Notes under the pieces: model-generated
Told to the model about the DNA's origin: nothing
Seen by the model: the letters and a program-made list of their open reading frames with translations, nothing else
Databases searched by the model: none
In this document: positions 1 to 64,000 of the stretch, piece by piece
Numbering within the stretch: the first letter of the stretch is position 1
Layout of the letters: each line of letters starts with the position of its first letter
Program-made: the position numbers and the translations under genes
Assembly: GCA_001821765.1 (NCBI GenBank)
Contig: MHOA01000001.1
Coordinates: 1,580 to 65,579, forward strand
Reading direction: 5' to 3'
Source of the DNA: Candidatus Ryanbacteria bacterium RIFCSPLOWO2_12_FULL_44_26
Lineage (GTDB): Bacteria; Patescibacteriota; Minisyncoccia; Ryanbacterales; HO2-45-13
Length of the DNA: 64,000 bases

Positions 1-1277
1 CGCATTACAGTGAAGGATTTCAGACAGAGTTTTTCAAATTACTGCAAACGCTTGAGAATCCGGCGGTTCCCCGCGAGGAGCGCGATACCATAGTGGTAGA
101 TATGGTGAACCGGCTGATTCGATATGGCCATCAGAACAAAGCATCGGATATACACATTGAGCCGCTCGAAGATAACATAGGTGTGCGGATCAGGGTTGAC
201 GGTGTATTGCATGATGTGCTGACCATTCCAAAAAATCTGGGAGATCTGATCCTCTCTAGGATTAAAATATTAGCTAAGATGCGGACGGACGAACGCAGAG
301 CGGCGCAAGACGGAAGGTTTCGGTTTACAACAACACAGGAGACTGTTGATGTAAGAGTTTCGGTTGTTCCTATTACGCATGGTGAAAATGTCGTCATGAG
401 ACTTCTTTCGGCAAGGAACCGTCAATTCACAATCAGTGATTTGGGACTTTCTGAAAGCGATTTAAACAAGATAACACGCGCAATTGAACAGCCTCACGGC
501 ATGGTACTTGTGACAGGCCCCACCGGCAGCGGAAAAACAACGACTGTGTACGCTATTATGAAGATTATTAATAAAAGAAGTGTTCATATATCAACCATTG
601 AGGATCCTGTTGAATATGATATTGAGGGGATCAGCCAGATCCAGGTAAATCCGAAAACAAACCTTACCTTTGCAAGTGGGCTCCGGGCTATTGTGCGTCA
701 AGACCCCGATATTATTTTAGTTGGTGAAGTGCGAGATAAGGAAACAGCCGGTATTGCGATCAATTCTGCTATGACAGGACACCTCGTGCTTTCTACGCTT
801 CATGCCAATGATGCGGCAACGACGCTGCCCAGACTTTTGGATATGGACATTGAGCCGTTTTTAGTGGCTTCAACAGTAAATGTTGTTGTTGCACAGCGAT
901 TGGTAAGAAAAATTTGTGTTCGGTGCCGCGAATCGTATGCGTTAACACAGGAAGAAAAAAGAGCCATTCATGGCGAGCTGGCTGTTGAGACAGCTTTTAC
1001 AAAGAAGGGCATAAAGAAGCTTGATACACTGCGGCTGTATAGAGGAGCAGGATGCAAGGTATGCGGAAACACAGGGTATGCCGGACGTGTTGGCGTTTTT
1101 GAGGTTATGGAAATGAATAGCATGATTAAAAGTCTTATCATGACGCAATCATCAAGCGACACGATCCAACAAGCGGCGGTAAAAAGCGGCATGACAACAC
1201 TGCTTGAAGGCAGTATTGAAAAGATATTAAACGGCACCACAACACTTGAGGAAGTGTTAAGGGTAACAAAAGAGTGA
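1..1277 (+). CDS. pilB: Type IV pilus/T2SS assembly ATPase, GspE/PilB family (5' end lies upstream of window)
   Basis: Frame is open from nt 3 to the first ATG of the ORF (no stop), so the gene continues upstream; Walker A GPTGSGKTTT, Asp/His boxes, C-terminal CxxC...CxxC tetracysteine motif. Confidence 0.85.
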   Translation, partial: HYSEGFQTEFFKLLQTLENPAVPREERDTIVVDMVNRLIRYGHQNKASDIHIEPLEDNIGVRIRVDGVLHDVLTIPKNLGDLILSRIKILAKMRTDERRAAQDGRFRFTTTQETVDVRVSVVPITHGENVVMRLLSARNRQFTISDLGLSESDLNKITRAIEQPHGMVLVTGPTGSGKTTTVYAIMKIINKRSVHISTIEDPVEYDIEGISQIQVNPKTNLTFASGLRAIVRQDPDIILVGEVRDKETAGIAINSAMTGHLVLSTLHANDAATTLPRLLDMDIEPFLVASTVNVVVAQRLVRKICVRCRESYALTQEEKRAIHGELAVETAFTKKGIKKLDTLRLYRGAGCKVCGNTGYAGRVGVFEVMEMNSMIKSLIMTQSSSDTIQQAAVKSGMTTLLEGSIEKILNGTTTLEEVLRVTKE

Positions 1278-1278
1278 T

Positions 1279-1995
1279 ATGGCAAAGCATTCAAAACTAA
1301 AAGACAGAAAACATATTATTTCTGAAATTACCTCCATCATTTCTCATCAGTTAAAATCCCCTCTTTCCGGCATTAAGTCGTCTTTAGAGCTTATCCTTGC
1401 AGGTGAAGTGGGGCCTCTTGTAAAACAACAGCGCGAGTACTTAACCTTAACACTGAATCAGACGGAAAAGTTAATTACGTTAGTAAAGAATTTGCTTGAC
1501 GTCTCCCGAATTGATGAAAAGCGAATGGAGCTTACTATCAAATATGCCGATCTCGTCACGATAGTAACGAATGTCATAGACGAGCTTTTGCCATTGGCCC
1601 AGGCAAAAAACTCCGCAATTTCGTTTCGGGCGGGGGATCATATTCCCCACATTCATATCGATCCGATTAAAATCCACCAGGTTGTTTACAATATCATTGA
1701 TAACGCAATCCATTATAATAAAGGGAAGGGGTCAATTGATGTTCAGCTTGTCAAGAAGGGGAAGTATATTCTTTTTTCCTGCCGTGACCAAGGTATCGGC
1801 ATCTCCAAGAAAGAGGCTTCCAAAATTTTTACAAAGTATTTTCGCAGCAAACAGGTGATGGATATATTAACTGACGGGACGGGCCTGGGGTTATTTATCT
1901 CAAAAGCGATTATTAAAAAAAGCGGAGGAAATATATGGTTTGAGAGTAAATTAAACAAGGGGACGGTGTTTTATTTCACGCTACCGGTAAAGTAA
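1279..1995 (+). CDS. Sensor-less histidine kinase (HisKA + HATPase_c), embedded in pilus operon
   Basis: H-box SHQLKSPLSG, N/G boxes (NAIHYN, GTGLGLFISK); no TM or sensor domain; 1-nt gap after pilB stop. Confidence 0.75.
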   Translation: MAKHSKLKDRKHIISEITSIISHQLKSPLSGIKSSLELILAGEVGPLVKQQREYLTLTLNQTEKLITLVKNLLDVSRIDEKRMELTIKYADLVTIVTNVIDELLPLAQAKNSAISFRAGDHIPHIHIDPIKIHQVVYNIIDNAIHYNKGKGSIDVQLVKKGKYILFSCRDQGIGISKKEASKIFTKYFRSKQVMDILTDGTGLGLFISKAIIKKSGGNIWFESKLNKGTVFYFTLPVK

Positions 1996-1999
1996 TCAT

Positions 2000-2401
2000 A
2001 TGATGGCAAATACAGCAAAAAAAATTCTCATCATTGAAGACGATAAGTTTTTAATGAAATTATACAGCGATAAATTAAGGAGAGAAGGATTTGATGTGGC
2101 TATGTCTATTACCGGTGAGGAGGGGCTTTTACGGGCCCCTTCTTATGAGCCGGATTTGATATTTTTAGATATTGTCCTGCCGCGTGAAAACGGATTTGAC
2201 GTATTAAGCAAGTTAAAATTAGATCCGGCAACGAAACACATCCCAGTGATTATTCTCACTAACTTAGGACGGGAAAAAGACGTCAAGACTGGCATAGAAC
2301 TCGGAGCTGCGGATTATTTGATAAAAACAGATTTTTCAATAACCAAACTTGGCGAGGTTGCAAGAAAACATCTTGTAAACAAGCAACGGCGAAAGACATG
2401 A
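2000..2401 (+). CDS. Stand-alone response regulator receiver (CheY-like REC only)
   Basis: ILIIEDD...DLIFLDIVLP...KT motifs of REC domain; 133 aa, no output domain; overlaps pilC start. Confidence 0.8.
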   Translation: MMANTAKKILIIEDDKFLMKLYSDKLRREGFDVAMSITGEEGLLRAPSYEPDLIFLDIVLPRENGFDVLSKLKLDPATKHIPVIILTNLGREKDVKTGIELGAADYLIKTDFSITKLGEVARKHLVNKQRRKT

Positions 2402-3501
2402 CCGAGGAAAAAATACATAACAGCCGGCGGCAGCGTATCCTTCAATGGGACATTCCTATTGGCTCCGTGAGCCTTGAGCAAAAAGCACTTTTTGTAAAAC
2501 ATTTAGCAGTAATGATGAAATCCGGACTTACCATATCCGAGATATTGCATGTGGAAGAAGAAACAACAAGCGGGAGACTCAGGGGAGCGCTCCGAAAAGT
2601 AAGAAAATCAGTAGAGGCGGGGCATTCTCTTTCCGATGCTTTTAAACTGTTCCCAAAAATTTTTCCCCAGCTGCTTGTAAGCGCTGTATATACCGGCGAA
2701 TCTTCCGGCACGCTTTCAGACAATTTAGAACATGTTGCTTTGCAGCTGCAGAAGGAGAAAGAGTTGGTATCAAAAATTCGCGGAGCCATGCTGTATCCGG
2801 TAATCGTGCTTGCCGCGGCAGTTATTTTAGGGCTTGGGCTTGCGTTATTTGTGCTGCCAAAAATTACCACCATATTTAGCGGTTTGGATATAACACTACC
2901 TTTCACAACACGGATGCTTATCGCGTTTTCAAACTTTATGGAAAGCTATGGGTTGGAGTTTGTGGTTGCTTCGGTGGCGTTCGTTTTTTTTATCATATGG
3001 GTTTTGCGGTCGCGCATGATGCAGCCGATCACTCACTGGGTCCTGCTTCGGATGCCGGTTGTACAGCGTATCAGCAAAGGAGCGAACGCAGCGCGTTTCT
3101 GCAGGACGCTCGGAACATTGATCGGAAGCGGCGTTACGATTGAAGAATCGCTGGATATTATCGGAAAAACGATGAGTAATTATCATTACCGAAGATCCAT
3201 CGGCTCCGTCAATAAACGCGTGATCGGCGGAGCGCGGCTTTCGGTGAGTTTGGAGGATTTTCCCGGGCTTTATCCGAGGATTATTGTCAGCATGATACGC
3301 GTAGGAGAAGAATCGGGAAGACTTGATGAAGTGTGTTCATATCTCGGAGAGTTTTTTGAAGAAGAAGTGGATGCCGCGACGAAATCGCTTTCAGCAGTCA
3401 TAGAGCCCGTGCTTCTTATTATCATCGGCCTCGTTGTCGGGTTTCTCGCACTTTCCGTGATAACGCCAATCTATGAGATTACGGGAAGCATTGGGCGTTA
3501 A
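2398..3501 (+). CDS. pilC: Type IV pilus platform protein PilC/GspF family
   Basis: Two T2SS-F repeats with three TM segments, 367 aa, start overlaps upstream stop (ATGA). Confidence 0.85.
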   Translation: MTEEKIHNSRRQRILQWDIPIGSVSLEQKALFVKHLAVMMKSGLTISEILHVEEETTSGRLRGALRKVRKSVEAGHSLSDAFKLFPKIFPQLLVSAVYTGESSGTLSDNLEHVALQLQKEKELVSKIRGAMLYPVIVLAAAVILGLGLALFVLPKITTIFSGLDITLPFTTRMLIAFSNFMESYGLEFVVASVAFVFFIIWVLRSRMMQPITHWVLLRMPVVQRISKGANAARFCRTLGTLIGSGVTIEESLDIIGKTMSNYHYRRSIGSVNKRVIGGARLSVSLEDFPGLYPRIIVSMIRVGEESGRLDEVCSYLGEFFEEEVDAATKSLSAVIEPVLLIIIGLVVGFLALSVITPIYEITGSIGR

Positions 3502-3534
3502 GTGATAGTACGCCTTCCGCACATTTTTTGACTT

Positions 3535-3975
3535 ATGAGTAAAGGATTTTCCCTTTCAGAATTAATTATTGTCATAGGTATCTTGCTTATTGTCGGCGTG
3601 ACGGTGATCCCGGTTTATTCCAATATATTCGTCCTAAGTCAGCTTGACGAAAGCGCTGTTGCGGTATTGCAGGCATTACGCACCGCAAAAACGTATGCTA
3701 TATACAGAAAAAACAACGCCGCGTACGGAGTAAAATTTATCTCGCCTACCCTTACAATGTATCAGGGATTGTCATATCTAAGTAGAGATTCAACCAAGGA
3801 CCGCGTGATAGAGCTCGAGGATGTTATAGCGGTTACCACCACGTTCGCGGATGACGACGTGCATTTTGAAACGACCTCCGGGATGACGAGCGGCGGGATT
3901 ATCACCCTCCTGCATCAATCCGGCGCTTCACAAACGATTTCCGTAAGCGCGCAGGGTATCGCGCAAATTGAATAA
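3535..3975 (+). CDS. Pseudopilin/minor pilin-like protein (degenerate prepilin N-terminus)
   Basis: N-terminal KGFSLSELIIVIGILLIVG hydrophobic helix resembling class III signal, 146 aa. Confidence 0.55.
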   Translation: MSKGFSLSELIIVIGILLIVGVTVIPVYSNIFVLSQLDESAVAVLQALRTAKTYAIYRKNNAAYGVKFISPTLTMYQGLSYLSRDSTKDRVIELEDVIAVTTTFADDDVHFETTSGMTSGGIITLLHQSGASQTISVSAQGIAQIE

Positions 3976-4006
3976 CCGATAGGCGGTAGCCGGCGAGTGC
4001 GTAAAC

Positions 4007-7003
4007 ATGTGGAAGTATACGTCGGACAAAGGACAGAGTTTGCTGGAAGTGATTGTTGCCATGGCGATTTTTTCTATGATCGCGGTAGTGATGGTTTCCA
4101 TGGCAAGTGGAAGTTTTGTTTCTCTTATAAAAAGCAGAGAACATACTGAAGCGGCGGCGTTGGCGCAAGAAGGCATGGAGGCTGTCCGTTCCATCCGGGA
4201 TGGCGCGTGGAATGAATTGGAGTTTGATCAAAGCGGCGTTTCCGCAAACAGTGGGGAGTGGGCATTTATGGGCGAGGGAAGTGCTGAAACCATCGGGCAA
4301 TATACACGCACTATAACCTTTGACGATGTTTGCCGCGATGGAGTGGGGAATGTGGAAGATCCTTGCGCTGGTTCGCCTCCGGATGTGCACAGCAAAAAAG
4401 TGACGGCGCGTGTGGATTGGACAACCGGTTCAGACATTCCCAACACGGTAAAACGCACCGCATATATTACCAACTGGGATTCTCGTGACTGGACGCAGAC
4501 CGACTGGTCGGGCGGAGCAGGGCAGGCAATTTGGTCTGATCCGAGCAGGTTTGACAGCAGTGTAAACATTGATGTCAGCACTTTTGGAGAAGTGCAATTG
4601 ACAGAGGTGGAAAGCACATGGGTAAAAGGCGGAGGAGAAGAGGCGCTTGACGACACAGATGCTGATTTCGGCGCAGGTGTTTTGAACGACACGGTTATCG
4701 TAGGTAGCGGCGTTCCGGCAAGCGTTGTGCTTGATCAGGAGCTTGCTTGGTCGGGACATGCGGACAGCGGATCGGTTACCACGCGATCACTCCATGATTT
4801 ATACGCGCTTTCCGCGACAGATATTTGGGCTGTTGGCGATGCCGGAACGGTACTGCATTACGCGGGTTCGGGATGGGTTGTTGTTTCTTCGCCCACGACA
4901 GCGGCATTACATAGTATTTTTATGATATCGCCGTCAAACGGCTGGGCGGTGGGGGATAATGGGACGATCATCCGCTGGAATGGTGTAAACTGGTCATCGG
5001 TTGTGTCTCCGGTCAGTACCCATCTCTATAGCATCTTTATGGTTTCGGCAAACGATGGCTGGGCTGTTGGGAGAACTGGAAAGATTTTGCGTTGGAACGG
5101 TGTTTCTTGGAGCGAGTCTAGAGATACCGGAAGCCATACATGGAATGCTCTCTCCATGATTTCTTCCAATAACGGATGGCTTGCGGGAACAAGCGGCAAG
5201 ATCTATCGCTATAACGGTGTGGATTGGACAGAGTTTCAGGATACCGGCAATCAAACATGGAACTCTCTCTTTATGGTTTCGTTTACTAACGGCTGGGTTA
5301 TTGGGAATGGGGGAAATATCAGGCGTTTTAACGGTATTAGATGGGTGAGCGTATCTTCTCCTGTGGGGACGAATCTCCAGAGCGTTTTTATGGTCAATGC
5401 GAATGATGGTTGGGCGGTTGGAAATGCCGGTGAAATTCTTCGGTGGGATGGCATCTCTTGGCAACGATTCCATAATGTCGGATCCATCCAATTAAATTCA
5501 GTGTTTATGGCCTCGGCGTTTGAGGGATGGACTGTTGGCGCCGGAGGTACTATATTCCGCTACAAAGGATCAGGCACCTTTCATTCAAGAATTTTTGATA
5601 GCGGTGATGCCGGCACTGTCTGGAATGCGGTTTATTGGACAGAATCCTTACCCGTCGGATCCGATATCACCATTGCGACAAGGACCGGAAATACCCCTAT
5701 ACCAGACGGAACATGGTCGGCATTTAGCGGTGAACTTACTGACAGCGTTGTTTCCGATATTACTTCTCCAAACGGGCGCTACATTCAATACAGAGCTACT
5801 TTCACGCGCGGTACTGCGGGCGGCGAAACGCCGCAGCTCGCCGATATTACCATCGTGTACAATGCTCCGACGTCAAGGAATTTAAATGATATTTATCTAA
5901 TTTCTCAAAATGATGTTTGGGCAGTTGGAGATAACGGAACAATTATCCATTATGGAGGATCTGTATGGCTTCCTGTTGTTTCTCCCACGTCCCAGAATTT
6001 GCGCGGCGTGTTTTTTGTTGATCCAGGTGAAGGATGGGCGGTTGGTGATAACGGCACCATTATTCATTATGAAAGCGGTTCGTGGTTTTCTGTTCCTTCG
6101 CCAACAGCAAGAGATTTGCACGATATATATATGGTAAACGCTAGTGATGGATGGATTGTCGGGAATGTTGGTGAAATGCTCCGATGGAACGGTTCGCAGT
6201 GGTTGTCAGTTTCATCACCGACCACGAGCCGGCTATTAAGTGTTTATATGCTTTCAGCAAGTGAAGGATGGGCAGCGGGAGAAAATGGCGGGATTCTTTT
6301 CTGGAACGGTGTAAGCTGGATTGTGTTTCAAGGTACCGGAAGCCATATATGGGAATCTCTCTACACGGTTTCTTCCAGTGACGGCTGGCTGGTCGGTTCG
6401 GGCGGATGGATCTATCGTTTTAACGGTTCGGCATGGACAGCATTTGATAACAAAATAGTTTCTCCGCTCAATGCTGTTTTTATGACAGCGGCAGATCGCG
6501 GTTGGATTGTCGGAGCTGGCGGAAATATATTTAGATGGAATGGCGCTTTATGGGAAAGCGAATTATCTTCTACAGACAGGATATTAAACGCCGTCTCAAT
6601 GTTTTCTGCTGTAGAGGGATGGGCGGTAGGGGACAGAGGAACGATACTCCATTATACAAGAAACAGCACCTACGCCCCATTTGGCGTTCTTGTCTCGTCC
6701 GCGTTCCCTCTTGGCGATCCCTCTCCTCTACAGGTGATAGAATGGGACGAATCGGTGCCATTATGTTCACCATCCTGCGGGATGCTTTTTCAGATAAGAG
6801 CAGCTCCTGATAACGCCGGTACTCCGGGATTGTGGACAGCATGGTATGGTGTGACCGGTCCCGCGACGGTTTTTATAGAAACTAATGGTTCGCTTATTCC
6901 CAAAGAACTGAATGGTAATGAGTGGGCGCAATACAGGACGATACTGATCGGTGATGGATTAAACACTCCGATACTTTATGAGGTAAGAGTACATTACAAG
7001 TAA
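4007..7003 (+). CDS. Giant pilin-like protein: prepilin-type N-terminal helix fused to two 7-bladed beta-propellers (Ycf48/BNR-like repeats)
   Basis: N-term GQSLLEVIVAMAIF pilin-like helix; 14 tandem ~42-aa repeats of the form (D/E)GWAVGxxGTIxxWNGxxW in two blocks separated by a linker. Confidence 0.6.
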   Translation: MWKYTSDKGQSLLEVIVAMAIFSMIAVVMVSMASGSFVSLIKSREHTEAAALAQEGMEAVRSIRDGAWNELEFDQSGVSANSGEWAFMGEGSAETIGQYTRTITFDDVCRDGVGNVEDPCAGSPPDVHSKKVTARVDWTTGSDIPNTVKRTAYITNWDSRDWTQTDWSGGAGQAIWSDPSRFDSSVNIDVSTFGEVQLTEVESTWVKGGGEEALDDTDADFGAGVLNDTVIVGSGVPASVVLDQELAWSGHADSGSVTTRSLHDLYALSATDIWAVGDAGTVLHYAGSGWVVVSSPTTAALHSIFMISPSNGWAVGDNGTIIRWNGVNWSSVVSPVSTHLYSIFMVSANDGWAVGRTGKILRWNGVSWSESRDTGSHTWNALSMISSNNGWLAGTSGKIYRYNGVDWTEFQDTGNQTWNSLFMVSFTNGWVIGNGGNIRRFNGIRWVSVSSPVGTNLQSVFMVNANDGWAVGNAGEILRWDGISWQRFHNVGSIQLNSVFMASAFEGWTVGAGGTIFRYKGSGTFHSRIFDSGDAGTVWNAVYWTESLPVGSDITIATRTGNTPIPDGTWSAFSGELTDSVVSDITSPNGRYIQYRATFTRGTAGGETPQLADITIVYNAPTSRNLNDIYLISQNDVWAVGDNGTIIHYGGSVWLPVVSPTSQNLRGVFFVDPGEGWAVGDNGTIIHYESGSWFSVPSPTARDLHDIYMVNASDGWIVGNVGEMLRWNGSQWLSVSSPTTSRLLSVYMLSASEGWAAGENGGILFWNGVSWIVFQGTGSHIWESLYTVSSSDGWLVGSGGWIYRFNGSAWTAFDNKIVSPLNAVFMTAADRGWIVGAGGNIFRWNGALWESELSSTDRILNAVSMFSAVEGWAVGDRGTILHYTRNSTYAPFGVLVSSAFPLGDPSPLQVIEWDESVPLCSPSCGMLFQIRAAPDNAGTPGLWTAWYGVTGPATVFIETNGSLIPKELNGNEWAQYRTILIGDGLNTPILYEVRVHYK

Positions 7004-7007
7004 CTCC

Positions 7008-7586
7008 ATGATGAGTTTTAAGATGCCGCTTCAAGGAGTCAAAGGTGAAAGGTTCCCATTCTTGCCGGGCGAAGCGGTACGGGAAAAAATCAAAAATCAG
7101 CATGGCTTTACGCTGATTGAGATGATTATATACATCGCCATCATTGGCTTGGTGGTGAGCGGTTTTCTGTTTTTTAGTGTCAGTATCGGATCTTCCGGCG
7201 CAAAGACGCGGGTGGCGTCTGAAGTGCAGGAGAATGTCCGCACGGCCCTTGAGTTGATGGGCAAAAAGATACGTGCCGCCGAGAGTGTCGTTCAACCCGC
7301 GAAGGGAGCCTCCGGTTCATTGTTGGAGCTCAATATGCCTCCGGGAGTTCCCGATGTTGTCGTTCAGGTGGTGAACGGGGTGCTGTTGCTGGATGATACG
7401 GTAGATCAAATTGCTGTTACTACCGATGAGGTGCGCGTGGAAGATTTGCAATTTGTGAATATAGGAAAGAGTGGTGAACGCGATAGTATTCGTATTTTTA
7501 TAACCATTGCGTTTAACAATACTGGAAACGATGTGTTGCATACATTCTCACAGAGTGTTGAAACGGCAGTTGGTATTCGCAGATAA
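7008..7586 (+). CDS. Type IV (pseudo)pilin with canonical GFTLIEM class III signal; true start may be internal (long leader)
   Basis: Motif HGFTLIEMIIYIAIIGLVV; an in-frame alternative TTG start (LPGEAV...) would give a 15-aa leader. Confidence 0.65.
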   Translation: MMSFKMPLQGVKGERFPFLPGEAVREKIKNQHGFTLIEMIIYIAIIGLVVSGFLFFSVSIGSSGAKTRVASEVQENVRTALELMGKKIRAAESVVQPAKGASGSLLELNMPPGVPDVVVQVVNGVLLLDDTVDQIAVTTDEVRVEDLQFVNIGKSGERDSIRIFITIAFNNTGNDVLHTFSQSVETAVGIRR

Positions 7587-7587
7587 T

Positions 7588-8013
7588 ATGAACCCAAAAA
7601 AGATAAAAAGAAAAAATAGGAAAGAGGGTATAGCGGCTCTTCTCGTCGTTGTGGTGGTAAGCGCTGTTGTGCTGACTATGGCTTTTGGGGCCGCTATGAC
7701 CGGTATTGGCGAGCTCGATATGGGTTTTACCGTCAGTAAGGGAATGACAGCGTTTGCTTTTGCTGACGGTTGCATGGAAGAGGCGCTTCGAAGATTACGG
7801 ATTGACAAGAGTTGGCCATCGGCGTTGCTCTCCGTTGATGGCGGATCGTGTATAATGTTTAATGTTGACAATGCTGATATAAACCCGCCTAATGACAGAA
7901 GGACGATTTTGGTTGTTGGCAGTGACGGCACGTATTTTTCTTTCATAGAGGCGGTGGTTGACGTTTTAGATATCGGCAACGTGGTTACGATACAGACGTG
8001 GAAGGAAATATAA
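7588..8013 (+). CDS. Putative minor pilin/pseudopilin-like protein
   Basis: Internal Met (MNPKKIKRKNRKEG) directly after upstream stop; basic N-term then hydrophobic helix IAALLVVVVVSAVVLT; two Cys later. Confidence 0.45.
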   Translation: MNPKKIKRKNRKEGIAALLVVVVVSAVVLTMAFGAAMTGIGELDMGFTVSKGMTAFAFADGCMEEALRRLRIDKSWPSALLSVDGGSCIMFNVDNADINPPNDRRTILVVGSDGTYFSFIEAVVDVLDIGNVVTIQTWKEI

Positions 8014-8038
8014 ACATATTTTTCATCCGTGTTTCATT

Positions 8039-10048
8039 ATGTTTGTTTTTAGTAAGTCCTCGGTTGGAGTAGACATCGCCGACGGCAGCATCGAGGTGGT
8101 AGAGCTTTCAAGGCATCTCGGTCGCTTTTTGGTAAGTCGAAGAAACCGCGTGACGCTTCCTGCCGGTATCGTTGAGCGCGGAAGAATTGTGAAAAAGGTG
8201 GAGCTGGCGGGAGCGGTTCATGAAGCATTTCAAACGGCCAGCCCTTCGCCAATCACCAAAAAAGACATCATTTTCGGACTTCCGGAAGGCCATGTATACA
8301 CGCATGTTTTTAGATTTCCCTTGCCGCTTTCTAAAATAACCCGCGCTGTTGTTGTAAAAGAGACTCGTTGTTCAATTCCTCTTTCGGAAGATGATGTTGT
8401 TTTTGACTATATCATTCGCCGGTCAACGCCAGCAGAAACAGAAATACTCATCGTTGCATCGAGCAGGGCATTTATGACTGAGTGGAATCATTTTTTTGCT
8501 GAAAACGGTTTTACTGTCAAAACGTTTGACATCGAAACACTGGCAACGTTTCGCGGACTTTTCAAAGGGAATCCCGCTTCCCCTGTTTGTGTTGTTGATA
8601 TGGGGGCGGCAACATCCCTGATTGCTGTTTTTGACGCATCCGGCCTTATCTATGCGCACGCTGTTCCCATTGCCGGCAACGCAATAACTGACCAGATCGC
8701 AGCGTCTCTGAAGCTTTCTATCAAAGAGGCGGAGAAACAAAAAAAGGAAAAAGGATTAAGCGACAGCAAATCAAAGCTGTTTCTTGTTATAGTGAAAGCG
8801 CTTGAGCCGTTGCTTCAAAAGATAAAAATCTCTTTAGGATATATTGAGGGAAAAACCGGAAAGCCTGTTGCCCGCGTGATTTTCGTGGGTATGTCTTCAA
8901 AGATGAAGGGACTCTTGGATTATTTCGGGTCTAATCTTGAAGTATCTGTTGAAGAAGCTCCTTCCAGCATCGGCGGCAGTCATGTAGGAGCTTATATTGA
9001 AGCTCTGGGACTTGCGCTACGGGCATGGAAAGATACGGATCCAAAACTCACGTTGCCGGAGGTCCAGCGAACATCCATCATTGCTGCCACAAAAAAGTCT
9101 TTCGTCAACAAATTCTTTTCATTCAAAAGACCGGTTGCTCCCCAAAAACCTCCTACGCACATCGCTGAAGATATCAGGTTTCTAGAGCGCAAAAAAGATC
9201 CAATCCAGACCCAGCACAAAGGACTTTTTTGGTTATTAATAGTACTTGTTGTTTTTGTTATCGCTGGGGGCGGGCTGTGGTGGTTTTTAAACCGCCAACA
9301 GGCGCCGTCTCCTGTTGCAAGCGTAAAGACGGATATTCCGAATTTGAACATTCAGTTATTTTCCCTTACATTTCCTGTTGCAATCCATGAAAGTGAATAT
9401 GGCGAAGGACGTGTCAGCGGACGTGTTTTGAAAGAAATATACAGCACCATTGAAGATTATGCTGAAGCAGTTGCGCGTTCATGGAGTGTTGTTCGCGAAG
9501 AGCTCCAGCCCGGAGAAGCGCTCTTTTTTGAACCTATCAATAAACTGAACGAGAGCGCGGGGTCTATATCTCCATTCACATTGGAATGGCTGGCGTATTC
9601 TTTAGATGAATTGGATACTTTGATTCGTAAGGAAGTAGACAGGACAAACGAACTCCATATTCCATATGAGGTCGGACCAGTACATGGCATACGCGCATAT
9701 AAAACGGAAAACCCAGGTATTGTTATATTCGAGGTTTCAGTAACGCTTACACTGAATGAGTTAATTGCGGGTTTAGGCGAGAAAATAGAGGTTTATGGGG
9801 GTATAGCGGAAACAAAAAACGAACAAGCGCTGGATAACGAAGAGAAACAGTTTGTGCTCATAAAAAAAACAGAGATGGGATGGTTGAATGCGAGAACAGG
9901 TCCCGCAACGACCTACACAATTTTGAAAAAAGTGTATCCGGGTGAGCGTTATCCGTTGCTTGAAGAAAGACAAGACTGGGTTCGCATTGAGGTTGCTGAA
10001 GGGCAGGATGCATGGGTTGCCGTAAGATACATTGAGTTGTTGGAATGA
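8039..10048 (+). CDS. PilM-PilN fusion protein with C-terminal bacterial SH3 (SH3b) domain
   Basis: N-term actin-like PilM fold signature (GVDIADGSIEVVEL), central TM helix (LFWLLIVLVVFVIAGGGLWWFL) as in PilN, C-term GWLNARTGPATTYTILKKVYPGERYPLLEERQDWVRIEV SH3b motif. Confidence 0.7.
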   Translation: MFVFSKSSVGVDIADGSIEVVELSRHLGRFLVSRRNRVTLPAGIVERGRIVKKVELAGAVHEAFQTASPSPITKKDIIFGLPEGHVYTHVFRFPLPLSKITRAVVVKETRCSIPLSEDDVVFDYIIRRSTPAETEILIVASSRAFMTEWNHFFAENGFTVKTFDIETLATFRGLFKGNPASPVCVVDMGAATSLIAVFDASGLIYAHAVPIAGNAITDQIAASLKLSIKEAEKQKKEKGLSDSKSKLFLVIVKALEPLLQKIKISLGYIEGKTGKPVARVIFVGMSSKMKGLLDYFGSNLEVSVEEAPSSIGGSHVGAYIEALGLALRAWKDTDPKLTLPEVQRTSIIAATKKSFVNKFFSFKRPVAPQKPPTHIAEDIRFLERKKDPIQTQHKGLFWLLIVLVVFVIAGGGLWWFLNRQQAPSPVASVKTDIPNLNIQLFSLTFPVAIHESEYGEGRVSGRVLKEIYSTIEDYAEAVARSWSVVREELQPGEALFFEPINKLNESAGSISPFTLEWLAYSLDELDTLIRKEVDRTNELHIPYEVGPVHGIRAYKTENPGIVIFEVSVTLTLNELIAGLGEKIEVYGGIAETKNEQALDNEEKQFVLIKKTEMGWLNARTGPATTYTILKKVYPGERYPLLEERQDWVRIEVAEGQDAWVAVRYIELLE

Positions 10049-10178
10049 CTGACATGCATCGCGAGCGAAGAAGTCATCTGTGGATAACTTTTTCCTATTC
10101 AGAAAGGGCACTCTCACTTATAATGTAGATAAAGTATTGACGTCGAATTTTTAGCTCTTGAATTTGTTTGTAGTTCTT

Positions 10179-10691
10179 ATGCAAAAACAATCAGGATTTA
10201 CGTTGATTGAGCTTTTAATAGTAATTTCATTAATCGTTTTGCTCGCGTCAGTAGTATTCGTGGCGCTGAATCCTTTACAGCGCTTTCAGGACGCAAGAAA
10301 TGCCACGCGCATCACTGATGTAACATCAGTCGTGACCGCCCTTAAAGTGGATCAGGTTGATAACGGAGGAGCGTATCTTACAACAGTTGGCGTTTTAACC
10401 CCGGGAAGTACCTATATGATTTATGACAGCGTAGCTGGATCGGATTGTGCCGTAGCAATTCCGGCAGATTGCAACGTAAATTGTGCGGCTGTGACAAGCA
10501 CCACCCATAGTGTGGATTTAAGAGGACTGGTCACCGAGGGGTATCTGGGCAAAATGCCGATAAGTCCGAATGCGGTAGGAAGTTGGTCCGCCTCAAGAAC
10601 GGGATATGCCTTGACGTTAAACGCGAACAATTCCGTTTCAGTTGAAGCATGTGATGCGGAGGGCGGGGCGACGATTTTAGTAACGCAATAA
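10179..10691 (+). CDS. pilA: Type IV major pilin (PilA-like)
   Basis: Canonical MQKQSGFTLIELLIVISLIVLLASVV prepilin signal; C-terminal Cys pairs; followed by strong terminator. Confidence 0.8.
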   Translation: MQKQSGFTLIELLIVISLIVLLASVVFVALNPLQRFQDARNATRITDVTSVVTALKVDQVDNGGAYLTTVGVLTPGSTYMIYDSVAGSDCAVAIPADCNVNCAAVTSTTHSVDLRGLVTEGYLGKMPISPNAVGSWSASRTGYALTLNANNSVSVEACDAEGGATILVTQ

Positions 10692-10707
10692 TTCTTAGTA
10701 TAAAATT

Positions 10708-10746
10708 TTAAACAAACCCTGCATGTATGTGGGGTTTGTTTTTATA
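10708..10746 (+). terminator. Rho-independent terminator after pilin gene
   Basis: AACAAACCC / GGGTTTGTT stem followed by TTTT. Confidence 0.75.
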
Positions 10747-10977
10747 AAAAACTGTTTTTGTGAAAGGGTTGCGGTTGCTGGTGAATAGAAGGTTGTTTGT
10801 GACATCTGTCCAACGATGAGAGATAAAACATTTTACATGTGGGAGACAAGTTTATGCGCGAATATAAAAAAGTTTCCCCTATTATCCACCGTAATAAAAA
10901 AGCCCTGTCAGGCCCTTTGGATGGATTTTTGCTCAAACAGGGTATCAACGGCCCATGCGATTTGTTGCTTGCCGTTT

Positions 10978-11006
10978 CGGTGTCTTTGTTCTACAATATA
11001 TCCAGA
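10978..11006 (+). promoter_or_regulatory. Sigma70-like promoter (TTGCCG-17-TACAAT)
   Basis: Read from sequence; 14 nt upstream of GGAG RBS and ATG at 11020. Confidence 0.45.
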
Positions 11007-11019
11007 AAGGAGAAAAACC

Positions 11020-11223
11020 ATGCAACAGCGGGCATGTTTTGTGTGCGGAACTCCTATAAATAGCTGTTTTGGTTATGTGCTTGCCGGTGATTTCATTCAA
11101 GCACTGAATGGTCTGCTGGAATGGACAAAAGTTCGGGAGTTATGTGGGAAGTGTGTGGAAAAATATGAGTGGGAAAAAAGCGCAGGAAATATGAAAGGGA
11201 AAAAAGTGCAGGAGAAAGGATAG
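11020..11223 (+). CDS. Small Cys-rich zinc-ribbon-like protein (67 aa)
   Basis: GGAG RBS; CFVCG...CGKC two CxxC pairs; terminator hairpin directly after stop. Confidence 0.4.
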   Translation: MQQRACFVCGTPINSCFGYVLAGDFIQALNGLLEWTKVRELCGKCVEKYEWEKSAGNMKGKKVQEKG

Positions 11224-11253
11224 GTCATCTGTAAAAAAGATGACCTGTTTTTA
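11223..11253 (+). terminator. Rho-independent terminator
   Basis: GGTCATCT-loop-AGATGACC then TGTTTTT. Confidence 0.6.
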
Positions 11254-11398
11254 TATAAACCGTAAACCGAACTTTCTCTGTTAAAAAAAGGATCTCATTA
11301 AAATTTGTACACTTTCCTACGATCATAGTTTTTTGTGCAGATTTTTTAGCTGCACTTATATTCACCGGATGGTTTCGGCTTTTATACCAGACGTTTAC

Positions 11399-11611
11399 CT
11401 ATCCCTCTTTATTGTCTTCGTGCCAGTTTTTATGCCGTTCGCAACACCATGGATGCCAGCAACGTCCGCGCTTTTTTCCAAACAGCAGTGAAATTCCAAA
11501 AGCTATTAGAGCAATTGGCCAGAAAAAATCCCAGAAATCGCCAGGCATATATCCCAACGCCTGCAAAAGCCACAGAGCACCTATAATGATAAATAACAAT
11601 CCAGCAAACAT
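11399..11611 (-). CDS. Small membrane protein with LiaF/PspC-like transmembrane N-terminal region and Cys/His-rich tail
   Basis: LLFIIIGALWLLQALGYMPGDFWDFFWPIALIAFGISLLF then CWHPWCCERHKNWH. Confidence 0.45.
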   Translation of the reverse strand: MFAGLLFIIIGALWLLQALGYMPGDFWDFFWPIALIAFGISLLFGKKRGRCWHPWCCERHKNWHEDNKEG

Positions 11612-11776
11612 TATACTTATTGTATGTTCTTTTAATGGTTTTCGTCAACAAAAAGCGTGTAAGCTGTGTTGGTTATTCCATTATGCGGACAACTTTGATT
11701 GCGCGCTCGTTTCGTGATATAAGGGCAATGGAGTAATGTCTTTTGATGAAGAGAAAAACATGGAAGGAAAAAATCA

Positions 11777-12055
11777 ATGGAAATGATTCTTTCAGTGCCG
11801 ACAGAAAAGATTGAGCCGAGATATCCTGTCGAGGAACTCCCTACGCACTTTAATAAGAAGGTTGACTTGCCGTTTGTTCCGCATATTGGAGTGGAGTTTA
11901 TTTTAAGCTCCGGATATATCAAGGAAGTTGAGGGTATAGTGACCAAGCTGGAGTACTGGCTTGAAAGCGATGAACTGTATGTAACGATTGATGTGAATAA
12001 AGATAACTTTGAACCTTGTTACTTCTGGGAGACTGGTTGGAAGGATGTTGGTTAG
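11777..12055 (+). CDS. Hypothetical protein (92 aa)
   Basis: ORF with upstream purine-rich region, no recognisable domain. Confidence 0.35.
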   Translation: MEMILSVPTEKIEPRYPVEELPTHFNKKVDLPFVPHIGVEFILSSGYIKEVEGIVTKLEYWLESDELYVTIDVNKDNFEPCYFWETGWKDVG

Positions 12056-12292
12056 TACTTTCTCTCCAGCCCGTTTACTGGTTATAAGACTGGGGCGGGC
12101 TTTTTTATATATCATTACTCTTGTTTTTTGTTTTAAACCATAAATATATTGACAAATTCAACATAAAATTGATCAAAGAGCTGATCCCGTTAGCAATTCA
12201 TTTATGACTTTCTTTTCGTGATGTCTGCAAGGGAAACCGACTCCGTTTCCGTTTATTTCCATAGATACATAATAATAGTGGATTTTTTGCGG

Positions 12293-12321
12293 TTGACATC
12301 CTCGCCGTTCTCGTGTATAAA
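12293..12321 (+). promoter_or_regulatory. Sigma70-like promoter TTGACA-17-TATAAA
   Basis: Consensus -35, 17-nt spacer, followed by AGGAG RBS and ATG at 12348. Confidence 0.6.
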
Positions 12322-12347
12322 GGAGTGGAACTTTTAAGGAGAAGGCA

Positions 12348-12665
12348 ATGAGAGGAAAAGACAATGCGCTTTTGGAAGCGCTTGTGGCCAAGCACGGTCC
12401 GGATTCTGTTTTCGGCAAGATGCTTTTAGAGGAAAGAGAAGTGGATAGAAGAATGTCAAAGTGGCACCGATCACCTCAATGCTTCATCCCGTGGATTTTA
12501 TGTGGAATGACTTTCGTAGTGGCCCTGTTTCTTCTTTCATTTTTCGTGAGTACCGCAATACTTATCTTCATCGGTAACTTTCTTGCCATGGCATGGTTGT
12601 TGCAGCGAGAGGACGATATGTTCCAAAAAGCCTCAAAGGAGGTTTCCAGGGCACAACTTCACTGA
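12348..12665 (+). CDS. Small membrane protein (105 aa), hypothetical
   Basis: Strong promoter+RBS; two predicted TM helices; terminator downstream. Confidence 0.55.
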   Translation: MRGKDNALLEALVAKHGPDSVFGKMLLEEREVDRRMSKWHRSPQCFIPWILCGMTFVVALFLLSFFVSTAILIFIGNFLAMAWLLQREDDMFQKASKEVSRAQLH

Positions 12666-12745
12666 ACGAGAGCCGATTTCAGTAAAAGTCCTAAGCACGA
12701 CTATAAAAGGCTTTTATATATTTGACCGTCACCTTTTTGGCAAAC

Positions 12746-12775
12746 AAAAAGCGAGGGGTTGACTCGCTTTTTGTA
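12746..12775 (+). terminator. Rho-independent terminator
   Basis: AAAAAGCGAG-gggttgac-CTCGCTTTTT. Confidence 0.6.
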
Positions 12776-12789
12776 CTGTGATACGCTTG

Positions 12790-13062
12790 TTTCAGCGGTG
12801 GTGGTTCTGTGCCAAGAGACGGCGTTCGGAGGGGAACCCTCTCTCCCCACTTCCCTACGGGGAAACCCGTATTCCCCTCGGAGGTCTTTCTTTTTTGGCA
12901 CGGGGCCACCACCCACCAGCTCTCTGACGATTGAGAGTTTTGTGACAGGCGTGTCTCCTTTAAAGGACACATTGCCCGAAATGTCGAGGCCTGTTGCCTT
13001 GCCCTTGGTAATGTTTCTTAAAAAAGCGTGAAAACGCGGAAACCTCTTACCAAGGGCTTTTT
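12790..13062 (+). ncRNA. Candidate structured non-coding RNA (unassigned family), GC-rich with GNRA-capped hairpins
   Basis: No convincing ORF; nested pairings GGTGGTGG...CCACCACC, CGGG-GAAA-CCCG, GAGGG-GAA-CCCTC, CTCTC...GAGAG, GTGTC...GACAC; ends in CCCTTGGTAA...TTACCAAGGG + TTTTTT. Confidence 0.3.
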
Positions 13063-13380
13063 TATTTAATGTTTCCCTCATGCTTGTGTAAGATGAGCAT
13101 AGAACATTTGATTAAAATCAAAGAAGATACAAACCCAAAAGGTAAAGAACAAACAGCGCTAGAGAAAGTAAGAAAAAAATTTCCTGCTGTTGTTGAATTA
13201 GAACTTTACCGAATTACAGATGGACGGATTAGTTTTTTACCTTAAACTCTTTATATATCAAGGAATATAATATCTTTATCAAATTTATCCACAGAAATTT
13301 CTTGACATTTTTTCATATTTATTATCCTATGTAATATAATAAAAGTGTCCTAGAATTAGGATGCCCAAGTGGGCTTAAGA

Positions 13381-13421
13381 GCCCCCCGTGAGCGTTAAGC
13401 GGTCGCGGGGGGCATTTTTTT
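13381..13421 (+). terminator. Rho-independent terminator (GCCCCCCG...CGGGGGGC + T7)
   Basis: 8-bp GC stem followed by ATTTTTTT; lies ~75 nt downstream of a TTGACA box at 13303. Confidence 0.55.
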
Positions 13422-13477
13422 AAATTAAAAATCCCCAACACTTTTGTTGCCAGAAACATACTTGACGGCATTTGGAG

Positions 13478-13525
13478 TTTTAAATATAAAAGAGCCGCTT
13501 TCATGATCTTGCATGCAAGCGGCTC
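13478..13525 (-). terminator. Rho-independent terminator for the minus-strand nuclease gene
   Basis: GAGCCGCTT-loop-AAGCGGCTC; on minus strand followed by TTTTATATTT. Confidence 0.6.
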
Positions 13526-13550
13526 CAACCTTGGCTTTAAACGCCCTCTT

Positions 13551-14708
13551 TTAATCAAGGTGCATTGACAGTTTTGCTTTTCCTCTCTTGACCCGCCGTT
13601 TATGTTTTTCAAACGGCATGTCTCTTCTGTGTCTTTCCCTGTATTTCTTGTACTTGAATTGGATGTTCAGCGACAACTGTTCGCTTTGTGGTTCAGTTCT
13701 GTGTCGTGAAAGAAATTCGGAAACAACGTGTTCCCTAAAGGCGTCGGTGTCAGCATTTTGCGGCTGGCGAAAAGGGCATATTTGTTCAAACTTGCACGAT
13801 GAACAGTAAGGGCCGGGCCTTGGAACAAAGTGCCCTCTCTCCACGTCTTCCGGGTTTAGAAACCGAAACGGCAGTTCTCTCGCGCGCGGCGAATCTGGCG
13901 CGAGAATGTTTTGGACTTTGGCTCTGGCTTCGTCAAAAAGACATTCCAGGTTGTAGAAGTGGTATTTATTTCTCAGGGGCACTTCCACGATTTCTTGTCT
14001 GGCAAGCAGCAGCGCTCGCATTTTTTCCGGCACGATGCCAAATTTGTGCCAGAGGGCATATTGGATAACGGTAAACTGGAGGTCACGCACCGCTTTTTCT
14101 TCTGGAAAGGAGGCCATACCGGTTTTATAGTCGTCAACGATAAAACCGCCATGTTCGATCGGCTGTTTCCTGTCGATAATACACACCAGACGTATGCCTG
14201 TTGGGGTCTCAATTCTCACTTCTTCTTCAACGGTCGGGGCAAGAGGATGTGGCGGCAGAAGGTAACGATTCTCATCCCAGAATCTGGAAAGGATATGGTG
14301 TCCGCGGCCGAAATGTACTCCGGGCTCTTTTCCATTCCGTCCCTCGGGCATTCTCCAGCGTATCGGATCTTTTCCATCAGGCGATATCGGGTATTGGTAT
14401 GTAAGAATGCTTCCAAACCATTCACCTCTCCATTTTTTCAGAAAATCTTCTTTGCTCTTGCATGGTTTTGTAAAAAACAGCTCCAGTCTTTTATGAATGG
14501 CTCTTCCGGCTATCAGTTCAATGGGCTCCGGAACGGGCGGGTCGGGTGGGTCTATATACTCTAAGCGAAACTGTTCTCCGCACGGCTCCAATCTTCCAAG
14601 TTTCGTTACACTCCATTCTTCCCACATCCTTTTTTTCTGTGCAGGTGTTCGAAGCCGCCACGGCGTCTTCGGTCTAACCTTTTTCGGATCGGCGTTTTTA
14701 ATAGTCAT
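13551..14708 (-). CDS. Cas4-like PD-(D/E)XK nuclease with 4-Cys Fe-S cluster motif (stand-alone, no CRISPR context)
   Basis: N-terminal Cys (EPCGEQF), catalytic IVDDYKTG (D..D/ExK), C-terminal CSSCKFEQIC (Cx2Cx5C) as in Cas4/AddB nuclease domain; very basic C-terminal tail. Confidence 0.6.
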   Translation of the reverse strand: MTIKNADPKKVRPKTPWRLRTPAQKKRMWEEWSVTKLGRLEPCGEQFRLEYIDPPDPPVPEPIELIAGRAIHKRLELFFTKPCKSKEDFLKKWRGEWFGSILTYQYPISPDGKDPIRWRMPEGRNGKEPGVHFGRGHHILSRFWDENRYLLPPHPLAPTVEEEVRIETPTGIRLVCIIDRKQPIEHGGFIVDDYKTGMASFPEEKAVRDLQFTVIQYALWHKFGIVPEKMRALLLARQEIVEVPLRNKYHFYNLECLFDEARAKVQNILAPDSPRARELPFRFLNPEDVERGHFVPRPGPYCSSCKFEQICPFRQPQNADTDAFREHVVSEFLSRHRTEPQSEQLSLNIQFKYKKYRERHRRDMPFEKHKRRVKRGKAKLSMHLD

Positions 14709-14794
14709 GTTTCCGTCCTTTTAATTTGAAGGTTCGTCCTTTTAGAGAGTACGAAAAATAACCACGATATGCAAATAAAAACACCTCTGATATT

Positions 14795-15145
14795 TCACAG
14801 AGGTGATGTTTCAGCCAAGAAGGCATGTGTGTCAACTCTTTCAAGGGAACACAATATATCGTTTCCCATGACGCAGATACTGTTTTTAAGGGACTTTTTC
14901 TTTGCCAATGAGCATGTCTCGAGCCGTCCGTTTAATCGCGCCTCAAGCGTGTCAAGGTTGATAATAACCCCGTTCCGTTCCAGCGCTTTGTCGATCCCAA
15001 ACACGATCTCCTTATAATTTCTATACTTCTGTATATGTGTAAAACATATGTGTTCAAAGCAATCATATGGAAGTCGGTGTTGGTGTAGAATTCTTTCTAT
15101 GTCGTTTTGTATCCTTTCAAGAACGCGTTTGGAGGGTGTTTTCAT
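14795..15145 (-). CDS. Hypothetical protein co-oriented upstream of Cas4-like nuclease
   Basis: Internal Met (MKTPSKRVLERIQ) preceded by AAGGGGGAAA RBS; ~116 aa, no known domain. Confidence 0.4.
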   Translation of the reverse strand: MKTPSKRVLERIQNDIERILHQHRLPYDCFEHICFTHIQKYRNYKEIVFGIDKALERNGVIINLDTLEARLNGRLETCSLAKKKSLKNSICVMGNDILCSLERVDTHAFLAETSPL

Positions 15146-15243
15146 TGCTATTTCCCCCTTTCTTTTTATACGATAAAGCAAACAGGCCAACTGTCAATAG
15201 CACCGGGTAAAGTGCCAGCAGTGTTTGTGCATCGCCCCATCAG

Positions 15244-15272
15244 TTGACACATTAGTATAAATAATGTATAAT
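15244..15272 (+). promoter_or_regulatory. Near-consensus sigma70 promoter TTGACA-17-TATAAT, only 7 nt before the ATG (leaderless mRNA likely)
   Basis: Read from sequence. Confidence 0.55.
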
Positions 15273-15279
15273 TCCCGCT

Positions 15280-16995
15280 ATGCGTATCATACGATTACAT
15301 GGCTATATTCCGCTTTTATCGTTTGCTTTTTTGTGCATTTATAGTGTCTTCGACTTTGCATATGCCGCAAAAGCGGCTGATGAGCCGGCGGCTCTTACCA
15401 GACACGCGCTTTCGGTGGAAGAGAGATCTGCTGTCTTAAACGGGCTTGTTTTTCCAGGCGATGATTTAACGACATCAGCGTGGTTTGAATGGGGTAAAAC
15501 TGAAACCCTCGGGAGCACAACAGGCCGTCAATCATTTAAAGGAATAGCGGAGGTATCTGATAAGATCACTGGTTTAGATCGCGGTGTCACTTATTTTTTT
15601 AGGCTTATCGCGAGTAATAGTAATGGCACTGACAAAGGCACTATCTTTAAATTTAAAACCAGTATGGAAAGTTCACTGAATGACGAGAATGATGATGAAG
15701 ACAACGGAAGAGTCAGTGATGATGTAACTTCAGCGTTTTTACGTCCTGTCGTTCAAACGCGTTCAAGTGACCATATTTCGGAAACAAGTGTAGTGCTTCA
15801 CGGTCACGCAAAAAGCGGTCTGGAAGATGAAAAGACGACTGTATGGTTTCAATGGGGAGCACGGCCTGCACTCGGTAAAACAACCCCGCCGCAGACGTTT
15901 ACCGGAGACGTGTTTGATTTTAGTGTTCCGTTGCTGGAACTGAAACCGAACATCCAGTATTATTACCGCGCGGTTGCAGAAAATGAAGAGGGGATTTCGC
16001 TCGGGCAGGTTCTTACGTTTGTTACGGCATCTCCGCCAGTGCAGACTGCGGGCGATGCTGATTTTTTAACGGTAGCCACTAAAGGCGCTGAAAATATCAC
16101 AGAGCATAGTGTAACCCTTCAAGGGCTTGCGCTTCTTAGATCATCAAAGGCTGTTGGATGGTTTGAATGGGGAGAAACTACTGAGATGAAAAATAAAGCT
16201 CCAAAGACGCCGCTTGAAAAAATAAACACCGTCAATTCATTTTACTCATCTATATCAGGTTTACAGCCGGATACCACTTATTTCTATCGTGCCTTAGCAG
16301 ATGATGGTTTTGGCGTTAAAAAGGGAAGCCTTCTCAGTTTCAGAAGTAAACTAAAAACAATGGCACCGCCTGTTGGTCAGAAAATTCTTCCATCACCCCA
16401 AGCACAGGGCGTTGGAGGCACTGGAGGCACACTGACCATAGAATCAGACAGCAAAGAGATTCAAAAGGGAGATGCCGTACGCTACACGGTGAGGTACCAC
16501 AATAACGGCGATATGAACTTTTCAGAAGCTTCGATAAAAATTATTTTTCCCGCGGTTATTGCCTATAAAGGCAGTGATATTCAGAATGTAAGCGTGACAA
16601 ACGGAGATGTGGTAGTTTCCATTGGAACAGTTAAGGCAAATGACAGCGGGACATTTACAATTCATACTGATGTGCAGGGCGCTGTGTCTCATAAGGGCAG
16701 TTTAACCGTTGTCGCCGTTTTAAGTTTTACACATCCGCTGGTTGATGAAAAAGTGCACATACCAAGCTTTACCTCGCATGAAGTAAAGGCGGATTTGAAC
16801 GGCGTTGCAGATGTAGCCGGTTCGGGGTTCTGGCCGTCAACCATTACAGGATGGCTGATTTTGATGCTGCTGGTGCTTCTGATTTTCGTTGCTATTGTAA
16901 AACTGTACAAACGATCAGCTAGTAGGGAAAGAAACAAGGGCAATAAAGTGATGCCGGCGCCGGGTGATGTATTTCATCCTTCCGAGAATACATAA
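15280..16995 (+). CDS. Cell-surface protein: signal peptide, four FN3-like repeats, DUF11-like domain, C-terminal TM anchor
   Basis: Repeats of WFEWG...T..Y.YR..A.N..G...G....F.T pattern x4; C-terminal WLILMLLVLLIFVAIV + KLYKRS. Confidence 0.55.
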   Translation: MRIIRLHGYIPLLSFAFLCIYSVFDFAYAAKAADEPAALTRHALSVEERSAVLNGLVFPGDDLTTSAWFEWGKTETLGSTTGRQSFKGIAEVSDKITGLDRGVTYFFRLIASNSNGTDKGTIFKFKTSMESSLNDENDDEDNGRVSDDVTSAFLRPVVQTRSSDHISETSVVLHGHAKSGLEDEKTTVWFQWGARPALGKTTPPQTFTGDVFDFSVPLLELKPNIQYYYRAVAENEEGISLGQVLTFVTASPPVQTAGDADFLTVATKGAENITEHSVTLQGLALLRSSKAVGWFEWGETTEMKNKAPKTPLEKINTVNSFYSSISGLQPDTTYFYRALADDGFGVKKGSLLSFRSKLKTMAPPVGQKILPSPQAQGVGGTGGTLTIESDSKEIQKGDAVRYTVRYHNNGDMNFSEASIKIIFPAVIAYKGSDIQNVSVTNGDVVVSIGTVKANDSGTFTIHTDVQGAVSHKGSLTVVAVLSFTHPLVDEKVHIPSFTSHEVKADLNGVADVAGSGFWPSTITGWLILMLLVLLIFVAIVKLYKRSASRERNKGNKVMPAPGDVFHPSENT

Positions 16996-17144
16996 ACTCT
17001 TTATAAAACAAAGAAAGTATCCTGCATGGTTTTTTTTAGCCGCCGGGCTTTTTTGTGTGCGCGATTTTTTTACGGGGATTGGACTTTGAGCGGGATTTGT
17101 TTACTATGGAGTTATTTATCAAGCGAAGCTGAATCGGCAATACA

Positions 17145-18212
17145 ATGATTGAGCAAAAAAACATAGAAAGCCCTTCTTTTTTTATTGGCCTTGACGATAA
17201 AGATATTATTTCATTTGGAAGCGGCCAGCCGGATTTAAGCCCTCCAAAGGAGGTGTATAACATTCTTCCCACATACTCTGCGTTTCGATACGGCAGGATT
17301 GAAGGTGATAAGGAACTTCGTATCGCTCTTGCAGCGCAATATCCAAAAGCCGCTGCGGAGAATTTTGTTATCACGAACGGAGCTTCTGAAGCGCTTGATT
17401 TGTGTTTTAGGGTTCTTGCCGGAATGAAAGGAAAAAAGAAAATTCTTTTGCCGAGCCCTTATTATTATTCTTATCCTTTTATAGTAAAGTTTGCGGGACT
17501 TGAGTCGCTTTATACCAAACTGAAAGCAGGTAGGATTGATATAAATGATTTTAGTGCAAAAATTAAGAAATGCGCAGCGGTGTTGATCAATTCCCCGTCA
17601 AATCCGACAGGGAGAATTGAAGCTATTGGCACGCTTAAAGAAATTGAGCGGATTACAAAACAGCTTGGTATTTATGTGATTTCGGATGAAGTATACAAGG
17701 ATCTTATTTACGAGCGGGAAAATTATCTCATTAAAGGGCCTCGTGTTATAACGGTAAACTCGTTTTCAAAAACGTTTGCGATGTGCGGTTTGCGTGTGGG
17801 GTACCTGTATTCTTTGGATGCCGACTTTATTCGCCGTGTTATTGAAATGAAGACGCATGTCTCCATGAATACAAATATTTTAGCTCAGGCAATGGCGCTT
17901 GAAGCAACCAGAGTTCCGAGAAGTTACGTCGATTCGCAGATTGCTGTTTGGAGAGAGCGCCGTGATTTTATTTATGACGGGCTCAAATCAATTGGATTAG
18001 ATCTTTGGAAACCGGAAGGCGCGTTTTACGTTTTTCCGAAGGTAAAAAACGCAAGTAAAGCGGTAAGCGATCTTTTTTACAAGCAGAAAGTCATTGTGTA
18101 CGATGGGGCGTGGTTCGGGAGTCCCGGAAGGATTCGTTTAAGCTATGCGCTTGATAAGGAAAAAATCCGGGAAGGCATTAAGCGCATAAACTCGTATCTT
18201 ACCCGGCAGTAG
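17145..18212 (+). CDS. PLP-dependent aminotransferase class I/II
   Basis: SFSKTFAMCGLRVGY PLP-lysine motif; 355 aa. Confidence 0.8.
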   Translation: MIEQKNIESPSFFIGLDDKDIISFGSGQPDLSPPKEVYNILPTYSAFRYGRIEGDKELRIALAAQYPKAAAENFVITNGASEALDLCFRVLAGMKGKKKILLPSPYYYSYPFIVKFAGLESLYTKLKAGRIDINDFSAKIKKCAAVLINSPSNPTGRIEAIGTLKEIERITKQLGIYVISDEVYKDLIYERENYLIKGPRVITVNSFSKTFAMCGLRVGYLYSLDADFIRRVIEMKTHVSMNTNILAQAMALEATRVPRSYVDSQIAVWRERRDFIYDGLKSIGLDLWKPEGAFYVFPKVKNASKAVSDLFYKQKVIVYDGAWFGSPGRIRLSYALDKEKIREGIKRINSYLTRQ

Positions 18213-18219
18213 GTTTTGC

Positions 18220-19368
18220 ATGTTTCGATTTCGGGTTTTGAAAAAATCAAAACGAAGCAATGCGCGTGTTGGTCTATTGGAAACCAATCATGGCGCCATA
18301 GAGACGCCGTCTTTTGTTCCTGTCGCTACTCATGCGGCGGTAAAGTCGCTTGTAAGTGAACTGGTAGAGGAAACCGGGACGCAAGTTGTCATAGCAAACG
18401 CATTTCATTTACACCTAAAGCCTGGGGAAAAAACAATACGTTCATCCGGCGGGCTTCATGCATTTATGAACTGGTCAAGACCCATCATGACCGATTCAGG
18501 CGGATATCAAGTGTTCAGTCTCGGCTTTGGCAGGGACTTGCGGCTTAAAAAAGTGGCGAGGGGTAAAAATGCTCTGGCCCGTAACGATATTATTGAGCTG
18601 GGTGTCCAACCAAAATCGGTCACCATCACGCAGAAAGGCGTTTATTTCCGCTCTCCAATAAATGGGGATATGCTTTTTCTAGGACCAAGAGAATCCATCA
18701 TGATTCAGGAACGCCTTGGCGCGGATATCATGTTTGCATTTGATGAATGCACACCGCCGAATGCAAGTTATGAATATGTTGCCGTTTCAGTGGAGCGTAC
18801 TCACCGATGGGCCAAGACATCTTTAGAAACAAAAAAGAGCAGTCAAGCCCTCTTTGGCATCATGCATGGATCAACGTTTAGAGATCTTCGTGAAAAGAGC
18901 GCCGATTTTATCAATTCGCTCGGTTTTGATGGATTTGGAATCGGAGGAGATCTTGGAGCAAGCATGCGTTCAACACAGCAAATACTTAAATGGAGTTTCG
19001 ATCGAGTTGATGTCTTAAAACCGCGCCATCTTTTAGGTATCGGACATCTTACTGACATCATCCCAATAGTAAAATACGGCGTTGATTTGTTTGATTGTAC
19101 CGCTCCTACGCATTATGCGCGCCGCGGTATTGCGTTTGTCTCAAATAAAGCTCTTGATTTGAGAAAACGACGATTCCTAAAAGATCAACACTCGTTAAAC
19201 AGGTATTGTAACTGCTTTGTTTGTAAAAGCTATACAAGAAGCTACATCTCGCATCTTATAAGAGCAAATGAGATAACAGGTCTTCAGCTTCTTACGTTTC
19301 ATAATCTTTATTATTTCAATGAGTACGTTAAAAGAATTCGTGAGGATATTCGAAAAGGACGCGTGTAG
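18220..19368 (+). CDS. tgt: Queuine tRNA-ribosyltransferase (tRNA-guanine transglycosylase)
   Basis: GLLETNHGAIETPSFVPV, DSGGYQV, zinc site CNCFVCKSYTRSYISHL. Confidence 0.9.
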   Translation: MFRFRVLKKSKRSNARVGLLETNHGAIETPSFVPVATHAAVKSLVSELVEETGTQVVIANAFHLHLKPGEKTIRSSGGLHAFMNWSRPIMTDSGGYQVFSLGFGRDLRLKKVARGKNALARNDIIELGVQPKSVTITQKGVYFRSPINGDMLFLGPRESIMIQERLGADIMFAFDECTPPNASYEYVAVSVERTHRWAKTSLETKKSSQALFGIMHGSTFRDLREKSADFINSLGFDGFGIGGDLGASMRSTQQILKWSFDRVDVLKPRHLLGIGHLTDIIPIVKYGVDLFDCTAPTHYARRGIAFVSNKALDLRKRRFLKDQHSLNRYCNCFVCKSYTRSYISHLIRANEITGLQLLTFHNLYYFNEYVKRIREDIRKGRV

Positions 19369-19402
19369 TGTATGGTTAACGTCAAAGATATCCAAACGTC
19401 AA

Positions 19403-19430
19403 AAACCGCTGCTTATGTGCAACGGTTTTT
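19403..19430 (+). terminator. Putative rho-independent terminator after tgt
   Basis: AAACCG-15 nt loop-CGGTTT overlapping TTTTT. Confidence 0.4.
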
Positions 19431-20110
19431 GACTCGTTTCAGAGGCCGAGGAAGCAAGTCTTAGCTCTTTTAACACAATGAAAGTCTTGACATGTCCGGA
19501 GACATATCAAAAAGCTTTTTTTATGTTTGTGATAACTATTACTTGACCTAAGTGCTGTCGGCCTCTGAAAGAACTGGAAACACTCATCTATGTCTGAAGT
19601 CTACTTCCATTAAAATACATTGCAAAAAAAAATCAAGAGCTGGTTTTTTTGCATAATTCAGGATTTATCCACTGGAAACAGTGGTTTTTGTACCTCTTGT
19701 TAAAACGTTTTCCAGTGGATTTCCACATTTTGTATTCTTTATATATAACGTTGGAATCTATAAGTTTGATACGTCTTTTCACTGGGCGGGTTTATATATG
19801 GTTCGTTTTTTAAAAATACTGTTTTACTAAGCACATTTGCCAATTATGTGTTATTTGCATTCCGTGTAATGCGCCGTTTTTTTATATTATAAACTTCTTA
19901 TACCTTTACCTTTAAAAGTCAGATTGTCGGGTTTATTTGCTTCGTCATATATTCTGTATTTATAGTCGCATCTTTCCGATTACTGCTTAAGGGTAGCAGT
20001 TTTGTAAAGAAAGCCGTTTTACACTGTATGCTGGTATGTTGTCCGTTTTTAACATATTTGCATGCAATATGTGTTTTGCCTGCATGTATGCTACAGTTGG
20101 CATTGGTATT

Positions 20111-20965
20111 ATGAAGGTGTCAATCGGTATCGTTGGGTTGCCAAATGTAGGAAAATCAACGCTTTTTAAGCTTTTAACGGGGCGCAAGGTTCATATCGCG
20201 AATTATCCCTTTGCGACTGTGGATCCGAATGTCGGCGTCGTGCCTGTCCCCGATGAGCGTCTTAAAAAACTTGTGGATTTACTGAAAGTGGAGAACATAA
20301 CACCTGCGGTGGTGGAGTTTTACGATATTGCAGGGCTTGTAAAAGGCGCGAACAAGGGTGAAGGACTTGGAAATCAGTTTCTCTCTCATATTAGAAATGT
20401 TGCAGTTATTGTTGAGGTTGTCCGGTGTTTTCGCGATGATTCGGTAGCTCATATAGAAAGCGGGATTGATCCGATAAGAGATATGGATATTGTTGATTTG
20501 GAACTTCGGTTAAAAGATGAAGAGTCGGCAGAGAAGGAAAACCTGCTTTCCAAAAAACCAAAGATTATCTTGCTGAATGGCAGCGATCAGGATGTTTTAA
20601 AAGATGTAAAAGAACATATCCGTTCTATAAATACTCCATTTATCGTTGCTGATTTGGCAAAAGTTGACGGAGTGGAGCAGCTTATCAAGGAGGCTTTTCA
20701 AAGACTAAATCTTATAAACTTTTTTACTATAAATCCGACCGAAGTGCGTGCGTGGCCTATAAAGCGAGGAACAAAAGCGCCCCAGGCTGCTGGCGTCATT
20801 CACAGCGATTTCGAGAGGAGTTTCATAAAAGCTGAAGCGATACACTGGAAGGAGTTGATGAATGCCGGAGGATGGTCTCAGGCAAGAAAAACAGGGAAGA
20901 TACGCTTGGAAGGGAAGGAGTACATCGTAGAAGACGGCGATGTGTTATTTATTCGTCATGGATGA
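20111..20965 (+). CDS. ychF: Ribosome-binding ATPase YchF (Obg-family GTPase), short form
   Basis: IGIVGLPNVGKSTLF, ANYPFATVDPNVGVV, C-terminal TGS domain ...EYIVEDGDVLFIRHG; start taken at internal ATG after long upstream ORF extension. Confidence 0.85.
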   Translation: MKVSIGIVGLPNVGKSTLFKLLTGRKVHIANYPFATVDPNVGVVPVPDERLKKLVDLLKVENITPAVVEFYDIAGLVKGANKGEGLGNQFLSHIRNVAVIVEVVRCFRDDSVAHIESGIDPIRDMDIVDLELRLKDEESAEKENLLSKKPKIILLNGSDQDVLKDVKEHIRSINTPFIVADLAKVDGVEQLIKEAFQRLNLINFFTINPTEVRAWPIKRGTKAPQAAGVIHSDFERSFIKAEAIHWKELMNAGGWSQARKTGKIRLEGKEYIVEDGDVLFIRHG

Positions 20966-20977
20966 TAACATGTTTTC

Positions 20978-21283
20978 ATGAAACCGGTTGATGTTCGCAG
21001 TTTTAAGGGGATCTTTTTTCAAATGTTTCATCAGACGCCGCTTTCTCAGATCGGTGTTATGACCATAAAGCCCGGGGAAGATTCCGGGTCAGAGGAAATT
21101 CATAAAGGAGATCAAATTGTTTATATTATTGAAGGAACAGCAAAAGTCGAGATCGGAAAGGAAACATACCATCTCACCGAAGGTGTCATTGCCACAGTTC
21201 CTGCCGGAACCAAGCACCATATTTATAATGGCGGCGACAGCGGTCTTTTTTTTCTGACGATTTATACACCGCCCGCTTATTGA
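20978..21283 (+). CDS. Cupin-domain protein
   Basis: Two-motif cupin signature G(X)5HxH-like ...GTAKVEIG...PAGTKHHIYN. Confidence 0.55.
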   Translation: MKPVDVRSFKGIFFQMFHQTPLSQIGVMTIKPGEDSGSEEIHKGDQIVYIIEGTAKVEIGKETYHLTEGVIATVPAGTKHHIYNGGDSGLFFLTIYTPPAY

Positions 21284-21301
21284 TATTTTTTTTCGGAACC
21301 A

Positions 21302-22033
21302 TTGATGCCGGACTTGGCATTGGAAATTATTGATTTGATAAAAATGTACGGCTCAACTCCTGCCGTTCGCGGTGTTTCCTTTTCTATAAAGCGCGGTGAA
21401 TTCTTCGGCTTTCTAGGTCCTAATGGCGCGGGTAAAACAACAACGATCAATTGTATTACGGGCATTGCTACCCCGTCGGAAGGAACAGTAAGAGTGTTCG
21501 GGATTGACGCTGTAACCAACTATCGAGAAACACGCAGGCTGGTCGGTCTTTCCCCGCAGGAGTTTAATGTGGATATTTTTGCCACAACGCGCGAGATTCT
21601 TCATTATATTGCAGGGTTTTACGGAATCAGAAAGCGAGACAGGGAACCGAAAATTGAAGAGCTTTTAAAACGTTTTGAATTAACAAGCCATGCAGAAAAA
21701 CAGTTTCGCGCGCTTTCCGGAGGATTAAAGCGGCGGGTTATGCTTGCACGGGCAATGGTACATGATCCCGATCTTTTGATACTTGATGAGCCGACTGCCG
21801 GAGTGGATGTTCAATTGCGGCATGATCTGTGGCGTTTTTTAAGAGAGATCAATGCCGAAGGAAAAACGATTTTACTTACTTCACACTATCTCGAAGAGGT
21901 TGAAATGCTTTGCGGCCGCATCGCAATCATTCACGACGGGAAGATTATCGCAATAGGAGACAAATCGGCATTTATATCAGGCGGTAAAAAGCTTGAACAG
22001 CGATTTTTAGAGTTAACAGGAAGTGAACAATGA
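21302..22033 (+). CDS. ABC transporter ATP-binding protein
   Basis: Walker A GPNGAGKTT, signature LSGGLKRR, Walker B LLILDEPTAGVD. Confidence 0.85.
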   Translation: MMPDLALEIIDLIKMYGSTPAVRGVSFSIKRGEFFGFLGPNGAGKTTTINCITGIATPSEGTVRVFGIDAVTNYRETRRLVGLSPQEFNVDIFATTREILHYIAGFYGIRKRDREPKIEELLKRFELTSHAEKQFRALSGGLKRRVMLARAMVHDPDLLILDEPTAGVDVQLRHDLWRFLREINAEGKTILLTSHYLEEVEMLCGRIAIIHDGKIIAIGDKSAFISGGKKLEQRFLELTGSEQ

Positions 22034-22797
22034 ACGTAAACTGGATTGGTCTTGGGACGTTTGTGTTAAAAGAGATAAACAGGATGTTTCGCGTTGTTTT
22101 ACAGACGCTTATCAGTCCCTGGATTAGCGCGGTACTATATATATTGATATTCGGCAAAGTAATCGGCAGCAGAATTGACCTTATAGCGGGAGTGAAATAC
22201 ATAGACTTTGTGCTTCCCGGGATTTTAATGATGAATATTATTTCTTCATCTTTTACACAGGTTTCTTCATCTCTTTATTTTCAGCGTTTTGCGCGCCACA
22301 TAGAAGAAATACTGGTCGCTCCGTTTTCCTATCTTGAGATGATTGTTGCGTATGTGGTTGGAGGAGTTGTAAGGGGGCTGATTGTTGGGCTTGGGGTATA
22401 TATAATCGCTATATTTTTTACCGAAGCCAGCATAGAACATTTTTGGATATTTTTGTTTTATGCTTTTTCGGTTTCAATGGTATTCTCGCTTTTGGGACTG
22501 CTTGTTGGGCTTTGGGCCGATGGATTTGAACAACTCAACGTGCTTAATATATTTGTCATTTTGCCGCTCAGTTTCCTCGGCGGCGTGTTTAATTCCATCT
22601 ATATGCTGCCGGAAGGCGCGCAGACGTTTGCACGGTTAAATCCATTTTTTTATTTTATTGACGGGCTTCGGTACTCTATGGTTGGTATCAGCGAGGCGAA
22701 CACCATCATTGGGCTTTTCATCATATTTATCAGCATTGCGGGACTCGGCGCGCTTGGATGGTATTTGTTTAAGATTGGATATAAAATACGCTCGTGA
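22030..22797 (+). CDS. ABC-2 family transporter permease
   Basis: Six TM segments, overlaps ATPase stop. Confidence 0.7.
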   Translation: MNVNWIGLGTFVLKEINRMFRVVLQTLISPWISAVLYILIFGKVIGSRIDLIAGVKYIDFVLPGILMMNIISSSFTQVSSSLYFQRFARHIEEILVAPFSYLEMIVAYVVGGVVRGLIVGLGVYIIAIFFTEASIEHFWIFLFYAFSVSMVFSLLGLLVGLWADGFEQLNVLNIFVILPLSFLGGVFNSIYMLPEGAQTFARLNPFFYFIDGLRYSMVGISEANTIIGLFIIFISIAGLGALGWYLFKIGYKIRS

Positions 22798-23426
22798 ATA
22801 TCGGCGTTTCCAAGATAGTTTCCATTAGTGTTATAATTGTTCTTGTTGCTGGTGGTTTGTTTTTTGTCAAAAGTGTATTAAAAACGGATACGCCCGCCAG
22901 TGTAGAAGGCGAGTTGACAAAGAAAGAATCTTTAACAAAAAATCAGGCAATGAATCAAAAAATCAAAGATTCCATGCATATTTCAAGCCGTGCATTTGAA
23001 CATAATTCATCAATTCCATCCAAATATACCTGTGATGGGGAGAACATTAATCCGCCGTTCTCTGTTTCTGATGTTCCCGAAGGGACGGTCAGTTTGGTAT
23101 TCATCATGGATGATCCTGATGTGCCGACATATATCAGGAAAGATGGTATGTGGGATCATTGGGTGAAATTTAATATTCCTCCAATCCTAACAGTGATTGA
23201 AGAAGGCAAAGAACCGCCGGGTACTTCCGGAGCAGGCACTTCTGGTAACATAAAATATCACGGCCCGTGCCCTCCTGACAGAGAACACCGGTATTTCTTT
23301 AAAATATATGCGCTCAACGCAGAACTTGATCTTGAAGAAGGAGCGTCAAAAAAGGATGTTGAAACAGCTATGGCTGAGCACATTCTTGATAGCGCGGAAC
23401 TCATAGGACTTTATAGCAGGAAGTAA
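22794..23426 (+). CDS. YbhB/YbcL family phosphatidylethanolamine-binding protein (PEBP) with N-terminal TM/signal
   Basis: ...DPDVP...HWVKFNIP...YHGPCPP..HRYFFKIYAL motifs. Confidence 0.7.
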   Translation: MNIGVSKIVSISVIIVLVAGGLFFVKSVLKTDTPASVEGELTKKESLTKNQAMNQKIKDSMHISSRAFEHNSSIPSKYTCDGENINPPFSVSDVPEGTVSLVFIMDDPDVPTYIRKDGMWDHWVKFNIPPILTVIEEGKEPPGTSGAGTSGNIKYHGPCPPDREHRYFFKIYALNAELDLEEGASKKDVETAMAEHILDSAELIGLYSRK

Positions 23427-23441
23427 CACGCATATTAATGT

Positions 23442-23795
23442 ATGAATGGAAAGAGACAATTTTATATCGCTGCATTTTCTGTTCTGGGTGTTTTAGTCGG
23501 GTTTCTGTTCCACGCGGTTTTGGAGATTTGGTATATCGGGCTTTTACTTTCTAACTTCGGACAGTATGGCCTCGGACTTTCATGGGACCATTGGGAGGTT
23601 GTGCATCACGCCGGACTTGCGATATTGCTTATTGGCGGGGTATTGATTGGTTTTTGGCAGGGGAACGTGTGGTGGCATCGCTTGTATGAAACAGATTATT
23701 TACTTCCTCATCGTTTTTCTTTAAAAAAGAAACTGTTTATAGCAGCGATTGTTTTGATACTTTTTATCCTGGTTTTTTTAAACCGTGTTTCGTAA
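23442..23795 (+). CDS. Small membrane protein, hypothetical
   Basis: Three hydrophobic helices; no domain recognised. Confidence 0.4.
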   Translation: MNGKRQFYIAAFSVLGVLVGFLFHAVLEIWYIGLLLSNFGQYGLGLSWDHWEVVHHAGLAILLIGGVLIGFWQGNVWWHRLYETDYLLPHRFSLKKKLFIAAIVLILFILVFLNRVS

Positions 23796-24099
23796 AATTC
23801 CATATAAGGTGAAGAGTTTTAAAGCTAAGGTTTTAACCGTTGTTACGAAAATTCCAAAAGGGGAGACTGTAACATATAAAGAAGTTGCCTCGCGCGCCGG
23901 AAATAAAAATGCTTATAGGGCCGTTGGAAACATTTTAAGGAGTAACTATCATCCAAACATTCCCTGCCATCGCGTTGTTGGTTCAAATGGCCGCCTTGGC
24001 GGTTATAATCGCGGCGTTAAAAGGAAAATCATACTTCTTCAAAAAGAAGGGTGTTTGCTGAGCTGTTTATATCCGCGAGCTGGCGGAGCAGAAGGCTAG
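23785..24099 (+). CDS. ogt: Methylated-DNA-protein-cysteine methyltransferase, C-terminal domain only
   Basis: Active-site PCHRVV, YKEVA...AYRAVG motif; 104 aa. Confidence 0.75.
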   Translation: MFRKIPYKVKSFKAKVLTVVTKIPKGETVTYKEVASRAGNKNAYRAVGNILRSNYHPNIPCHRVVGSNGRLGGYNRGVKRKIILLQKEGCLLSCLYPRAGGAEG

Positions 24100-24143
24100 A
24101 GATGATCACTTGTCTTGATACACTTCGCGCGAATCCGGCATTG

Positions 24144-24182
24144 GGCAATTCGTTACGATGATGACGAATTGCCAAATTTTTA
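24144..24182 (+). terminator. Rho-independent terminator (10-bp perfect stem GGCAATTCGT/ACGAATTGCC + AAATTTTT)
   Basis: Read from sequence. Confidence 0.7.
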
Positions 24183-24444
24183 ACTACAGGGGAAGGTTCG
24201 GTTTGTTTTTCTGAAACGACGGAGGCTGTTTTCATTATCTGCTCGCTATAGAACCCCGACTCTTATCTATGATGACGAGCAAAAATTCCGTGATGCGTTG
24301 CCGCAAGTCAATAGAAACCCTCCATGACGGTCATTCTTCCCGAAATGCTCATATAGATATTATTATGCTATCAGTTGAATTTCTGCTCTGTTTTTTCGTT
24401 ATGAATTCAAATAATGTCAGCATGTATGGTAACATATAATATAT

Positions 24445-26232
24445 ATGATATCGGGCATTTCTGAACTTGCGGTTGTGATAACGATAGCGGCGTTTTTGGG
24501 TGTTCTTGCAAAACTGTTTCGTCAGCCACTTATCCTTGCATATCTGGCGACGGGCGCGCTGATCGGCGCCGGATCAAAGTTGGAAGTATTGAGCATTCCT
24601 CAACTTGGCGATGGAGAGATGTTTCAGCTTTTTGCTGATTTGGGCATTATGTTTTTGCTCTTTTTGGTTGGCTTGGAGGTGAATTACAAATCGGTGCGGC
24701 TTGTCGGCAAAGCTTCATTAGCGGTAGGGCTTTTGCAGATTCTTTTTACGTTTGTTATTGGGTACGGCATCGCATCGTTTCTAGGTTTTTCGGTGATAGA
24801 AGCTGTGTATATTTCTATAGCGCTTACGTTCTCAAGTACCATTATCGTCGTAAAACTGCTTTCCGAAAAAAAACAAATAAACAGCCTCTATGGGAGAATC
24901 AGCATCGGGCTTCTGCTGGTGCAGGATTTTGTCGCTATTTTTATTTTAATGGCGCTCGCCGGCATGCAGGCAGGAGGAGTATATGTGTTTTCGGGCGTGG
25001 TTTTAAAAATAGTTATCGGTGTTTTGCTTTTTGCAACAATGCTCTGGCTTGGAAGGAGCGTTTTTCCTTATTTATTTGATAAAGTTGCGCGTTCGCAGGA
25101 GCTGCTTTTTCTTATAAGTCTTGCATGGGTGTTTTTGGTTGTCGCAGTTGTGTACCGGTTTGGTTTTTCACTGGAGATAGGAGGGTTTTTGGCGGGCATC
25201 GCGCTTGCAAACGCATCGGAGCATTATCAAATAGCGAGCCGCGTGAGATCACTTCGGGATTTCTTTATTTTGATATTTTTTGCCATTTTAGGATCGTCTC
25301 TTCTTTTTTCAAATCTTTCAGGAGTTGTCCTGGCCGTTGTGGTTTTTTCTCTGTTTGTACTCATCGGCAATCCGCTTGTTGTTTTGGTTGTGATGGGCCT
25401 TATGGGATATAGGAAACATACCAGTTTTCTTACCGGTATTACCATTGCGCAGATTTCTGAATTCAGTCTGGTGCTTGCTGTGCTCGGCATGAAATTGGGG
25501 CACATCAATAACACGATTGTTTCTCTTATTACAGCGGTCGGTATTATTACCATAACCCTTTCTACGTATGCTGTCGTACACGCCAATTACCTTTACCGTG
25601 CCGGCAGAAGACTTCTTTCCGTTTTTGAAAGGCGGATAGCGGTTCGGGAGCTTAGTTTTGCCCGGGATGTCTCCAAACCGATTATCATTGTAGGATTTGG
25701 ACGGACTGGTCAAAGTGTCGCTATGCATCTTAAAAAAGAAGACCTTCTTGTGATTGATTTTGATCCGGAGATTATTCATGCACTCGGGAAAAGCGGGTAT
25801 GTATTTATGTTTGGAGATGCCGTTGATGATGGAATTTTTGAACAAGTTGATCTTTCTAAAACAAGGTTGCTTATTTCCACCAGTCCGACACTTGAAGATA
25901 ACATGTCGCTTCTTGAAATTGTGAAGCGTCATAATATTGAGTTTAGAAGTACAGACGCTCCGTTGTTAAAGGCGATTTTACGCGCCGAAGATGACACTAT
26001 TGCTGATTTGTTATATAAAGCGGGCGCCGATTACGTTCTTTTGCCGCATTTTACATCCGGACATTATTTGGGGTCCATCATTGCCGGTGACATTGAACTG
26101 AAAACCTTGGAAAGCGCAAGGCGACGAGAAATAATGATGCTTCGCAGGAAAGACACGGAATCCGTCTCTTTTGTCTTGGAAGGGCCGCTTCATACGAAAG
26201 GAGAGGTGAAAAATTTACAGAAATTTATGTGA
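24445..26232 (+). CDS. CPA2 cation:proton antiporter with C-terminal TrkA-N (RCK) domain
   Basis: 12-13 TM helices then IIIVGFGRTGQSVA Rossmann motif. Confidence 0.8.
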   Translation: MISGISELAVVITIAAFLGVLAKLFRQPLILAYLATGALIGAGSKLEVLSIPQLGDGEMFQLFADLGIMFLLFLVGLEVNYKSVRLVGKASLAVGLLQILFTFVIGYGIASFLGFSVIEAVYISIALTFSSTIIVVKLLSEKKQINSLYGRISIGLLLVQDFVAIFILMALAGMQAGGVYVFSGVVLKIVIGVLLFATMLWLGRSVFPYLFDKVARSQELLFLISLAWVFLVVAVVYRFGFSLEIGGFLAGIALANASEHYQIASRVRSLRDFFILIFFAILGSSLLFSNLSGVVLAVVVFSLFVLIGNPLVVLVVMGLMGYRKHTSFLTGITIAQISEFSLVLAVLGMKLGHINNTIVSLITAVGIITITLSTYAVVHANYLYRAGRRLLSVFERRIAVRELSFARDVSKPIIIVGFGRTGQSVAMHLKKEDLLVIDFDPEIIHALGKSGYVFMFGDAVDDGIFEQVDLSKTRLLISTSPTLEDNMSLLEIVKRHNIEFRSTDAPLLKAILRAEDDTIADLLYKAGADYVLLPHFTSGHYLGSIIAGDIELKTLESARRREIMMLRRKDTESVSFVLEGPLHTKGEVKNLQKFM

Positions 26233-26415
26233 GTGCCGCAAATGCCTGCAATGCCTCTTTGTGCTTTGGCATACTTGTTTCTTCACATAACCAATCACCA
26301 AGTAATCAATCATCACATGGGTTGAATATTGGTTATTGTAATTTGGAATTTGTTTGGTTGTTGTATCTTGGTTATTGCATCTTTTTGTTTAAGGGTAATG
26401 AGATGATGAGGAATT

Positions 26416-27195
26416 ATGAACACACGTACTCTTTTATCATGGAACGTAAACGGCATTCGGGCCATTGAGCGCAAGGGCTTTTTGGATTGGTTTTTGAACA
26501 GCGGAGGTGATATTGTTGCTCTTCAGGAAACGAAGGTATCTGATTTTTCATCACTGAGCGATACACTTCAGCATCCGGCTGGATTTCATGCGTATTGGAA
26601 TTCTTGCGTTGAAAAGAAAGGGTATAGCGGCGTTGTTGTTTATACCAAGATTGAGCCGCGGAGGGTGAAGACTGATTTCGGAGATAATTTTCTTTCTCAA
26701 GAAGGAAGGATGATTGAGTGTGATTTTGGGACGTTTGTTTTGCTTAATGCTTATTTCCCAAACGGCGGATCGGGAGAGAAACGACTGCAATATAAACTTA
26801 CGTTCTACAATCAGTTTCTTCCGTATGTGAAAGAACTGGCAAAGTCCGGCAGACACGTTATCTTTTGCGGAGATGTAAACACCGCGCATAAGGAAATTGA
26901 CCTCGCGCGCCCAAAAGAAAACAAAAATAATACAGGTTTTTTGCCGATAGAGCGGAAGTGGATAGACGATGTTATAAATGCCGGTTTTATTGATACTTTT
27001 AGAATGTTTAACAGTGAAGGGGGATATTACACGTACTGGGATCTCAAAACGTTCGCTCGTGATAGAAATGTCGGGTGGCGCATTGATTATTTTTTTGCCA
27101 GTGAATCGCTTAAGAGTCGGGTTAAGGATGCGTTTATTGCGGCGGATGTTTTGGGATCGGACCATTGCCCGATCGGCATTATAATCAACGTTTAA
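26416..27195 (+). CDS. xth: Exodeoxyribonuclease III (AP endonuclease, EEP family)
   Basis: LLSWNVNGIR, QETK, FCGDVNTAH, WRIDYFF, SDHCPI. Confidence 0.85.
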   Translation: MNTRTLLSWNVNGIRAIERKGFLDWFLNSGGDIVALQETKVSDFSSLSDTLQHPAGFHAYWNSCVEKKGYSGVVVYTKIEPRRVKTDFGDNFLSQEGRMIECDFGTFVLLNAYFPNGGSGEKRLQYKLTFYNQFLPYVKELAKSGRHVIFCGDVNTAHKEIDLARPKENKNNTGFLPIERKWIDDVINAGFIDTFRMFNSEGGYYTYWDLKTFARDRNVGWRIDYFFASESLKSRVKDAFIAADVLGSDHCPIGIIINV

Positions 27196-27288
27196 TGGTC
27201 TTTCTATGCTTTAGTGCCCTCTGTTCCGATTTTGGACTTTTAACTTCGGAGCTTTGGCTTTTTTGTAGATGTTTGATTTAAGACTATC

Positions 27289-28056
27289 ATGCACACACTG
27301 CGCACGCGTTTTAAAAAAGATATCGTTGCTGAATTCCTTCCCCCTTCGGGAAGCCAGGCTTCCCATTCCTACAAGGAGAGAGTGGTTATTTTTTGCGATG
27401 GTTTGCCAAGTGTTCCTTCAAAAAGATCACTGTTGGAGTTTTTTTCCAAGAAAGGATACTGGGTGTTTCATCCAAGATATCGTGGGACGTGGGAAAGCGG
27501 AGGAAGGTTTTTAAAAAAATCGCCTCATGAAGATATTTTGGACGTTATTTCTGCGTTGTCGGGCGGATTTCGCGATTTTTGGAGCAACAAAAAATATACA
27601 GTGAGGCCTGACCATCTCTATGTGATAGGGTCAAGTTTCGGCGGCACTGCCGCTATTTTAGCTTCCGGGGATCCTCGGGTGACAAAAGCAGTGGCAATTG
27701 CTCCTGTTGTTGACTGGACACGCAAAAGCAGAGCCGAACCGATTGATTGGCTCGCAAAGTTCACTAAAAGAGCATTTGGGCAGGGTTATCGTTTTTCACA
27801 TTCAGATTGGAGGAAACTTGAAGGCGGAAAATTTTATAACCCTTTTGGCATGATAGAACGTATCAACGGAACAAAACTTTTGATCATTCATGCCAATGAC
27901 GATGATGTTGTTTCTTTTAAACCCGTAAAGACGTTTGCGAAACATACGGGCTGTACATTCGTTCCGGTTAAAAAAGGAGGACATCTTTCCTCATCTATTC
28001 TTTTAAAAAAGCGTTTTTACAGGCGTTTCCAAGAATTTATAAAGAAAAAGATGTGA
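27289..28056 (+). CDS. Alpha/beta hydrolase (dienelactone hydrolase/peptidase S9-like)
   Basis: Nucleophile elbow GSSFGG, C-terminal Asp/His region. Confidence 0.65.
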   Translation: MHTLRTRFKKDIVAEFLPPSGSQASHSYKERVVIFCDGLPSVPSKRSLLEFFSKKGYWVFHPRYRGTWESGGRFLKKSPHEDILDVISALSGGFRDFWSNKKYTVRPDHLYVIGSSFGGTAAILASGDPRVTKAVAIAPVVDWTRKSRAEPIDWLAKFTKRAFGQGYRFSHSDWRKLEGGKFYNPFGMIERINGTKLLIIHANDDDVVSFKPVKTFAKHTGCTFVPVKKGGHLSSSILLKKRFYRRFQEFIKKKM

Positions 28057-28277
28057 GAATATTTATTGAGGCAAAGCCAAACGCCAAGCAAAACAAAGTG
28101 GAGAAAATTGATAAAGCGCATTTTAAAGTGTCGGTGACGTCTCCTCCTGTTAACGGAAAAGCAAATGAAGCGATTATTCGCGTGCTTGCTGAATATTTTA
28201 ATGTTTCACCGTCGCATATAAACATTGTCAGCGGACATACGAATCGGAGAAAAGTTGCAGAGATTAAAAATATTTGA
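28053..28277 (+). CDS. DUF167/YggU family protein
   Basis: 74 aa, ...VSVTSPPVNGKANEAIIRVLAEYFNV... typical of UPF0235. Confidence 0.55.
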   Translation: MRIFIEAKPNAKQNKVEKIDKAHFKVSVTSPPVNGKANEAIIRVLAEYFNVSPSHINIVSGHTNRRKVAEIKNI

Positions 28278-28305
28278 AATTGCGTTTTCATACCTGGCTC
28301 GGAAC

Positions 28306-29127
28306 ATGCACAGCGATAAGCGTAAGGGAAAAATAGGGATTTTTGATTCCGGACTTGGAGGTTTATTGATTATGCGCGGCATAGTGAAGAGCTTGGCGGA
28401 GTATGACTATGTGTATCTGGGTGATACTGCGCGTGTGCCGTACGGCAACAGATCCAAGCGCACCATTTATCAGTTTACCGAAGAAGCGGTTCGGTATCTT
28501 TCGGGTAAGGGATGTGAACTGATTATTGTCGCCTGCAACGCGGCGTCTGCTCAAGCACTCCGTAAAATTCAGCGTTCCTTTCTTCCGCGCTGGCACAGGA
28601 GTGTAAGAGTGTTGGGGGTAGTGGTTCCAACACTGGAAGAAGTTTTTGATATAAAAGGTTCGCGTATCGGTGTCCTCGCAACACAAGGGACTGTTGATTC
28701 TTCTGTTTTTACAAAAGAATTAAGGAAAATAAACCCCAAAGCGAAAATTTTCGAACAATCCGCGCCTCTTCTAGTGCCGCTTATTGAGCATGACGGTCTT
28801 CGGTGGTCAGGCCCGATACTCCGCTTTTACATTGATCCCCTTTTAAAAAAGCGCATAGATACGCTTGTTTTGGGGTGTACGCACTATCCGGTTCTAAAAC
28901 ATACTATACGGAACATGGTTGGTAAAGGCGTTCGCGTTATTTCACAAGATGAGATCATTCCAAAAAAACTGAATGAGTATCTTGTAAGGCATCCGGAAAT
29001 AGAAAAGAGACTTCACAGAAACCGCGGCAGAACGTTCATTGTTTCAGATATGACAGACCATTTTCGTAACAGAGCTCGTAAATGGTTTGGGAACCATGTT
29101 ACATTGAAGATGGTGAAATATTATTGA
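28306..29127 (+). CDS. murI: Glutamate racemase
   Basis: IGIFDSGLGGL, ACNAASA, GCTHYP; start set at internal Met after yggU stop. Confidence 0.85.
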   Translation: MHSDKRKGKIGIFDSGLGGLLIMRGIVKSLAEYDYVYLGDTARVPYGNRSKRTIYQFTEEAVRYLSGKGCELIIVACNAASAQALRKIQRSFLPRWHRSVRVLGVVVPTLEEVFDIKGSRIGVLATQGTVDSSVFTKELRKINPKAKIFEQSAPLLVPLIEHDGLRWSGPILRFYIDPLLKKRIDTLVLGCTHYPVLKHTIRNMVGKGVRVISQDEIIPKKLNEYLVRHPEIEKRLHRNRGRTFIVSDMTDHFRNRARKWFGNHVTLKMVKYY

Positions 29128-29193
29128 ATGAACGTATCGGCATGAAATCAATCGCGGCGGTTGCCGCATTTATAAGCGGTGTGTATTTTAACA

Positions 29194-29595
29194 ATGCGCT
29201 TTCAAATTGAAACAAAGGGCCATTACGATTTTATTGATATTACGGATCAGGTGGCGTCGTGTATCGCAAGATCAGGGAAAGCAGGCGGCACGGCGTTTGT
29301 GTTCGCTCCCGGCACGACATGCGCTCTTATAACCATGGAATACGAAGAGGGCATTATAAAAGATCTCACTGCGCTTTTAGAGAGGCTGGCTCCCCAAAAC
29401 ACAGAGTATGAGCACCATAAAAGATGGGGAGATCATAACGGCGCAGCACACATAAAATCAGCGCTGATGGGAACTGACGTTGCTCTTCCGGTACAGAACC
29501 GTGTATTACAAATCGGAACATGGCAGAGAATTGTGTTTATTGATTTTGATGAGCGTCCCCGAACGCGTGAGGTTATAATGGAAGTATTCGGTTGA
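29194..29595 (+). CDS. YjbQ/UPF0047 family protein (secondary thiamine-phosphate synthase-like)
   Basis: MRFQIETKG...FVFAPGTT...HIKSALMG... Confidence 0.65.
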   Translation: MRFQIETKGHYDFIDITDQVASCIARSGKAGGTAFVFAPGTTCALITMEYEEGIIKDLTALLERLAPQNTEYEHHKRWGDHNGAAHIKSALMGTDVALPVQNRVLQIGTWQRIVFIDFDERPRTREVIMEVFG

Positions 29596-29629
29596 GCGTC
29601 GTTTGATAAAGGCCGTTTGTTTATGAGGC

Positions 29630-30223
29630 ATGACGCCAGATAATATGAGATTTTCGGTAAAACATCGGTATATGCTGGTCATTGTTTTTTTTGTGGTCTT
29701 TTCTGTTCTTTTTTCACTATTTTTAAGGGAACAGTTTGAAATATTCAAAGATCGCGAATCCTTAATGTTGTTTGTACGACAGTTTGGCATTATCGCGCCG
29801 ATTGTCGTCGTTGCTATTGTTATCGTTGAGACGGTGATAGCGCCGCTTCCCGGAGGCATTATGCCGATTATTGCGGGAGCAGTGTTCGGACCGGTGCTCG
29901 GCACCCTGTATTCATGGATTGGTAATGTCTTTGGTTCTCTTATAGCGTTTTCCCTCTCACGAATTTTCGGAGAGAGCGTCATCCGTGTCTTTTCTCCCCA
30001 TTTTGACAAACAGCGATATAGCGAAACGATCCGTAGGTACAAAAATTTCTTTTGGTTTCTTTACGCGACTCCATTTGTTGCTGTTGATGTGTTAAGCTTC
30101 GCGCTCGGCGCTTCCACCATGAAGTTACAACGCTTTGCTCTTGCCATTATGTTTGCATTTTTCGTGCGCATGGCAATTCTTAATATGTTTGGCGATGCCA
30201 TCGCACGGCTTGTCTTTGAGTGA
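29630..30223 (+). CDS. DedA/SNARE-associated family membrane protein
   Basis: ETVIAPLPGG...GNVFGSLIAFSLSRIFG motif. Confidence 0.7.
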   Translation: MTPDNMRFSVKHRYMLVIVFFVVFSVLFSLFLREQFEIFKDRESLMLFVRQFGIIAPIVVVAIVIVETVIAPLPGGIMPIIAGAVFGPVLGTLYSWIGNVFGSLIAFSLSRIFGESVIRVFSPHFDKQRYSETIRRYKNFFWFLYATPFVAVDVLSFALGASTMKLQRFALAIMFAFFVRMAILNMFGDAIARLVFE

Positions 30224-30247
30224 TTTTTCTATAGACTGTATGATACT

Positions 30248-31030
30248 ATGTCGCATTTGCGTCATTTGATGCGTGTTGATGCAGATATTTATATGCGAAA
30301 AGGAAACCTTTTTGATCCATTGTCCAATAAGTCTTATCGGTTAAGCAGAACCAAGCTCGAACTGTTTATGAATTGCCCGCGCTGTTTTTATCTTGACAGG
30401 CGTTTCGGCATTAAACAGCCTGCCGGGTATCCATTCAATCTCAATGCCGCAGTTGATTTTTTGTTAAAGAAAGAATTTGACATTCATCGCGCCAAGGGCA
30501 AGGTGCATCCATTATTGAAAGAGAGGGGGATTGAAGCAATCCCTTTTTCCCATGATGAACTTGACGAATGGAGGGAAAATTTTAAAGGTGTACGGTATCT
30601 GCATACCCCGACGAATTTTCTTGTAACAGGAGCAGTGGATGATGTATGGTATGATGTAAACAAGGAACTCATCGTTGTTGATTATAAAGCCACGAGCAAG
30701 AATGCAAAAGTTACAATTGATGAACCGTGGCAGGATAGCTATAAGCGCCAGATGGAGGTATATCAGTGGCTTTTAAGAAGAAAGGGTTTTCGGGTGTCGG
30801 ATGTCGGCTATTTTGTATATTGCAATGCAAAGAGAAATAAAAGAACATTCGGAGGAAAATTGGAATTTGATATCGACATTATTCCGTATCAGGGACGTGA
30901 TAACTGGGTTGAGGGTATTCTTTATGAAATCCGGCAATGTCTTACAGGCGGTCTTCCGTCGTATAACGAGCTGTGTCCGCATTGTAATTATAGGAGGGCG
31001 TCTCAACAGGTTGAAGCTTATGAGGAATAG
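30248..31030 (+). CDS. Cas4-like/RecB-family PD-(D/E)XK nuclease with Cys pairs at both ends (second copy in window)
   Basis: N-term CPRC, core LIVVDYKAT (D-x-K), C-term CPHC; 260 aa. Confidence 0.5.
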   Translation: MSHLRHLMRVDADIYMRKGNLFDPLSNKSYRLSRTKLELFMNCPRCFYLDRRFGIKQPAGYPFNLNAAVDFLLKKEFDIHRAKGKVHPLLKERGIEAIPFSHDELDEWRENFKGVRYLHTPTNFLVTGAVDDVWYDVNKELIVVDYKATSKNAKVTIDEPWQDSYKRQMEVYQWLLRRKGFRVSDVGYFVYCNAKRNKRTFGGKLEFDIDIIPYQGRDNWVEGILYEIRQCLTGGLPSYNELCPHCNYRRASQQVEAYEE

Positions 31031-31060
31031 ATTTTTTTATTATGGTAGAATGAAAAGCGT

Positions 31061-31279
31061 ATGTGGAGAAGTTTAACCATCGGAGTTCTCGGCGTTTTTG
31101 TGATTGCCGTTCCTTTTGTCTTTCTGCCCGGCACAACGCGGGTTGTAGTGTTCGTATTTGTAGGATCTATGATCACTTTTCTTGCTTTATGGAAACTTGC
31201 TTCTGAAGGGAGGGAAAGCATTGAAAAAGGAACACACAGTGACAAGACAGATGCCGATGATCCAGAGCTTTCTAAATGA
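31061..31279 (+). CDS. Small membrane protein, hypothetical
   Basis: Two TM helices; weak. Confidence 0.3.
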   Translation: MWRSLTIGVLGVFVIAVPFVFLPGTTRVVVFVFVGSMITFLALWKLASEGRESIEKGTHSDKTDADDPELSK

Positions 31280-32520
31280 GCAGAAATACTTTTTATGATT
31301 ACATCATTGTTGGAGGAGGTATTGCTGGTGTCAGTGCCGCTGAGGCCATTCGTGCGAATGACAAGTACGCGAGTATCTCAATACTTTCCGAAGAACCGGA
31401 GCTTTTGTATTCACGGGTCATGCTCCCGCTTTATGTGCGTGGAAAGATAAAGCGCGAGCAGCTTTTTTTAAGAGCTGCGAATGATTATGAGCGACATAAT
31501 ATAGCGCTTTGGCTTGATGAGCGTGTGGTTGAAATAAACAGAAAAAAAAGAGAAATTGCAACGGACAGAAAACGGGTTTTGAATTATAAAAAACTGCTCA
31601 TAGCAACCGGAGGTGTGCCGTCTCAGTGGAAAGAGTCCGGCGCCCAGACAGTAAAGATGCTTCAGTTTCAGAGCATCAATGATGCTGATGAATTACGAGC
31701 ATTGCTTGCTTTAGGCAGTAAAGGCGGCGCCGTTGTCGTTGGCAGTGGTTTTATCGGGTTTGAGTTTATAGAATTCTTTGTGTCAGCCGGGTTTCACACA
31801 GCAGTCGTTTCTCCAGATCCGTGGTATTTTCATCATTTCTTTGACAGCGAAGGCGCTGAAATTATCAAAGAAAGTTTCATACGGCATAATGTTGAGGTGT
31901 ATAACGATGCTCATATTGTGTCTATTGCAGAATCTCCGGAAGGGATACATGTGAAAACGAAAGAAAACTTGGATATTGTTGCTGACGCAATAGGTGCGGG
32001 GGTTGGACTTAAGAGGAAAGTGGAAATGTTTGAGAAGGCGGGACTTGTTGTATCACGAGGCGTGTACACCAACGAATATCTTAAAACGAATGACGATAAC
32101 ATTTATGCGGCCGGGGATATTGCTGAGTATTATGATGTTGTTTTTCGTAAGCGCATGCTTTTAGGGACTTGGAACAATGCTTTTTTGCAGGGAAAAACAG
32201 CCGGTGAAAATATGACAGGTAAAGAAATTGTGTTTCGCAATGTTCCAAACTACTCTATTAGGCATTTTGGACTTTATATCAGTATGGTTGGCGATTGTGC
32301 GAGGTCGGAAGCAGATTCCGTTATCAAGCTTCGATGGCCGTATACAGACCAATACAGAGAATTACACTTACGAGAGGGAATTTTAAACGGAGCGTTGTTG
32401 ATCAATCGTCCCCAGGATCGCAATATTTTGGAACAATTGATTAAAAAAAGAGTTGATGTGCGTTCTCATGTGAATGACCTGCAATCAGCACATTTTGATA
32501 TACATCAGCTAACGGCATGA
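31276..32520 (+). CDS. FAD-dependent pyridine nucleotide-disulfide oxidoreductase family protein (no redox Cys; ferredoxin/rubredoxin reductase-like)
   Basis: YDYIIVGGGIAGVSAA FAD motif, second Rossmann VVVGSGFIG, AAGDIAE. Confidence 0.75.
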   Translation: MSRNTFYDYIIVGGGIAGVSAAEAIRANDKYASISILSEEPELLYSRVMLPLYVRGKIKREQLFLRAANDYERHNIALWLDERVVEINRKKREIATDRKRVLNYKKLLIATGGVPSQWKESGAQTVKMLQFQSINDADELRALLALGSKGGAVVVGSGFIGFEFIEFFVSAGFHTAVVSPDPWYFHHFFDSEGAEIIKESFIRHNVEVYNDAHIVSIAESPEGIHVKTKENLDIVADAIGAGVGLKRKVEMFEKAGLVVSRGVYTNEYLKTNDDNIYAAGDIAEYYDVVFRKRMLLGTWNNAFLQGKTAGENMTGKEIVFRNVPNYSIRHFGLYISMVGDCARSEADSVIKLRWPYTDQYRELHLREGILNGALLINRPQDRNILEQLIKKRVDVRSHVNDLQSAHFDIHQLTA

Positions 32521-33662
32521 TGCATTATCTTTTTTCCATACTGGTGGTGCTGTTTATCGGAGGTTTGTTTTATTATGTTTTTTTTCTTGATGGGGTTGTT
32601 ATATCTTATGACCGTTACGATCAGGCGGATACGGAGGCAGCGGCAGAAACTAATGAGGTTGCTTTGCCGAAGCATGTGGTTCCCCCAACCCCCGTAAGGG
32701 CGATTTATATGACGTCATGGGTTGGAGGAACGAAAGATTGGAGGGCGGAATTGGTCCAGTTTGTTGAGCGCACAGAACTCAACGCCATTGTTATTGATAT
32801 AAAGGATTACAGCGGCATGGTTTCGTTCATTACCGGCGATGAGGTTATTAAGCGGATCGGATCGGAGGAGGAACGCATATCTGATATGCAAGCATTTATT
32901 CATGAATTGCACAGCAAAAACATTTACGTCATCGCACGAATAACCGCGTTTCAGGATCCTCACTATTCAAAGCTGTTTCCGGATGACGCTATAAAAGATT
33001 CGCGCGGGGGTTTATGGAAAGATAAAAATGGTCTTACGTATGTGGATCCGCTTGCCAGAGATTTTTGGGATTATTTGGTGCGTGTTGCGCGTGCTGCCGA
33101 GGCGGTCGGATTTGACGAACTCAATTTCGATTATATTCGCTACCCGTCCGACGGGCCCATTCAATATGCTGTCTACCCTTATACAAAAAACGGCATTGCA
33201 AAGGCGGATGTCATAGAGGAATTTTTCCAGTATATAAACCATGAACTTGACAGCGTCCCGGTTCCGCTTTCGGCTGACCTTTTTGGCTTTACAACCTATT
33301 ACGAGAACGATTTAAACATCGGCCAGATCTTGGAACGCGCTGATCCGTATTTTGATTATCTCTCTCCCATGGTGTATCCCTCGCATTATCCGGACGGCTT
33401 TAATGGATATGCAAATCCGGCGAAGCACCCATATGATATCATTCGCCTCTCAATGACCAGAGGTATGGAGCGTCTTATGAACGCGAGTTCTACCCCGGAA
33501 AAACTTCGTCCATGGATTCAGGACTTTGATCTTGGCGCAACATATGATGAATATATGGTAAGAGAAGAAAAACGCGCGGTGTATGATGTCGGGTTGGATT
33601 CGTGGATGGCATGGGATCCCGCAAACCGGTATACCCGCTCGGCATATGATCCAGCGAATTAA
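32517..33662 (+). CDS. Putative glycoside-hydrolase-like TIM-barrel protein (DUF4015/GHL-type) with N-terminal TM
   Basis: RAIYMTSWVGG...NAIVIDIKDY...DELNFDYIRYP pattern. Confidence 0.45.
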   Translation: MMHYLFSILVVLFIGGLFYYVFFLDGVVISYDRYDQADTEAAAETNEVALPKHVVPPTPVRAIYMTSWVGGTKDWRAELVQFVERTELNAIVIDIKDYSGMVSFITGDEVIKRIGSEEERISDMQAFIHELHSKNIYVIARITAFQDPHYSKLFPDDAIKDSRGGLWKDKNGLTYVDPLARDFWDYLVRVARAAEAVGFDELNFDYIRYPSDGPIQYAVYPYTKNGIAKADVIEEFFQYINHELDSVPVPLSADLFGFTTYYENDLNIGQILERADPYFDYLSPMVYPSHYPDGFNGYANPAKHPYDIIRLSMTRGMERLMNASSTPEKLRPWIQDFDLGATYDEYMVREEKRAVYDVGLDSWMAWDPANRYTRSAYDPAN

Positions 33663-33710
33663 CTTCATCCACTGGACAGTAAATGTGCTTCATTGATACC
33701 ATGTTTTTAT

Positions 33711-34673
33711 ATGGTATTTGATCTTATTATTCTTGGAGGTGGTCCTGCCGGCGTTGCGGCGGGCGTGTATGCTGCCAGAAAAAGACTTACGACGCTGTTA
33801 ATTACCGAATCCATCGGCGGACAGTCAGAAGTTTCTGCTAATGTGCAAAACTGGATTGGCATGGCGAGCGTGTCCGGTTTTGAGCTCGCACAGATGTTTG
33901 AAAAGCACCTCCGTGCTCAGGAATCAATAGATATTCAAATGCCCGAGAAAGCAAAAAAGGTGTTAAAAAGCGGCAATGAATTTATTGTTGAGACAGAGTC
34001 TGGCGCCACATATAAAAGCAGGGGTTTGATTATTGCAACGGGAGCACGCCGCAGAAAACTCAATATACCCGGTGAGGAAGAGTTTAACGGCAAAGGGATT
34101 GCGTATTGTTCAACGTGTGATGCGCCGATATTTAAAGGGAAAGATGTTGTTGTTGTCGGTGGTGGAAATGCCGGGCTTGAGGCAGTCGTTGATCTGCTTC
34201 CGTATGCGACAAAAATTTACGTGCTTGAGTTTTCTGATGCCTTGCGAGGGGATACTGTAACGCTGGAGCGCATCAAGCAGGATGAAAAGGTGGAAATTAT
34301 TACCAGTGCCCAAGCGCTTCGCATTGAAGGGAACAAGTTTTTAGAGAAAATTGTGTATAAAGACAGAGTAACGGAAAAAGAAAAACAACTGGACGTTGGC
34401 GGCGTGTTTGTAGAAATTGGCTCCGTTCCGAATTCAGAGCTTGTAAAGGATTTGGTTAGTATAAATAAACATGGCGAAATCATTATTGATCATAAAACTG
34501 CCGCTACAAGCGCTGAAGGAATCTGGGCGGCTGGCGATGTCACTGATGAAATATTTAAACAGAACAATATTTCCGCCGGCGACGCAGTGAAGGCGGCGCT
34601 CTCGGCGTATAGTTACTTGTCGGAGCTTAAACGAGAAAGCCCGGCTTCTGTTCAGGTTGGGGCGGCTGAATAG
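33711..34673 (+). CDS. trxB: Thioredoxin-disulfide reductase
   Basis: DLIILGGGPAG, redox CSTCDAPIF, VVVGGGNAG. Confidence 0.85.
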   Translation: MVFDLIILGGGPAGVAAGVYAARKRLTTLLITESIGGQSEVSANVQNWIGMASVSGFELAQMFEKHLRAQESIDIQMPEKAKKVLKSGNEFIVETESGATYKSRGLIIATGARRRKLNIPGEEEFNGKGIAYCSTCDAPIFKGKDVVVVGGGNAGLEAVVDLLPYATKIYVLEFSDALRGDTVTLERIKQDEKVEIITSAQALRIEGNKFLEKIVYKDRVTEKEKQLDVGGVFVEIGSVPNSELVKDLVSINKHGEIIIDHKTAATSAEGIWAAGDVTDEIFKQNNISAGDAVKAALSAYSYLSELKRESPASVQVGAAE

Positions 34674-34784
34674 AAATGCTGATCATCCGGTACCAATATC
34701 CGAATGGATGCTAAAATGATGCTAACAAAAAAGAAACTATATGCGCATCATTAGTATGAATGAGCATATGAGCATTAATATATT

Positions 34785-35786
34785 ATGAAAATAGCGATAA
34801 ATGGTTTTGGCAGGATAGGACGGACGTTTTTTCGTCAGGCATTTGGGCAAAAGAATATTGATATTGTTGCTATCAATGATCTTGGCAGTGCCGGGAATCT
34901 TGCATATCTTTTACAATATGATTCTGTCTATGGGAGATATAGCAAACCCGTTCAGCTGGCCGGTGAGGATTTAACGGTAGACGGAAAGAAAATTTATTTT
35001 CTACAAATAAAAGATCCCTTAGAGCTTCCATGGAAAAAGCTGGACATTGATATAGTGATAGAATCAACAGGCGTCTTCGCCACTTCGGAAAAATCAAAAG
35101 CACACATCAATGCCGGTGCGAGGCGCGTCGTGATCACCGCTCCCGCAGAAGATGACGAAACCATCACTGTTACTCCGCATGTTGGAGAAAAAAAAATAAA
35201 GGACGTGCGTATAACGTCTAATGCTTCCTGCACCACTAATGCTACAACTCCTGTGGTGACTATTTTAATGCAGAACCCCGGCATTGAGAAAGCGATTCTC
35301 AGCACTGTGCACGGATATACCGCTACCCAAGCAATTGTGGATGGTCCCGATAAAAAGGATTGGACCCGCGGCCGCGCAGCTGCTGTCAACATTGTGCCTT
35401 CCACTACCGGCGCTGCTATTGCTACTGAAAAGGCAGTGCCGGATATAAAAGGTAAGTTTGACGGCATTGCAATAAGAGTGCCTGTTATCACCGGCTCGGT
35501 TATAGATTTTACTTTTATTGCGAGCAGAAACACCTCTCGGGATGAAATTAATGATATTTTCAGGCAAGCCGCACAAGATGACTTCTGGAAAGGAATCTTT
35601 TCAGTTTCAGAACAGCCTCTTGTTTCAACAGACATCATAGGCAATGCGCACGGCTCCATCGCGGATCTGCACTTTACGAAAGTTGTTGATGGGAATCTCG
35701 TGAAAGTGCTTGCGTGGTATGACAACGAGTGGGGATATTGTTCCATGCTTGTAAAACACGTTTTGTCGCTTAAACCTTTCCTATAA
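34785..35786 (+). CDS. gap: Glyceraldehyde-3-phosphate dehydrogenase
   Basis: MKIAINGFGRIGR, active-site SNASCTTN. Confidence 0.9.
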   Translation: MKIAINGFGRIGRTFFRQAFGQKNIDIVAINDLGSAGNLAYLLQYDSVYGRYSKPVQLAGEDLTVDGKKIYFLQIKDPLELPWKKLDIDIVIESTGVFATSEKSKAHINAGARRVVITAPAEDDETITVTPHVGEKKIKDVRITSNASCTTNATTPVVTILMQNPGIEKAILSTVHGYTATQAIVDGPDKKDWTRGRAAAVNIVPSTTGAAIATEKAVPDIKGKFDGIAIRVPVITGSVIDFTFIASRNTSRDEINDIFRQAAQDDFWKGIFSVSEQPLVSTDIIGNAHGSIADLHFTKVVDGNLVKVLAWYDNEWGYCSMLVKHVLSLKPFL

Positions 35787-36005
35787 ACAACCTTCTTGAA
35801 ACAAAATCTGCACAAAAAACAACGATCGTAGGAAAATGTGTACTTTTAGAAAAGTATGTACTTTTTAGTTTCTACAGGGAGCATGACGGCTACCAGCAAG
35901 ATGTATATATAGTATGATGTAATGATTTATGCTTCAAACATGCCGTTTCATGTCCGCGTGCTTTTTTTTTGTCTTTCTAGTTAGTGATATAATGAAACGT
36001 GATTT

Positions 36006-36473
36006 ATGAGAGTATTTTTGGGAGCTGACCATGCTGGGTATGAGTTGAAAGAAACGCTAAAGTCATATCTTCGTGATGTAGGATACATTATTGAAGACTG
36101 CGGTGCGTTTAGGCTGAATGCAGATGATGATTATCCGGATTTTATAGGGGAAGCGATAAAAAAATTGAAAAAAAGTTTAGAGAAAGACGCAGATGCTGTT
36201 GCAATTGTAATGGGCGGATCAGGGCAAGGTGAGGCTATGGTAGCTAATAGATTTCATGGAATAAGGGCTGCGGTGTATTACGGGGGCAATGCGGATATCA
36301 TTAAACTCTCAAAAGAACATAACGATGCAAATGTCCTTTCATTAGGCGCCCGATTCATATCAGCACAGGAAGCAAAAGAGGCAGTTTCATTATGGTTGAA
36401 AACGGTTTTTTCCGGAGAAGAGCGGCACAAACGAAGGCTAAAGAAAATCCATGCCTTATACAAAGGCATTTAA
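36006..36473 (+). CDS. rpiB: Ribose-5-phosphate isomerase B
   Basis: MRVFLGADHAGYELK...GSGQGEAMVANRFHGIRAAV. Confidence 0.85.
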   Translation: MRVFLGADHAGYELKETLKSYLRDVGYIIEDCGAFRLNADDDYPDFIGEAIKKLKKSLEKDADAVAIVMGGSGQGEAMVANRFHGIRAAVYYGGNADIIKLSKEHNDANVLSLGARFISAQEAKEAVSLWLKTVFSGEERHKRRLKKIHALYKGI

Positions 36474-36480
36474 AAGATAT

Positions 36481-37146
36481 ATGGGATCTGTTGAGATTAT
36501 ACCGGCGATCAACGTTAATACATTTGAGGAGCTTGTAAAAAGAATAAAAATTATAGAAGCATATCTCATGCCGCTCGCAGACGGGCCGCAATGGGTGCAC
36601 ATTGATGTTGCAGACGGGTCTTTTACTGAAAATACCATTTGGCATAATTTTATTGATTTGAAAAATTTTCAAACAACTCTCAACGTGGAAATGCACTTAA
36701 TGATAAACAATATAGACTCAGATATTTTTAATTGGTTGTTTCCAGTTATAAAAAGAAATATATTTCATTTAGAGGCCGCCGAAAATGCATTAAATGTAAT
36801 TGATATTTGCCATGAAGCTGGCATTAAGGCCGGCGTTGCAATTAACCCGGAAACGCCGTGGGAGAGTCTTGAATCTATCTTCGGCGAAGCAGATCTTATT
36901 CAAACGCTTGCGGTGCACCCCGGCGTTGCCGGACAGGAATTTGATGAATATATATTTACGAAAATCAGCGATATACGCCGCTCGTGCCCCGGATGTATGT
37001 TGGAGGTTGATGGCGGGGTGAAAGTCGGCATTGCGCGCAAATGTGTCGGGATGGGCGCGAATATTATTGTTGCCGCATCAGCGATTTTTAATAACCCCGA
37101 TGTAACAGAAGCGTATCGCGCATTGAAAGACGATGCACGGCTGTAA
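36481..37146 (+). CDS. rpe: Ribulose-phosphate 3-epimerase-like
   Basis: IIPAINV...HIDVADGSF...HLM...GVAINPETP; start after rpiB stop. Confidence 0.7.
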   Translation: MGSVEIIPAINVNTFEELVKRIKIIEAYLMPLADGPQWVHIDVADGSFTENTIWHNFIDLKNFQTTLNVEMHLMINNIDSDIFNWLFPVIKRNIFHLEAAENALNVIDICHEAGIKAGVAINPETPWESLESIFGEADLIQTLAVHPGVAGQEFDEYIFTKISDIRRSCPGCMLEVDGGVKVGIARKCVGMGANIIVAASAIFNNPDVTEAYRALKDDARL

Positions 37147-37277
37147 TGTCATGCCGGTTTATGTTGTTGAATCGCTTGAAGTATTATAATGATATTATTA
37201 CGGCAGATAGAAAATATATGTAAAGTGGAAAGTGTATGGTCCGTAGACGATACTATAAGGTTATAGTTCCTTAATTC

Positions 37278-38138
37278 ATGAACCATCTTCACGACAAAAA
37301 GATAAAATTTCTTGAAGAAAAGGCAAACGCGATTCGTCAATCTATCATTGAGGAGTTGGTAGAAGCGGGTTCGGGGCATACTGCGGGGCCTCTCGGCATG
37401 GCCGATGTTTTCACTGCTTTTTATTTCCACATCTTAAATCATAATCCTAAAAAACCTTTCTGGGAGGATCGTGATCGTCTTATTTTATCAAACGGGCATA
37501 TTTGTCCTGTGCAATACGCAACCCTTGCTCATGCAGGATACTTTCCGCTTAAAGAACTGAAGACGTTAAGAAAATTCGGCACACGACTTCAGGGTCATCC
37601 CCACAAAGACACATTGCCGGGCGTGGAGACGACATCCGGTCCTTTGGGTTCTGGTCTCGGTCAGGCAGCCGGCATGGCGTATGGTGCGCGTATGGATAAT
37701 AAATCGTTCCGTGTGTATTGTTTGATGTCAGACGGAGAACACGACGCGGGAAATCTGTGGGAGGGTGTTATGTTTACCGGAAAGAATAAGCTGCATAATC
37801 TAACGGGACTCATTGACAGAAACAATATTCAGATTGACGGTATGACTGAAAATATTATGCCGCTTGAACCTCTTAGGGAAAAATATGAGGCGTTTAACTG
37901 GCACGTTATTGACATCAATGGTCATGATTTTGAGGCAATTGTTGGCGCTGTTGAGGAAGCGAAGGCAATTTATGAAAAGCCGACTGTAATTATTGCGCAC
38001 ACCATCCCCGGCAAAGGCATAAAGGAAATTGAATTTGATTATACGTGGCATGGAAAACCTCCGAAGTCCGACGAGGCAAGAAAATTTTTACATGAGCTGA
38101 GAACGCTTGGAGGAAAAATTAAAAGTGAACATGAGTAA
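37278..38138 (+). CDS. Transketolase, N-terminal subunit (split tkt)
   Basis: SGHTAGPLGMADV, GHPH, TPP-binding GDG. Confidence 0.85.
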   Translation: MNHLHDKKIKFLEEKANAIRQSIIEELVEAGSGHTAGPLGMADVFTAFYFHILNHNPKKPFWEDRDRLILSNGHICPVQYATLAHAGYFPLKELKTLRKFGTRLQGHPHKDTLPGVETTSGPLGSGLGQAAGMAYGARMDNKSFRVYCLMSDGEHDAGNLWEGVMFTGKNKLHNLTGLIDRNNIQIDGMTENIMPLEPLREKYEAFNWHVIDINGHDFEAIVGAVEEAKAIYEKPTVIIAHTIPGKGIKEIEFDYTWHGKPPKSDEARKFLHELRTLGGKIKSEHE

Positions 38139-38292
38139 TTCAATAAACAAAAGCAGGCTTCATATGCTCATATTTTGCATTGTTGCTCTTGGGATGACGT
38201 TATTGGTGCTTCAGCAGTGGTATGTGACGGTCAGTGCAATAGATGCGCTTTATGCGAACAGTTACTATTACGATATAAAGCTAAGGGATTTA

Positions 38293-39305
38293 TGATTCGT
38301 TCCGGGGCAAAACTCGTTGAAAATATATTTGATGCCGAATCTATTGAGCAAATCCCAACCCGTAATGGCTATGGGGAGGGTCTTGTAGAGGTTGGTGAAA
38401 AGGATTCAAGGGTGGTTGCGTTGTGCGCTGATCTTACCGAATCAACGAGAACACAAGAGTTTGCTGATAAATTCCCAGAGAGATTTATTCAGATTGGGGT
38501 CGCTGAACAGAATCTTGCCACTGTTGCTTCTGGGCTTGCGAGTTACGGGAAAATTCCTTTTATTGCAAGTTATGCTATGTTCAGCCCCGGAAGAAACTGG
38601 GAACAGATCAGAACGACGGTTTGCTATAATAATGTTCCTGTTAAAATTATCGGCGCTCATGCAGGGGTGTCGGTTGGACCTGACGGCGCAACGCATCAGG
38701 CAATTGAAGACATGGCTATTATGCGGCCAATTGCCAATATGACTGTTATAGCTCCTTGTGATGTCCACGAGGCGAGAAAGGCGGTTATTGCTTCTGTTGC
38801 TGTTAATGGCCCGGTGTACATGCGGTTTGCACGCGAAAAGACACCGGTTTTTACCACCGCTGCATCACCTTTTAAAATAGGGAAAGCAGAGGTGTTTTTT
38901 GACTCTTCAAGTAGTTCAGGACGAAGCGCCCGACTTGATGTCGCTATTGTTGCATGCGGTCCGTTGGTTTATAACTCATTATTGGCAGCTGGTAGACTTC
39001 TTAAGGACGGCATACGGGTGCGTGTTGTGAATAATCATACCGTCAAGCCGATGGACGAAAAAACCATTATAAAGGCCGCGAGGGATGCTGGCGCAGTAGT
39101 AACAGTGGAAGAACATCAGGTGATGGGTGGCATGGGATCTGCGGTTGCGGAAGTTCTTGCAAAAAATTATCCTGTTCCTATGGAGTTTATAGGGGTTCAA
39201 AACCGCTTTGGAGAATCCGGTTCACCGGATGACTTGATTGAAGCATTCGGCATGGGAGTGAAGGCAATTACTGGCGCCGTAAAAAAGGTGTTGAAGCGAA
39301 AGTAA
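38293..39305 (+). CDS. Transketolase, C-terminal subunit (split tkt)
   Basis: Pyrimidine-binding and C-terminal domains; start at MIRSGAKLVENIF. Confidence 0.85.
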
Positions 39306-39411
39306 TGCGGTGCAGCCCATTTTTGTATGAGTGATCTATCGCCATGACTATAAAAGATGACATATGTGGGATGAAAAATAAAAAGGTCTCCATTATTGTT
39401 TCATTGTTCTA

Positions 39412-39609
39412 TTGAATATGAAAGAAAACATAAAAAAATTTGGAATAGTACTCTGGTTGGCAGCTTTCTTTACCTATGTAGGCGGCTTTGCGGCGCTTTC
39501 CTATGGCAGAGATTTTCTGGGAATCGGCTGGCAGGTTTGGTTCTGGAATTCTTTACTGCTCGGCGTGCTGGCCATTGGCGTGAAGCTTGGAGTTTTAATA
39601 GAAGAGTAG
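39412..39609 (+). CDS. Small membrane protein, hypothetical
   Basis: Two TM helices; weak RBS. Confidence 0.3.
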   Translation: MNMKENIKKFGIVLWLAAFFTYVGGFAALSYGRDFLGIGWQVWFWNSLLLGVLAIGVKLGVLIEE

Positions 39610-39782
39610 CGGCGGATATCTGAAGCAATATTCCATAAAGCCTTTCGACAACACAGGCGGCCCCAGCCAGCAGATTAGTTGTGTTGGTTATGGTCGCCCT
39701 AAATGAGGAGTTTGTTTGTTTTATATCCTTTCAATACCTTCGCTATCCAGCGGTATAGAAAAAGTTTTTTGGTTGTTTAGTT

Positions 39783-40769
39783 TTAGAGAATTTTCGTGGG
39801 CGTATAAAAATCCGGCGCTTCTTTCATGAACTGTTCCAGTTGGTCACGGGTCAGCAGTCCCTTTTGTGCGCCTGTATATTGCACAACGGACATGGAGTTT
39901 GTCGGTCCCCAAGCAAGTGCTTCGGGGATGGATTTTCCAAGCGCAAGCGCCACTGTAAATGTGGATGAGTAACTGTCTCCCGCTCCGGTTCGGTCGTACG
40001 GCGGTTTTGGATCCGGATACATTGGCATTTTCCATGCGTTTTTTCCGTCGTATGCATATGCTCCGTTGGGACCGTCTGTTATAGAGACAATACGCGGACC
40101 TCGTTCGTGCATCAACTGCAGCAGTTTTATCAAATCTTCTTCTTTTGTGTTTAAAATCCTTTGAGCCTCCTGAAGATTACAGAAAAAAAGATCAGAAATC
40201 TCGTATACATCTTTTAAGATTTCGTAACCCAGCTTTATTTGAAAGGTTCCCGGCTGGTAGGCGAGTTTAATACCGGGATGCTTTTTTATATATTGGACTA
40301 TTTCATGATGAAAAGGGACGGAGTTTTCACCAAGGGAGCTTAAATACATCCAGCGCGGCTTTCCGACATCAGGCATTTTGTAATCGTATTCTTCGTGCTT
40401 AATAAGAATGGTACGCTCTGCTTTAAACCAAAGGACATAGTGGTAGTTTGTGGGTTTTCCCTTATGGATTGAAACAAAATCAATTGCAACTCCGTTGTTT
40501 TGAAGCGACTCCAGGCACTCTTTCCCGTTTTGATCGTCTCCCAGATTTGTAATAACCGCTGATTTCAAACCCAATCGTGCGGCGCTGACCGCAGCGTTTG
40601 GGCTATTCCCGACAGCGCGAACAACTTCAACGCGCTCGTAAGGAATTTTATCTCCAAACCGGACGCAGAGTTCTTTTGTATGATGATTCATGTGCACATC
40701 CGCGTCCTTTAAACGTATGAATGCGTCCGTTGTAATATCGCCGAGCGCAATAAAATCAAATGTATTCAT
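39783..40769 (-). CDS. PfkB-family carbohydrate/nucleoside kinase
   Basis: N-terminal GG motif region, C-terminal TGAGDSY. Confidence 0.8.
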   Translation of the reverse strand: MNTFDFIALGDITTDAFIRLKDADVHMNHHTKELCVRFGDKIPYERVEVVRAVGNSPNAAVSAARLGLKSAVITNLGDDQNGKECLESLQNNGVAIDFVSIHKGKPTNYHYVLWFKAERTILIKHEEYDYKMPDVGKPRWMYLSSLGENSVPFHHEIVQYIKKHPGIKLAYQPGTFQIKLGYEILKDVYEISDLFFCNLQEAQRILNTKEEDLIKLLQLMHERGPRIVSITDGPNGAYAYDGKNAWKMPMYPDPKPPYDRTGAGDSYSSTFTVALALGKSIPEALAWGPTNSMSVVQYTGAQKGLLTRDQLEQFMKEAPDFYTPTKIL

Positions 40770-40912
40770 TTAAAGAATATTAGTTGGTAATGGTGCTGTT
40801 TGAGTTTTGCAGGCAATGTTTCCTAAGGAGCGCATATGTCAGGTATCTCTATCAACAGTGTACGCACTATATAATCTACATAATATCATAAGCATGTGTT
40901 AAACTAAAAACG

Positions 40913-41788
40913 ATGATGACGCTTTCAGAAGTTTTAGATGTGGCGAGAAGCGGAAGATGGGCTGTACCTCATTTTAACATTTCTAATTTCGTTCAGTTAA
41001 AAGGCATTATTGCGGCTTGTGCGGAACTGCGCTCGCCGGTGATGATCGGAACCTCCGAGGGTGAAGTCGAGTTTATTGGGTTCAAGGTGGCCCGCGCGAT
41101 GGTTGATGCGCTGAAAGCCGAAACAGGACTCCCTCTGTTTCTCAATGCCGACCATTTTCATAGTTTCGCGATGTGCAAAAAAGCCATTGACGAAGGGTAT
41201 GATGGAGTGCATATTGATATGTCAAAAAAACCTTATAAAGAGAATATCAATGAGACCAAGCAAGTTGTGCGATATGCACGAGCAGCAGAAAAAGATATCA
41301 GTGTTGAAGGAGAACTTGGTTATATTGTGACTGACTCGTCAAAGATTTATAAAAAAATTGTGGCAATACCGCAAGAAAGTCTTACTAAGCCGGGAGAAGC
41401 GATCTCGTACATAGAGGAAACCGGCGTGGATCGTTTTGCGGCTGCAGTGGGGAGCTTGCACGGCATCGCCGCAAACAAGCCGATATTGGATTTTTACCGC
41501 ATTGAAAGACTGCGTGAGATTATTCCAAAAAATACCACTTTGGTACTCCACGGCGGTTCTGGGCTCCTTGATAATGACTTTAAGCGTGCCATCGAATTGG
41601 GTATAAATAATATTCACATCTCAACAACGATACGAGCTGCCTATATAAAGGCTTTAAAAAAGGCTCTGAAAGAAAAGAAAGATGAAACCACACCGTATAA
41701 ACTATATGACCCTGTTGTTCGCGCAGTTGCTGAAACGGTAAAAGAACACATAAAGCTCTTTGGGTCGCAAAATAAATCAATGGAATAA
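40913..41788 (+). CDS. fba: Class II fructose/tagatose-bisphosphate aldolase
   Basis: VPHFNISN, ...NADHF..., LHGGSG. Confidence 0.85.
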   Translation: MMTLSEVLDVARSGRWAVPHFNISNFVQLKGIIAACAELRSPVMIGTSEGEVEFIGFKVARAMVDALKAETGLPLFLNADHFHSFAMCKKAIDEGYDGVHIDMSKKPYKENINETKQVVRYARAAEKDISVEGELGYIVTDSSKIYKKIVAIPQESLTKPGEAISYIEETGVDRFAAAVGSLHGIAANKPILDFYRIERLREIIPKNTTLVLHGGSGLLDNDFKRAIELGINNIHISTTIRAAYIKALKKALKEKKDETTPYKLYDPVVRAVAETVKEHIKLFGSQNKSME

Positions 41789-41860
41789 ACAGTTTGCTTT
41801 TAGCCGATAGGTTTGCATACATCGTCATTTCAGTTATTATTCGCTCATTAATTAAAATTT

Positions 41861-42838
41861 ATGCCGAAGGTATATGTAACACGCATGATCCCTCAAGCAG
41901 GGATTGAGAAATTAAAAGAGAAAGGATATGACGTTACCATAAATCCAGATGACCAGGCGCTGGATACATCGGAACTGATAGACGCCCTTAAGGGGAAAGG
42001 GTATGATGCAGTGCTTTGTCTTTTAACTGATCATGTGAACGCTGAAGTATTGGATGCTGCTGGCAGTAATTGCAGGATCTTTGCGAATTATGCCGTCGGG
42101 TATGATAACATAGACGTCAAAGCCGCATCAGAGCGCAACATTGTGATAACAAATACACCCGGCATTCTTACCGAAAGCGTAGCAGAACATACGTTTGCGC
42201 TGATGCTTGCAATCAGCCGCCGCATAGCAGAAGCAGACAGGTTTGTAAGAGCAGGAAAGTATAAGGGTTGGGCGCCGAAATTGCTTTTAGGAAACGACGT
42301 TTCTGGTAAAATCATCGGGATTGTGGGGCTTGGACGTATCGGAAGCCGCGTTGCTCATCATGCCGCAGGAGGATTTGACGCGCGTATCATATATCACGAC
42401 CTTACAAGAAATGAAGAATTTGAAAAAAGTGTCGGCGCCGTTTATAGAGAAACACTTGAAGAACTCTTGGGAGAAGCGGATTATGTATCTTTGCACGTCC
42501 CGCTTCTTCCTCAGACAAAGCATCTTATCAACGCCGAGAAACTGAAGCTCATGAAACATTCTGCGTATCTTATAAATACGTCGCGCGGTCCGGTCATTGA
42601 TGAAGCGGCACTTGTGCATGCCCTTAAAAAGAAAGAAATCAAAGGTGCTGCTTTGGATGTTTTTGAGGATGAGCCGGAATTAAAACCCGGACTTGCTGAA
42701 TTGGACAACGTTATTCTTACCCCCCACATTGCTTCCGGAACTGAAGAAACAAGAAATAAAATGGCAGAAATGGCCGCCGAGAACATTATCGCTGTTTTTG
42801 AGGGCCGTACACCGCCGCAGCTTGTAAAACCAAGCTGA
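41861..42838 (+). CDS. D-isomer-specific 2-hydroxyacid dehydrogenase (glyoxylate/hydroxypyruvate reductase-like)
   Basis: GIVGLGRIGSRVA, NTSRGPVIDEAAL, catalytic His region. Confidence 0.8.
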   Translation: MPKVYVTRMIPQAGIEKLKEKGYDVTINPDDQALDTSELIDALKGKGYDAVLCLLTDHVNAEVLDAAGSNCRIFANYAVGYDNIDVKAASERNIVITNTPGILTESVAEHTFALMLAISRRIAEADRFVRAGKYKGWAPKLLLGNDVSGKIIGIVGLGRIGSRVAHHAAGGFDARIIYHDLTRNEEFEKSVGAVYRETLEELLGEADYVSLHVPLLPQTKHLINAEKLKLMKHSAYLINTSRGPVIDEAALVHALKKKEIKGAALDVFEDEPELKPGLAELDNVILTPHIASGTEETRNKMAEMAAENIIAVFEGRTPPQLVKPS

Positions 42839-42905
42839 TATACATAAACATGCGCCATCTTACTATGCCTGTTGATTTTTGTGTTTTTTTCGCTAAGATA
42901 GTGTC

Positions 42906-43604
42906 ATGCCCATATTAAAAGCACAAACACGGGATCTGTTTAAAAAAAAGGTAAAACAACTTCGGGAAAAAGGAGATATTCCCGCGGTGCTTTATGGTTC
43001 AAAAATCAAAAAAGCTGAACATATTACCGTTTCGTGTCGTGAGTTTGAGCTCTTATGGAAAAAGGCCGGAAGTTCAAGCATAATTGATCTGGCAATAGAA
43101 AATCAAAAGCCGCGAAAAGTGCTCATCCATGATGTCGCAGTGGATCCTTTAAAAGATCGTCCAATACACGTTGATTTTTATGCTGTTGATGTTTCAAAAT
43201 CGGTTCGCGTCCACATTCCATTTATATTTTCTGGCGAAGCTCCTGCTGTAAAATCAGAGGGAGGGATTTTACTCAAGTTAATCCATGAGGTAGAAATTGA
43301 GGCATTACCGCAAGATCTGCCGCACGACATCATGGTTGATGTTGGGGTACTAAAAACATTTGAAGACCACATCACGCTTAAAGATATTACTTTCCCGAAG
43401 GGAACAAAGATGATTGGAGAGGATGATATGGTTGTTGCGCTTGTTGAACCTCCGAGGAAAGAGGAGGTTGAGGAAGCTGGTCCGGCAGAGATTGATTTCG
43501 AGAAGATAGAAAATACTGGAAAGAAAGGCCTTAAAGAAAAGGAGCTATCAGGAGAAAAAACAGAAGCGCAAACATCTGAAAGCAGGTCTTCAGATGAAAA
43601 ATAA
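42906..43604 (+). CDS. rplY: 50S ribosomal protein L25/Ctc
   Basis: N-terminal L25 domain (RDLFKKKVKQLREKGDIPAVLYG), acidic C-term extension. Confidence 0.8.
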   Translation: MPILKAQTRDLFKKKVKQLREKGDIPAVLYGSKIKKAEHITVSCREFELLWKKAGSSSIIDLAIENQKPRKVLIHDVAVDPLKDRPIHVDFYAVDVSKSVRVHIPFIFSGEAPAVKSEGGILLKLIHEVEIEALPQDLPHDIMVDVGVLKTFEDHITLKDITFPKGTKMIGEDDMVVALVEPPRKEEVEEAGPAEIDFEKIENTGKKGLKEKELSGEKTEAQTSESRSSDEK

Positions 43605-44926
43605 TGAAACAATCATTTTATTCTATCGCGGTTTTTTTACTGTTTTTCGGCGCGAATGCCTTTGGGCAGGGTCTTTCTGATGCAGTTGTTGAACAGCGAA
43701 AGCATCTGGAGGAAGAATTAGGGAAGATCGAGCTTGAGATTGGAAAGTTTCAAGATGTCATCTTGAAAAAACAGCAGGAGTCTTCCTCATTGGAGCGCGA
43801 TATTGCCATACTGGATGCACAGATTAGAAAAACACGTCTGGAGATTAAAAGCCTTGAGCTTGAAATTTTGCGCCTTTCCGGGCGAATAGAGGAAAAAGAG
43901 GATTCTATTGACGATATAAATACAGTGATAAATCGTCAGAAAGAATCGCTCGCGGAATCGTTAAAAAAACTTCGGGAGTATGACGATTATGCTCTTATTG
44001 AAATTCTTCTTTCCCACGAACATCTCTCTGATTTTTTTGGAGATGTTGATACTATTGATGTTATCCAGTCTGCTCTCAAGGAGCAGTTTCATGAACTCCG
44101 TTCAACAAAAAATCAGGAGGAAGAACTGAGAGATAATTTCATTGAGCAAAAAAAGAGTCAAATTGAAGCCCGTGCGCTGCTTGATATAGAAAAACGGACT
44201 CTTGAAGCGCAAGAAGTTGAAAGAAAGAAAATATTACAGGAAACGCGCGGAGAAGAAGCTGCCTATCAAAGGATGCTTGGGGCAAGGAGAAGCAACGCCG
44301 CCTCAATACGCTCTCAGCTGTTTTTACTTGAAGGTTCTCCCGCTATACCGTTCGAAAAAGCCGTGTTGTTCGCGGAACGAGCTTCTGTGAAAACAGGCGT
44401 TCGGGTGGCATTTATTCTTGGTATTATCGCGCAGGAATCTGAATTGGGACGTAATATAGGACAGTGTAATCTTCCAGACGATCCCCCTCAATACAAGTGG
44501 CGGGCAATCATGAAACCGACTCGCGATCACAAACCCTATTTGGAGATCACTGCTCGGCTTGGTCTTGACCCGAATCTCATGCCTCTTTCATGTCCGCTTG
44601 GAGGAGGATGGGGCGGAGCAATGGGACCCGCACAGTTTATCCCCTCTACATGGCTTATGTTTGAGGATCGCATAGCCCGTGCAACCGGACACAACCCCCC
44701 TAATCCATGGGAACCGGAGGACGCTTTTATGGCTTCAGGACTTTTTCTTTCAGACCTTGGCGCAACAAGTATTTCAGGGGAACAGGAAGCCGCCGGCCGG
44801 TATTTTGCGGGAAGCAGATGGAATACATCTCTTGGCCGCAGGTATGCAAGTCAAGTGCTTGCAAAGGTAACGGTATATCAAGAACAGATAAACCTTCTCA
44901 AAGGTCTTGCGGTTGATTCACAATAG
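43604..44926 (+). CDS. Secreted coiled-coil protein with C-terminal MltB-type lytic transglycosylase domain
   Basis: Signal peptide, heptad-rich region, then IAQESELGRN (catalytic Glu) and GPAQFIPSTW. Confidence 0.6.
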   Translation: MKQSFYSIAVFLLFFGANAFGQGLSDAVVEQRKHLEEELGKIELEIGKFQDVILKKQQESSSLERDIAILDAQIRKTRLEIKSLELEILRLSGRIEEKEDSIDDINTVINRQKESLAESLKKLREYDDYALIEILLSHEHLSDFFGDVDTIDVIQSALKEQFHELRSTKNQEEELRDNFIEQKKSQIEARALLDIEKRTLEAQEVERKKILQETRGEEAAYQRMLGARRSNAASIRSQLFLLEGSPAIPFEKAVLFAERASVKTGVRVAFILGIIAQESELGRNIGQCNLPDDPPQYKWRAIMKPTRDHKPYLEITARLGLDPNLMPLSCPLGGGWGGAMGPAQFIPSTWLMFEDRIARATGHNPPNPWEPEDAFMASGLFLSDLGATSISGEQEAAGRYFAGSRWNTSLGRRYASQVLAKVTVYQEQINLLKGLAVDSQ

Positions 44927-44974
44927 GGTTTTTTAGGGACGAGCAAAATGTTGCGATAAGCTCTGCTGTTTGGA

Positions 44975-45724
44975 TTAGTTGCCAGTTTTTATTGATTGCT
45001 CTTTTTTGCTTTTTTTAAAAGTTTCTATGATCGTCTCAAGGTTGCCATTCAGTATTTTCTCAATATGGCGCCATGATTTTTTTATACGGTGATCAGTAAT
45101 ACGGTCTTGCAGATAGTTATAGGTTCTCATTTTTTCTGAACGTTCTTGGAATCCGATTTGTATTCGGCGTTCGCTTGCGGTTTTACTTATGACACCTCCA
45201 TGCTCTCGATCGTACAGCTTTGCTCTTAAAATTGACATGGCGCGCTCACGGTTTTGTTGTTGGGAGCGTTCTGTTTGTGCTCTTACAACAATGCCGGTTG
45301 GCTTGTGTAATATACGTACAGCTGTTTCAACTTTATTTACATTTTGTCCTCCCGCGCCTCCTGATCGGGCGAATGTTATCTCAAGGTCCTGTGGTTTTAT
45401 TTCAATATCTGTCGGTGGAACCTGTTTTAAGATGGCGACTGACGCCGTCGAGGTGTGTATGCGGCCGGACTTCTCTGTTTTCGGTATGCGTTGTACTCTG
45501 TGTACTCCGCTTTCTTGAGACAATTCTTCGTATATGTTTTCTCCTTTCAGTTCGAAGATACCTTCTTTTAAACCACCCAGATCATTTTTTGATTCGCTGA
45601 TACAGTGCATCGTCCATCCTCGTTTTGCTGCGTACATTGCATACATATTGCTCAGCGTATCAGCAAAAAGCGCTGCTTCATCTCCGCCGGCCCCCGCTCG
45701 TATCTCTAAAAGAATGCTGTTCAT
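44975..45724 (-). CDS. prfA: Peptide chain release factor 1, N-terminally short (domains 2-4 only, 249 aa)
   Basis: RF1-type [17 protein letters not shown] (PxT) tripeptide, GGQ motif; start ATG overlaps rpmE stop (ATGA); in-frame stop 45 nt upstream excludes a longer N-terminus. Confidence 0.8.
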
Positions 45725-45984
45725 AAAACCTTTGTAGACTTTTTTTCCGATTTTTTGCGGGATTTTTTAGCGGGAGTTTTTAAACGGCGTTCAATTTTTT
45801 TCTGAAATTTTTCAATTCGTCCGGCAGTGTCAATAAGTTTTTCTTTTCCAGTATAGAATGGATGGCATTTGTAGCAAATTTCAACTTCAAGTTTTTCTTT
45901 TGTGGACCCCACGATAAAACTGTTTCCGCATGCACAGGTTACTTTAGCGTTCTGGTGATATGTTGGATGTAAGCCTTTTTTCAT
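45721..45984 (-). CDS. rpmE: 50S ribosomal protein L31
   Basis: [21 protein letters not shown]...[11 protein letters not shown]. Confidence 0.85.
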
Positions 45985-46243
45985 AATGTGTTGTATAGAT
46001 CTCAAATCAATTTTGAATATTAGAGAAAAGTTTCTGATTAATTAGTGATGATTATAACCGCACTGTACCATATTATATCGGGTCTTGCAATGGTTGTGAT
46101 TTTTTATTACAATGTTTCTACCCCTTCAAAGGAGGACCTGTTGGTTGTTATGAACCTTACGGCATTTCCCTCACGGATGAGGTTTGAAGAGATTCATGCA
46201 GCATCAGGCAGTAAAACTTTTTTATTTATCTTCTAAGAGACGT

Positions 46244-47050
46244 ATGGAGGAAACAAATATAATAACACAACCCCCTATAAAACCGGAAATAGAAGCATTA
46301 TTTAATGCAGGGGTTCATTTCGCGTACAAAAAAACGAGGCGTCATCCAAAAATGCGGGAGTATATCGCCGGTGTGCGCAGTAATGTCGAAGTATTTCATC
46401 TTGAACGTGTATATGAAAGACTAGTTGATGCGATGGCCTTTATGGAGAAACTCGGAACCGAGTCGGCGGTAATTCTATGGATTGGAACAAAACCCGCCGC
46501 TTGCTCTATTATTACCGACACGGCGACAGCGCTACAGCACCCATATGTTGCGAAACGCTGGATAGGAGGAACGCTGACGAATTTTAAAATCATTCGCGGA
46601 AGGGTTGAATATCTGAAAACCTTGGAAGAAGCTATACAAAATCCAGACTTTTTAAAATATCCAAAGCACGAACGCATGAAGACGAAAAAGGAAGTAGAAA
46701 AACTTCAAGAAGAGTTTGGAAACCTTCGTCTCCTTAAAAGCATTCCGAATGCAATGGTGATTGTTGACGCGAATGAAGAATTGACAGCGGTGACAGAGGG
46801 GCGAAAAGTGGGCGTGAAAACAATTGCCATTATGAATTCGGATTGCGACCCCGACGCTGTGACTTGTCCGATACCGGGGAATGACAATGCCGTTCAAAGC
46901 ATCAAATACTTAATTGGTAAATTAAAAGAAGCATATCTGAAGGGTAAAGCCTCAGCCCCCAAAAAAGACGAAGTGAGGGAAAAAGAGGTAAAAGACGAAG
47001 CATTGCAGAACCCTGTAAAAAACCACCAAGTGCCGGCAAATAGTTCTTGA
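46244..47050 (+). CDS. rpsB: 30S ribosomal protein S2
   Basis: FNAGVHFAYKKTRRHPKM..., conserved S2 core; internal Met start after GGAGG-like RBS. Confidence 0.9.
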   Translation: MEETNIITQPPIKPEIEALFNAGVHFAYKKTRRHPKMREYIAGVRSNVEVFHLERVYERLVDAMAFMEKLGTESAVILWIGTKPAACSIITDTATALQHPYVAKRWIGGTLTNFKIIRGRVEYLKTLEEAIQNPDFLKYPKHERMKTKKEVEKLQEEFGNLRLLKSIPNAMVIVDANEELTAVTEGRKVGVKTIAIMNSDCDPDAVTCPIPGNDNAVQSIKYLIGKLKEAYLKGKASAPKKDEVREKEVKDEALQNPVKNHQVPANSS

Positions 47051-47140
47051 TGAGCATCCAAACAATAATTAATGATCTACTGATAACAGAATCCTCCGGA
47101 CTTATAGGTTATAGATTATACACTATAAGCTATATATCAT

Positions 47141-47596
47141 ATGGATATATCAACTGAACAAATAAAAGCGCTTCGTGAGAAGACTGGTGTTTCAGTCATG
47201 CTGGTAAGAAAAGCTTTAATTGAAGCTGGTGGAGATGAAAAAGAAGCAATGAAGAAACTTGAAAAACTTGAAAGTCATCTGGCAGACAAGAAAGCGCAGC
47301 GCAATGCTTCTATGGGTGTTGTGGAATCATATATTCATCATGATGGTCGTGTTGGAGTGCTTTTGGCGCTTAAGTGTGAAACCGATTTTGTTGCCAGGAA
47401 CGAAGAGTTTAAAAAGGAAGCACACAATATTGCAATGCACATCGCCGCTATGGATCCGGCTGACAAGGAAGCGCTTCTAGGGGAACCATATGCGCTGGAT
47501 CAGTCCAGGACAGTATCCCAGGTGCTTGCCGCCATAACGACGAAGTTTGGTGAGCACATCACGATTGAAAAATTTGTTCGTTACTCCATTTCATGA
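47141..47596 (+). CDS. tsf: Elongation factor Ts (short form)
   Basis: N-terminal UBA-like LREKTGVSVMLVRKALIEAGGD; 151 aa. Confidence 0.8.
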   Translation: MDISTEQIKALREKTGVSVMLVRKALIEAGGDEKEAMKKLEKLESHLADKKAQRNASMGVVESYIHHDGRVGVLLALKCETDFVARNEEFKKEAHNIAMHIAAMDPADKEALLGEPYALDQSRTVSQVLAAITTKFGEHITIEKFVRYSIS

Positions 47597-48045
47597 TTCT
47601 GGTATTTCTTACAATATTTGTTATCAGTTTTCTTTGGATTGTGGTGATTATGTGGTGGCATACGCCAAATATGTTAAGAGCAAATAATGCTGTTTTTCTT
47701 AAGAGTCAAAGCTTTCACTTAAAAACTGACAGAATATTATCCTTCACCATTATTGTCGGTTTTGTAGAACATATTGTGAAAGTTCGTGTCATACCTCAAG
47801 TGCTTCGTTTTCTGGGTTTTTGTTTTTTTATTATTGAGCGCGGAGCGACTATTGTTTCTATAAAAGCGAGGCGTGTCCGCGCTTTTTTACAAAGCAAATC
47901 AGCGGTAACAGCTCATCAGTCTTCATATTGGGATGAAATTCGCCAATGGAAGAAGAAAAACGGGCTGGAAAATGGAAAAGCGCCTGAAAAAATAAATTTT
48001 GCGGTAGCAGATCATGATATTTCCAACCATCGTATCGATGATTAA
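47593..48045 (+). CDS. Hypothetical membrane protein
   Basis: ATGA overlap with tsf; two N-terminal TM helices. Confidence 0.35.
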   Translation: MILVFLTIFVISFLWIVVIMWWHTPNMLRANNAVFLKSQSFHLKTDRILSFTIIVGFVEHIVKVRVIPQVLRFLGFCFFIIERGATIVSIKARRVRAFLQSKSAVTAHQSSYWDEIRQWKKKNGLENGKAPEKINFAVADHDISNHRIDD

Positions 48046-48425
48046 TTTAAACTCGGATGGAGGCCGTTTTTTGAATCTTGGTATAAAAAACATTCCATAA
48101 TCTTGTGAAATGTTGCTGGCATGGTCCCGACGCGCTTTTTTATACTAAGATAGTGAAATTAGGATCTCGGCGTTTGCGAATTTTGTCGCTTTAGCCCCGA
48201 CGCACTATGATTGTATTGGATAGTGCAGTTGGAATTCTGCTTTCTTGCAAGTGACACATAGAGCGACGAAACTCTATGGCACTTTGCAGAACAGTGGAGT
48301 TGTATGTAAGACAGGGGAACAACGGTGGTGCTTATCCCGAATGAAATGTACAGATTTAGTTTTGCTGTAGAGCGGCTGTTTTGCGTCAGTCCCGCGCCAA
48401 GGTTATTATTAAAAATAAGGAACAT

Positions 48426-48663
48426 GCCGATGTAGCTTAATAGCAGAGCAACGGTTTTGCTCCGATATTCTCAAAAACAAAGGTTTTGTTAGAATATCGA
48501 GAGTCCCCGATTTTGTAAAAAAATTGCCGGCGTAGCTCAGTGGCAGAGCAGCTGTTTTGTAAACAGCAGGTCGTCAGTTCAAATCTGACCGCCGGCTCTA
48601 CAAAATTTTTACAAAATCTGGATAAACCGTAAGTTGTCGGCTTGAGTCCGACCATCGGCTCCA
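48426..48663 (+). other. Interrupted tRNA-like gene: 5' half (acceptor, D-arm, anticodon-stem 5' strand) and 3' half (anticodon-stem 3' strand, variable loop, T-arm, acceptor, CCA) separated by a 163-nt structured insert that contains tRNA-Thr(UGU)
   Basis: GCCGATG (48426-32) pairs CATCGGC (48653-59), discriminator T and CCA at 48660-63; ACGGT (48451-55) pairs ACCGT (48626-30); T-stem GTCGG/CCGAC; D-loop lacks GG and T-loop lacks C56. Confidence 0.4.
48526..48597 (+). tRNA. tRNA-Thr (anticodon UGU)
   Basis: Cloverleaf: GCCGGCG/CGCCGGC acceptor, GCTC..GAGC D-arm, GCTGT-TTTGTAA-ACAGC anticodon arm, GTCAG-TTCAAAT-CTGAC T-arm; flanked by 13-nt inverted repeats 48509-21/48606-18. Confidence 0.8.
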
Positions 48664-48738
48664 TAGTTAAAACAAACTTTTGAATGACTTGACAAGTTAT
48701 TTATTTTATGATTTATTATTAGTTGAAAGGGAGTGTAT

Positions 48739-48963
48739 ATGATAAACAAAATCGGAAAGATAGTTGTAGATAGAGATCTTTGTATCGGGGCGGCATCCTG
48801 TATCGCAATAGCTCCGGAGGTTTTTCAACTTGATGAAGAAAATAAAGCGATTGTAGTAAATCCTAAGAGAGCTGATGACGAAACGATTTTGCTTGCCGCC
48901 AAATCCTGCCCCACAAAAGCCATTATAGTATTTGATGAAGAGGGAAATCAGCTTTATCCATAA
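48739..48963 (+). CDS. Small ferredoxin (single Fe-S cluster, CxxxxC...C type)
   Basis: AAGGGAG RBS 5 nt before ATG; DRDLCIGAASC...KSCP motif. Confidence 0.65.
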   Translation: MINKIGKIVVDRDLCIGAASCIAIAPEVFQLDEENKAIVVNPKRADDETILLAAKSCPTKAIIVFDEEGNQLYP

Positions 48964-49241
48964 AAGGTTGATAAACGCTGTTTCGTTTTTTAAACAAAAA
49001 ATGAAATACGTAGCTTGCATAGCATCACTGCGGTATCGTATTTTTTACTCGATTCGTTATTATAATCATATAGCGTGGTATAATTATAATGCAGATATGT
49101 ATAGAAATACGAAATCCTAAACACAATGCTTGAAACACTATTTACATTCATATGTTCAAAGCTCTGGACGTTTTATTCATTTGAATGTAGTGTCGGAATT
49201 TGTTTTGGATTTCGAAATAAAAGGAGTTCGCATTTTGGTTT

Positions 49242-50507
49242 ATGGAAGAATTAACAAAAACACAACTTGTCTTGTTGGTGCTTTTGGTTAGTTTTATGAC
49301 GTCGGTTGTAACAGGCATTGTTACGGTTACGCTGATTGATCAGGCGCCAAAGCCGGTTACACAGACGATTAACCGAGTTGTTGAAAAAATTGTTGGCACT
49401 GGAGAAGGAAGCAAAAATAACAACGATCCTTTTGTAGTGAATGAAAAAACTGTTGTTGTAACGCAAGAGGAAAAGATTACATCAATAGTTGCTAGTGTTG
49501 CGCCGGCGGTGGTAAGCGTTGTTGCGACAAAAGATGTTCCTCTTTTAACTGAATGTTTTTTTAGCCCTTTTGGCGATAATGACATGTTTGGACGGTTCTT
49601 CCCTGGACTGAAGGTTCCAAGCGTTTGCGAGGAAGGAACGGAACGTCGGCAAGTTTCAGCCGGGAGCGGTTTTTTTGTGAGTGAGTCTGGTTTTGTTGCG
49701 ACAAACCGACACGTGGTTGCTGACGAGACTGCTGACTATAGCGTTATATTAAATAATGGCGACAGCTTGCCAGCACAGGTGCTTGCACGCGATCCTTTTC
49801 AGGACATTGCCATCTTAAAGATTGACGGAGAAGGTTTTACCAGTCTCGCTCTTGGAGATTCCAATACTCTCCAGATAGGGCGCACGGTTATTGCAATCGG
49901 CAATGCATTGGGTGAGTTTCAAAATACGGTTTCCGTAGGAGTTGTTTCCGGTCTTCGGCGGACGGTGAATACCATTGGCGCCGGAACCGTAGAAGAACTT
50001 CGTTCGCTTATCCAAACCGATGCGGCAATCAACCCGGGAAACTCCGGCGGGCCTCTTATTACGCTGGACGGGAAGGCAGTGGGAATCAACACAGCAGTTG
50101 CCAGAGGAGCAGAAAATGTCGGGTTTGCACTGCCAGTCAATATTTTAAAAAAAGATCTGAAAGACATTGAAAAATATGGAAGAATCGTGTACCCTTTTAT
50201 AGGTATTCGATACGTGCTTGTAACCAAGGACGTAGCTGCTGAAAATAACTTGTCTATTAGCTCTGGAGCGCTTATTTTAGGGGATGCTGATCGTCCGGGC
50301 GTTGTTTCCGGTTCTCCAGCTGACAAGGTTGGCCTTACAGTCGGAGATGTTATACTGGAGATAGGAGGGGAAAAAGTCGGGTCTGAAAATCCGATCTCCG
50401 TAGTTATTGAAAAATACAAGCCCGGGGATACGGTATTGTTTAAGGTATTCAAGTCTTCCGGCAAGGAAGTTGACGTGGAGATAACATTCACGGAGTTTAA
50501 ACCGTAA
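49242..50507 (+). CDS. htrA: HtrA/DegP-family serine protease with PDZ domain, N-terminal TM anchor
   Basis: Catalytic His (NRHVV), Asp, GNSGGPL; C-terminal PDZ. Confidence 0.85.
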   Translation: MEELTKTQLVLLVLLVSFMTSVVTGIVTVTLIDQAPKPVTQTINRVVEKIVGTGEGSKNNNDPFVVNEKTVVVTQEEKITSIVASVAPAVVSVVATKDVPLLTECFFSPFGDNDMFGRFFPGLKVPSVCEEGTERRQVSAGSGFFVSESGFVATNRHVVADETADYSVILNNGDSLPAQVLARDPFQDIAILKIDGEGFTSLALGDSNTLQIGRTVIAIGNALGEFQNTVSVGVVSGLRRTVNTIGAGTVEELRSLIQTDAAINPGNSGGPLITLDGKAVGINTAVARGAENVGFALPVNILKKDLKDIEKYGRIVYPFIGIRYVLVTKDVAAENNLSISSGALILGDADRPGVVSGSPADKVGLTVGDVILEIGGEKVGSENPISVVIEKYKPGDTVLFKVFKSSGKEVDVEITFTEFKP

Positions 50508-50741
50508 AGGAATAGATCAAATCTTGTTTGGCAGACACTATAGTGAAGATAATCCCAGCCCATTTTTTATAAAAGTAAACATGATAGCAGAAAGAATAAT
50601 TATTCATAAAAAAAGCGGCGCAAAGCGCTTCGCCCACCAAAGAGTGGGCTGTTTGGCCGCGCACTTTACAAGGAATATAAGCGATAAAAAATGGGCGGGG
50701 CGCTTAAAGTGTAGCCTTCGCTTCGTTTAGTAAATTTTAAT

Positions 50742-53441
50742 ATGTTACCCTTTTCGAATTTTACAATAAAAGCGCAGGAAGCTCTTAAAAAAGCTCATGA
50801 GCTTGCTGTTGAGCGCGGGCAGGGATCGCTGGATGCCATGTATCTGCTTGCAGCTCTTTTACTGCAGGAAGAAGGTGTTATTATTTCACTGGTAGAGAAG
50901 CTCGGGATTGATTATCAATCATTTGCGGACTACGTCCTTGATGCGCTTGATGCGAGGAAGAGTCAACAACTCCTCACGCCCCCGTCGCAGTTTTATATCA
51001 CTCCGGAACTAGCCCGTGTGCTGGAAGAAGCGCATAGAGCCGCTATTTCCTTAAAAGATGAATATATTTCAACGGAACATCTGTTTCTCGCGTTTCTTGA
51101 GACTCCCTCAAAGGCGCGTGACATTCTTGATCGGTTTCATATTGATAAAGAGTCGGTTTTGCAGGTTCTTGCAAGTATCCGGGGCGCTCAGCGTGTAACC
51201 GACGTTGAGCCGGAAAGCAAATATCAGGTTCTTGAAAAATATGCCAGAAATCTGACGCGTCTTGCGCGCGAAGATAAACTTGACCCTGTTATTGGCAGAG
51301 ATACGGAAATTCGCCGTGTCATGCAGGTGCTTTCGCGACGGACAAAAAACAACCCCGTTCTTATAGGAGAAGCAGGGGTCGGGAAAACAGCCATTGTGGA
51401 AGGGCTTGCCCAGCGCGTTGTGTCAGGAAGCGTTCCGGAGAGTCTTCGCGATCATGAGCTTGTTGCTCTGGATCTTGGTGCGCTTGTTGCGGGCACGAAG
51501 TATCGCGGAGAATTTGAAGAACGATTGAAAGCTGTTCTTAGAGAAATTCATCGTGAAGGCAGCAGGATATTATTGTTTATTGACGAGCTGCACACGCTGG
51601 TAGGCGCAGGGTCGGCGGAAGGCGCTATGGACGCTTCTAACATGCTCAAACCCGCGCTTGGAAGGGGAGAACTTCATGCGATCGGCGCCACGACGATAAA
51701 AGAATATCAAAGACACATTGAAAAAGATCCTGCTCTTGCGCGCCGCTTTCAGCCCGTATATGTGGATGAGCCCTCTCCTGAAGATACCGTTGCTATCCTT
51801 TTGGGGTTGAAAGAAAAATACGAGGTGTTTCATGGAATTAAGATAACCAATGAAGCCATTCAAAAAGCGGTGGAGTTGTCTCGGAGATATATTACTGACA
51901 GATTTCTTCCGGATAAAGCCATTGATCTTATTGATGAAGCCGCATCAGCGCTTCGGCTTGAGATTGACAGTGTACCGCGTGATTTGGATGATGTTCGCCA
52001 AGAAATCATGAAATTGGAGATTGAACGGGAGGCGATGAAGCGCGATGAGGGAAGCAAAAACAGCCGCCGGCTGCGTGTTATTGTGCGGCAGCTTGCTGAA
52101 CTGCATGAGAAAAACAAATCCATTGAACTAAAGTGGAAAAACGAGAAAGACACAATTGTCCACATTAGAGAACTCAAGAAAGATTTCGAGAAGTTGCGGA
52201 TGGAGTCTGAAAGTGCGGAGCGCGCTTCAGATTTTACGAAAGTGGCGGAGATTCGTTATTCACGAATGCCGGAGCTTTCAAAACAGCTCAGAGAAGGAGA
52301 GAAACGCCTCAGAAGATTACAAGCATACAGAAAGATTTTAAAAGAGGAAATTGGAGAGGAGGAAATTGCCGAGGTTGTTTCCCGATGGACGGGCGTACCG
52401 GTAAAACGCATGCTTGAAGAAGAAGCAAAAAAACTGCTTAAAATGGAGGACGCGCTTAAGAAACGTATTGTAGGGCAGGATGAAGCTATAAAAGAAATTT
52501 CACATGCGGTAAGGCGGAGCCGCGCCGGCATTAATGAAGAGGATCATCCGATCGGTTCTTTTATATTTCTTGGAGCAAGTGGTGTGGGGAAAACTGAACT
52601 GGGCCGCGCGCTTGCCGAATTTATGTTTAATGATGGAAAAGCGCTTATCCGAGTTGATATGTCCGAGTACATGGAACGGCATACGGTTTCAAAGTTTATC
52701 GGTTCTCCTCCGGGTTATGTCGGGCATGAAGAGGGAGGTCAGTTAACAGAACTTATTCGTCATAGGCCCTATGCTGTTGTGCTTTTTGACGAGATTGAAA
52801 AAGCACACCCGGAAGTGTTTAACATTATGCTTCAAATTCTGGATAACGGCCGCTTAACGGACGCAAAAGGAAGACATGTCAACTTTAAAAATACCATCAT
52901 TATCATGACTTCTAATATTGGCTCCGAGCTTGTAAGAGAAGCCGGATCTATCGGGTTTGATTTGTCTACTGGGGAGAAGGAAGCGAGGCAGTTAAAATCA
53001 AAAGAAGAGGAACTGAAGTCAAAGATTCACAAGCAGCTTGAATCGCATTTCAGGCCGGAGTTCTTAAATCGCCTTGATTCGATAATCATATTTAACAACC
53101 TTTCCAAGGAACATATTCTTGCAATTGTTGATATTCAGCTTGCGCATGTACAGAAACGCCTTGACCAAAAAGAAATAATGTTGGTTGTTGAAAAGAATGT
53201 AAAAGAATTTTTGGCTCGCGAGGGATATAACCCTCAATATGGTGCAAGGCCGCTGAAAAGATTTATTCAAAACAAAATTCTCAATCCTCTTGCCGAAAAA
53301 ATGGTTTCAAAGGAAATACAGGAGGGAGACAGGGTACGCCTGACTGTTAAAGATGAGAGTATTGTATTTGAATATACGCATCGCGTAAGCACTGATAAGA
53401 AGAAAGGAAAGCGAAAAACCGCAACCTCTACCATAAGGTAA
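50742..53441 (+). CDS. clpB: Chaperone ClpB (two AAA+ modules with coiled-coil M-domain)
   Basis: Clp_N repeats, [15 protein letters not shown], long middle domain, second Walker [12 protein letters not shown]. Confidence 0.9.
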
Positions 53442-53503
53442 ATACATAAGGTATAATACACTCTATAGTTTGCTTTGCGTTAGTTCGCATTTATAGCATA
53501 CAT

Positions 53504-53532
53504 GCGTCGGTGGCGGAGTGGACAATCGCACC
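53504..53532 (+). repeat. 29-nt exact copy of the 5' end of the downstream tRNA-Tyr gene (acceptor 5' strand + D-arm)
   Basis: Identical to 53797-53825; immediately followed by hairpin CCCCGC-TATAA-GCGGGG. Confidence 0.7.
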
Positions 53533-53558
53533 CCGCTATAAGCGGGGCGGCCTTATAT

Positions 53559-53834
53559 ATGTGGTATGTTTATATTCTTAAGAGTAAAAAGGATAATAAA
53601 TATTATATTGGATGTACATCAGATTTAGATAAACGTCTTGTTCGTCATAATAAAGGAGGCAATAAATCTACTAAAAACAGGAAACCGCTTGAGCTTATTC
53701 ACCGTGAGTTATATGATGATAAACATCAAGCTCTAGCCAGAGAACGAAAGATAAAAAGTTATAAGGGTGGTGATGAGTTTAAGAGGTTAATATCAGGCGT
53801 CGGTGGCGGAGTGGACAATCGCACCAGACTGTAA
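53559..53834 (+). CDS. Small GIY-YIG nuclease-domain protein (COG2827/YhbQ-like); stop codon lies in the tRNA-Tyr anticodon loop
   Basis: WYVYIL...YYIGCT...R..H...ERKIKSYKG GIY-YIG motifs; ORF runs into tRNA-Tyr. Confidence 0.6.
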   Translation: MWYVYILKSKKDNKYYIGCTSDLDKRLVRHNKGGNKSTKNRKPLELIHRELYDDKHQALARERKIKSYKGGDEFKRLISGVGGGVDNRTRL

Positions 53835-53883
53835 ATCTGGCGGCCTCAGGCCTACGCAGGTTCGAATCCTGCCCGGCGCACCA
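53797..53883 (+). tRNA. tRNA-Tyr (anticodon GUA), long variable arm, CCA encoded
   Basis: GCGTCGG/CCGGCGC acceptor, CCAGA-CTGTAAA-TCTGG anticodon arm, GCAGG-TTCGAAT-CCTGC T-arm. Confidence 0.85.
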
Positions 53884-53922
53884 AGACACAACTCAATTCA
53901 GTTTCAGAGATTTTTTAATCAT

Positions 53923-54429
53923 ATGAATCCAGAAAAACCAAATTTCAATCCAGAACCTCCAAAAGAGGAAAATAAAGAAATCAAGGGTGATGGTTTTGTA
54001 ATGGGCGGTAAGGATAGAAAACCGTCTCGGTTTTCTAGTTTTTCCCATGATACTTCCGTAGAATTTCGACCAGGCGAAACCAACGAAGGAAAGATAAAAG
54101 CGAAAGAAGAAGCAATGAAAAAAGAAATTGAGCGCACTAAAAATTTCACTGACGCTGACTATGCCGAAGATTTGTTGAGTGGTATGCTCGAGACGAATAA
54201 TCCTTATTCGGAAACCTTTAAAATTAAACCTGATGGAAAATTTGATAAAATTTTGAGAGCAGATGGCGCTCCTGTTTATTTGGTGGCATATGGTGATACA
54301 CCGGCTGAACTTTACAAAATTGCAGCAGAGATAGAGAAGAAGCATCCGGAGTATTATTTTGCTTTCGAAACCGATCCGCAAGGACAGTGGATGAAATATA
54401 CGGTTTCGAAATCCGAAACTGAAAAATAA
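53923..54429 (+). CDS. Hypothetical protein (168 aa, Lys/Glu-rich)
   Basis: Internal Met after tRNA; no domain recognised. Confidence 0.4.
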   Translation: MNPEKPNFNPEPPKEENKEIKGDGFVMGGKDRKPSRFSSFSHDTSVEFRPGETNEGKIKAKEEAMKKEIERTKNFTDADYAEDLLSGMLETNNPYSETFKIKPDGKFDKILRADGAPVYLVAYGDTPAELYKIAAEIEKKHPEYYFAFETDPQGQWMKYTVSKSETEK

Positions 54430-54434
54430 ATTTG

Positions 54435-54616
54435 TATAATTTCATAATTAAATTGCCGCCAAAGAAAAACTTGTCCTTCGGCAGTGCTCAGGACAATCCT
54501 GAGTTTATCGAAGGATTGAAATTGTCGCCTCGTTTTGCGAGGCGAAAACCGCCAAAGAGCCCCGAGAAAAACATCGGCGCGAACCATATTTTAATTTTGG
54601 GGGAAGAAAATTTTTT
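54435..54616 (+). promoter_or_regulatory. Extended -10 promoter (TGTATAAT) plus ~150-nt structured leader, copy A of a duplicated element
   Basis: Shares ATAATTAAATTGCCGCC...AAAGAAAAACTTGT..TTCGGCAG...ATCCTGAGTTTATCGAAGGA..AATTGTC with 55580-55682. Confidence 0.5.
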
Positions 54617-55138
54617 ATGAATCCTACGCATACGCTTGATGAATTTTTAGACCTTGTTGATGAAAACGATAACGTCGTTGGTAAAAAAAAGCGGTCAGAA
54701 GTTTACGCAGAAAATCTTTCAAATTTCCGGGTAGTGAACGCTTTTGTTGTAAACTCTAAAGGAGAAGTTTGGATACCGAGGCGAGTCGCGAACAAGCGGA
54801 TATTTCCTTTGTGTTTGGATATGAGTATGGGCGGCCACGTTGAAAGCGGCGAGACATACGAGCAAACGCTGAAACGCGAGACACAGGAGGAATTGAATAT
54901 TGATACCGATAAAGCAGAAGTGCGTTTACTCGGCCATTTAACCCCGCAGAAAGACGGCGTTTCAGCGTATATGAACGTTTACGAGATAAAGATGGATGAA
55001 ACACCAAATTACAACAAAAGCGATTTTGTCGAGTATTTTTGGCTGACGCCAAAAGCACTTTTTGAACGAATTGCCAACGGCGAAAAGACAAAAGGTGATT
55101 TACCAAAACTTGTAAAGATTTTTTATGGAGACAAGTAG
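54617..55138 (+). CDS. NUDIX hydrolase
   Basis: Nudix box GGHVESGETYEQTLKRETQEELNI. Confidence 0.75.
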   Translation: MNPTHTLDEFLDLVDENDNVVGKKKRSEVYAENLSNFRVVNAFVVNSKGEVWIPRRVANKRIFPLCLDMSMGGHVESGETYEQTLKRETQEELNIDTDKAEVRLLGHLTPQKDGVSAYMNVYEIKMDETPNYNKSDFVEYFWLTPKALFERIANGEKTKGDLPKLVKIFYGDK

Positions 55139-55574
55139 TCAACCAACAAAAAGAGCATATGCGATTTACCATGTCGGTTTGAAAGTTCTTCTCAAAAAAG
55201 GAGATGAGTTTTTGTTTTTGACGGACGCCGTTGGCAAACATTTTGATTTGCCTGGAGGCCGCATAGACGATGTAGAGCATACTACTCCGCTTACCGAAGT
55301 TATCGCGCGAGAAGTCGGAGAAGAACTTGGCGAAGAAGTAAAATACAAGCTCGGCAAACCAGTTTTTCAATTTCGCCGACATTTTGAAAGTAAAGGGTTG
55401 CATATTTTTCTCACAGTTTACGAAGCAGAATATTTGTCCGGCGAAATCAAACTGTCTGCCGAGCATAGCGACCTCCAATGGGTAGATCCGAAAAAAGTTG
55501 ATTTGAAGGATGAACAATTTTTTCATAAGGAAGAATATCTTGCTTTCAAAAAGTATTTTGAAAATTTGGTTTGA
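55125..55574 (+). CDS. NUDIX hydrolase (second, tandem)
   Basis: Nudix box GGRIDDVEHTTPLTEVIAREVGEELG. Confidence 0.7.
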   Translation: METSSQPTKRAYAIYHVGLKVLLKKGDEFLFLTDAVGKHFDLPGGRIDDVEHTTPLTEVIAREVGEELGEEVKYKLGKPVFQFRRHFESKGLHIFLTVYEAEYLSGEIKLSAEHSDLQWVDPKKVDLKDEQFFHKEEYLAFKKYFENLV

Positions 55575-55579
55575 TTGCA

Positions 55580-55682
55580 TATAATTAAATGCCGCCACTT
55601 CGATAAACTCAGTGCAAGCAAAGAAAAACTTGTGGTTCGGCAGACTTACCATCCTGAGTTTATCGGAGGAAAATTGTCAGCG
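55580..55682 (+). promoter_or_regulatory. Copy B of duplicated TATAAT + structured leader element
   Basis: Same conserved blocks as copy A with a 23-nt insertion and compensatory stem changes (GTCCT/AGGAC vs GTGGT/ACCAT). Confidence 0.5.
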
Positions 55683-56127
55683 GTGCTGCTCCCCGCCTGC
55701 GCCGAGGCTTGGTTCGGCTTTACTCACCATAAGTCGCTCAGTGCAGGCCGCCGCATTTCTGAATTTTCGCGGGGGGATTTCCTCGCCCTTCGATTGACTC
55801 AGGGCGAAATGCCGAAGGTACTGAGGAACGAAGTATGTTCGGATTTTGTCAAACAAGCGCATATCAAAATGAATACCCAGATTTTTACTGGATATTCATT
55901 TTGATAAGTTTTCAGAAGGAAAGCCGTTTTCTACTCAAGTCCTCTTCGGCGGGGTAAAGAAGGCGGCCTCATAACAAACCGCGAGCTTTGTTATGGGATT
56001 TGCCGTATAAAAAGGTTTTTTTAACCTATGTTTAGGCACAATCTGCCATAGTCCTTTTTGAAAAGTTTTAGTATGCTAATAATAGCGTCGTTATCTATTT
56101 TTTATGGAACGTAGACAATAAAATAAA

Positions 56128-57258
56128 ATGTTTAGGGAAAAGAAAGGTAAGGGCAAGACGAAAATTAAAAAACTGTCAAAGCAGAAAAAACGGCCCCCAA
56201 AAAGAGCTCCCAAGAGCATTAAAAGAAAGACAGAAAAGAAAAAACAACCTGGCACGCCGGCTCTTGTAAGAGCAGTAGAAAATCCGATTATTCTGCCAAA
56301 ACCCGAACATCACTGGGAGGCATGGCAGACGTTTAACCCCGGAGTTATCTTGCTTGAAGATAAAATACATTTTCTCTATCGAGCAATCGGGGAAGACGGT
56401 ATCTCGCGTTTCGGATATGCTGTTTCCAGTGATGGATTTGCGATTGATGAGCGATTACCAAACCCAGTTTTCGAGCACCGCTTCACAAAGCCGGTGTTTA
56501 ATTTTTATTCTTTTGTTTCAGGAGGAAGTTTCGGGGGGAGCGAAGATCCGCGCATTGTTCAGGTAAACGGAGAAGATACATTATATATGACTTATACTGC
56601 TTGCGATGAAGGATTGAGAATGGCCTTGTCATCAATAAAAGTTAAGGACTTTTTACGGAAAAAGTGGACATGGGAATTGCCGGTTTTGATCTCGCCGCCC
56701 GGAGAACTTCATAAAAACTGGGTTATTTTCCCGGAAAAAATAAATGGGAAGTATGCTGTCTTGCACAGCATCAGCCCTGAAATATCCATCGCTTATCGCG
56801 ACAGTTTGGAATTTCAAGAAGGCGAATACATTTACAGTTTTTATAACGGCAATAATAGCCAAAGAAAAAATTGCTGGGATAGTTGGGTGCGGGGCGTTGG
56901 GGCGCCGCCGATTAAAACAAATAAAGGCTGGCTGTTGTTTTATCATGCCATCGATGAAAGCGACCCCGGCAAGTACAAGGTTGGCGCCATGCTTCTGGAT
57001 ATACATAATCCGGCTAAAATACTTTGCCGCTCTCAAGAACCAGTTCTGGAGCCGGAAAAAGATTATGAAAGCAACGGTTTTAAAGCGGGTGTTATATATG
57101 TATCCGGAGCGGCGGTGAAAAACGGAGAACTTTTGGTGTATTATGGCGCTTCGGATAGCTATATCAGTGTGGCCCACGCACCAGTAGAGGAATTTTTGAA
57201 CAGATTAATAAGTCAGGCCAAACCGAAACTCAAGGCAAAAACTCTAAAGGGAACATAA
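56128..57258 (+). CDS. GH130/DUF377-like beta-propeller glycosidase/phosphorylase-family protein with highly basic N-terminal tail
   Basis: ...EDPRIV...YMTYTA... pattern; N-terminal 45 aa K/R-rich. Confidence 0.5.
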   Translation: MFREKKGKGKTKIKKLSKQKKRPPKRAPKSIKRKTEKKKQPGTPALVRAVENPIILPKPEHHWEAWQTFNPGVILLEDKIHFLYRAIGEDGISRFGYAVSSDGFAIDERLPNPVFEHRFTKPVFNFYSFVSGGSFGGSEDPRIVQVNGEDTLYMTYTACDEGLRMALSSIKVKDFLRKKWTWELPVLISPPGELHKNWVIFPEKINGKYAVLHSISPEISIAYRDSLEFQEGEYIYSFYNGNNSQRKNCWDSWVRGVGAPPIKTNKGWLLFYHAIDESDPGKYKVGAMLLDIHNPAKILCRSQEPVLEPEKDYESNGFKAGVIYVSGAAVKNGELLVYYGASDSYISVAHAPVEEFLNRLISQAKPKLKAKTLKGT

Positions 57259-57259
57259 G

Positions 57260-59182
57260 ATGATTATTGAGCGCTTTAAGAAAAATCCGATACTCACGCC
57301 GGATAAAAATCAGTCTTGGGAAGCTGAGGCTGTTTTTAATGGTTGTCCTGTTCGGAAAGGAAATAATGTTTTTCTCCTTTATCGTGCCGTTTCTCTGATC
57401 CATTATCACACGTTGGCAAAAGCAAAACTCATGGTGTCTGATATCGGTATTGCCGAAAGCAAAGACGGGCTCAATTTTTATGACCGAAAACGGTTTATTT
57501 TTCCAGAGCACGAGTGGGAAAGGTTCGGTTGTGAAGATCCGCGAATAACAAAACTGGACAACAAATACTATATCTTTTATACCGCGCTTTCAAGCTGGCC
57601 TCCCCGAACGGAGCATATAAAAGTAGGACTTGCCATAAGCAAAGATTTAAAAACGATTGAAAAAAAACATCTTATAACCCCCTTCAACGCTAAAGCAATG
57701 GCTCTTTTTCCGGAAAAAATCAATGGCAAAATCTGGGCGGTTTTGACGGTGCACACTGATCGGCCGCCGGCAAAAATATGCCTTGTTTCTTTTCAAAGAG
57801 AAGAAGATATCTGGAATGAATCATATTGGAATAAATGGTATCAAAATTTTGATAAGTATTCTTTGCCGCTTCAACGCCGGCCGCAGGACCATATCGAAGT
57901 CGGCTCTCCGCCGATAAAAACAAAACATGGCTGGCTTTTATTTTATTCCTATATTTGGGATTATATTTCTCCCCGAAGGTCTTTTAGTATTGAAAGTGTA
58001 CTGCTGGATTTAAAAAATCCTTTTAAGATTATCGGAAAAACCGATTTCCCACTTCTTTCTCCTGAAGATTATTATGAAAAACACGGTATAGTGCCGAATG
58101 TCGTTTTTCCTTCCGGAGCGTTACTGAATAAAAATACGATCTCATTATATTATGGAGCCGCAGATACTACCTGTGCGGTTGCTTTTATTGATCTCCCCTC
58201 GCTTATTGATAAGTTTATAAAAAAACAAATCGTTCTGATAAAGCTTCGTCGAGCCAACATAAATCCAATCATCACGCCAAACAAAAATCATCCTTGGGAA
58301 GCAAAAGCGACATTCAACCCGGCGGCCATGTATCTTAAAGGAAAAGTTCACCTGCTTTATCGGGCAATGTCGGAAGATAACACTTCAGTGCTTGGTTATG
58401 CGACAAGTCGGGACGGCATTCACATAGATTATCGTTCTCCGGAGCCGGTTTATATTCCTCGGGAACAATTTGAACAAAAGCTTGAAAGGGGAGGAAATTC
58501 AGGCACGGAAGATCCGAGACTCGTAAAAATTGGGAGCAGAATTTATATGTTCTATACCGCCTTTGATGGGAAAAATCCGCCGCGAGTGGCTTTCACTTGG
58601 ATTAAAGAGCAGGATTTTTTAAACAAGAAGTGGGATTGGTCGCGTGCCATGCTTATCTCCGCTCCTGATTTGGATGATAAAGATGCAGCTATGTTTCCGG
58701 AAAAAATAAAAGGGCGGTACCTTATTATTCATCGCGTCGGCGACGATATTGATTTCTCTCATCATAAAACACTGGATTTTAACGGGACGAATTGGCTTGA
58801 AGAGTATCGCTGGATAATGCCGAGGAAAGGACGGTGGGATTCGAGAAAGGTTGGTGTTGCCGCTCCGCCGATAAAAACAAAGGCAGGCTGGCTTCTGCTC
58901 TATCACGGAATTTCAGAAGAAGACCAGTTTTATCGCGTAGGAGCGATATTAGTTGGTTTGCGTGATCCTGCAAAAATTATCTGTCGCACGGATTATCCGA
59001 TTTTTGAACCGGAAACTTCTTATGAAAAAGAAGGAGAGGTTTCAAATGTGGTATTTCCTTGTGGGGCGGCACTTATTGGCAAAAAACTTTTCGTATATTA
59101 CGGAGGAGCGGATAAAGTGGTTGGAGTGGCTACGGTGAATATTGATGAGCTTCTCGGTGTGCTTAAGGTATGTAAATGTTAG
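57260..59182 (+). CDS. Tandem double GH130/DUF377-like domain protein
   Basis: Two repeats of the same fold (EDPRIT..., EDPRLV...), 640 aa. Confidence 0.5.
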   Translation: MIIERFKKNPILTPDKNQSWEAEAVFNGCPVRKGNNVFLLYRAVSLIHYHTLAKAKLMVSDIGIAESKDGLNFYDRKRFIFPEHEWERFGCEDPRITKLDNKYYIFYTALSSWPPRTEHIKVGLAISKDLKTIEKKHLITPFNAKAMALFPEKINGKIWAVLTVHTDRPPAKICLVSFQREEDIWNESYWNKWYQNFDKYSLPLQRRPQDHIEVGSPPIKTKHGWLLFYSYIWDYISPRRSFSIESVLLDLKNPFKIIGKTDFPLLSPEDYYEKHGIVPNVVFPSGALLNKNTISLYYGAADTTCAVAFIDLPSLIDKFIKKQIVLIKLRRANINPIITPNKNHPWEAKATFNPAAMYLKGKVHLLYRAMSEDNTSVLGYATSRDGIHIDYRSPEPVYIPREQFEQKLERGGNSGTEDPRLVKIGSRIYMFYTAFDGKNPPRVAFTWIKEQDFLNKKWDWSRAMLISAPDLDDKDAAMFPEKIKGRYLIIHRVGDDIDFSHHKTLDFNGTNWLEEYRWIMPRKGRWDSRKVGVAAPPIKTKAGWLLLYHGISEEDQFYRVGAILVGLRDPAKIICRTDYPIFEPETSYEKEGEVSNVVFPCGAALIGKKLFVYYGGADKVVGVATVNIDELLGVLKVCKC

Positions 59183-59392
59183 CAGGCCTTAAAAAAGCAA
59201 TTGGAAAGTAAGTGGCGCGTAGAAACAAAAAGACCCGATTTGTTTCGACGGATCGATTCTTTTATTTTCACCTGTCAAAATATTTGACAAGCAAGATTAC
59301 TTGATATATACTTGAAGCAGATCATCTAGAATGAGAATACGGTATTCTCATTCTATTGCGCAATAAAACCGGGAACTTTAAGGAGTCCAAAG

Positions 59393-59698
59393 ATGGATGT
59401 ATGTACATATGGAAATGCAACTCGGGAAGGGACGTTGCTCTGTATCTTTCATACCTTGAACCTGAAGTTCTATCATGTGAAGATGAATTGGAACGGCGCT
59501 CCTTTTCAAGATAGCGTGTCTGTGTGCGGTCGCTTCTCCAATCTTGCGGAGTGCGATGGGAGTTGCACTGAATATGCCCGGCGCGAGTTTACGCTCGACG
59601 AAGCGGATGCGGAGGAACTCAAGAGAATGCTCGAGGATTACGAAGAAGATAAGCTTGACGCGCAGCTTCTCGCAACTGAGATTAAGGATGAGTTTTAG
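59393..59698 (+). CDS. Hypothetical acidic protein (101 aa), locally GC-rich
   Basis: AAGGAG RBS 7 nt upstream of ATG; followed by GCCCAA..TTGGGC hairpin. Confidence 0.45.
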   Translation: MDVCTYGNATREGTLLCIFHTLNLKFYHVKMNWNGAPFQDSVSVCGRFSNLAECDGSCTEYARREFTLDEADAEELKRMLEDYEEDKLDAQLLATEIKDEF

Positions 59699-59868
59699 TA
59701 CATTGTTAAAGTGGGGCCGAAATAGGCGGCTCAACAGGAAAAGTCTCCGATATTGGTTTGATCCCATATGGGAGATTTTGTCTTAAGCCCAAGTCTGATT
59801 TGGGCTTCTGCCAAAGCATTCAATACTCATTGAGCATTTTGGTAGAACTGGCATATTGAAACAAACAC

Positions 59869-59897
59869 TTGCAATCTTGCACGTATTGTGCTATGCT
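59869..59897 (+). promoter_or_regulatory. Sigma70-like promoter TTGCAA-17-TATGCT
   Basis: Read from sequence. Confidence 0.45.
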
Positions 59898-59903
59898 CAA
59901 CCT

Positions 59904-60171
59904 TGTCCGATGCTGGGAAGCTTACCGAGCCGGCAAAACTCAGCGCTTGAGGACAACAGATGCGCTCGGACCCTAGGGAAAATGGCGTTTCCCGGCCACT
60001 CTCGGGTAATGACAGGGATAGGTTCCGCAAGGAAAGCTGGCCCGAACGGAACCGAAAAGAAGAACAGCGGCCAATACACATGACCCCAGTGTGTAGGCGT
60101 CAAAAAAGCCGTGAAGGTATGGGGCCGCCCCCTCCGAACGCTAATGCTAGTAGGAGGGGGTTTTTCTTTTT
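59904..60171 (+). ncRNA. Candidate small RNA (~267 nt) from promoter to intrinsic terminator; contains an SRP-RNA domain-IV-like GNRA hairpin (possible long-form ffs)
   Basis: No plausible ORF; AGGUUCC-GCAA-GGAAAGCUGGCC at 60021-60043 resembles the SRP RNA AGGUCC-GGAA-GGAAGCAGCC; terminator CCCCCTCC...GGAGGGGG+T run at 60128-60171. Confidence 0.4.
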
Positions 60172-60262
60172 AATAAAGAGTTAAAAATTGTCGTTGGATG
60201 AAAAATTTGTTACTATGCTTATAGTTTTTTAGCGGGAGTAGTTCAGTTGCACCGCCACATTT

Positions 60263-60338
60263 GCCCAAGTAGCTCAGCTGGTAGAGCAACTCCATGGTAA
60301 GGAGTAGGTCAGCGGTTCAAGTCCGCTCTTGGGCTCCA
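60263..60338 (+). tRNA. tRNA-Thr (anticodon GGU), CCA encoded
   Basis: GCCCAAG/CTTGGGC acceptor, ACTCC-ATGGTAA-GGAGT anticodon arm, AGCGG-TTCAAGT-CCGCT T-arm. Confidence 0.85.
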
Positions 60339-60521
60339 GTTTTGTAGAAAAAGATACAGAAGCACCCAGAGCGTGGGACGCGCTTCGCGCGTCCCACCAA
60401 AAAATCGGTCTTTTGTCTGAAAATCGGATTCTGGAGTATATTTACGACCTCGCTAGAACCTATTTTATCAAAAATGCCTGACCAAAGGAAGCCGCCCCGC
60501 CGCCGCTCGCTAACGCTCGCC

Positions 60522-60605
60522 GCCAAGCAAAATACTCTTTACGATTTCGGATTTGCGCGCGCCACCAAAAAATTCTTCTAAAAAGAAAAGAGTATTTTGC
60601 TTGGC
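60522..60605. repeat. 19-bp perfect inverted repeat (GCCAAGCAAAATACTCTTT / AAAGAGTATTTTGCTTGGC) with 46-nt loop
   Basis: Read from sequence; lies in a GC-rich hairpin-dense region. Confidence 0.7.
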
Positions 60606-60727
60606 TCTGCTCTGAACGAGCAGGCGACGGGGCTGGCCTCTATTTTTGCTCGCGGGGGCAAGGCGTTTCCTCCCCCTCGCCCCCTCCACGCCTTGCCCGC
60701 TCGCCAAAAAAGTTGGGTGGGTTGGGA

Positions 60728-61198
60728 TCAAAACTGTTGCACGGCGGTTTTGAGAACCGCTTTGGTGGCGTCAGAGATGTTGGGCGTGTTGAACGCTTCA
60801 TCCGAGAGTGCTACCAAGTAATACGCTTGGTGTTCGCTGGGTTCCAGTTTGACCTCGTCGTCGGGAGCGGTTTCGACGAGAAAGTTAAACTGTCTCGTCT
60901 TTTTGCCGGAACCGGACGTATAGTCGAATGGACCGAGATACGCGAGGACCGTCGTGATGACAAGCCCTGTTTCTTCTTGAACTTCCCGAGCAAGCGCCGT
61001 GAGCAAGTCTTCACCTGCATCTACGGTACCGCTCGGAAGTTCGACGAGTCCGCCCATGAAGTCGGACGGAATGCGCTCGAGAAGAAGAAACTTGCCTTCC
61101 TTGCGGATTACCGCTCCAATGACCAGCTTTTGAATACCATCCTTTTGGGAATCGGTAACCAGTTGCTCGAGGGTGTTATGATCAACGTTTGACTGCAT
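60728..61198 (-). CDS. NUDIX hydrolase
   Basis: Nudix box GGLVELPSGTVDAGEDLLTALAREVQEETGL. Confidence 0.75.
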   Translation of the reverse strand: MQSNVDHNTLEQLVTDSQKDGIQKLVIGAVIRKEGKFLLLERIPSDFMGGLVELPSGTVDAGEDLLTALAREVQEETGLVITTVLAYLGPFDYTSGSGKKTRQFNFLVETAPDDEVKLEPSEHQAYYLVALSDEAFNTPNISDATKAVLKTAVQQF

Positions 61199-61224
61199 AG
61201 TTTTCCTTATTTAACAAAAGAGTT

Positions 61225-61824
61225 TTAAAAATCTTTAACCACTTTTTTCTTTACAAGCGTTTGATAGTGGTTTGGTTTTGCTCGTTTTAAGTATTCAATA
61301 ATTTTCCCTCGCGCTGGAGTTATTGTAAGATTCTGCGATTTTGCAAAATCCATTATCATTTCAATCGCGCTTTCAATTTCAGATTTATCGCTCACCAGCA
61401 ACTCAATCTCTGCAATGTTGTAGGTAAAGTCTTGAAAATCAACAATATCGAGGTCAATGATAAATAGTCCCTTTTTATATTTTCTTCGCGTAGTTTTACA
61501 AGTGCAAAACGGAAAATACCCCGCTTTTATTAAATCGTCCGCAAGGTTTTTATTTGGAAGCAGATTTAGGGCTCGTCTAATTTTCTGTTCATCTTCCAGC
61601 TCATCATATTGGTCAGCTAACCTTTCTACTCCATTGTGCAGAGGAAGTTTTAGCTCAAACACCCTATCACGAGAACGGAGCCATTTGTCTTGCGAAGTTA
61701 GTAGAAATTTTTCGGTATCATAGTAAATATCGCTAAAAACTCGCTCGCTCAAAAACTCAGCATCTTTTGTGAGCTGTTTTTTATCTTGTTCACTAAGAAT
61801 AAATTTTTTTTCCACTTCAATCAT
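61225..61824 (-). CDS. CYTH-domain protein (triphosphate tunnel metalloenzyme; CyaB/ThTPase-like)
   Basis: N-terminal IEVEKKF (ExExK) signature. Confidence 0.6.
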   Translation of the reverse strand: MIEVEKKFILSEQDKKQLTKDAEFLSERVFSDIYYDTEKFLLTSQDKWLRSRDRVFELKLPLHNGVERLADQYDELEDEQKIRRALNLLPNKNLADDLIKAGYFPFCTCKTTRRKYKKGLFIIDLDIVDFQDFTYNIAEIELLVSDKSEIESAIEMIMDFAKSQNLTITPARGKIIEYLKRAKPNHYQTLVKKKVVKDF

Positions 61825-62564
61825 AAACTTAATTGAGTAATAAGCGCGGAGTGGTCGCTTAGCTTTTGTAATCTTGGTTCATGAAGGTAAACCGAATTTT
61901 TTGTAGCGGGCAATAAGGCATTTGAAACAAAACAATGGTCATAACGGTATCCATCGCCCGTTTTTCCTACCCAGCTATATTCTTGCTTGGATGGATGCAG
62001 AAAACGCCACGCGTCGCTTAATTGATATTGCAGTAATTGAATATAAAAATTGTATTCCCAATTCTTGAAGAATGGGTAGCGTGGCCTATGATTGGGTTCA
62101 AGTACATTAAAATCTCCGCAAACAACGCGCATATTGTTTGAGTTTAATTTCTGGAGAGCACTCAAAAGAGCTTGTAAAAAAAGCTTCTTTCTTTTTATTT
62201 TTTCGTTGCTTACATCGCGAGAGGGGACATAAATACCCACAACTTCTATATTTTTACCAAAAAATGAAAATTTCCCGCACATAACCCGCGACGGGATAAA
62301 ATTCATATATTTAAGAGTCCCTCCCGATATAGGAATTTTGCTCACAATCATTGACCCATATTCTTTATGCTCAATATCAGGAAAGAGCACATGATACCCG
62401 TATGCCTCAAAATATTTTTTCAAAAACAAACATCCACGACTTGTTTTTATCTCGGTTAAAACAAAAATATCTTCTTTTCTTTTGCGAATCCATTCCGCTT
62501 GTTTGGCGGCGCGCTCAGGCGATGGGTTAGCTATATTCCAAGTAAAAATAGATAGGTTTTGCAT
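61821..62564 (-). CDS. Endonuclease/exonuclease/phosphatase (ExoIII-like) family protein
   Basis: WNIAN..., VLTEIK, CGDFN, SDHSAL motifs. Confidence 0.7.
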   Translation of the reverse strand: MQNLSIFTWNIANPSPERAAKQAEWIRKRKEDIFVLTEIKTSRGCLFLKKYFEAYGYHVLFPDIEHKEYGSMIVSKIPISGGTLKYMNFIPSRVMCGKFSFFGKNIEVVGIYVPSRDVSNEKIKRKKLFLQALLSALQKLNSNNMRVVCGDFNVLEPNHRPRYPFFKNWEYNFYIQLLQYQLSDAWRFLHPSKQEYSWVGKTGDGYRYDHCFVSNALLPATKNSVYLHEPRLQKLSDHSALITQLSL

Positions 62565-62584
62565 ATTACTTTAATCAATTTTAC

Positions 62585-62625
62585 CACAAAAAATCCCGCA
62601 GCAGAATACTTAAATCCTACTGCGG
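62585..62625 (-). terminator. Rho-independent terminator downstream of radical SAM gene
   Basis: CCCGCAG...CTGCGGG stem followed by ATTTTTTG on minus strand. Confidence 0.55.
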
Positions 62626-62632
62626 GTGCGTT

Positions 62633-63703
62633 TTACGGATTAACGATTGGGCATACCTCCGCGTCCACTTCCTCAATGCGTTTGCCCGAAGAAATGACTG
62701 CTGCGGGACACCCTTTGCCACACTCCGCGTTAAGACGACATCCTTCGCAAGTCGGATTGCCACCGAGACGATATCGCTCATGGAGCTTGTATTCATCAAG
62801 ACGGGTAGCAATATCGGCATCACGGAAGATGTTGCCAACAATGAACTCTTCCGCCTTGTGCTGGCTTTGCGGAGTCCGCGCCGCAAACACGAGATAGGGA
62901 CACACCGTGAGTTCGCCGAGAGTAAAGACATAGATGATGTTGCCCGCTTCGCATCCTGCGAGCGGCAACTTCTTTTCGTTCGGGAATCGGATGTAGACCA
63001 TTTCAACTTTGTCCGCAAACTGCAAAGTTGTGTTGGCGATCTGACGCATCACTTCATCGGGAGCTCCGAGCTTTCCCGTCGTCCTTACGCCCCTTCCCAT
63101 GGAGGAAAGCGGATTCATCAACATGTATGTCGCGCCGTTTTCCACCGCGAACTCGCAGAGCTTAGTGTATTCCTCAGCCTCAGCGAGGTTGTTGGGAGTC
63201 ACCAAAAGCCCTTGCAGCAAACCATATTTAGCCAATGCCTCAATGGTCGCGATGGTAGTTGCGAACGACGTTTTGTCGCCGCGAAACCTACCATGGCTTT
63301 CAGGAGAAAAGCCATCCAAGCTGACGTTGCAGTGCGCACCCAATTCCACGAGTTGTTTCATCTGATCTTCGCTAATGCGGGTTGCGTTTGTGCAGATGCC
63401 AACTTTCATACCAACATTTTTGTAGAGCGATACGATCTCGATGATATCCTGGTATGCGAATGGTTCGCCGCCGGTAAGCGTAACACTCACCACGCGGCAC
63501 TCTTTGAGACGCGGTACGAGGATGTCGCGGATACTCTCCAGCGACATGGTATCGCCGTATTGTCCAGCCGAGACGAAGCAATGCGCGCAATGTAGATTGC
63601 ACCATTCGGTAATCTGCACGAGCGCTTTCCGGTGCGGCGGCTGAACTGATGTGCGGAAGTAGCAGGACGCCATCTGGTTGGCGGAAATGATGGATTTTTT
63701 CAT
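62633..63703 (-). CDS. Radical SAM enzyme with C-terminal SPASM/twitch auxiliary cluster domain
   Basis: CNLHCAHCF (Cx3Cx2C) and C-terminal CEGCRLNAECGKGC...C cluster; GGAGG RBS; ATGA overlap with upstream kinase-like gene. Confidence 0.75.
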   Translation of the reverse strand: MKKSIISANQMASCYFRTSVQPPHRKALVQITEWCNLHCAHCFVSAGQYGDTMSLESIRDILVPRLKECRVVSVTLTGGEPFAYQDIIEIVSLYKNVGMKVGICTNATRISEDQMKQLVELGAHCNVSLDGFSPESHGRFRGDKTSFATTIATIEALAKYGLLQGLLVTPNNLAEAEEYTKLCEFAVENGATYMLMNPLSSMGRGVRTTGKLGAPDEVMRQIANTTLQFADKVEMVYIRFPNEKKLPLAGCEAGNIIYVFTLGELTVCPYLVFAARTPQSQHKAEEFIVGNIFRDADIATRLDEYKLHERYRLGGNPTCEGCRLNAECGKGCPAAVISSGKRIEEVDAEVCPIVNP

Positions 63704-64000
63704 GACACTTCCTCCTTCATGTTGAGTAGCTTTTGAATTTCAATCACAATGCATTCAGAAGTATCGCCAACAGGTTGTTTGTCATTCTCCAACAAGAGAA
63801 CATTAAACCCTTTTTGGACGATGAATTCTGCCGCTTCGCGGTAGAAACGCATCTCTTGTTCTCTCGTTTCTTCGCGTTCAAATCGACTTAGTTTTGTTCG
63901 CTCGATTGCGAGCCGTTGTCCGAGAATAGTGGGATCAGCGACGAGGATAACGCTTAAATCAGGAGCGAGAACTTGCGAGTTAATGCTCCAGATGAATTCA
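63701..64000 (-). CDS. P-loop nucleoside/nucleotide kinase-like protein (dTMP-kinase-like C-terminal region), 5' end beyond window
   Basis: Minus-strand frame open to window edge; C-term ...DPTILGQRLAIERTKLSRFEREETREQEMRFYREAAEF... typical of the lid/C-terminal helices of Tmk/dNK-type kinases. Confidence 0.4.

What the first reader, a model, noticed from the sequence alone, without database searches (positions are those of the whole stretch)
4007..7003. 998-aa pilin-like protein carrying two seven-bladed beta-propellers
A class-III-signal-like N-terminal helix (GQSLLEVIVAMAIF) is fused to 14 tandem Ycf48/BNR-like blades with the pattern (D/E)GWAVGxxGTIxxWNGxxW. This is far larger than any canonical pilin.

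The gene sits between a pseudopilin and minor pilins inside the T4P operon. That suggests a pilus-tip adhesin, plausibly host-attachment machinery of an episymbiotic CPR cell.
Basis: partly seen in the sequence, partly recalled or inferred. Interest (0 to 1): 0.6.

Follow-up and report, generated by a model that had tools for sequence, protein, structure and literature searches.

The report
Giant double-propeller type IV minor pilin
This gene encodes a very large pilus subunit from an ultra-small (Patescibacteria/CPR) bacterium that carries two propeller-shaped binding domains; it is most likely the sticky tip of the pilus, and it is one version of a widespread subunit that swaps its binding module between relatives.

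Summary
ORF 4007-7003 (+) encodes 998 aa with a prepilin signal (MWKYTSDKG|QSLLE; Gly-1 and Glu+5; Pfam N_methyl above cutoff). AlphaFold2 (pLDDT 86.6) gives a 55-residue alpha1 helix plus a beta-sheet head. Then come two units, each a 7-bladed Ycf48-like propeller followed by a ~100-aa beta-sandwich. All 14 blades have an exact 39-aa period, and the two units are 39% identical (E 2e-82).

The gene lies in a tight same-strand operon: pilB, HK, RR, pilC, H-like pilin, TARGET, J-like pilin, K-like pilin lacking Glu5, pilM fusion, major pilin. Eighty related genome loci, mostly titled Patescibacteria, keep this order; pilC is upstream in 78 of 80.

Family members carry 1, 2 or 3 propeller units. 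Most slot-mates instead carry ConA-like lectins, LVIVD or other propellers, or unknown domains, between the same pilin module and the same C-terminal sandwich.

Best explanation: a modular minor pilin of the tip complex that presents a ligand-binding (adhesin) module. Tip position, ligand and host attachment are inferred, not shown.

The kind is known: modular pilins (Raynaud 2021) and the TM7x PilX2 propeller pilin. This is a new member, with a notable cargo-slot architecture.

The parts
93..1277 (+). pilB-type assembly ATPase (T2SSE); its N-terminus probably runs off the window start
   Evidence: Pfam T2SSE 417.6 bits. A homologue lies upstream in 73 of 80 related loci.
1279..1995 (+). small histidine kinase (HisKA + HATPase_c) inside the pilus operon
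   Evidence: Pfam. Present in 32 of 80 related loci.
2000..2401 (+). stand-alone response-regulator receiver domain
   Evidence: Pfam Response_reg 75.3 bits. Present in 47 of 80 related loci.
2398..3501 (+). pilC-type platform protein (T2SSF)
   Evidence: Pfam T2SSF 184 bits. Upstream in 78 of 80 related loci.
3535..3975 (+). 146-aa minor pilin, GspH/ComGD-like (MSKG|FSLSE)
   Evidence: TIGR02532 above cutoff; weak XpsH/ComGE/ComGD hits. Present in 55 of 80 loci.
4007..7003 (+). TARGET: 998-aa modular minor pilin (whole ORF including stop)
4007..4033 (+). 9-residue leader peptide MWKYTSDKG; predicted prepilin-peptidase cleavage after Gly9
   Evidence: Read directly from the sequence. G9 is at least 90% conserved and E14 (+5) is invariant. 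Cleavage itself is inferred.
4034..4510 (+). pilin (carrier) module, aa 10-168: alpha1 helix aa 11-66, 4-5-stranded beta-sheet aa 75-155, conserved Cys109/Cys120 pair
   Evidence: AF2 pLDDT above 90 over aa 12-155. Conservation. This module is found in 80 of 80 loci and in 809 50%-identity clusters at E<=1e-10.
4472..4525 (+). family-wide motif NWxSxxWxQTDWSGGxGQ (aa 156-173) at the pilin/cargo junction; function unknown
   Evidence: W157, Q164, T165 and W167 are nearly invariant. The motif falls in a low-pLDDT segment.
4592..4756 (+). small beta domain / linker, aa 196-250
   Evidence: AF2 strands 196-242. The 'link' HMM is found, wholly or in part, in 53 of 80 loci.
4784..5584 (+). propeller 1: seven 39-aa Ycf48-like blades, aa 260-526
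5585..5872 (+). beta-sandwich 1, aa 527-622 (RYIQYR...TPQLADITIVY)
   Evidence: AF2 strands 539-618. Homologous to sandwich 2. No Pfam or PDB sequence match.
5876..6676 (+). propeller 2: seven 39-aa blades, aa 624-890
6677..7000 (+). C-terminal beta-sandwich 2, aa 891-998, with a Cys920/Cys924 pair; conserved at the extreme C-terminus of the family whatever the cargo
   Evidence: The sandC HMM sits at the C-terminus in 68 of 80 slot-mates, including those without propellers. No Pfam or PDB sequence match.
7008..7586 (+). minor pilin, GspH/GspJ/HpsC-like (…NQHG|FTLIE); the gene caller on the identical contig starts it at 7023
   Evidence: Pfam N_methyl 35.4 bits; NCBIfam. Present in 45 of 80 loci.
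7585..8013 (+). K-like minor pilin (…RKEG|IAALLVVV) lacking Glu+5; the start at 7585 overlaps the previous stop
   Evidence: 0 of 45 homologues have Glu+5, whereas the other three pilins keep G|FTLIE. Homologue in 44 of 80 loci.
8039..10048 (+). PilM-like actin-fold protein fused to a TM segment, an extra region and an SH3_3 domain (669 aa)
   Evidence: Pfam PilM_2 92.5 bits, SH3_3 38.3 bits.
10158..10691 (+). probable major pilin (…KQSG|FTLIELLIVISLIV), GspG/PilA-like
   Evidence: TIGR02532 27.5 bits, GspG 26.9 bits. The N-terminus is nearly identical across loci.

Best explanation
The gene encodes a modular type IV minor pilin.

Processing and assembly (inferred from the sequence signature). 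A prepilin peptidase removes the 9-residue leader after Gly9. The hydrophobic alpha1 helix, with Glu+5, anchors the protein in the membrane. It then inserts into the pilus core together with three other minor pilins encoded beside it: an H-like pilin, a J-like pilin and a K-like pilin that lacks Glu5. By analogy with GspH-I-J-K and FimU-PilV-W-X, these four form the complex that primes assembly on the PilC platform, driven by PilB, and so end up at the distal tip of a filament made of the 177-aa major pilin.

What the target contributes. Its small pilin head is the carrier. Two [7-bladed Ycf48-like propeller + beta-sandwich] units are grafted onto it and project from the tip as ligand-binding surfaces. 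They most probably recognise a glycan or surface polymer on another cell.

Family picture. Across Patescibacteria the same carrier and the same C-terminal sandwich are kept, while the module between them varies. It can be 1-3 propeller units, ConA-like lectins, LVIVD or other propellers, or unknown domains. This operon slot is therefore a swappable specificity module.

Shown: the pilin signature, the fold, the domain architecture, the operon and its conservation, and the cargo variability.
Inferred: cleavage, incorporation into the filament, tip position, binding and the nature of the ligand.
For: Pilin signature:
- N_methyl and TIGR02532 score above cutoff.
- Glu+5 is invariant and Gly-1 at least 90% conserved in 42 relatives.
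- AF2 gives a 55-residue alpha1 helix plus a beta-sheet head at pLDDT above 90.
- A profile of the N-terminal module hits type IV pilins first in the PDB, though weakly (E 0.0025-0.02) and only over the signal and alpha1N.

Operon and synteny:
- All genes from 93 to 10691 lie on one strand, with gaps of -2 to 110 nt, and include pilB, pilC, pilM and four other pilin-like genes.
- The same gene order is kept in 80 related loci; pilC is present in 78 and pilB in 73.
- The K-like neighbour lacks Glu+5 in 0 of 45 homologues. From established knowledge this is the hallmark of GspK/PilX-type tip subunits.

Cargo:
- Two closed 7-bladed propellers are predicted.
- Ycf48 matches at TM 0.74. The best whole-chain matches are double-propeller + sandwich glycan sensors (BT4663, BT4673, BT3049) and PorZ.
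- Within the propellers the invariant and near-invariant residues are almost all Gly/Trp core positions, with no conserved acidic, His, Lys or Arg residue. This fits a binding scaffold with variable surfaces rather than an enzyme.

Slot-mates and family:
- Relatives in the same slot carry Laminin_G_3 (10 of 41), LVIVD (8), Beta_propel (6), pentaxin, and a SigLec-like domain.
- Propeller-unit copy number is 1, 2 or 3.
- The closest carrier modules (55-61% identity) carry other cargos.

Precedents:
- Modular pilins are adhesins in S. sanguinis, and the architecture N_methyl + Ycf48-like is listed once in that paper's Dataset S1 (PMC8179133).
- In TM7x, the propeller-bearing minor pilin PilX2 is needed for normal host binding but not for filament extrusion (PMC11623550).
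Against: - No prepilin peptidase or pilT gene was found in the 64-kb window (Pfam scans of the larger ORFs). A crude A24 motif search of the window and the +/-10 kb of the 80 loci also found nothing. Processing therefore cannot be tied to a nearby enzyme.
- The +1 residue is Gln, not the usual Phe or Met.
- Foldseek of the N-terminal module against the PDB gave no significant match. The best pilin hit was 6qvf at E 0.29. The pilin head fold therefore rests on the AF2 topology alone.
- pTM is only 0.50, so the arrangement of the domains relative to one another is unknown.
- No ligand, binding site or localisation was tested or could be tested.
- The lifestyle and host of this organism are unknown.
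Confidence: 0.62

Rival explanations
1. It is a membrane-anchored surface receptor rather than a filament subunit. The class III signal is used only for export and anchoring, as in the archaeal sugar-binding proteins that carry class III signals. The propellers would then sit on the cell surface as a sensor or capture device and never enter a pilus.
For: The best whole-chain fold matches are periplasmic sensor domains of Bacteroides hybrid two-component systems. A histidine kinase and a response regulator are encoded in the same operon. A ~105-kDa subunit is awkward to assemble into a thin filament. No evidence of filament incorporation exists.
Against: The gene occupies a fixed position among H-, J- and K-like minor pilins between pilC and pilM in 80 loci. 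Glu+5, which from established knowledge is needed for subunit-subunit contacts in the filament, is invariant. Large modular pilins and the ~115-kDa PilY1 are known to be displayed on pili (PMC8179133). The operon's HK lacks an obvious sensor domain and is absent from more than half of the related loci.
Confidence: 0.15
2. The cargo is an enzyme presented on the pilus, not an adhesin. It would be a glycoside hydrolase or lyase of the BNR/double-propeller type, like GH74 xyloglucanases or sialidases, that attacks the host cell wall.
For: The blades are Ycf48/BNR-related. From my own knowledge, GH74 enzymes are also built from two 7-bladed propellers. The window encodes several glycan-active enzymes: two GH130 genes and a DUF4015.
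Against: There is no Pfam or NCBIfam hit to any glycoside-hydrolase family. There is no Asp-box in the blades. Conserved propeller positions are almost only Gly and Trp, with no conserved acidic pair. No GH74 or sialidase chain appears in the top 50 fold matches. The alternative cargos in the same slot are lectin-type domains.
Confidence: 0.08
3. It is mainly an assembly-priming or plug subunit. The bulky domains would act as a stopper that sets pilus number or length, or prevents full retraction, as proposed for PilY1 and the minor pilins in priming. No specific ligand would be involved.
For: It belongs to a four-member minor-pilin set of the kind that primes assembly in T4aP and T2SS (established knowledge). 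The carrier and the C-terminal sandwich are conserved even in cargo-less 300-aa forms such as L063. The core role of the slot therefore does not need the propellers.
Against: A structural role alone does not explain the turnover of cargo types, many of them lectin-like, or the 1-3 copy variation on closely related carriers. In TM7x, loss of the propeller pilin PilX2 did not stop filament extrusion but did reduce host binding.
Confidence: 0.1
4. It is not a pilin at all: an ordinary secreted or TM-anchored propeller protein whose N-terminus resembles a prepilin signal by chance.
For: The HMM scores are only just above cutoff (23.6 vs 21.2; 16.5 vs 16.3). The +1 residue is Gln. Foldseek found no solved pilin at a significant E-value.
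Against: Gly-1 and Glu+5 are conserved across hundreds of relatives. A 55-residue alpha1 helix plus a beta-sheet head is predicted. Synteny inside T4P operons is strict. Sources name homologues as prepilin-type, PilV or PulG.
Confidence: 0.03

Closest known systems
Modular type IV pilins: Streptococcus sanguinis PilB (pilin + vWA) and PilC (pilin + ConA-like lectin); Raynaud et al. 2021, PMC8179133
   Same: A class III signal and a small pilin module act as carrier for a bulky functional module joined by a linker. It is a minor pilin encoded in the T4P locus and is proposed to be tip-exposed and adhesive. That paper's Dataset S1 lists the architecture IPR012902-IPR028203 (N_methyl + Ycf48-like) once, and many of its examples are CPR proteins.
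   Different: The cargo is two Ycf48-like propellers, each followed by a sandwich domain, so the protein is about twice the size of PilB. The cargo is inserted between the pilin module and a family-conserved C-terminal sandwich, rather than simply appended. Unit copy number varies from 1 to 3. There is no experimental binding data.
Nanosynbacter lyticus TM7x PilX2 (and PilX1); PMC11623550
   Same: A Patescibacteria minor pilin bearing a seven-bladed beta-propeller and encoded with other pilins. Its deletion lowers host binding from about 10.6% to 4.6% without abolishing the filaments. PilX1 is described there as a pilin plus a jelly-roll-like domain unknown to CD-Search, which resembles the cargo-less form of the present family (pilin module + C-terminal sandwich).
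   Different: The PilX2 propeller is RCC1-type and single. Here the propellers are Ycf48/BNR-type and doubled, with no RCC1 Pfam hit.
PilY1 / PilC tip adhesins of Pseudomonas, Neisseria and Myxococcus
   Same: A protein of roughly 100 kDa or more with a seven-bladed-type beta-propeller, displayed at the pilus tip with four core minor pilins. It has roles in adhesion and priming.
   Different: PilY1 is not a pilin. It has an ordinary signal peptide and docks non-covalently on the minor pilins. Here the propellers are covalently fused to a pilin. There is no Pfam hit to the PilY1/Neisseria_PilC domain.
Ycf48/Hcf136 photosystem II assembly factor (PF14870; PDB 2xbg, 5ojr)
   Same: It is the closest sequence and fold relative of each propeller: Pfam 76.5 bits, PDB E 2e-7, TM 0.74 and 19% identity.
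   Different: The NCBIfam equivalog score is 71.6 against a cutoff of 326. The context is not photosynthetic. The propeller is fused to a pilin and duplicated. The Asp-box-like DGGxTW is replaced by (W/Y)NGxxW. It is a structural relative, not a functional orthologue.
Periplasmic sensor domains of Bacteroides hybrid two-component systems (BT4663, PDB 4a2l/4a2m; BT4673; BT3049) and the T9SS protein PorZ (5m11)
   Same: These have two consecutive seven-bladed propellers followed by a beta-sandwich and are the top whole-chain Foldseek matches (E 6e-18 to 2e-14). From my own knowledge they bind glycans.
   Different: Identity is 9-11% and whole-chain TM only about 0.3, so the relative domain placement differs or is unknown. 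There is no Reg_prop or Y_Y_Y Pfam hit. Here each propeller has its own sandwich. The N-terminal anchor and the genomic context are different.
Large minor pilins GspK, CofB/TcpB and ComZ
   Same: These are minor pilins with extra structural domains located at the filament tip.
   Different: Their extra domains are unrelated (alpha-domain, beta-repeat/sandwich, beta-solenoid). In this operon the Glu5-less K-like subunit is a separate small gene (7585-8013), not the cargo carrier.

Membership tests
Type IV pilin (class III signal peptide; PF07963 / TIGR02532 / IPR012902) | Short, positively charged leader ending in Gly(-1) | tested here: met
   MWKYTSDKG| is a 9-residue leader. Gly9 is at least 90% conserved in 42 relatives, usually preceded by K or R.
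Type IV pilin (class III signal peptide; PF07963 / TIGR02532 / IPR012902) | Glu at +5 followed by ~20 hydrophobic residues | tested here: met
   The sequence reads QSLLE14 VIVAMAIFSMIAVVMV. E14 is invariant in alignments A4 and A5.
Type IV pilin (class III signal peptide; PF07963 / TIGR02532 / IPR012902) | Family HMM at or above the curated cutoff | tested here: met
   PF07963 scores 23.6 against 21.2, and TIGR02532 scores 16.5 against 16.3. Both margins are small.
Type IV pilin (class III signal peptide; PF07963 / TIGR02532 / IPR012902) | Extended ~50-residue alpha1 helix packed against an antiparallel beta-sheet ('lollipop' fold) | tested here: inconclusive
Type IV pilin (class III signal peptide; PF07963 / TIGR02532 / IPR012902) | Encoded with type IV filament machinery (assembly ATPase, platform protein, other pilins) | tested here: met
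   The operon is pilB...pilC-pilin-TARGET-pilin-pilin-pilM-pilin. The order is conserved in 80 loci.
Type IV pilin (class III signal peptide; PF07963 / TIGR02532 / IPR012902) | Cleavage and N-methylation by a prepilin peptidase, and incorporation into a filament | not testable with these tools
   No A24 peptidase gene was found in the window or near the related loci. The rest of the genome was not available.
Modular pilin sensu Raynaud et al. 2021 | N-terminal pilin module joined by a linker to one or more additional domains not specific to T4P biology | tested here: met
   Pilin module aa 1-168, a low-confidence linker at 170-181, then propeller and sandwich domains. The same InterPro architecture is listed once in their Dataset S1.
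Core (tip/priming) minor-pilin set GspH-I-J-K / FimU-PilV-W-X | Four adjacent minor-pilin genes, one of which (K/PilX-type) lacks Glu+5 | tested here: met
   The four genes are 3535-3975, 4007-7003, 7008-7586 and 7585-8013. The last lacks Glu+5 in 0 of 45 homologues. The individual H/I/J assignments rest on weak NCBIfam hits only, for example GspI E 6.7e-4 for the target.
Core (tip/priming) minor-pilin set GspH-I-J-K / FimU-PilV-W-X | The four proteins form a complex at the filament tip | not testable with these tools
   No multimer prediction tool was available. This would need AF-multimer or an experiment.
Ycf48/Hcf136 (PF14870 domain family; NCBIfam equivalog PRK13684) | Seven-bladed beta-propeller matching PF14870 above cutoff | tested here: met
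   76.5 bits against 27. TM 0.74 to 5ojr.
Ycf48/Hcf136 (PF14870 domain family; NCBIfam equivalog PRK13684) | Equivalog-level similarity and a PSII-assembly context | tested here: not met
   NCBIfam scores 71.6 against a cutoff of 326. The context is a pilus operon in a Patescibacteria-type genome.
PilY1 / PilC tip adhesin (Neisseria_PilC domain) | PilY1-type C-terminal propeller domain; non-pilin with an ordinary signal peptide | tested here: not met
   There is no Pfam hit to that domain at E<=0.1, and the protein has a prepilin signal.
TM7x PilX2-type propeller pilin | RCC1-repeat seven-bladed propeller on a minor pilin | tested here: not met
   There is no RCC1 Pfam hit. The blades are PSII_BNR-type. 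Direct sequence comparison with PilX2 was not possible.
BNR/Asp-box glycosidases (sialidase, GH74) | Asp-box SxDxGxTW repeats and a conserved catalytic acid pair | tested here: not met
   The only regex match (aa 532) lies outside the blades. Conserved propeller columns are almost only Gly and Trp. No GH family was hit.
Bacteroides HTCS sensor domain (Reg_prop + Y_Y_Y) | Reg_prop repeats and a Y_Y_Y domain detectable by Pfam | tested here: not met
   The fold resemblance is real, but there is no Pfam hit.

The most novel reading that the evidence does not exclude
Across Patescibacteria, one fixed slot of the type IV pilus operon encodes a 'cassette' tip pilin. It has a conserved pilin carrier with the invariant junction motif NWxSxxWxQTDWSGGxGQ, and a conserved C-terminal sandwich. 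Between the two, binding modules are exchanged by recombination and duplicated 1-3 times. These modules include Ycf48-like propeller units, ConA-like lectins, LVIVD propellers and unknown folds. Under this reading the slot would be the main determinant of which host cell or surface an episymbiont can attach to, much as receptor-binding-protein swapping works in phages. The cargo type could then be used to predict host range from genomes alone.
Probability: 0.3. Interest if true: 0.7.

Novelty: new member of a known kind. Interest (0 to 1): 0.42.

Why it matters
How ultra-small CPR/Patescibacteria cells recognise and hold on to their hosts is largely unknown, and only Saccharibacteria can be tested genetically so far. 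This gene gives a concrete candidate for the recognition element in the much larger uncultivated part of the phylum, a pilus-borne double propeller.

The family analysis shows that the same operon slot holds interchangeable lectin or propeller modules in hundreds of lineages: 809 50%-identity clusters share the carrier. That makes several things testable:
- express the propeller units and screen glycans or cell walls for binding;
- correlate cargo type with co-occurring hosts;
- model the tip complex.

For pilus biology it extends the modular-pilin idea in three ways: to ~105-kDa subunits, to modules inserted between two conserved parts, and to copy-number variation of the module.

Tried and rejected
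- Locus search: the search for related loci with the 38-sequence alignment A1 failed because no stretch was conserved enough. It worked with the 9 closest sequences.
- N-terminal profile: the profile of the N-terminal module against PDB sequences hit pilins first, but only weakly and only over the signal and alpha1N.
- Sandwich domains and K-like pilin: the two sandwich domains, the aa 172-261 linker region and the K-like pilin gave no Pfam hit even at E<=10. The sandwich profile gave only insignificant Ig-like PDB hits.
- DNA repeats: TRF found no DNA-level repeat in the ORF, so recent repeat expansion is rejected.
- Promoters and terminators: promoter-like sites are at chance level (22 against 21.2 expected). 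The terminator-like sites were not informative for operon boundaries.
- Prepilin peptidase and pilT: Pfam scans of 30 further ORFs of the window found neither. A crude GxGDxK motif search of the window and the 80 loci found nothing. This is not a sensitive test.
- Enzyme reading: rejected as the leading explanation because there are no Asp-boxes, no GH hits and no conserved polar residues in the propellers.
- Ycf48 orthology: rejected.
- TM7x orthology: orthology to PilX1 or PilX2 could not be tested because no sequence was in reach.

Full report
**1. The observation**

The ORF at 4007..7003 (+) is real and encodes 998 aa. Its N-terminus, MWKYTSDKG|QSLLEVIVAMAIFSMIAVVMV, matches the prokaryotic N-terminal methylation motif above the curated cutoffs. 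PF07963 scores 23.6 against 21.2, and TIGR02532 scores 16.5 against 16.3.

A regex and a period analysis show 14 blades with an exact 39-aa period, seven at aa 260-532 and seven at aa 624-896. Pfam PSII_BNR (Ycf48) scores 76.5 bits against a cutoff of 27, and PDB Ycf48 chains match at E 2e-7.

Each set of seven is followed by a ~100-aa beta-rich domain, and the two [propeller + domain] units align end to end at 39% identity (E 2e-82). No tandem repeat is detectable in the DNA, so the duplication is old.

**2. Structure**

AlphaFold2 with a 38-sequence family alignment gives mean pLDDT 86.6 and pTM 0.50. The predicted elements are:

| Residues | Element |
|---|---|
| 11-66 | alpha1 helix |
| 78-164 | beta-sheet (pilin head) |
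| 170-181 | low-confidence linker |
| 196-250 | small beta domain |
| 262-526 | propeller 1, 28 strands |
| 539-618 | beta-sandwich 1 |
| 626-884 | propeller 2, 28 strands |
| 892-997 | C-terminal beta-sandwich 2 |

Foldseek against the PDB puts double-propeller + sandwich proteins first: the periplasmic sensor domains of the Bacteroides hybrid two-component systems BT4663, BT4673 and BT3049. PorZ and eukaryotic tandem WD40 proteins come further down the list. The best single-domain match is Ycf48 (5ojr; TM 0.74, rmsd 3.9 A, 19% identity).

**3. Context**

From 93 to 10691 all genes are on the + strand, with gaps of -2 to 110 nt:

| Coordinates | Gene |
|---|---|
| 93-1277 | pilB (T2SSE) |
| 1279-1995 | histidine kinase |
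| 2000-2401 | receiver domain |
| 2398-3501 | pilC (T2SSF) |
| 3535-3975 | 146-aa H-like pilin |
| 4007-7003 | target |
| 7008-7586 | 192-aa pilin |
| 7585-8013 | small pilin-like gene |
| 8039-10048 | PilM fusion |
| 10158-10691 | 177-aa GspG/PilA-like pilin |

 The small gene at 7585-8013 has G|IAALLVVV and lacks Glu+5. None of its 45 homologues has Glu+5, whereas the other pilins keep G|FTLIE. From established knowledge of T2SS and T4aP, a four-gene minor-pilin set with one Glu5-less member (GspK/PilX type) is the tip and priming complex. The target sits in the second position of that set, and its alpha1 gives a weak GspI hit (E 6.7e-4).

No pilD or pilT is present in the window. The rest of the window holds housekeeping and sugar-metabolism genes.

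**4. Relatives**

The protein database holds 1946 hits. The named ones are Patescibacteria, Uhrbacteria and similar. Some are annotated as prepilin-type N-terminal cleavage/methylation domain protein, PilV or PulG. An identical protein occurs on one ENA metagenome contig with the same neighbours.

A blade HMM shows three length classes: about 590 aa with 7 blades, about 1000 aa with 7 + 7, and about 1400 aa with 21 blades. Each propeller has its own sandwich, and nearly all members have a G|(Q/F)SxxE N-terminus.

A scan of one genome per species found 248 relatives, of which 80 loci were kept. tblastn with the window's proteins shows the same gene order throughout. pilC is present in 78 of 80 (both exceptions are cut by contig ends) and pilB in 73 of 80. 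The H-like pilin is found in 55 loci, the J-like pilin in 45, the K-like pilin in 44, pilM in 46 and the major pilin in 44.

**5. What the slot holds**

Only about 19 of the 80 slot proteins have Ycf48-like blades. The others are 300-1740 aa and share two parts with the target. The N-terminal pilin module is present in 80 of 80. The C-terminal sandwich sits at the extreme C-terminus in 68 of 80, which covers nearly all complete proteins.

Between those two parts they carry other domains. Among the 41 scanned, Pfam finds Laminin_G_3 (ConA-like lectin) in 10, LVIVD repeats in 8, Beta_propel in 6, pentaxin or LamG in 3, DUF4082 in 2, DUF2341 in 2 and a SigLec-like domain in 1. Many have nothing Pfam recognises. 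A 305-aa form (L063) is just carrier plus sandwich.

An exhaustive search with aa 1-173 finds 809 50%-identity clusters at E<=1e-10. The module is almost always N-terminal, in proteins up to about 2400 aa. The closest carriers (55-61% identity) have no blades and carry LamG, DUF4082 or unknown cargo. The closest propeller-bearing relatives share only 44-52% identity in the carrier. That pattern indicates cargo exchange on a conserved scaffold. Some genomes have two such loci with different cargos, for example MHKS01 with L063 and L069.

The most conserved sequence of the whole family is the junction motif NWxSxxWxQTDWSGGxGQ at aa 156-173. It lies in a low-confidence part of the model and has no explanation yet. 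The sandwich domains match no Pfam family or PDB sequence.

**6. Mechanism**

The best-supported explanation is a modular minor pilin. After leader cleavage at Gly9 (inferred), the alpha1 helix with Glu+5 assembles with the three neighbouring minor pilins into the priming complex on PilC/PilB. That complex ends at the tip of a filament of the 177-aa pilin (inferred by analogy). The two propeller + sandwich units then project as binding surfaces.

In favour of binding rather than catalysis:
- Conserved propeller positions are almost only Gly and Trp core residues, with no conserved acidic, His, Lys or Arg positions.
- There are no Asp-boxes in the blades.
- There is no glycoside-hydrolase hit.
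- The best whole-chain fold analogues are glycan sensors.
- The alternative cargos are lectin-type.

I put about 0.85 on 'type IV pilin of this operon' and about 0.6 on 'tip-displayed adhesin'.

The rivals are a membrane-anchored receptor that never enters a filament (0.15), a priming or stopper role without a ligand (0.10), a pilus-borne enzyme (0.08), and not a pilin at all (0.03).

**7. Comparison with what is known**

The kind is known. Raynaud et al. 2021 defined modular pilins from S. sanguinis PilB. They catalogued more than 1200 proteins and 264 architectures, several of them from CPR, and their Dataset S1 lists N_methyl + Ycf48-like once without comment.

In Nanosynbacter lyticus TM7x the minor pilin PilX2 carries an RCC1-type seven-bladed propeller. 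Its deletion roughly halves host binding without abolishing the filaments. PilX1 is a pilin with an unclassified jelly-roll-like domain.

PilY1 is a non-pilin propeller tip adhesin.

The present protein fails the membership tests for Ycf48 orthologue, PilY1, RCC1-type PilX2, HTCS sensor and BNR glycosidase. It passes those for type IV pilin (apart from the untestable biochemical ones) and for modular pilin. Full-text searches for Ycf48 with pilin, and for CPR with minor pilin and beta-propeller, found no description of this family.

**8. Verdict**

The gene itself is a new, unusually large member of a known kind. What goes beyond the finding is the family picture: one operon slot, a conserved carrier plus a conserved C-terminal sandwich, and an exchangeable module with 1-3 copies in between. 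If this slot sets host specificity in episymbiotic Patescibacteria, it would be of real interest, but that step is inference. Interest 0.42.

Noticed in passing
window 1279-2401: A small histidine kinase (HisKA + HATPase_c, 238 aa, no obvious sensor domain) and a stand-alone receiver domain (133 aa) are inserted between pilB and pilC. A receiver homologue is present in 47 of 80 related pilus loci and the kinase in 32 of 80. This may be a dedicated pilus regulator.
   Followed up: partly
window 8039-10048: PilM is fused to a transmembrane segment, a ~250-aa region with no Pfam match and a C-terminal SH3_3 domain, 669 aa in all. The C-terminal part is recognisable in only 18 of 80 related loci.
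   Followed up: partly
window 7585-8013: This small pilin-like gene probably starts at the ATG at 7585, overlapping the preceding stop. Its signal G|IAALLVVV lacks Glu+5, and none of 45 homologues has it. It has no Pfam hit even at E<=10. It looks like a GspK/PilX-type tip subunit that the databases do not recognise.
   Followed up: yes
window 4472-4525 (aa 156-173 of the target) and all 80 related loci: The motif NWxSxxWxQTDWSGGxGQ at the pilin/cargo junction is the most conserved stretch of the whole family; the locus-search tool chose it as a search pattern. Yet AlphaFold gives it low confidence. Its role is unexplained. It may be a docking site for the conserved C-terminal sandwich or for a partner pilin.
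   Followed up: partly
window 5585-5872 and 6677-7000; C-termini of 68 of 80 related proteins: A ~100-aa beta-sandwich domain (…SGxLxSSAFDxG…W…QYR…TPxLxEVxINY) has no Pfam family and no PDB sequence relative. It is conserved at the C-terminus whatever the cargo, and it also follows each propeller.
   Followed up: partly
window 44975-45724 (-): This is an RF1-type release factor (PKT and GGQ motifs) of only 249 aa that starts at domain 2. The first ~100 positions of the PCRF profile are missing, and the gene directly follows rpmE (45721-46005), leaving no room for an N-terminal domain.
   Followed up: partly
window 10700-13550: A stretch of about 2.8 kb just after the pilus operon has no ORF longer than 135 aa on either strand and contains several terminator-like hairpins. 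Rfam finds nothing there.
   Followed up: no
window 15280-16995: A 571-aa protein has a DUF11 repeat and Fn3-like (purple acid phosphatase N / PhoD_N) matches. It may be another surface protein.
   Followed up: no
window 32517-33662 and 56128-59182: A DUF4015 putative glycosyl hydrolase and two adjacent GH130 (beta-1,4-mannooligosaccharide phosphorylase-like) genes, one of them a 640-aa double-length form. This suggests the organism uses mannoside-type glycans.
   Followed up: no
L007, L019, L022-L025, L029, L031, L042 and others: Many related loci come from 'binchicken'/TPA MAGs whose record titles say 'uncultured Gammaproteobacteria bacterium' or 'Bdellovibrionales', and one (L059) says Nitrospirota. 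All of them have the same pilus-operon synteny as the loci titled Patescibacteria. The titles look like taxonomic mislabels or bin contamination.
   Followed up: no
L063/L069 (MHKS01), L065/L068 (PCWQ01), L057/L075 (JBAYIR01): Single genomes carry two copies of this pilus locus with different slot proteins, for example a 305-aa cargo-less form and a 636-aa form in MHKS01. This echoes the two distinct pili reported in TM7x.
   Followed up: partly

What the first reader, a model, noticed from the sequence alone, without database searches (positions are those of the whole stretch)
12778..13062. GC-rich structured element with GNRA-capped helices, no coding potential
This segment follows the terminator of the upstream membrane-protein gene.
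- It carries long-range complementary arms GGTGGTGG/CCACCACC and GTGCC/GGCAC that enclose nested hairpins.
- Three of the hairpins are capped by GAAA or GAA loops (CGGG-GAAA-CCCG, GAGGG-GAA-CCCTC).
- Further stems follow (CTCTC/GAGAG, GTGTC/GACAC).
- It ends in a long hairpin plus U-run (CCCTTGGTAA...TTACCAAGGG-CTTTTTT).

The overlapping ORFs on both strands look like GC-driven artefacts. This may be a housekeeping RNA (RNase P, tmRNA or 6S were not recognisable by motif) or a novel structured RNA. It sits next to a stand-alone Cas4-like nuclease.
Basis: seen in the sequence. Interest (0 to 1): 0.6.

Follow-up and report, generated by a model that had tools for sequence, protein, structure and literature searches.

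The report
Orphan structured RNA gene candidate
A GC-rich stretch of about 270-290 bases in a Candidatus Ryanbacteria genome folds far better than chance on one strand, ends in a classic terminator and matches no known RNA or protein family, so it is probably a lineage-specific non-coding RNA gene; with no relatives available, its function cannot be tested.

Summary

- **Fold:** the + strand folds at -135.8 kcal/mol (z = -7.5). The 5' domain has 12 G-U pairs on + against 3 on the minus strand.
- **Context:** the element sits in the longest intergenic gap of the window (885 nt), in a 60% GC block of a 43% GC genome. The genome is Ca. Ryanbacteria, GCA_001819935.1.
- **Signals:** a + strand-only intrinsic terminator closes it at 13001-13063. 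A weak extended -10 promoter (TTGACT-17-TGaTACGCT) lies inside the upstream gene's terminator.
- **Known families:** Rfam 15 gives nothing. It is not RNase P, tmRNA, SRP, 6S, T-box or any known riboswitch.
- **Coding:** the overlapping 126-aa ORF has no true homolog in 5.8 or 1.84 billion proteins, runs through both terminators and gives no confident fold. Its codon score is only intermediate.
- **Main gap:** I found no homolog of the element. All 12 contigs compared are 100% identical over the gap, so covariation is untested.

Best reading: a stand-alone, Rho-independently terminated structured RNA on the + strand, in a small block of orphan genes that may be foreign. Confidence is about 0.5 and the function is unknown. 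No link to the neighbouring PD-(D/E)XK nuclease is shown. Interest is moderate to low.

The parts
12744..12774 (.). T1: bidirectional terminator hairpin of the upstream 105-aa membrane-protein gene (ACAAAAAGCGAG / CUCGCUUUUUGU, 7-nt loop). It has U-rich tails on both strands.
   Evidence: pair probability 0.93-0.99; -16.3 kcal/mol.
12759..12787 (+). Candidate promoter. The -35 TTGACT (12759-12764) lies in the T1 loop, followed by a 17-nt spacer, an extended TG (12779-12780) and a -10 TACGCT (12782-12787). The predicted start is about 12794.
   Evidence: best of two relaxed matches in 12600-12800. It was not reported by the stricter scan. This is inference, not shown.
12780..12791 (+). P1 5' strand, GAUACGCUUGUU. 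It pairs with 12944-12955 over 12 bp, including 3 G-U pairs. P1 exists only if transcription starts upstream of 12780.
   Evidence: probability 0.78-0.98; a duplex this good occurs in about 1.7% of shuffled or genomic flank pairs.
12797..12913 (+). P2: a 117-nt arm. Its 23-bp basal helix is GGUGGUGGUUCUGUGCCAAGAGA / UUUUUUGGCACGGGGCCACCACC (5 G-U). Above it are internal loops, then the helix AGGGGAA/UUCCCCU.
   Evidence: z = -5.9 on +, -3.9 on the minus strand.
12837..12855 (+). C/U-rich 19-nt internal loop, CCCUCUCUCCCCACUUCCC(U), predicted to be single-stranded.
   Evidence: unpaired probability 0.96-0.99 for 12837-12843 and 12849-12855.
12856..12871 (+). Tip hairpin UACGGG-GAAA-CCCGUA (GNRA tetraloop at 12862-12865).
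   Evidence: Pair probability is only 0.45, because an alternative tip pairing exists in the centroid structure.
12918..12939 (+). P3 hairpin AGCUCUC / GAGAGUU with the 8-nt loop UGACGAUU.
   Evidence: probability 0.68-0.95; loop unpaired, probability 1.0.
12944..12955 (+). P1 3' strand, GACAGGCGUGUC. It can instead pair downstream, as GACAGGC with GCCUGUU (12989-12995) and GUGUCU with GGACAC, if the RNA starts at about 12794.
   Evidence: palindrome I6, 12952-12971.
12963..13000 (+). Small irregular hairpin between the 5' domain and the terminator.
   Evidence: probabilities 0.61-0.89. This is the least certain part.
13001..13063 (+). T2: a 57-nt composite terminator hairpin of 11 + 6 + 4 bp, with an inner GCGU-GAAA-ACGC, followed by U6. 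There is no U-tract on the minus strand, so it works on + only.
   Evidence: probability 0.94-0.99; z = -7.1; -27.1 kcal/mol.
12701..13081 (-). Overlapping 126-aa ORF, called as a gene in the public annotations. Judged most likely spurious.
   Evidence: no true homolog; codon score 0.116, intermediate; AlphaFold2 mean pLDDT 52, pTM 0.22. It reads through T2 and T1.

Best explanation
The segment is a stand-alone, non-coding, highly structured RNA gene on the + strand, about 270-290 nt long.

**Ends of the RNA**
- The 5' end is either about 12794, from a weak extended -10 promoter nested in the upstream terminator, or at or before 12780, from read-through of that terminator.
- The 3' end is about 13064, at an intrinsic terminator.

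**Core structure**
- A 117-nt arm (P2) with a 23-bp basal helix, an exposed C/U-rich internal loop and a GAAA-capped tip.
- A short hairpin (P3).
- A long composite terminator hairpin.
- If the transcript starts upstream of 12780, a 12-bp helix (P1) closes P2 and P3 into a three-way junction.

**Setting.** It lies in a roughly 4.5-kb block of orphan genes that may be horizontally acquired.

**What is shown and what is inferred**
- Shown: exceptional fold, strand bias, terminator, no known family, no protein relatives.
- Inferred: that it is transcribed, and where it starts.
- Guess only: that it acts in trans as a stable scaffold RNA, either binding a protein or pairing through the exposed C/U-rich loop.
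For: **Fold**
- z = -7.5 for the whole element and for the 5' domain.
- It is the second most structured + strand 200-nt window of the 64 kb after GC correction.

**Strand**
- The 5' domain gives -93.7 kcal/mol with 12 G-U pairs on +. The minus strand gives -72.9 kcal/mol with 3 G-U pairs.
- No A.C appositions interrupt P1 or P2. This is expected for selection on an RNA and not for a DNA palindrome.

**Transcription unit**
- T1 closes the upstream gene.
- A promoter-like TTGACT-17-TGaTACGCT follows.
- T2 (-27.1 kcal/mol plus U6) works on the + strand only.
- The RNA starting at 12794 still folds at z = -7.3.

**Genomic setting**
- It is in the longest intergenic region of the window (885 nt).
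- That region holds a 60% GC block, in a 43% GC genome with about 34% GC flanks.

**Not coding**
- ORF126 matches only itself in 5.8 billion proteins.
- In a full HMMER scan of 1.84 billion representatives it matches itself plus two tandem-repeat artefacts.
- AlphaFold2 gives mean pLDDT 52.
- The ORF runs through both terminators.

**Not a known RNA:**
Against: - No homolog was found anywhere, so there is no covariation or conservation evidence.
- All 12 contigs compared are 100% identical over the intergenic region.
- There are no expression data.
- The promoter is weak (3 of 6 in the -10 hexamer). If it is used, it removes the 5' strand of P1, so the three-way junction and the promoter cannot both be right.
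- ORF126 has a codon score of 0.116. That is above 98% of shadow ORFs and below 96% of true in-frame windows, so coding is not excluded.
- Orphan status is uninformative here, because the clearly real neighbouring nuclease is also an orphan.
- Few genes in this genome have a Shine-Dalgarno-like motif (12 of 50). This weakens the idea that the C/U-rich loop targets ribosome-binding sites.
Confidence: 0.5

Rival explanations
1. It is a structured 3' untranslated region or transcriptional insulator. The element is not a separate gene. It would be transcribed by read-through of the leaky T1 terminator of the upstream membrane-protein gene. It would stabilise that mRNA's 3' end and, with T2, block transcription running into the convergent nuclease operon.
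For: - T1's G+C core is only 5 bp (GCGAG/CUCGC), so read-through is plausible.
- P1, which needs a start upstream of 12780, is well predicted (probability up to 0.98) and unlikely by chance (p about 0.02).
- No strong promoter precedes the element.
- Three successive + strand terminators sit between convergent genes.
Against: - A 290-nt element with z = -7.5 and GNRA-capped helices is far more than a terminator or stabiliser needs.
- T1 has a 12-bp stem and a U-tract and should stop most transcripts.
- The promoter-like site exists.
Confidence: 0.17
2. It is a cis-regulatory leader (riboswitch or attenuator). The 5' domain would sense a ligand or factor and control termination at T2. That would gate expression of the small ORF just downstream (13093-13245, 50 aa).
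For: - The architecture fits: a structured domain closed by P1, then a terminator. The 3' strand of P1 can alternatively pair downstream (GUGUC/GACAC, GACAGGC/GCCUGUU).
- A 50-aa ORF starts 29 nt after T2 and is called in the JGI annotations.
Against: - No known riboswitch or T-box model matches even at E <= 10.
- I found no convincing antiterminator that competes with the T2 stem (inspection).
- The downstream ORF is tiny, has no family match and has a weak codon score of 0.11.
- The next substantial genes are on the opposite strand.
Confidence: 0.1
3. It is a DNA-level element. The long inverted repeats would be a relic of a mobile element (MITE-like), a recombination site or an origin within a horizontally acquired island, with no RNA function.
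For: - The surrounding genes are orphans with atypical features: low codon scores, and Shine-Dalgarno-like motifs in 4 of 4 against 12 of 50 for other genes.
- A 30-nt 80% direct repeat brackets 11897-13265.
- The neighbouring nuclease matches a phage exonuclease family (phrog_69, E = 2.8e-13).
Against: - About 18% of the pairs are G-U on the + strand, which would be A.C mismatches on the other strand. This is strongly asymmetric (12 against 3). A DNA palindrome should decay symmetrically.
- It is single copy in the 64-kb window.
- There is no integrase or transposase nearby.
- There is no match in phage, plasmid or viral collections.
Confidence: 0.1
4. The 126-aa minus-strand ORF (12701-13081) is a real, lineage-specific, basic and disordered protein. 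The RNA structure would then be incidental.
For: - It is called as a gene in all public annotations.
- Its codon score of 0.116 exceeds 98% of shadow ORFs and is similar to the neighbouring real nuclease (0.099).
- A promoter-like site on the minus strand lies upstream, at 13291-13264.
Against: - It has no true homolog in two very large protein searches.
- AlphaFold2 gives mean pLDDT 52 and pTM 0.22.
- GC2 is 0.46, above the 0.28-0.44 seen in the other ORFs tabulated.
- The last 24 or so codons run through T1, which is a good terminator on the minus strand.
- The fold energy and G-U bias favour the opposite strand.
Confidence: 0.07

Closest known systems
Orphan GC-rich intergenic structured RNAs of AT-rich bacteria, the kind found by GC/length screening of intergenic regions (e.g. 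the 26-genome survey, PMC8632094, seen)
   Same: It sits in an unusually long intergenic region holding a block much richer in G+C than the genome. It has stable nested helices and GNRA tetraloops, no ORF with relatives, and its own terminator.
   Different: Those classes are defined by multiple representatives with covariation. This is a single sequence with no relatives found, so it is a candidate and not a class.
6S RNA (Rfam RF00013 and relatives)
   Same: Size class (about 180-nt 5' domain), a largely rod-like fold with the 5' and 3' ends paired, and a stand-alone gene.
   Different: There is no large two-sided central bubble. The only big loop is one-sided (19 nt) and near the tip. A side hairpin (P3) branches off. 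No 6S model scores even at E <= 10.
T-box leaders and terminator-type riboswitches
   Same: A long 5' hairpin or junction domain followed by small hairpins and an intrinsic terminator, about 270-290 nt overall. Alternative pairings exist for the 3' strand of P1.
   Different: There is no T-box sequence. No Rfam T-box or riboswitch match appears at E <= 10. No plausible regulated gene lies downstream, and I found no antiterminator.
Trans-acting small RNAs with C-rich unpaired seeds, such as RsaE/RoxS of Firmicutes (from my own knowledge, not tested here)
   Same: It is Rho-independently terminated, with a C/U-rich segment predicted to be unpaired (CCCUCUC...ACUUCCC) that could pair with G-rich ribosome-binding sites.
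   Different: It is three times larger. Only 12 of 50 genes in this window have a Shine-Dalgarno-like motif. There is no sequence similarity and no Rfam match.
Retron msr-msd non-coding RNA
   Same: Terminal inverted repeats (P1) enclose a short hairpin and a long, very stable hairpin. On the minus strand the order of parts would match a retron. A nuclease gene lies next door.
   Different: No reverse transcriptase was seen among the genes examined or called within about 10 kb. The rest of the window was not scanned for one. The G-U bias puts the RNA on the + strand, where the order of parts is wrong. No retron RNA family matches in Rfam.

Membership tests
Bacterial RNase P RNA (Rfam RF00010/RF00011) | A covariance-model match, including the conserved P4 core (GGAAAGUCC... 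/ ...ACAGAA). | tested here: not met
   No match at gathering thresholds or at E <= 10 in sensitive mode. The motifs are absent from the sequence.
tmRNA | A tRNA-like domain with a CCA-proximal acceptor or T-arm, plus a tag reading frame. | tested here: not met
   ARAGORN finds only three tRNAs in the window. There is no Rfam tmRNA match.
Signal recognition particle RNA (4.5S / large SRP) | The domain IV motif (GGAA/GNAR loop with a conserved symmetric loop) and a covariance-model match. | tested here: not met
   No match.
6S RNA | A covariance-model match to RF00013 or related models. | tested here: not met
   It is not among the matches at E <= 10.
6S RNA | A rod with a closing stem, a large two-sided central bubble and a terminal stem. 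| tested here: not met
   The MFE and centroid structures show a 23-bp uninterrupted basal helix, a one-sided 19-nt loop near the tip and a branch hairpin.
T-box leader | A conserved T-box sequence forming an antiterminator that overlaps the terminator, with an aminoacyl-tRNA synthetase or amino-acid gene downstream. | tested here: not met
   There is no RF00230 match. There is no T-box sequence upstream of 13001. Downstream is a 50-58-aa orphan ORF and then opposite-strand genes.
Known riboswitch classes | A covariance-model match to an aptamer family, and a same-strand regulated gene downstream. | tested here: not met
Novel structured RNA class (general criteria) | Multiple homologs whose helices are supported by compensatory changes. 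| not testable with these tools
   No homolog was obtained. The protein-anchored scans were. The DNA pattern scans were. blastn was run. nhmmer and covariance model R1 were run over 1.35 Mb of held loci. All copies of the locus are identical.
Novel structured RNA class (general criteria) | Thermodynamic stability beyond composition, with strand asymmetry. | tested here: met
   z = -7.5 (+) against -5.9 (minus) for the whole element. For the 5' domain, z = -7.5 against -3.8, with 12 G-U pairs against 3.
MITE / REP-type repeat | Multiple dispersed copies in the genome. | tested here: inconclusive
   It is single copy in the 64-kb window. The rest of the genome could not be searched.
Retron non-coding RNA | An adjacent reverse transcriptase gene on the same strand. 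| tested here: not met
   No RT domain was seen in the neighbours scanned or in the precomputed Pfam lists for genes within about 10 kb.
Protein-coding gene (ORF126) | Protein-level conservation in other genomes. | tested here: not met
   It matches only itself. The two other hits are summed weak matches to tandem-repeat proteins.

The most novel reading that the evidence does not exclude
The element would be the founding member of a new class of medium-sized structured non-coding RNA in Candidate Phyla Radiation bacteria, possibly carried by a mobile or foreign gene block. It would have a defined tertiary fold: GNRA tetraloops, a possible three-way junction and an exposed C/U-rich loop. It would perform a specific job such as protein sequestration, nuclease guidance or catalysis, rather than merely being a stable transcript end.
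Probability: 0.15. Interest if true: 0.6.

Novelty: new member of a known kind. Interest (0 to 1): 0.35.

Why it matters
Candidate Phyla Radiation bacteria have tiny genomes with little spare DNA, and almost nothing is known about their non-coding RNAs.

A gap of nearly 900 nt that holds a 270-290-nt RNA candidate with a fold this stable is therefore unlikely to be junk. A second small RNA-like unit lies 280 nt downstream.

If transcribed and conserved, it would add a new RNA family to a lineage where Rfam recognised only tRNAs in this window. At least three further strongly structured intergenic stretches in the same 64 kb also have no Rfam match (C59, a fourth GC-rich one, is not strongly folded).

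As it stands it is a single-genome candidate. Its practical value is as a seed for a covariance-model search and for mapping existing Rifle metatranscriptomes.

Tried and rejected
**Known RNA families**
- Rfam gave nothing at gathering thresholds or in sensitive mode.
- The IRES_mnt (22 bits against 100) and RAGATH-7 (22 bits against 111.8) matches were rejected as far-sub-threshold matches.
- ARAGORN found no tmRNA.

**Attempts to find homologs**
- Protein-anchored retrieval with the nuclease found no relative in genome contigs. The 5.8-billion-protein search returned only one cluster, 99% identical.
- Translating the RNA region (ORF126) as bait for relatives whose spurious ORFs were called returned only itself.
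- The aminotransferase anchor returned 80 loci, none from Ryanbacteria. That gene is shared at 60-67% identity across CPR, DPANN archaea and others.
- nhmmer and a single-sequence covariance model, R1, found nothing in those 1.35 Mb.
- The PilM anchor in metagenome contigs returned one 23%-identity relative.
- A concatenate of five neighbouring small proteins as one query returned nothing, not even the self matches. That search was wasted and is uninformative.
- Three exact or degenerate DNA patterns against viral contigs gave no hits or one chance hit inside a coding region.
- blastn against the phage and plasmid collections found no match.

**Strain variants**
- looked for variant copies. 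Every copy of the intergenic region is 100% identical.
- The 247-aa 'variant' P0014 is the same DNA translated with TGA read as an amino acid.
- The slightly diverged proteins P0006 and P0009 exist only as protein assemblies, with no DNA.

**Ideas rejected**
- Retron RNA: no reverse transcriptase, and the wrong strand.
- Integron attC site: no R'/R'' boxes.
- T-box: no T-box sequence.
- 6S RNA: no central bubble.
- SRP-like reading of a different GC-rich gap (59890-60165): no Rfam support, and z is only -1.5.
- The C/U-rich loop as an anti-Shine-Dalgarno seed: weakened because only 12 of 50 genes carry such a motif.

**Literature.** Two searches for CPR structured RNAs found nothing relevant.

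Full report
**Source and setting**

The window is from Candidatus Ryanbacteria bacterium RIFCSPHIGHO2_02_FULL (GCA_001819935.1, contig MHNU01000013.1). This is a Parcubacteria/CPR genome from the Rifle aquifer. Record coordinate = 65588 minus window coordinate. Window GC is 43.5%.

The finding lies in the intergenic region 12666-13550. At 885 nt this is the longest gap in the window. It holds a 150-nt block of 60% GC, tied for the richest among all intergenic regions. Its AT-rich flanks are 32-34% GC.

Upstream is a 105-aa membrane-protein ORF on the + strand (12348-12665). Downstream, on the opposite strand, is a 385-aa PD-(D/E)XK nuclease (13551-14708; Pfam PDDEXK_1, E = 7e-17). Cas4 models match only its C-terminal cysteine motif, weakly. 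'Cas4-like' therefore overstates it.

Yes.

- The + strand of 12760-13075 folds at -135.8 kcal/mol, against -94.1 +/- 5.6 for dinucleotide shuffles (z = -7.5).
- Each sub-domain is significant on its own: 5' domain 12780-12955 z = -7.5, P2 arm z = -5.9, 3' domain z = -5.4, terminator hairpin z = -7.1.
- In a GC-corrected scan of all 200-nt windows, this is the second most stable on the + strand.

One detail needs correcting. The GAGGG-GAA-CCCTC hairpin is out-competed by AGGGGAA/UUCCCCU (probability 0.89-0.97). This leaves CCCUCUCUCCCCACUUCCC(U) as an exposed 19-nt loop.

**Anatomy**

| Part | Coordinates | Description |
|---|---|---|
| T1 | 12744-12774 | Bidirectional terminator of the upstream gene |
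| P1 | 12780-12791 / 12944-12955 | 12 bp, 3 G-U pairs |
| P2 | 12797-12913 | 23-bp basal helix with 5 G-U pairs, internal loops, C/U-rich loop, GAAA-capped tip |
| P3 | 12918-12939 | 7 bp, 8-nt loop |
| Weak hairpin | 12963-13000 | Least certain part |
| T2 | 13001-13057 plus U6 | 11 + 6 + 4 bp, inner GAAA tetraloop, -27.1 kcal/mol |

P1 encloses P2 and P3 as a three-way junction. A duplex this good between the two flanks arises in about 1.7% of controls. The 3' strand of P1 can instead pair downstream, as GACAGGC/GCCUGUU and GUGUCU/GGACAC.

**Which strand, and RNA or DNA?**

- The 5' domain gives -93.7 kcal/mol with 12 G-U pairs on the + strand. It gives -72.9 kcal/mol with 3 G-U pairs on the minus strand.
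- No A.C appositions interrupt P1 or P2.
- A decaying DNA palindrome should collect G.T and A.C mismatches equally. This bias argues for selection on a + strand RNA.
- T2 has a U-tract only on the + strand.

**Transcription signals**

The strict scan finds no promoter before the element. A relaxed scan finds TTGACT (12759-12764, in the T1 loop), a 17-nt spacer, and TGaTACGCT. That predicts a start near 12794, at the foot of P2.

An RNA of 12794-13066 still folds at z = -7.3, but it lacks P1. So either the RNA has its own weak promoter and no P1, or it arises by read-through of T1 and has P1. I cannot decide between these.

**Coding potential**

Three ORFs overlap the element. The 126-aa minus-strand ORF is annotated as a gene in the public records.

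- It has no relative other than itself in the 5.8-billion-protein search.
- The same holds for a full HMMER scan of 1.84 billion representatives. The two extra hits there are sums of weak matches to tandem-repeat proteins.
- AlphaFold2 gives mean pLDDT 52 and pTM 0.22.
- The ORF reads through T2 and T1.
- Its codon log-odds score is 0.116. That is higher than 98% of shadow ORFs and lower than 96% of true in-frame windows. Composition does not exclude coding.
- Orphan status is weak evidence, because the real nuclease next door is equally orphan.
- Shine-Dalgarno evidence is uninformative. Only 12 of 50 genes here have such a motif.

I put coding at about 7%.

**Known families**

Rfam 15 at gathering thresholds finds only three tRNAs in the window. 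Sensitive mode on 12500-13500 gives only far-sub-threshold matches. ARAGORN finds no tmRNA. RNase P, tmRNA, SRP, 6S, T-box and all riboswitch models are therefore not met (see the membership table). There is no similarity to phage or plasmid DNA.

**Comparative evidence: the missing piece**

I could not obtain a single diverged homolog.

- Anchoring on the nuclease, an aminotransferase and PilM gave nothing useful.
- The 80 loci from the aminotransferase come from unrelated CPR, DPANN and other lineages. They contain no match by nhmmer or by a single-sequence covariance model.
- Viral pattern scans gave nothing, or one chance hit.
- The organism occurs in dozens of Rifle assemblies. All 12 contigs compared are 100% identical over the 885-nt gap (826 nt for the short contig L094). 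One 16-kb comparison showed only two SNPs, both inside the nuclease gene.

**Context**

The block from about 10.7 to 15.2 kb holds small ORFs with no family match, most with lower codon scores than the long core genes used for training. All four ORFs checked there have Shine-Dalgarno-like motifs, against 24% of the other genes. The nuclease matches a phage exonuclease family. This suggests a foreign or fast-evolving block. However, there is no integrase, and there are no convincing boundaries. The only candidate boundary is a 30-nt 80% direct repeat at 11897 and 13236.

**Verdict**

| Reading | Probability |
|---|---|
| Stand-alone structured non-coding RNA on the + strand, ending at T2 | about 0.5 |
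| Structured 3' UTR or insulator | 0.17 |
| Leader or attenuator for the downstream 50-aa ORF | 0.10 |
| DNA-level relic | 0.10 |
| Real protein (ORF126) | 0.07 |

For the leading reading, function is unknown. My best guess is a stable scaffold that acts through protein binding or through its exposed C/U-rich loop. That guess is weak.

It is a new, unclassified example of a familiar kind of object, and a reasonable seed for a proper covariance-model and metatranscriptome follow-up. It is not yet a discovery.

Noticed in passing
window 13312-13427 (+): A second small-RNA-like unit lies 280 nt downstream of the element. It has a good sigma-70-type promoter (TTCATA-17-TATAAT, 13312-13340), then two short hairpins and a strong terminator (GCCCCCCG...CGGGGGGC, -29 kcal/mol, U7). 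The roughly 80-nt RNA folds at -43.3 kcal/mol, z = -5.9. Its only Rfam matches are junk (PyrR, 20 bits).
   Followed up: partly
window 55620-56020 (+): This is a roughly 400-nt intergenic stretch with a 60% GC block. It gives the most stable GC-corrected fold on the + strand (MFE -163.7 kcal/mol, z = -5.6) and ends in a hairpin plus U-run. No Rfam match appears at E <= 1 apart from miRNA junk. It is another unknown structured RNA candidate.
   Followed up: partly
window 60345-60715 (best on the minus strand): A GC-rich (52%) gap lies just after tRNA-Thr(GGT). It has very long nested inverted repeats (e.g. CAAGCAAAATACTCTTT...AAAGAGTATTTTGCTTGG). MFE is -164.2 kcal/mol, z = -6.0, on the minus strand. 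There is no Rfam match.
   Followed up: partly
window 59890-60165 (+) and 12822-12834: A GC-rich (59%) intergenic block ends in a terminator (CCCCCUCC...GGAGGGGG-U5) but is not unusually structured overall (z = -1.5). Its terminator 5' arm and loop (60129-60141, CCCCTCCGAACGC) is a perfect 13-nt complement of 12822-12834 in the element under study. At window level the E-value is about 0.8, so this may be chance.
   Followed up: partly
window 19390-19580 (minus strand): A strongly structured stretch (GC-corrected z = -4.6) lies just after the tRNA-guanine transglycosylase gene, inside a 667-nt AT-rich gap.
   Followed up: no
window about 10700-15200: The genes around the element look atypical. 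All four checked (up105, nuclease, orf116, orf92) have a Shine-Dalgarno-like motif, against 12 of 50 other genes. Most have lower codon scores than the core genes. The two searched against the big protein database, the nuclease and the spurious ORF126, returned only themselves. This may be a foreign or fast-evolving block.
   Followed up: partly
window 11897-11926 and 13236-13265: A 30-nt direct repeat, 80% identical, has one copy inside the 92-aa ORF and the other just after the small ORF downstream of the element. Together they bracket a 1.34-kb segment that contains the element. It could be an old insertion scar or chance.
   Followed up: partly
window 11161-11212: A perfect-register tandem duplication of a 26-nt unit (88% identical) lies inside the 67-aa ORF at 11020-11223.
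   Followed up: no
window 17145-18212; loci L003-L082: The class I/II aminotransferase is 60-67% identical to proteins in Aenigmarchaeota, Nanoarchaeota, Saccharibacteria, Latescibacterota, Gemmatimonadota and others. This suggests wide horizontal spread among small-celled and other lineages.
   Followed up: no
loci L092-L094; protein P0014: Some public gene calls translate this locus with TGA as a sense codon. This fuses the upstream 105-aa gene to a 247-aa product that reads across the RNA element. It is an annotation artefact, since the DNA is identical.
   Followed up: yes

What the first reader, a model, noticed from the sequence alone, without database searches (positions are those of the whole stretch)
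13551..15145. Stand-alone Cas4-like Fe-S nuclease with a partner ORF, flanked by terminators, no CRISPR-Cas context
The 385-aa protein has the full Cas4/AddB-type signature: an N-terminal Cys, PD-(D/E)XK core IVDDYKTG and C-terminal Cx2Cx5C. It also has an extremely basic C-terminal tail.

A 116-aa unknown ORF lies immediately upstream on the same strand. The pair sits in an accessory-looking pocket (small RNAs, small proteins) and has its own terminator.

No cas1/cas2 or repeat array is present anywhere in the window. Solitary Cas4 homologues occur in phages and in defence or anti-defence contexts. A second Cas4-like gene lies at 30248-31030.
Basis: partly seen in the sequence, partly recalled or inferred. 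Interest (0 to 1): 0.55.

Follow-up and report, generated by a model that had tools for sequence, protein, structure and literature searches.

The report
Stand-alone RecB-type iron-sulfur nuclease
This is a real but fairly ordinary stand-alone DNA-cutting enzyme of the RecB/AddB/Cas4 type in the chromosome of a small-genome groundwater bacterium; it has no link to CRISPR, phages or its neighbouring gene, and its most interesting feature is a tail that looks built to dock onto the DNA sliding clamp.

Summary
ORF 13551-14708 (-) encodes a 385-aa PD-(D/E)XK nuclease with C43, D179, D193-Y194-K195, Q211/Y215, C302-x2-C305-x5-C311 and a tail of net charge about +11.

It is not a Cas4 family member. 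It matches PF12705 (PDDEXK_1) over the full profile, while Cas4 models touch only the Cys motif. The closest solved structures are the AdnA/AdnB nuclease domains.

The window is housekeeping chromosome of a Candidatus Ryanbacteria (CPR) MAG. It has no cas genes, repeat array, prophage, integrase or defence genes.

The 116-aa "partner" is an orphan with its own promoter-like site and a terminator hairpin before the nuclease gene. It is absent from every relative examined.

The nuclease belongs to a rare clade of 31 cluster representatives (E<1e-10 among 1.8 billion). Members sit alone among housekeeping genes, in some lineages next to uvrD, lexA, polX-rarA or mraZ.

New here: the clade has a conserved motif about 30 residues after the last Cys that fits the beta-clamp-binding consensus. 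It occurs in 12 of 24 tails against 0.7 expected. The query has QLSLNI in a predicted disordered stretch.

Best reading: a clamp-tethered repair or replication nuclease. The clamp and repair steps are inference.

Solo Cas4-like genes in CPR were already described in 2017.

The parts
13551..14708 (-). CDS of the 385-aa stand-alone PD-(D/E)XK / [4Fe-4S]-type nuclease (PF12705, RecB/AddB/AdnAB-like; 'Cas4-like' in the broad sense)
   Evidence: ORF. PF12705 at E 7e-17 over the full profile. AF2 model with pLDDT 85. Foldseek best hits are the AdnA nuclease domain at 7.6e-10, then ACE1, RecE, AddAB, Cas4, Dna2 and EXO5.
14580..14582 (-). Codon of C43, the N-terminal ligand of the predicted Fe-S cluster
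   Evidence: Nearly invariant in the 25-sequence alignment.
14124..14132 (-). Codons of D193-Y194-K195, the (D/E)xK catalytic motif within IVDDYKTG. The motif II Asp, D179, is at 14172-14174.
   Evidence: Invariant columns in alignments A1 and A5. Sequence read.
14064..14078 (-). Codons of Q211-Y215 (QFTVIQY region), the QhxxY motif of RecB-family nucleases
   Evidence: Q211 and Y215 are nearly invariant.
13776..13805 (-). Codons of C302-x2-C305-x5-C311 (CSSCKFEQIC), the C-terminal Fe-S ligands
   Evidence: C302 and C305 are invariant and C311 is conserved in at least 90% of sequences. This is the only stretch that Cas4 models match.
13662..13679 (-). Codons of Q344-I349 (QLSLNI), a predicted beta-clamp-binding motif in a disordered linker
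   Evidence: pLDDT is below 50 for residues 337-354. A motif at the homologous position, about 28-32 residues after the last Cys, fits the published CBM consensus in 12 of 24 family tails against 0.68 expected. The consensus comes from PMC11139829.
13572..13655 (-). Codons of K352-K379, the strongly basic tail. It includes the conserved D-x-x-F-EKHKR-x4-GK module and a predicted helix at residues 365-374.
   Evidence: D363, E367-K368-H369-K370-R371 and G376 are invariant in the closest subclade. pLDDT is 77-86 for residues 360-380.
13557..13574 (-). Codons of K379-L384 (KLSMHL), a degenerate second clamp-motif-like C-terminal peptide. It aligns with QLSMNL, QLSWLL and QLSWKL in the closest homologues.
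   Evidence: Alignment A5 and motif positions. The query has K in place of the usual Q.
14795..15145 (-). Upstream 116-aa ORF (the 'partner'). It is an orphan hypothetical protein and probably a separate transcription unit.
   Evidence: ORF. No family in Pfam, NCBIfam, PADLOC or PHROGs. Only itself found among 5.8 billion clusters. It does not align with the small upstream ORFs of relatives. AF2 pLDDT is 54.7.
14772..14805 (-). Intrinsic-terminator-like hairpin plus U-run at the end of the 116-aa ORF, 64 nt before the nuclease start codon
   Evidence: Terminator scan. Fold of -15 kcal/mol, z -3.3.
15170..15197 (-). Promoter-like site (TTGACA-16-TATCGT) upstream of the 116-aa ORF
   Evidence: Consensus scan, 10 of 12 matches. 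This is a consensus match only.
13381..13413 (.). GC-rich hairpin about 135 nt downstream of the nuclease stop. The U7 run is on the + strand only, so it is probably the terminator of a small + strand RNA (13345-13420) and at best a weak stop for the nuclease transcript.
   Evidence: Folds of both strands. Sequence.

Best explanation
The gene encodes a chromosomal, stand-alone nuclease of the RecB/AddB/AdnAB type (PF12705). Four cysteines (C43, C302, C305, C311) are predicted to hold a [4Fe-4S] cluster that clamps the N-terminal helix onto the C-terminal part of the core. D179, D193 and K195 are predicted to form the metal-dependent active site.

By analogy with AdnAB, AddB, Cas4, Dna2 and EXO5, it should thread and cut single-stranded DNA ends or flaps.

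I propose that its disordered C-terminal tail recruits it. The QLSLNI peptide would dock into the hydrophobic pocket of the beta sliding clamp left on DNA at forks or repair patches. The adjacent K/R-rich segment would hold DNA.

The enzyme would then trim DNA ends, flaps or gaps during replication-associated repair or recombination. A helicase encoded elsewhere would probably assist; in one relative a uvrD gene lies immediately upstream.

It does not work with CRISPR and does not depend on the upstream 116-aa ORF.

Shown: fold, motifs, family, context, and conservation of the tail motif. Inferred: Fe-S binding, substrate, clamp binding and the repair role.
For: Family and fold:
- PF12705 full-length match. 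Catalytic and Cys residues are invariant across the clade.
- AF2 model pLDDT 85. The nearest solved structures are the AdnA/AdnB nuclease domains, by fold (7.6e-10, 295 columns) and by profile (1e-6).

Context of the window:
- It is housekeeping chromosome of a Ryanbacteria MAG: type IV pilus, TGT, YchF, glycolysis and pentose-phosphate genes, ribosomal proteins, EF-Ts, ClpB.
- The identical gene and context occur on more than 20 contigs of the population.

Context of relatives, all among housekeeping genes:
- lexA, a 139-aa gene, then divergently uvrD and the nuclease, then the mraZ/dcw cluster (L012).
- Nuclease followed by the mraZ/dcw cluster (L105).
- lexA 2 kb away (L013).
- polX, rarA, a small ORF, then the nuclease (L008/L009).

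Tail motif:
- The published CBM patterns Q-phi-x-[LM]-[FL] and Q-phi-x-[LM]-x-[FL] (PMC11139829) match 12 of 24 tails of the closest clusters. Composition-matched shuffles give 0.68, and 0 of 2000 shuffles reach 12.
- The motif sits at a fixed distance of about 29-32 residues from the last Cys, and often within 4 residues of the C-terminus (QLLLF, QLRLF, QLKLF, QLELPF, QLELGF).
- It is absent from more distant PF12705 proteins (2 of 51, not significant).
- It is absent from the two members with archaeal context, which would use PCNA.
- In the query it lies in a segment with pLDDT below 50, as expected for a short linear motif.

Literature:
- Unfused uvrD plus Cas4-like operons in non-defence contexts have been read as repair (PMC5704561).
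Against: - No experiment or complex model supports clamp binding.
- The query's motif ends in Ile. The review describes Ile as tolerated at that position, but it is outside the strict consensus. The query's second motif has K in place of Q.
- The sequences are related, so the motif counts are not independent events.
- The window itself has no repair gene next to the nuclease.
- The clade is rare and patchy. The closest homologue is only 42% identical, and no orthologue at 50-90% identity turned up although about 20 other Ryanbacteria taxa are listed in NCBI taxonomy. This is unusual for a core repair gene.
- The surrounding 4 kb is full of orphan small ORFs.
- Phage RecB-family exonucleases match as well as AdnAB does in fold space.
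Confidence: 0.5

Rival explanations
1. It is a leftover or domesticated exonuclease from a phage or other mobile element. It would be a RecE- or Cas4-like recombination exonuclease sitting in a decayed insertion made of orphan small genes.
For: - phrog_69 'exonuclease' matches at 2.8e-13.
- BFVD fold hits to phage RecB-family exonucleases (COG2887) reach E about 1e-11 with target TM-score up to 0.74.
- The distribution is patchy and no close orthologues were found.
- The neighbours from 10.8 to 15.2 kb are orphans without families.
- Clamp-binding motifs also occur in transposases (title and abstract of PMC4549789, listed).
Against: - The 64 kb holds no integrase, transposase, or phage structural or replication gene.
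- No tRNA gene lies nearby.
- No flanking att-like repeats were found, and GC content shows no marked step in the 2-kb or 200-base profiles.
- tblastn against 50,697 phage records finds nothing.
- Nine relatives' contexts are housekeeping. None is viral, and the only mobile-element genes there are a phage-type integrase 3 kb from the nuclease on L009 and a truncated rve transposase at the far end of L014.
Confidence: 0.17
2. It is a defence or anti-defence nuclease. It could be a solo Cas4-like effector or accessory working with an unrecognised partner, such as the 116-aa ORF or the small RNAs nearby. This would resemble the Argonaute-associated ACE1 or the RM-linked solo-Cas4 genes of DPANN archaea.
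For: - ACE1 is the second-best structural match at 1.9e-8.
- Solo-Cas4 genes in DPANN sometimes lie next to RM systems, and defence roles have been suggested for small-genome microbes (PMC5704561).
- The adjacent region holds unexplained structured RNAs and orphan ORFs.
Against: - No Argonaute, RM, helicase or other PADLOC family is in the window or in any relative's context.
- The partner ORF is not conserved.
- A terminator-like hairpin separates the two genes.
- The conserved tail motif points to the replisome clamp.
Confidence: 0.13
3. It is a true Cas4 that serves, in trans, a CRISPR adaptation module encoded elsewhere in the genome.
For: - It has the four-Cys plus RecB-motif architecture shared with Cas4.
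- Weak Cas4 model hits fall on the Cys motif.
Against: - PF01930 gives no hit, and TIGR00372 scores 13.9 bits against a cut-off of 65.
- Cas4 structures rank below AdnAB, ACE1, RecE and AddAB.
- No cas gene or array lies within 64 kb.
- CPR genomes rarely carry CRISPR-Cas, and PF12705 proteins are not CRISPR-linked (PMC6509639 abstract; PMC5704561).
Confidence: 0.03

Closest known systems
PF12705 (PDDEXK_1) / COG2887 'RecB family exonuclease': the 'Cas4-like proteins of pfam12705' of Hudaiberdiev et al. 2017 (PMC5704561)
   Same: Full-length profile match above the gathering score. Same catalytic and four-Cys motifs. Not linked to CRISPR. Stand-alone genes occur in small-genome CPR bacteria and DPANN archaea. 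An occasional operon link to a UvrD helicase is seen in one relative (L012).
   Different: It forms a rare, divergent clade: 31 cluster representatives at E<1e-10, the closest at 42% identity. It carries a roughly 75-residue C-terminal extension with a conserved clamp-binding-like motif and a basic tail. I found no description of this in the papers searched.
Nuclease domains of mycobacterial AdnAB, and of AddAB/RecBCD, the helicase-nucleases that resect double-strand breaks
   Same: Closest solved structures by fold (9np6_A, 6ppr_A, 6ppu_A; E 1e-9 to 1e-10, about 295 aligned columns) and by profile (E 1e-6). Same RecB-type core; AddB also shares the four-Cys Fe-S arrangement.
   Different: There is no helicase domain (385 aa in all) and no helicase gene in the 64-kb window. 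Only about 17-18% identity.
CRISPR-associated Cas4 (PF01930 / TIGR00372)
   Same: PD-(D/E)XK core with one N-terminal and three C-terminal cysteines. Small, single-domain protein.
   Different: Cas4 models fail except on the Cys motif. It has a roughly 65-residue helical insertion (about residues 86-150) and long N- and C-terminal extensions. No cas1, cas2 or array is present.
NucS/EndoMS, a PD-(D/E)XK mismatch endonuclease with a C-terminal sliding-clamp-binding motif
   Same: Works-like analogy only: a small stand-alone PD-(D/E)XK nuclease tethered to the sliding clamp by a C-terminal peptide. That NucS binds the clamp is from my own knowledge.
   Different: A different PD-(D/E)XK subfamily, with no Fe-S cluster and a distinct N-terminal DNA-binding domain. 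Foldseek finds only a marginal match of 120 columns (2vld, E 0.036).
ACE1, Argonaute-associated Cas4 family enzyme 1 (PDB 9iab, 9iac)
   Same: Second-best structural neighbour (E 1.9e-8). Stand-alone Cas4-like Fe-S nuclease outside CRISPR loci.
   Different: No Argonaute gene lies nearby, here or in the relatives. Sequence similarity is marginal (profile E 1e-3).

Membership tests
Cas4 (PF01930 / TIGR00372, CRISPR-associated) | Match to a Cas4 profile at or above its curated cut-off | tested here: not met
   PF01930 gives no hit. TIGR00372 scores 13.9 bits against a cut-off of 65 and covers residues 294-312 only. PADLOC Cas4 models reach E >= 0.005 on the same stretch.
Cas4 (PF01930 / TIGR00372, CRISPR-associated) | Located in or next to a cas1-cas2 adaptation module or a CRISPR array | tested here: not met
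   No cas domains in the Pfam map of the 64 kb. No repeat array. None in nine relatives' contexts. The rest of the genome could not be seen.
Cas4 (PF01930 / TIGR00372, CRISPR-associated) | RecB-type motifs plus a 1+3 cysteine Fe-S signature | tested here: met
   C43, D179, D193-x-K195, Q211/Y215 and C302-x2-C305-x5-C311 are conserved in the clade. This feature is shared with AddB, Dna2 and EXO5, so it is not specific to Cas4.
PF12705 PDDEXK_1 / COG2887 RecB-family exonuclease | Profile match above the gathering score over the whole domain | tested here: met
   62.6 bits against a cut-off of 22, E 7e-17, profile positions 1-247 of 247, residues 31-312.
PF12705 PDDEXK_1 / COG2887 RecB-family exonuclease | RecB-like nuclease fold | tested here: met
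   AF2 pLDDT 85, pTM 0.76. Foldseek hits in order: AdnA, ACE1, RecE, AddAB, Cas4, Dna2, EXO5. Phage COG2887 proteins match at E about 1e-11.
PF12705 PDDEXK_1 / COG2887 RecB-family exonuclease | Metal-dependent DNA nuclease activity and a bound Fe-S cluster | not testable with these tools
   Needs purified protein.
AddAB / AdnAB / RecBCD helicase-nuclease | Nuclease domain fused to, or encoded next to, an SF1 helicase | tested here: not met
   The protein is 385 aa with no helicase domain. The annotated ORFs of the window contain no helicase gene. One relative (L012) has uvrD 40 bp upstream.
Beta-sliding-clamp ligands (clamp-binding motif, CBM) | A Q-phi-x-[LM]-[FL] or Q-phi-x-[LM]-x-[FL] peptide in a disordered or terminal region | tested here: inconclusive
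   The query has QLSLNI (residues 344-349) in a region with pLDDT below 50. Ile at the last position is reported as tolerated but lies outside the strict consensus (PMC11139829). The strict motif is present at the homologous position in 12 of 24 clade tails against 0.68 expected.
Beta-sliding-clamp ligands (clamp-binding motif, CBM) | Physical binding to the clamp's hydrophobic pocket | not testable with these tools
Phage RecB-like / Cas4-like exonuclease (phrog_69) | Profile match to the phage family | tested here: met
   phrog_69 at E 2.8e-13, residues 30-324.
Phage RecB-like / Cas4-like exonuclease (phrog_69) | Encoded in a phage or prophage genome | tested here: not met
   No phage genes in the 64 kb. 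No tblastn match in 50,697 phage records.
ACE1 (Argonaute-associated Cas4 family enzyme) | Adjacent prokaryotic Argonaute gene | tested here: not met
   No Piwi or Argonaute domain in the window or in relatives' contexts.

The most novel reading that the evidence does not exclude
This rare clade of CPR bacteria is a previously unrecognised class of sliding-clamp-tethered Cas4-like Fe-S nucleases. A minimal RecB-type nuclease would be delivered to forks or repair patches by a C-terminal clamp-binding peptide plus a basic DNA-binding tail. In these reduced genomes it would take over end or flap processing that AddAB, RecBCD, AdnAB or Dna2-like enzymes perform elsewhere. Lineages with uvrD or lexA next to the gene would show the ancestral repair link.
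Probability: 0.35. Interest if true: 0.55.

Novelty: new member of a known kind. Interest (0 to 1): 0.35.

Why it matters
Solo Cas4-like genes are over-represented in CPR bacteria and DPANN archaea that lack CRISPR, and their role is an acknowledged open question (PMC5704561).

A conserved clamp-binding-type peptide in one such clade gives a concrete hypothesis that is cheap to test: these are replisome- or repair-associated nucleases, not defence genes. It would also add a nuclease class to the rather short list of bacterial beta-clamp partners.

For annotation, the lesson is practical. A four-Cys PD-(D/E)XK protein should not be called Cas4 without a Cas4 profile match and cas context.

Tried and rejected
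1. Word-indexed homologue searches, with the single protein and with a 25-sequence profile, found almost nothing. Only the exhaustive HMMER scan recovered the family.
With the single protein it found nothing in GTDB representatives. With the subclade alignment in metagenomes it found only distant PF12705 proteins, which I did not analyse.
3. I tested synteny through the neighbouring TGT gene. Eighty loci were fetched, and none of the CPR loci shares any gene order with the window. Only one archaeal locus (L040) has a distant family member near TGT. The 'accessory pocket' idea therefore could not be tested this way.
4. Conserved partner ORF. The small upstream ORFs of L007 and L008 resemble each other at 29% identity. 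The window's 116-aa ORF and the 137-aa ORF of L014 do not resemble them, and five other contexts have none. Rejected.
5. A shared SOS-box-like element. L012 and L013 share ACCGAAGAAAAACCGAARGTCAA near the nuclease unit, but the window has no copy within 3 mismatches. It is not applicable to this locus.
6. Using the protein body as a control for the motif regex was invalid, because the loose regex also hits the core QhxxY motif. I used shuffled tails and the strict published pattern instead.
8. The single-sequence AF2 model of the partner was too poor to search with, at pLDDT 54.7.
9. Rfam found nothing for the nearby structured RNAs.
Full report
**The object**

The minus strand of the window carries an ATG-initiated ORF at 13551..14708 encoding 385 aa. 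An AGGA lies about 8 nt before the start.
- C43.
- D179-R180.
- IVDDYKTG, with D193-Y194-K195.
- Q211 and Y215.
- CSSCKFEQIC (C302, C305, C311).
- A C-terminal 34 residues with 15 K/R against 4 D/E.

In a 25-sequence alignment of homologues these residues are invariant or nearly so. The signature is therefore real and under selection.

**Family**

- Pfam gives PF12705 (PDDEXK_1) at E 7e-17, 62.6 bits against a cut-off of 22, covering the whole profile.
- Cas4 models do not match. PF01930 is absent. TIGR00372 gives 13.9 bits against a cut-off of 65, on residues 294-312 only. The PADLOC Cas4 models touch the same Cys stretch at E >= 0.005.
- An AlphaFold2 model built on the family alignment is confident: pLDDT 85, pTM 0.76.
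- By Foldseek against the PDB, the best neighbours are the nuclease domain of mycobacterial AdnA (E 7.6e-10, about 295 columns). Next come ACE1, RecE, AddAB, type I-C Cas4, Dna2, EXO5 and SSO0001.
- A profile search of PDB sequences gives the same order: AdnA/AdnB at 1e-6, ACE1 at 1e-3, EXO5 at 0.04.
- Phage 'RecB family exonuclease / COG2887' models match equally well in fold space, and phrog_69 matches at 2.8e-13.

The protein is thus a member of the broad RecB/AddB-type PF12705 family. That is 'Cas4-like' only in the loose sense used by Hudaiberdiev et al. 2017. [quoted passage not shown]

**Organism and window**

- The identical protein lies on GCA_001819935.1 contig MHNU01000013.1 and on more than 20 other contigs of the same groundwater population, always in the same context.
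- The neighbouring ORF is named by NCBI as coming from a Candidatus Ryanbacteria bacterium (RIFCSPHIGHO2_02_FULL...), which is Parcubacteria / CPR.
- A Pfam map of the 64 kb shows ordinary chromosome. It holds type IV pilus genes, a two-component system, an aminotransferase, TGT, YchF, an ABC transporter, a Na/H exchanger, two ExoIII-like genes, pentose-phosphate and glycolysis genes, L25, S2, EF-Ts, a release factor, HtrA, ClpB, NUDIX and GH130.
- There is no integrase, transposase, phage, cas or defence gene.
- There is no CRISPR-like array.
- No tRNA gene lies nearby.
- No att-like repeats flank the 10-16 kb stretch.
- tblastn of the protein against 50,697 phage records finds nothing.

**The 'partner'**

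- The 116-aa ORF (14795..15145, -) has its own promoter-like site (15170-15197).
- It ends inside a hairpin followed by TTTTTATTT (14772-14805; -15 kcal/mol, z -3.3). This lies 64 nt before the nuclease start. The two genes are more likely separate units than an operon.
- The ORF has no family in four libraries. It has no homologue other than itself among 5.8 billion clusters.
- Its single-sequence model is poor, at pLDDT 54.7.
- In relatives, small upstream ORFs occur in three contexts (L007, L008/L009, L014). Only the first two resemble each other, and none resembles the window's ORF. The other contexts have none.
- The pairing is therefore not a conserved feature.
- The hairpin downstream of the nuclease (13381-13413) has its U-run on the + strand. 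It looks like the terminator of a small + strand RNA.

**The clade and its contexts**

- An exhaustive HMMER scan of 1.84 billion cluster representatives found 147 hits at E<1e-3, 31 at E<1e-10 and 4 at E<1e-30. The closest is 42% identical. This is a rare, divergent clade.
- No orthologue at 50-90% identity appeared, although about 20 other Ryanbacteria taxa are listed in NCBI taxonomy. The gene is therefore patchy.
- Nine further contexts were recovered. In all of them the nuclease sits among housekeeping genes with no cas or defence gene; the only mobile-element genes are a phage-type integrase 3 kb away on L009 and a truncated rve transposase at the end of L014:
  - L012: lexA and a 139-aa gene, divergent from uvrD and the nuclease, followed by mraZ-rsmH-PBP-mur.
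  - L105: nuclease followed by mraZ-rsmH-PBP-mur.
  - L013: lexA 2 kb upstream.
  - L008/L009: polX, rarA, a 107-aa ORF, then the nuclease.
  - L011 and L005: DUF763 nearby.
  - L014: glycolysis and hydrogenase genes.
  - L010: an archaeal contig with split RpoB, RpoH and GatD.
- Synteny around TGT is not conserved among the nearest CPR genomes available, whose TGT is 50-59% identical. Whether the 10.8-15.2 kb pocket is an insertion could not be tested.

**The tail**

- All close relatives extend beyond the last Cys. A motif lies at a fixed distance of about 28-32 residues after it: QLELPF, QLELGF, QLELCF, QLGLEF, QLTLPL, QLALPL, QLRLF, QLLLF, QLKLF. It is often within four residues of the C-terminus, and a K/R-rich run often follows.
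- The published definition of canonical beta-clamp-binding motifs is Q-phi-x-[L/M]-[F/L] and Q-phi-x-[L/M]-x-[F/L], and Ile is reported as tolerated at the last position (PMC11139829).
- With exactly these patterns, 12 of 24 tails of the closest clusters match. Composition-matched shuffles give 0.68, with a maximum of 4 in 2000.
- The next tier has 5 of 32 against 0.64 expected. Distant PF12705 proteins have 2 of 51, which is not significant.
- The count is conservative. P0025 (QISLF) and P0028 (QLGLEF) were excluded only because their Cys spacing differs.
- Members with bacterial context carry the motif or a near-variant. The two with archaeal context do not.
- The query has QLSLNI at residues 344-349, in a segment with pLDDT below 50.
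- After it comes a basic run with a subclade-invariant D-x-x-F-EKHKR-x4-GK module. The protein ends in KLSMHLD, which aligns with QLSMNL, QLSWLL and QLSWKL in its closest homologues.
- Caveats: the sequences are related, so the counts are not independent events. The query's motifs are near-canonical rather than canonical. Nothing here demonstrates binding.

**Mechanism proposed**

Shown:
- A RecB-type nuclease core with intact catalytic residues and four conserved cysteines.
- A disordered C-terminal extension with a clade-conserved peptide of clamp-binding type and a basic segment.
- A chromosomal, non-CRISPR, non-phage context.
- Recurrent neighbourhood with uvrD, lexA, polX-rarA or mraZ in some relatives.

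Inferred:
- The cysteines bind a [4Fe-4S] cluster, as in AddB, Cas4, Dna2 and EXO5.
- The enzyme cuts single-stranded ends or flaps.
- It is recruited by the beta clamp and held on DNA by the basic tail.
- It acts in replication-associated repair or recombination, with a helicase supplied in trans.

I put about 0.5 on this reading as a whole. I put about 0.95 on the narrower statement that it is a PF12705 Fe-S nuclease unconnected to CRISPR.

Rivals:
- A domesticated or decaying mobile-element exonuclease: 0.17.
- A defence or anti-defence nuclease: 0.13.
- A trans-acting Cas4: 0.03.

**Comparison with what is known**

Hudaiberdiev et al. already reported three relevant points (PMC5704561):
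[quoted passage not shown] - UvrD plus Cas4-like operons in non-defence contexts suggest repair.

This window fits that picture. It even has a second, only remotely related nuclease at 30248-31030 among metabolic genes. I found no description of the clamp-motif tail in the literature searched.

I therefore class the finding as a new member of a known kind. A modest chance remains that the clade is a distinct clamp-tethered variant.

**Verdict**

- Interest is 0.35.

Noticed in passing
window 13312-13420 (+): A promoter-like site (TTCATA-17-TATAAT, 13312-13340) precedes a roughly 76-nt three-hairpin transcript that ends in a GC-rich stem plus U7. It folds at -43.3 kcal/mol, z -6.1. No Rfam family matches.
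   Followed up: partly
window ~12775-13065 (+), core hairpin 12797-12920: A GC-rich (0.57) long imperfect hairpin of about 125 nt folds at -69.9 kcal/mol, z -4.95. A terminator-like stem plus T-run follows near 13040-13065. Rfam gives only sub-threshold noise (22 bits). The ORFs called here on both strands (126 aa on the - strand, 90 aa on the + strand) are probably spurious. This is likely an unclassified structured RNA.
   Followed up: partly
L012 5805-5830 and L013 7792-7816: Two relatives share the 23-nt element ACCGAAGAAAAACCGAARGTCAA beside the nuclease transcription unit. In L012 it lies in the divergent region between the lexA operon and uvrD-nuclease. On the opposite strand it reads as TTGAC(C/T), 16-17 nt, TATA(T/C)(A/T), with CGAA direct repeats in the spacer, so it may be a promoter with an operator. 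The window has no copy.
   Followed up: partly
window 30248-31030 (+): A second stand-alone PD-(D/E)XK nuclease of 260 aa: PF12705 at 8.9e-15, Cas4 TIGR00372 at 32 bits (below the cut-off of 65), phrog_31195 at 3e-18. It lies among metabolic genes (racemase, UPF0047, VTT, oxidoreductases). It is only remotely related to the first nuclease (hhalign E 6e-8) and has no C-terminal tail.
   Followed up: partly
family proteins P0023, P0031, P0036, P0037, P0045, P0060: Some clade members carry a conserved zinc-ribbon-like insert in the tail, TKYGRCxxCGYxLxKxGKCxNCxxWYD. The query lacks it.
   Followed up: no
distant PF12705 hits P0014, P0051, P0071, P0141: Several stand-alone nucleases end in peptides that resemble the acidic tip of SSB: DDVPF, DDLPF, QHLPF, EDVAF. 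This may be another kind of replisome-hub tether in this superfamily.
   Followed up: no
L010 (P0010) and L040 11893-13194: Clade members or distant relatives occur on archaeal (DPANN-like) contigs. This is consistent with the CPR-DPANN sharing of solo Cas4-like genes reported in 2017. These copies lack the clamp-type tail motif.
   Followed up: partly
window 11161-11212 (+): A 26-bp tandem duplication (2 copies, 88% match) lies at the 3' end of the 135-aa orphan ORF 10816..11223.
   Followed up: no
L005 455-1579 and L011 9745-10893: A DUF763 gene lies within 1-2 kb of the nuclease in two unrelated contexts. Whether this is more than chance was not tested.
   Followed up: no
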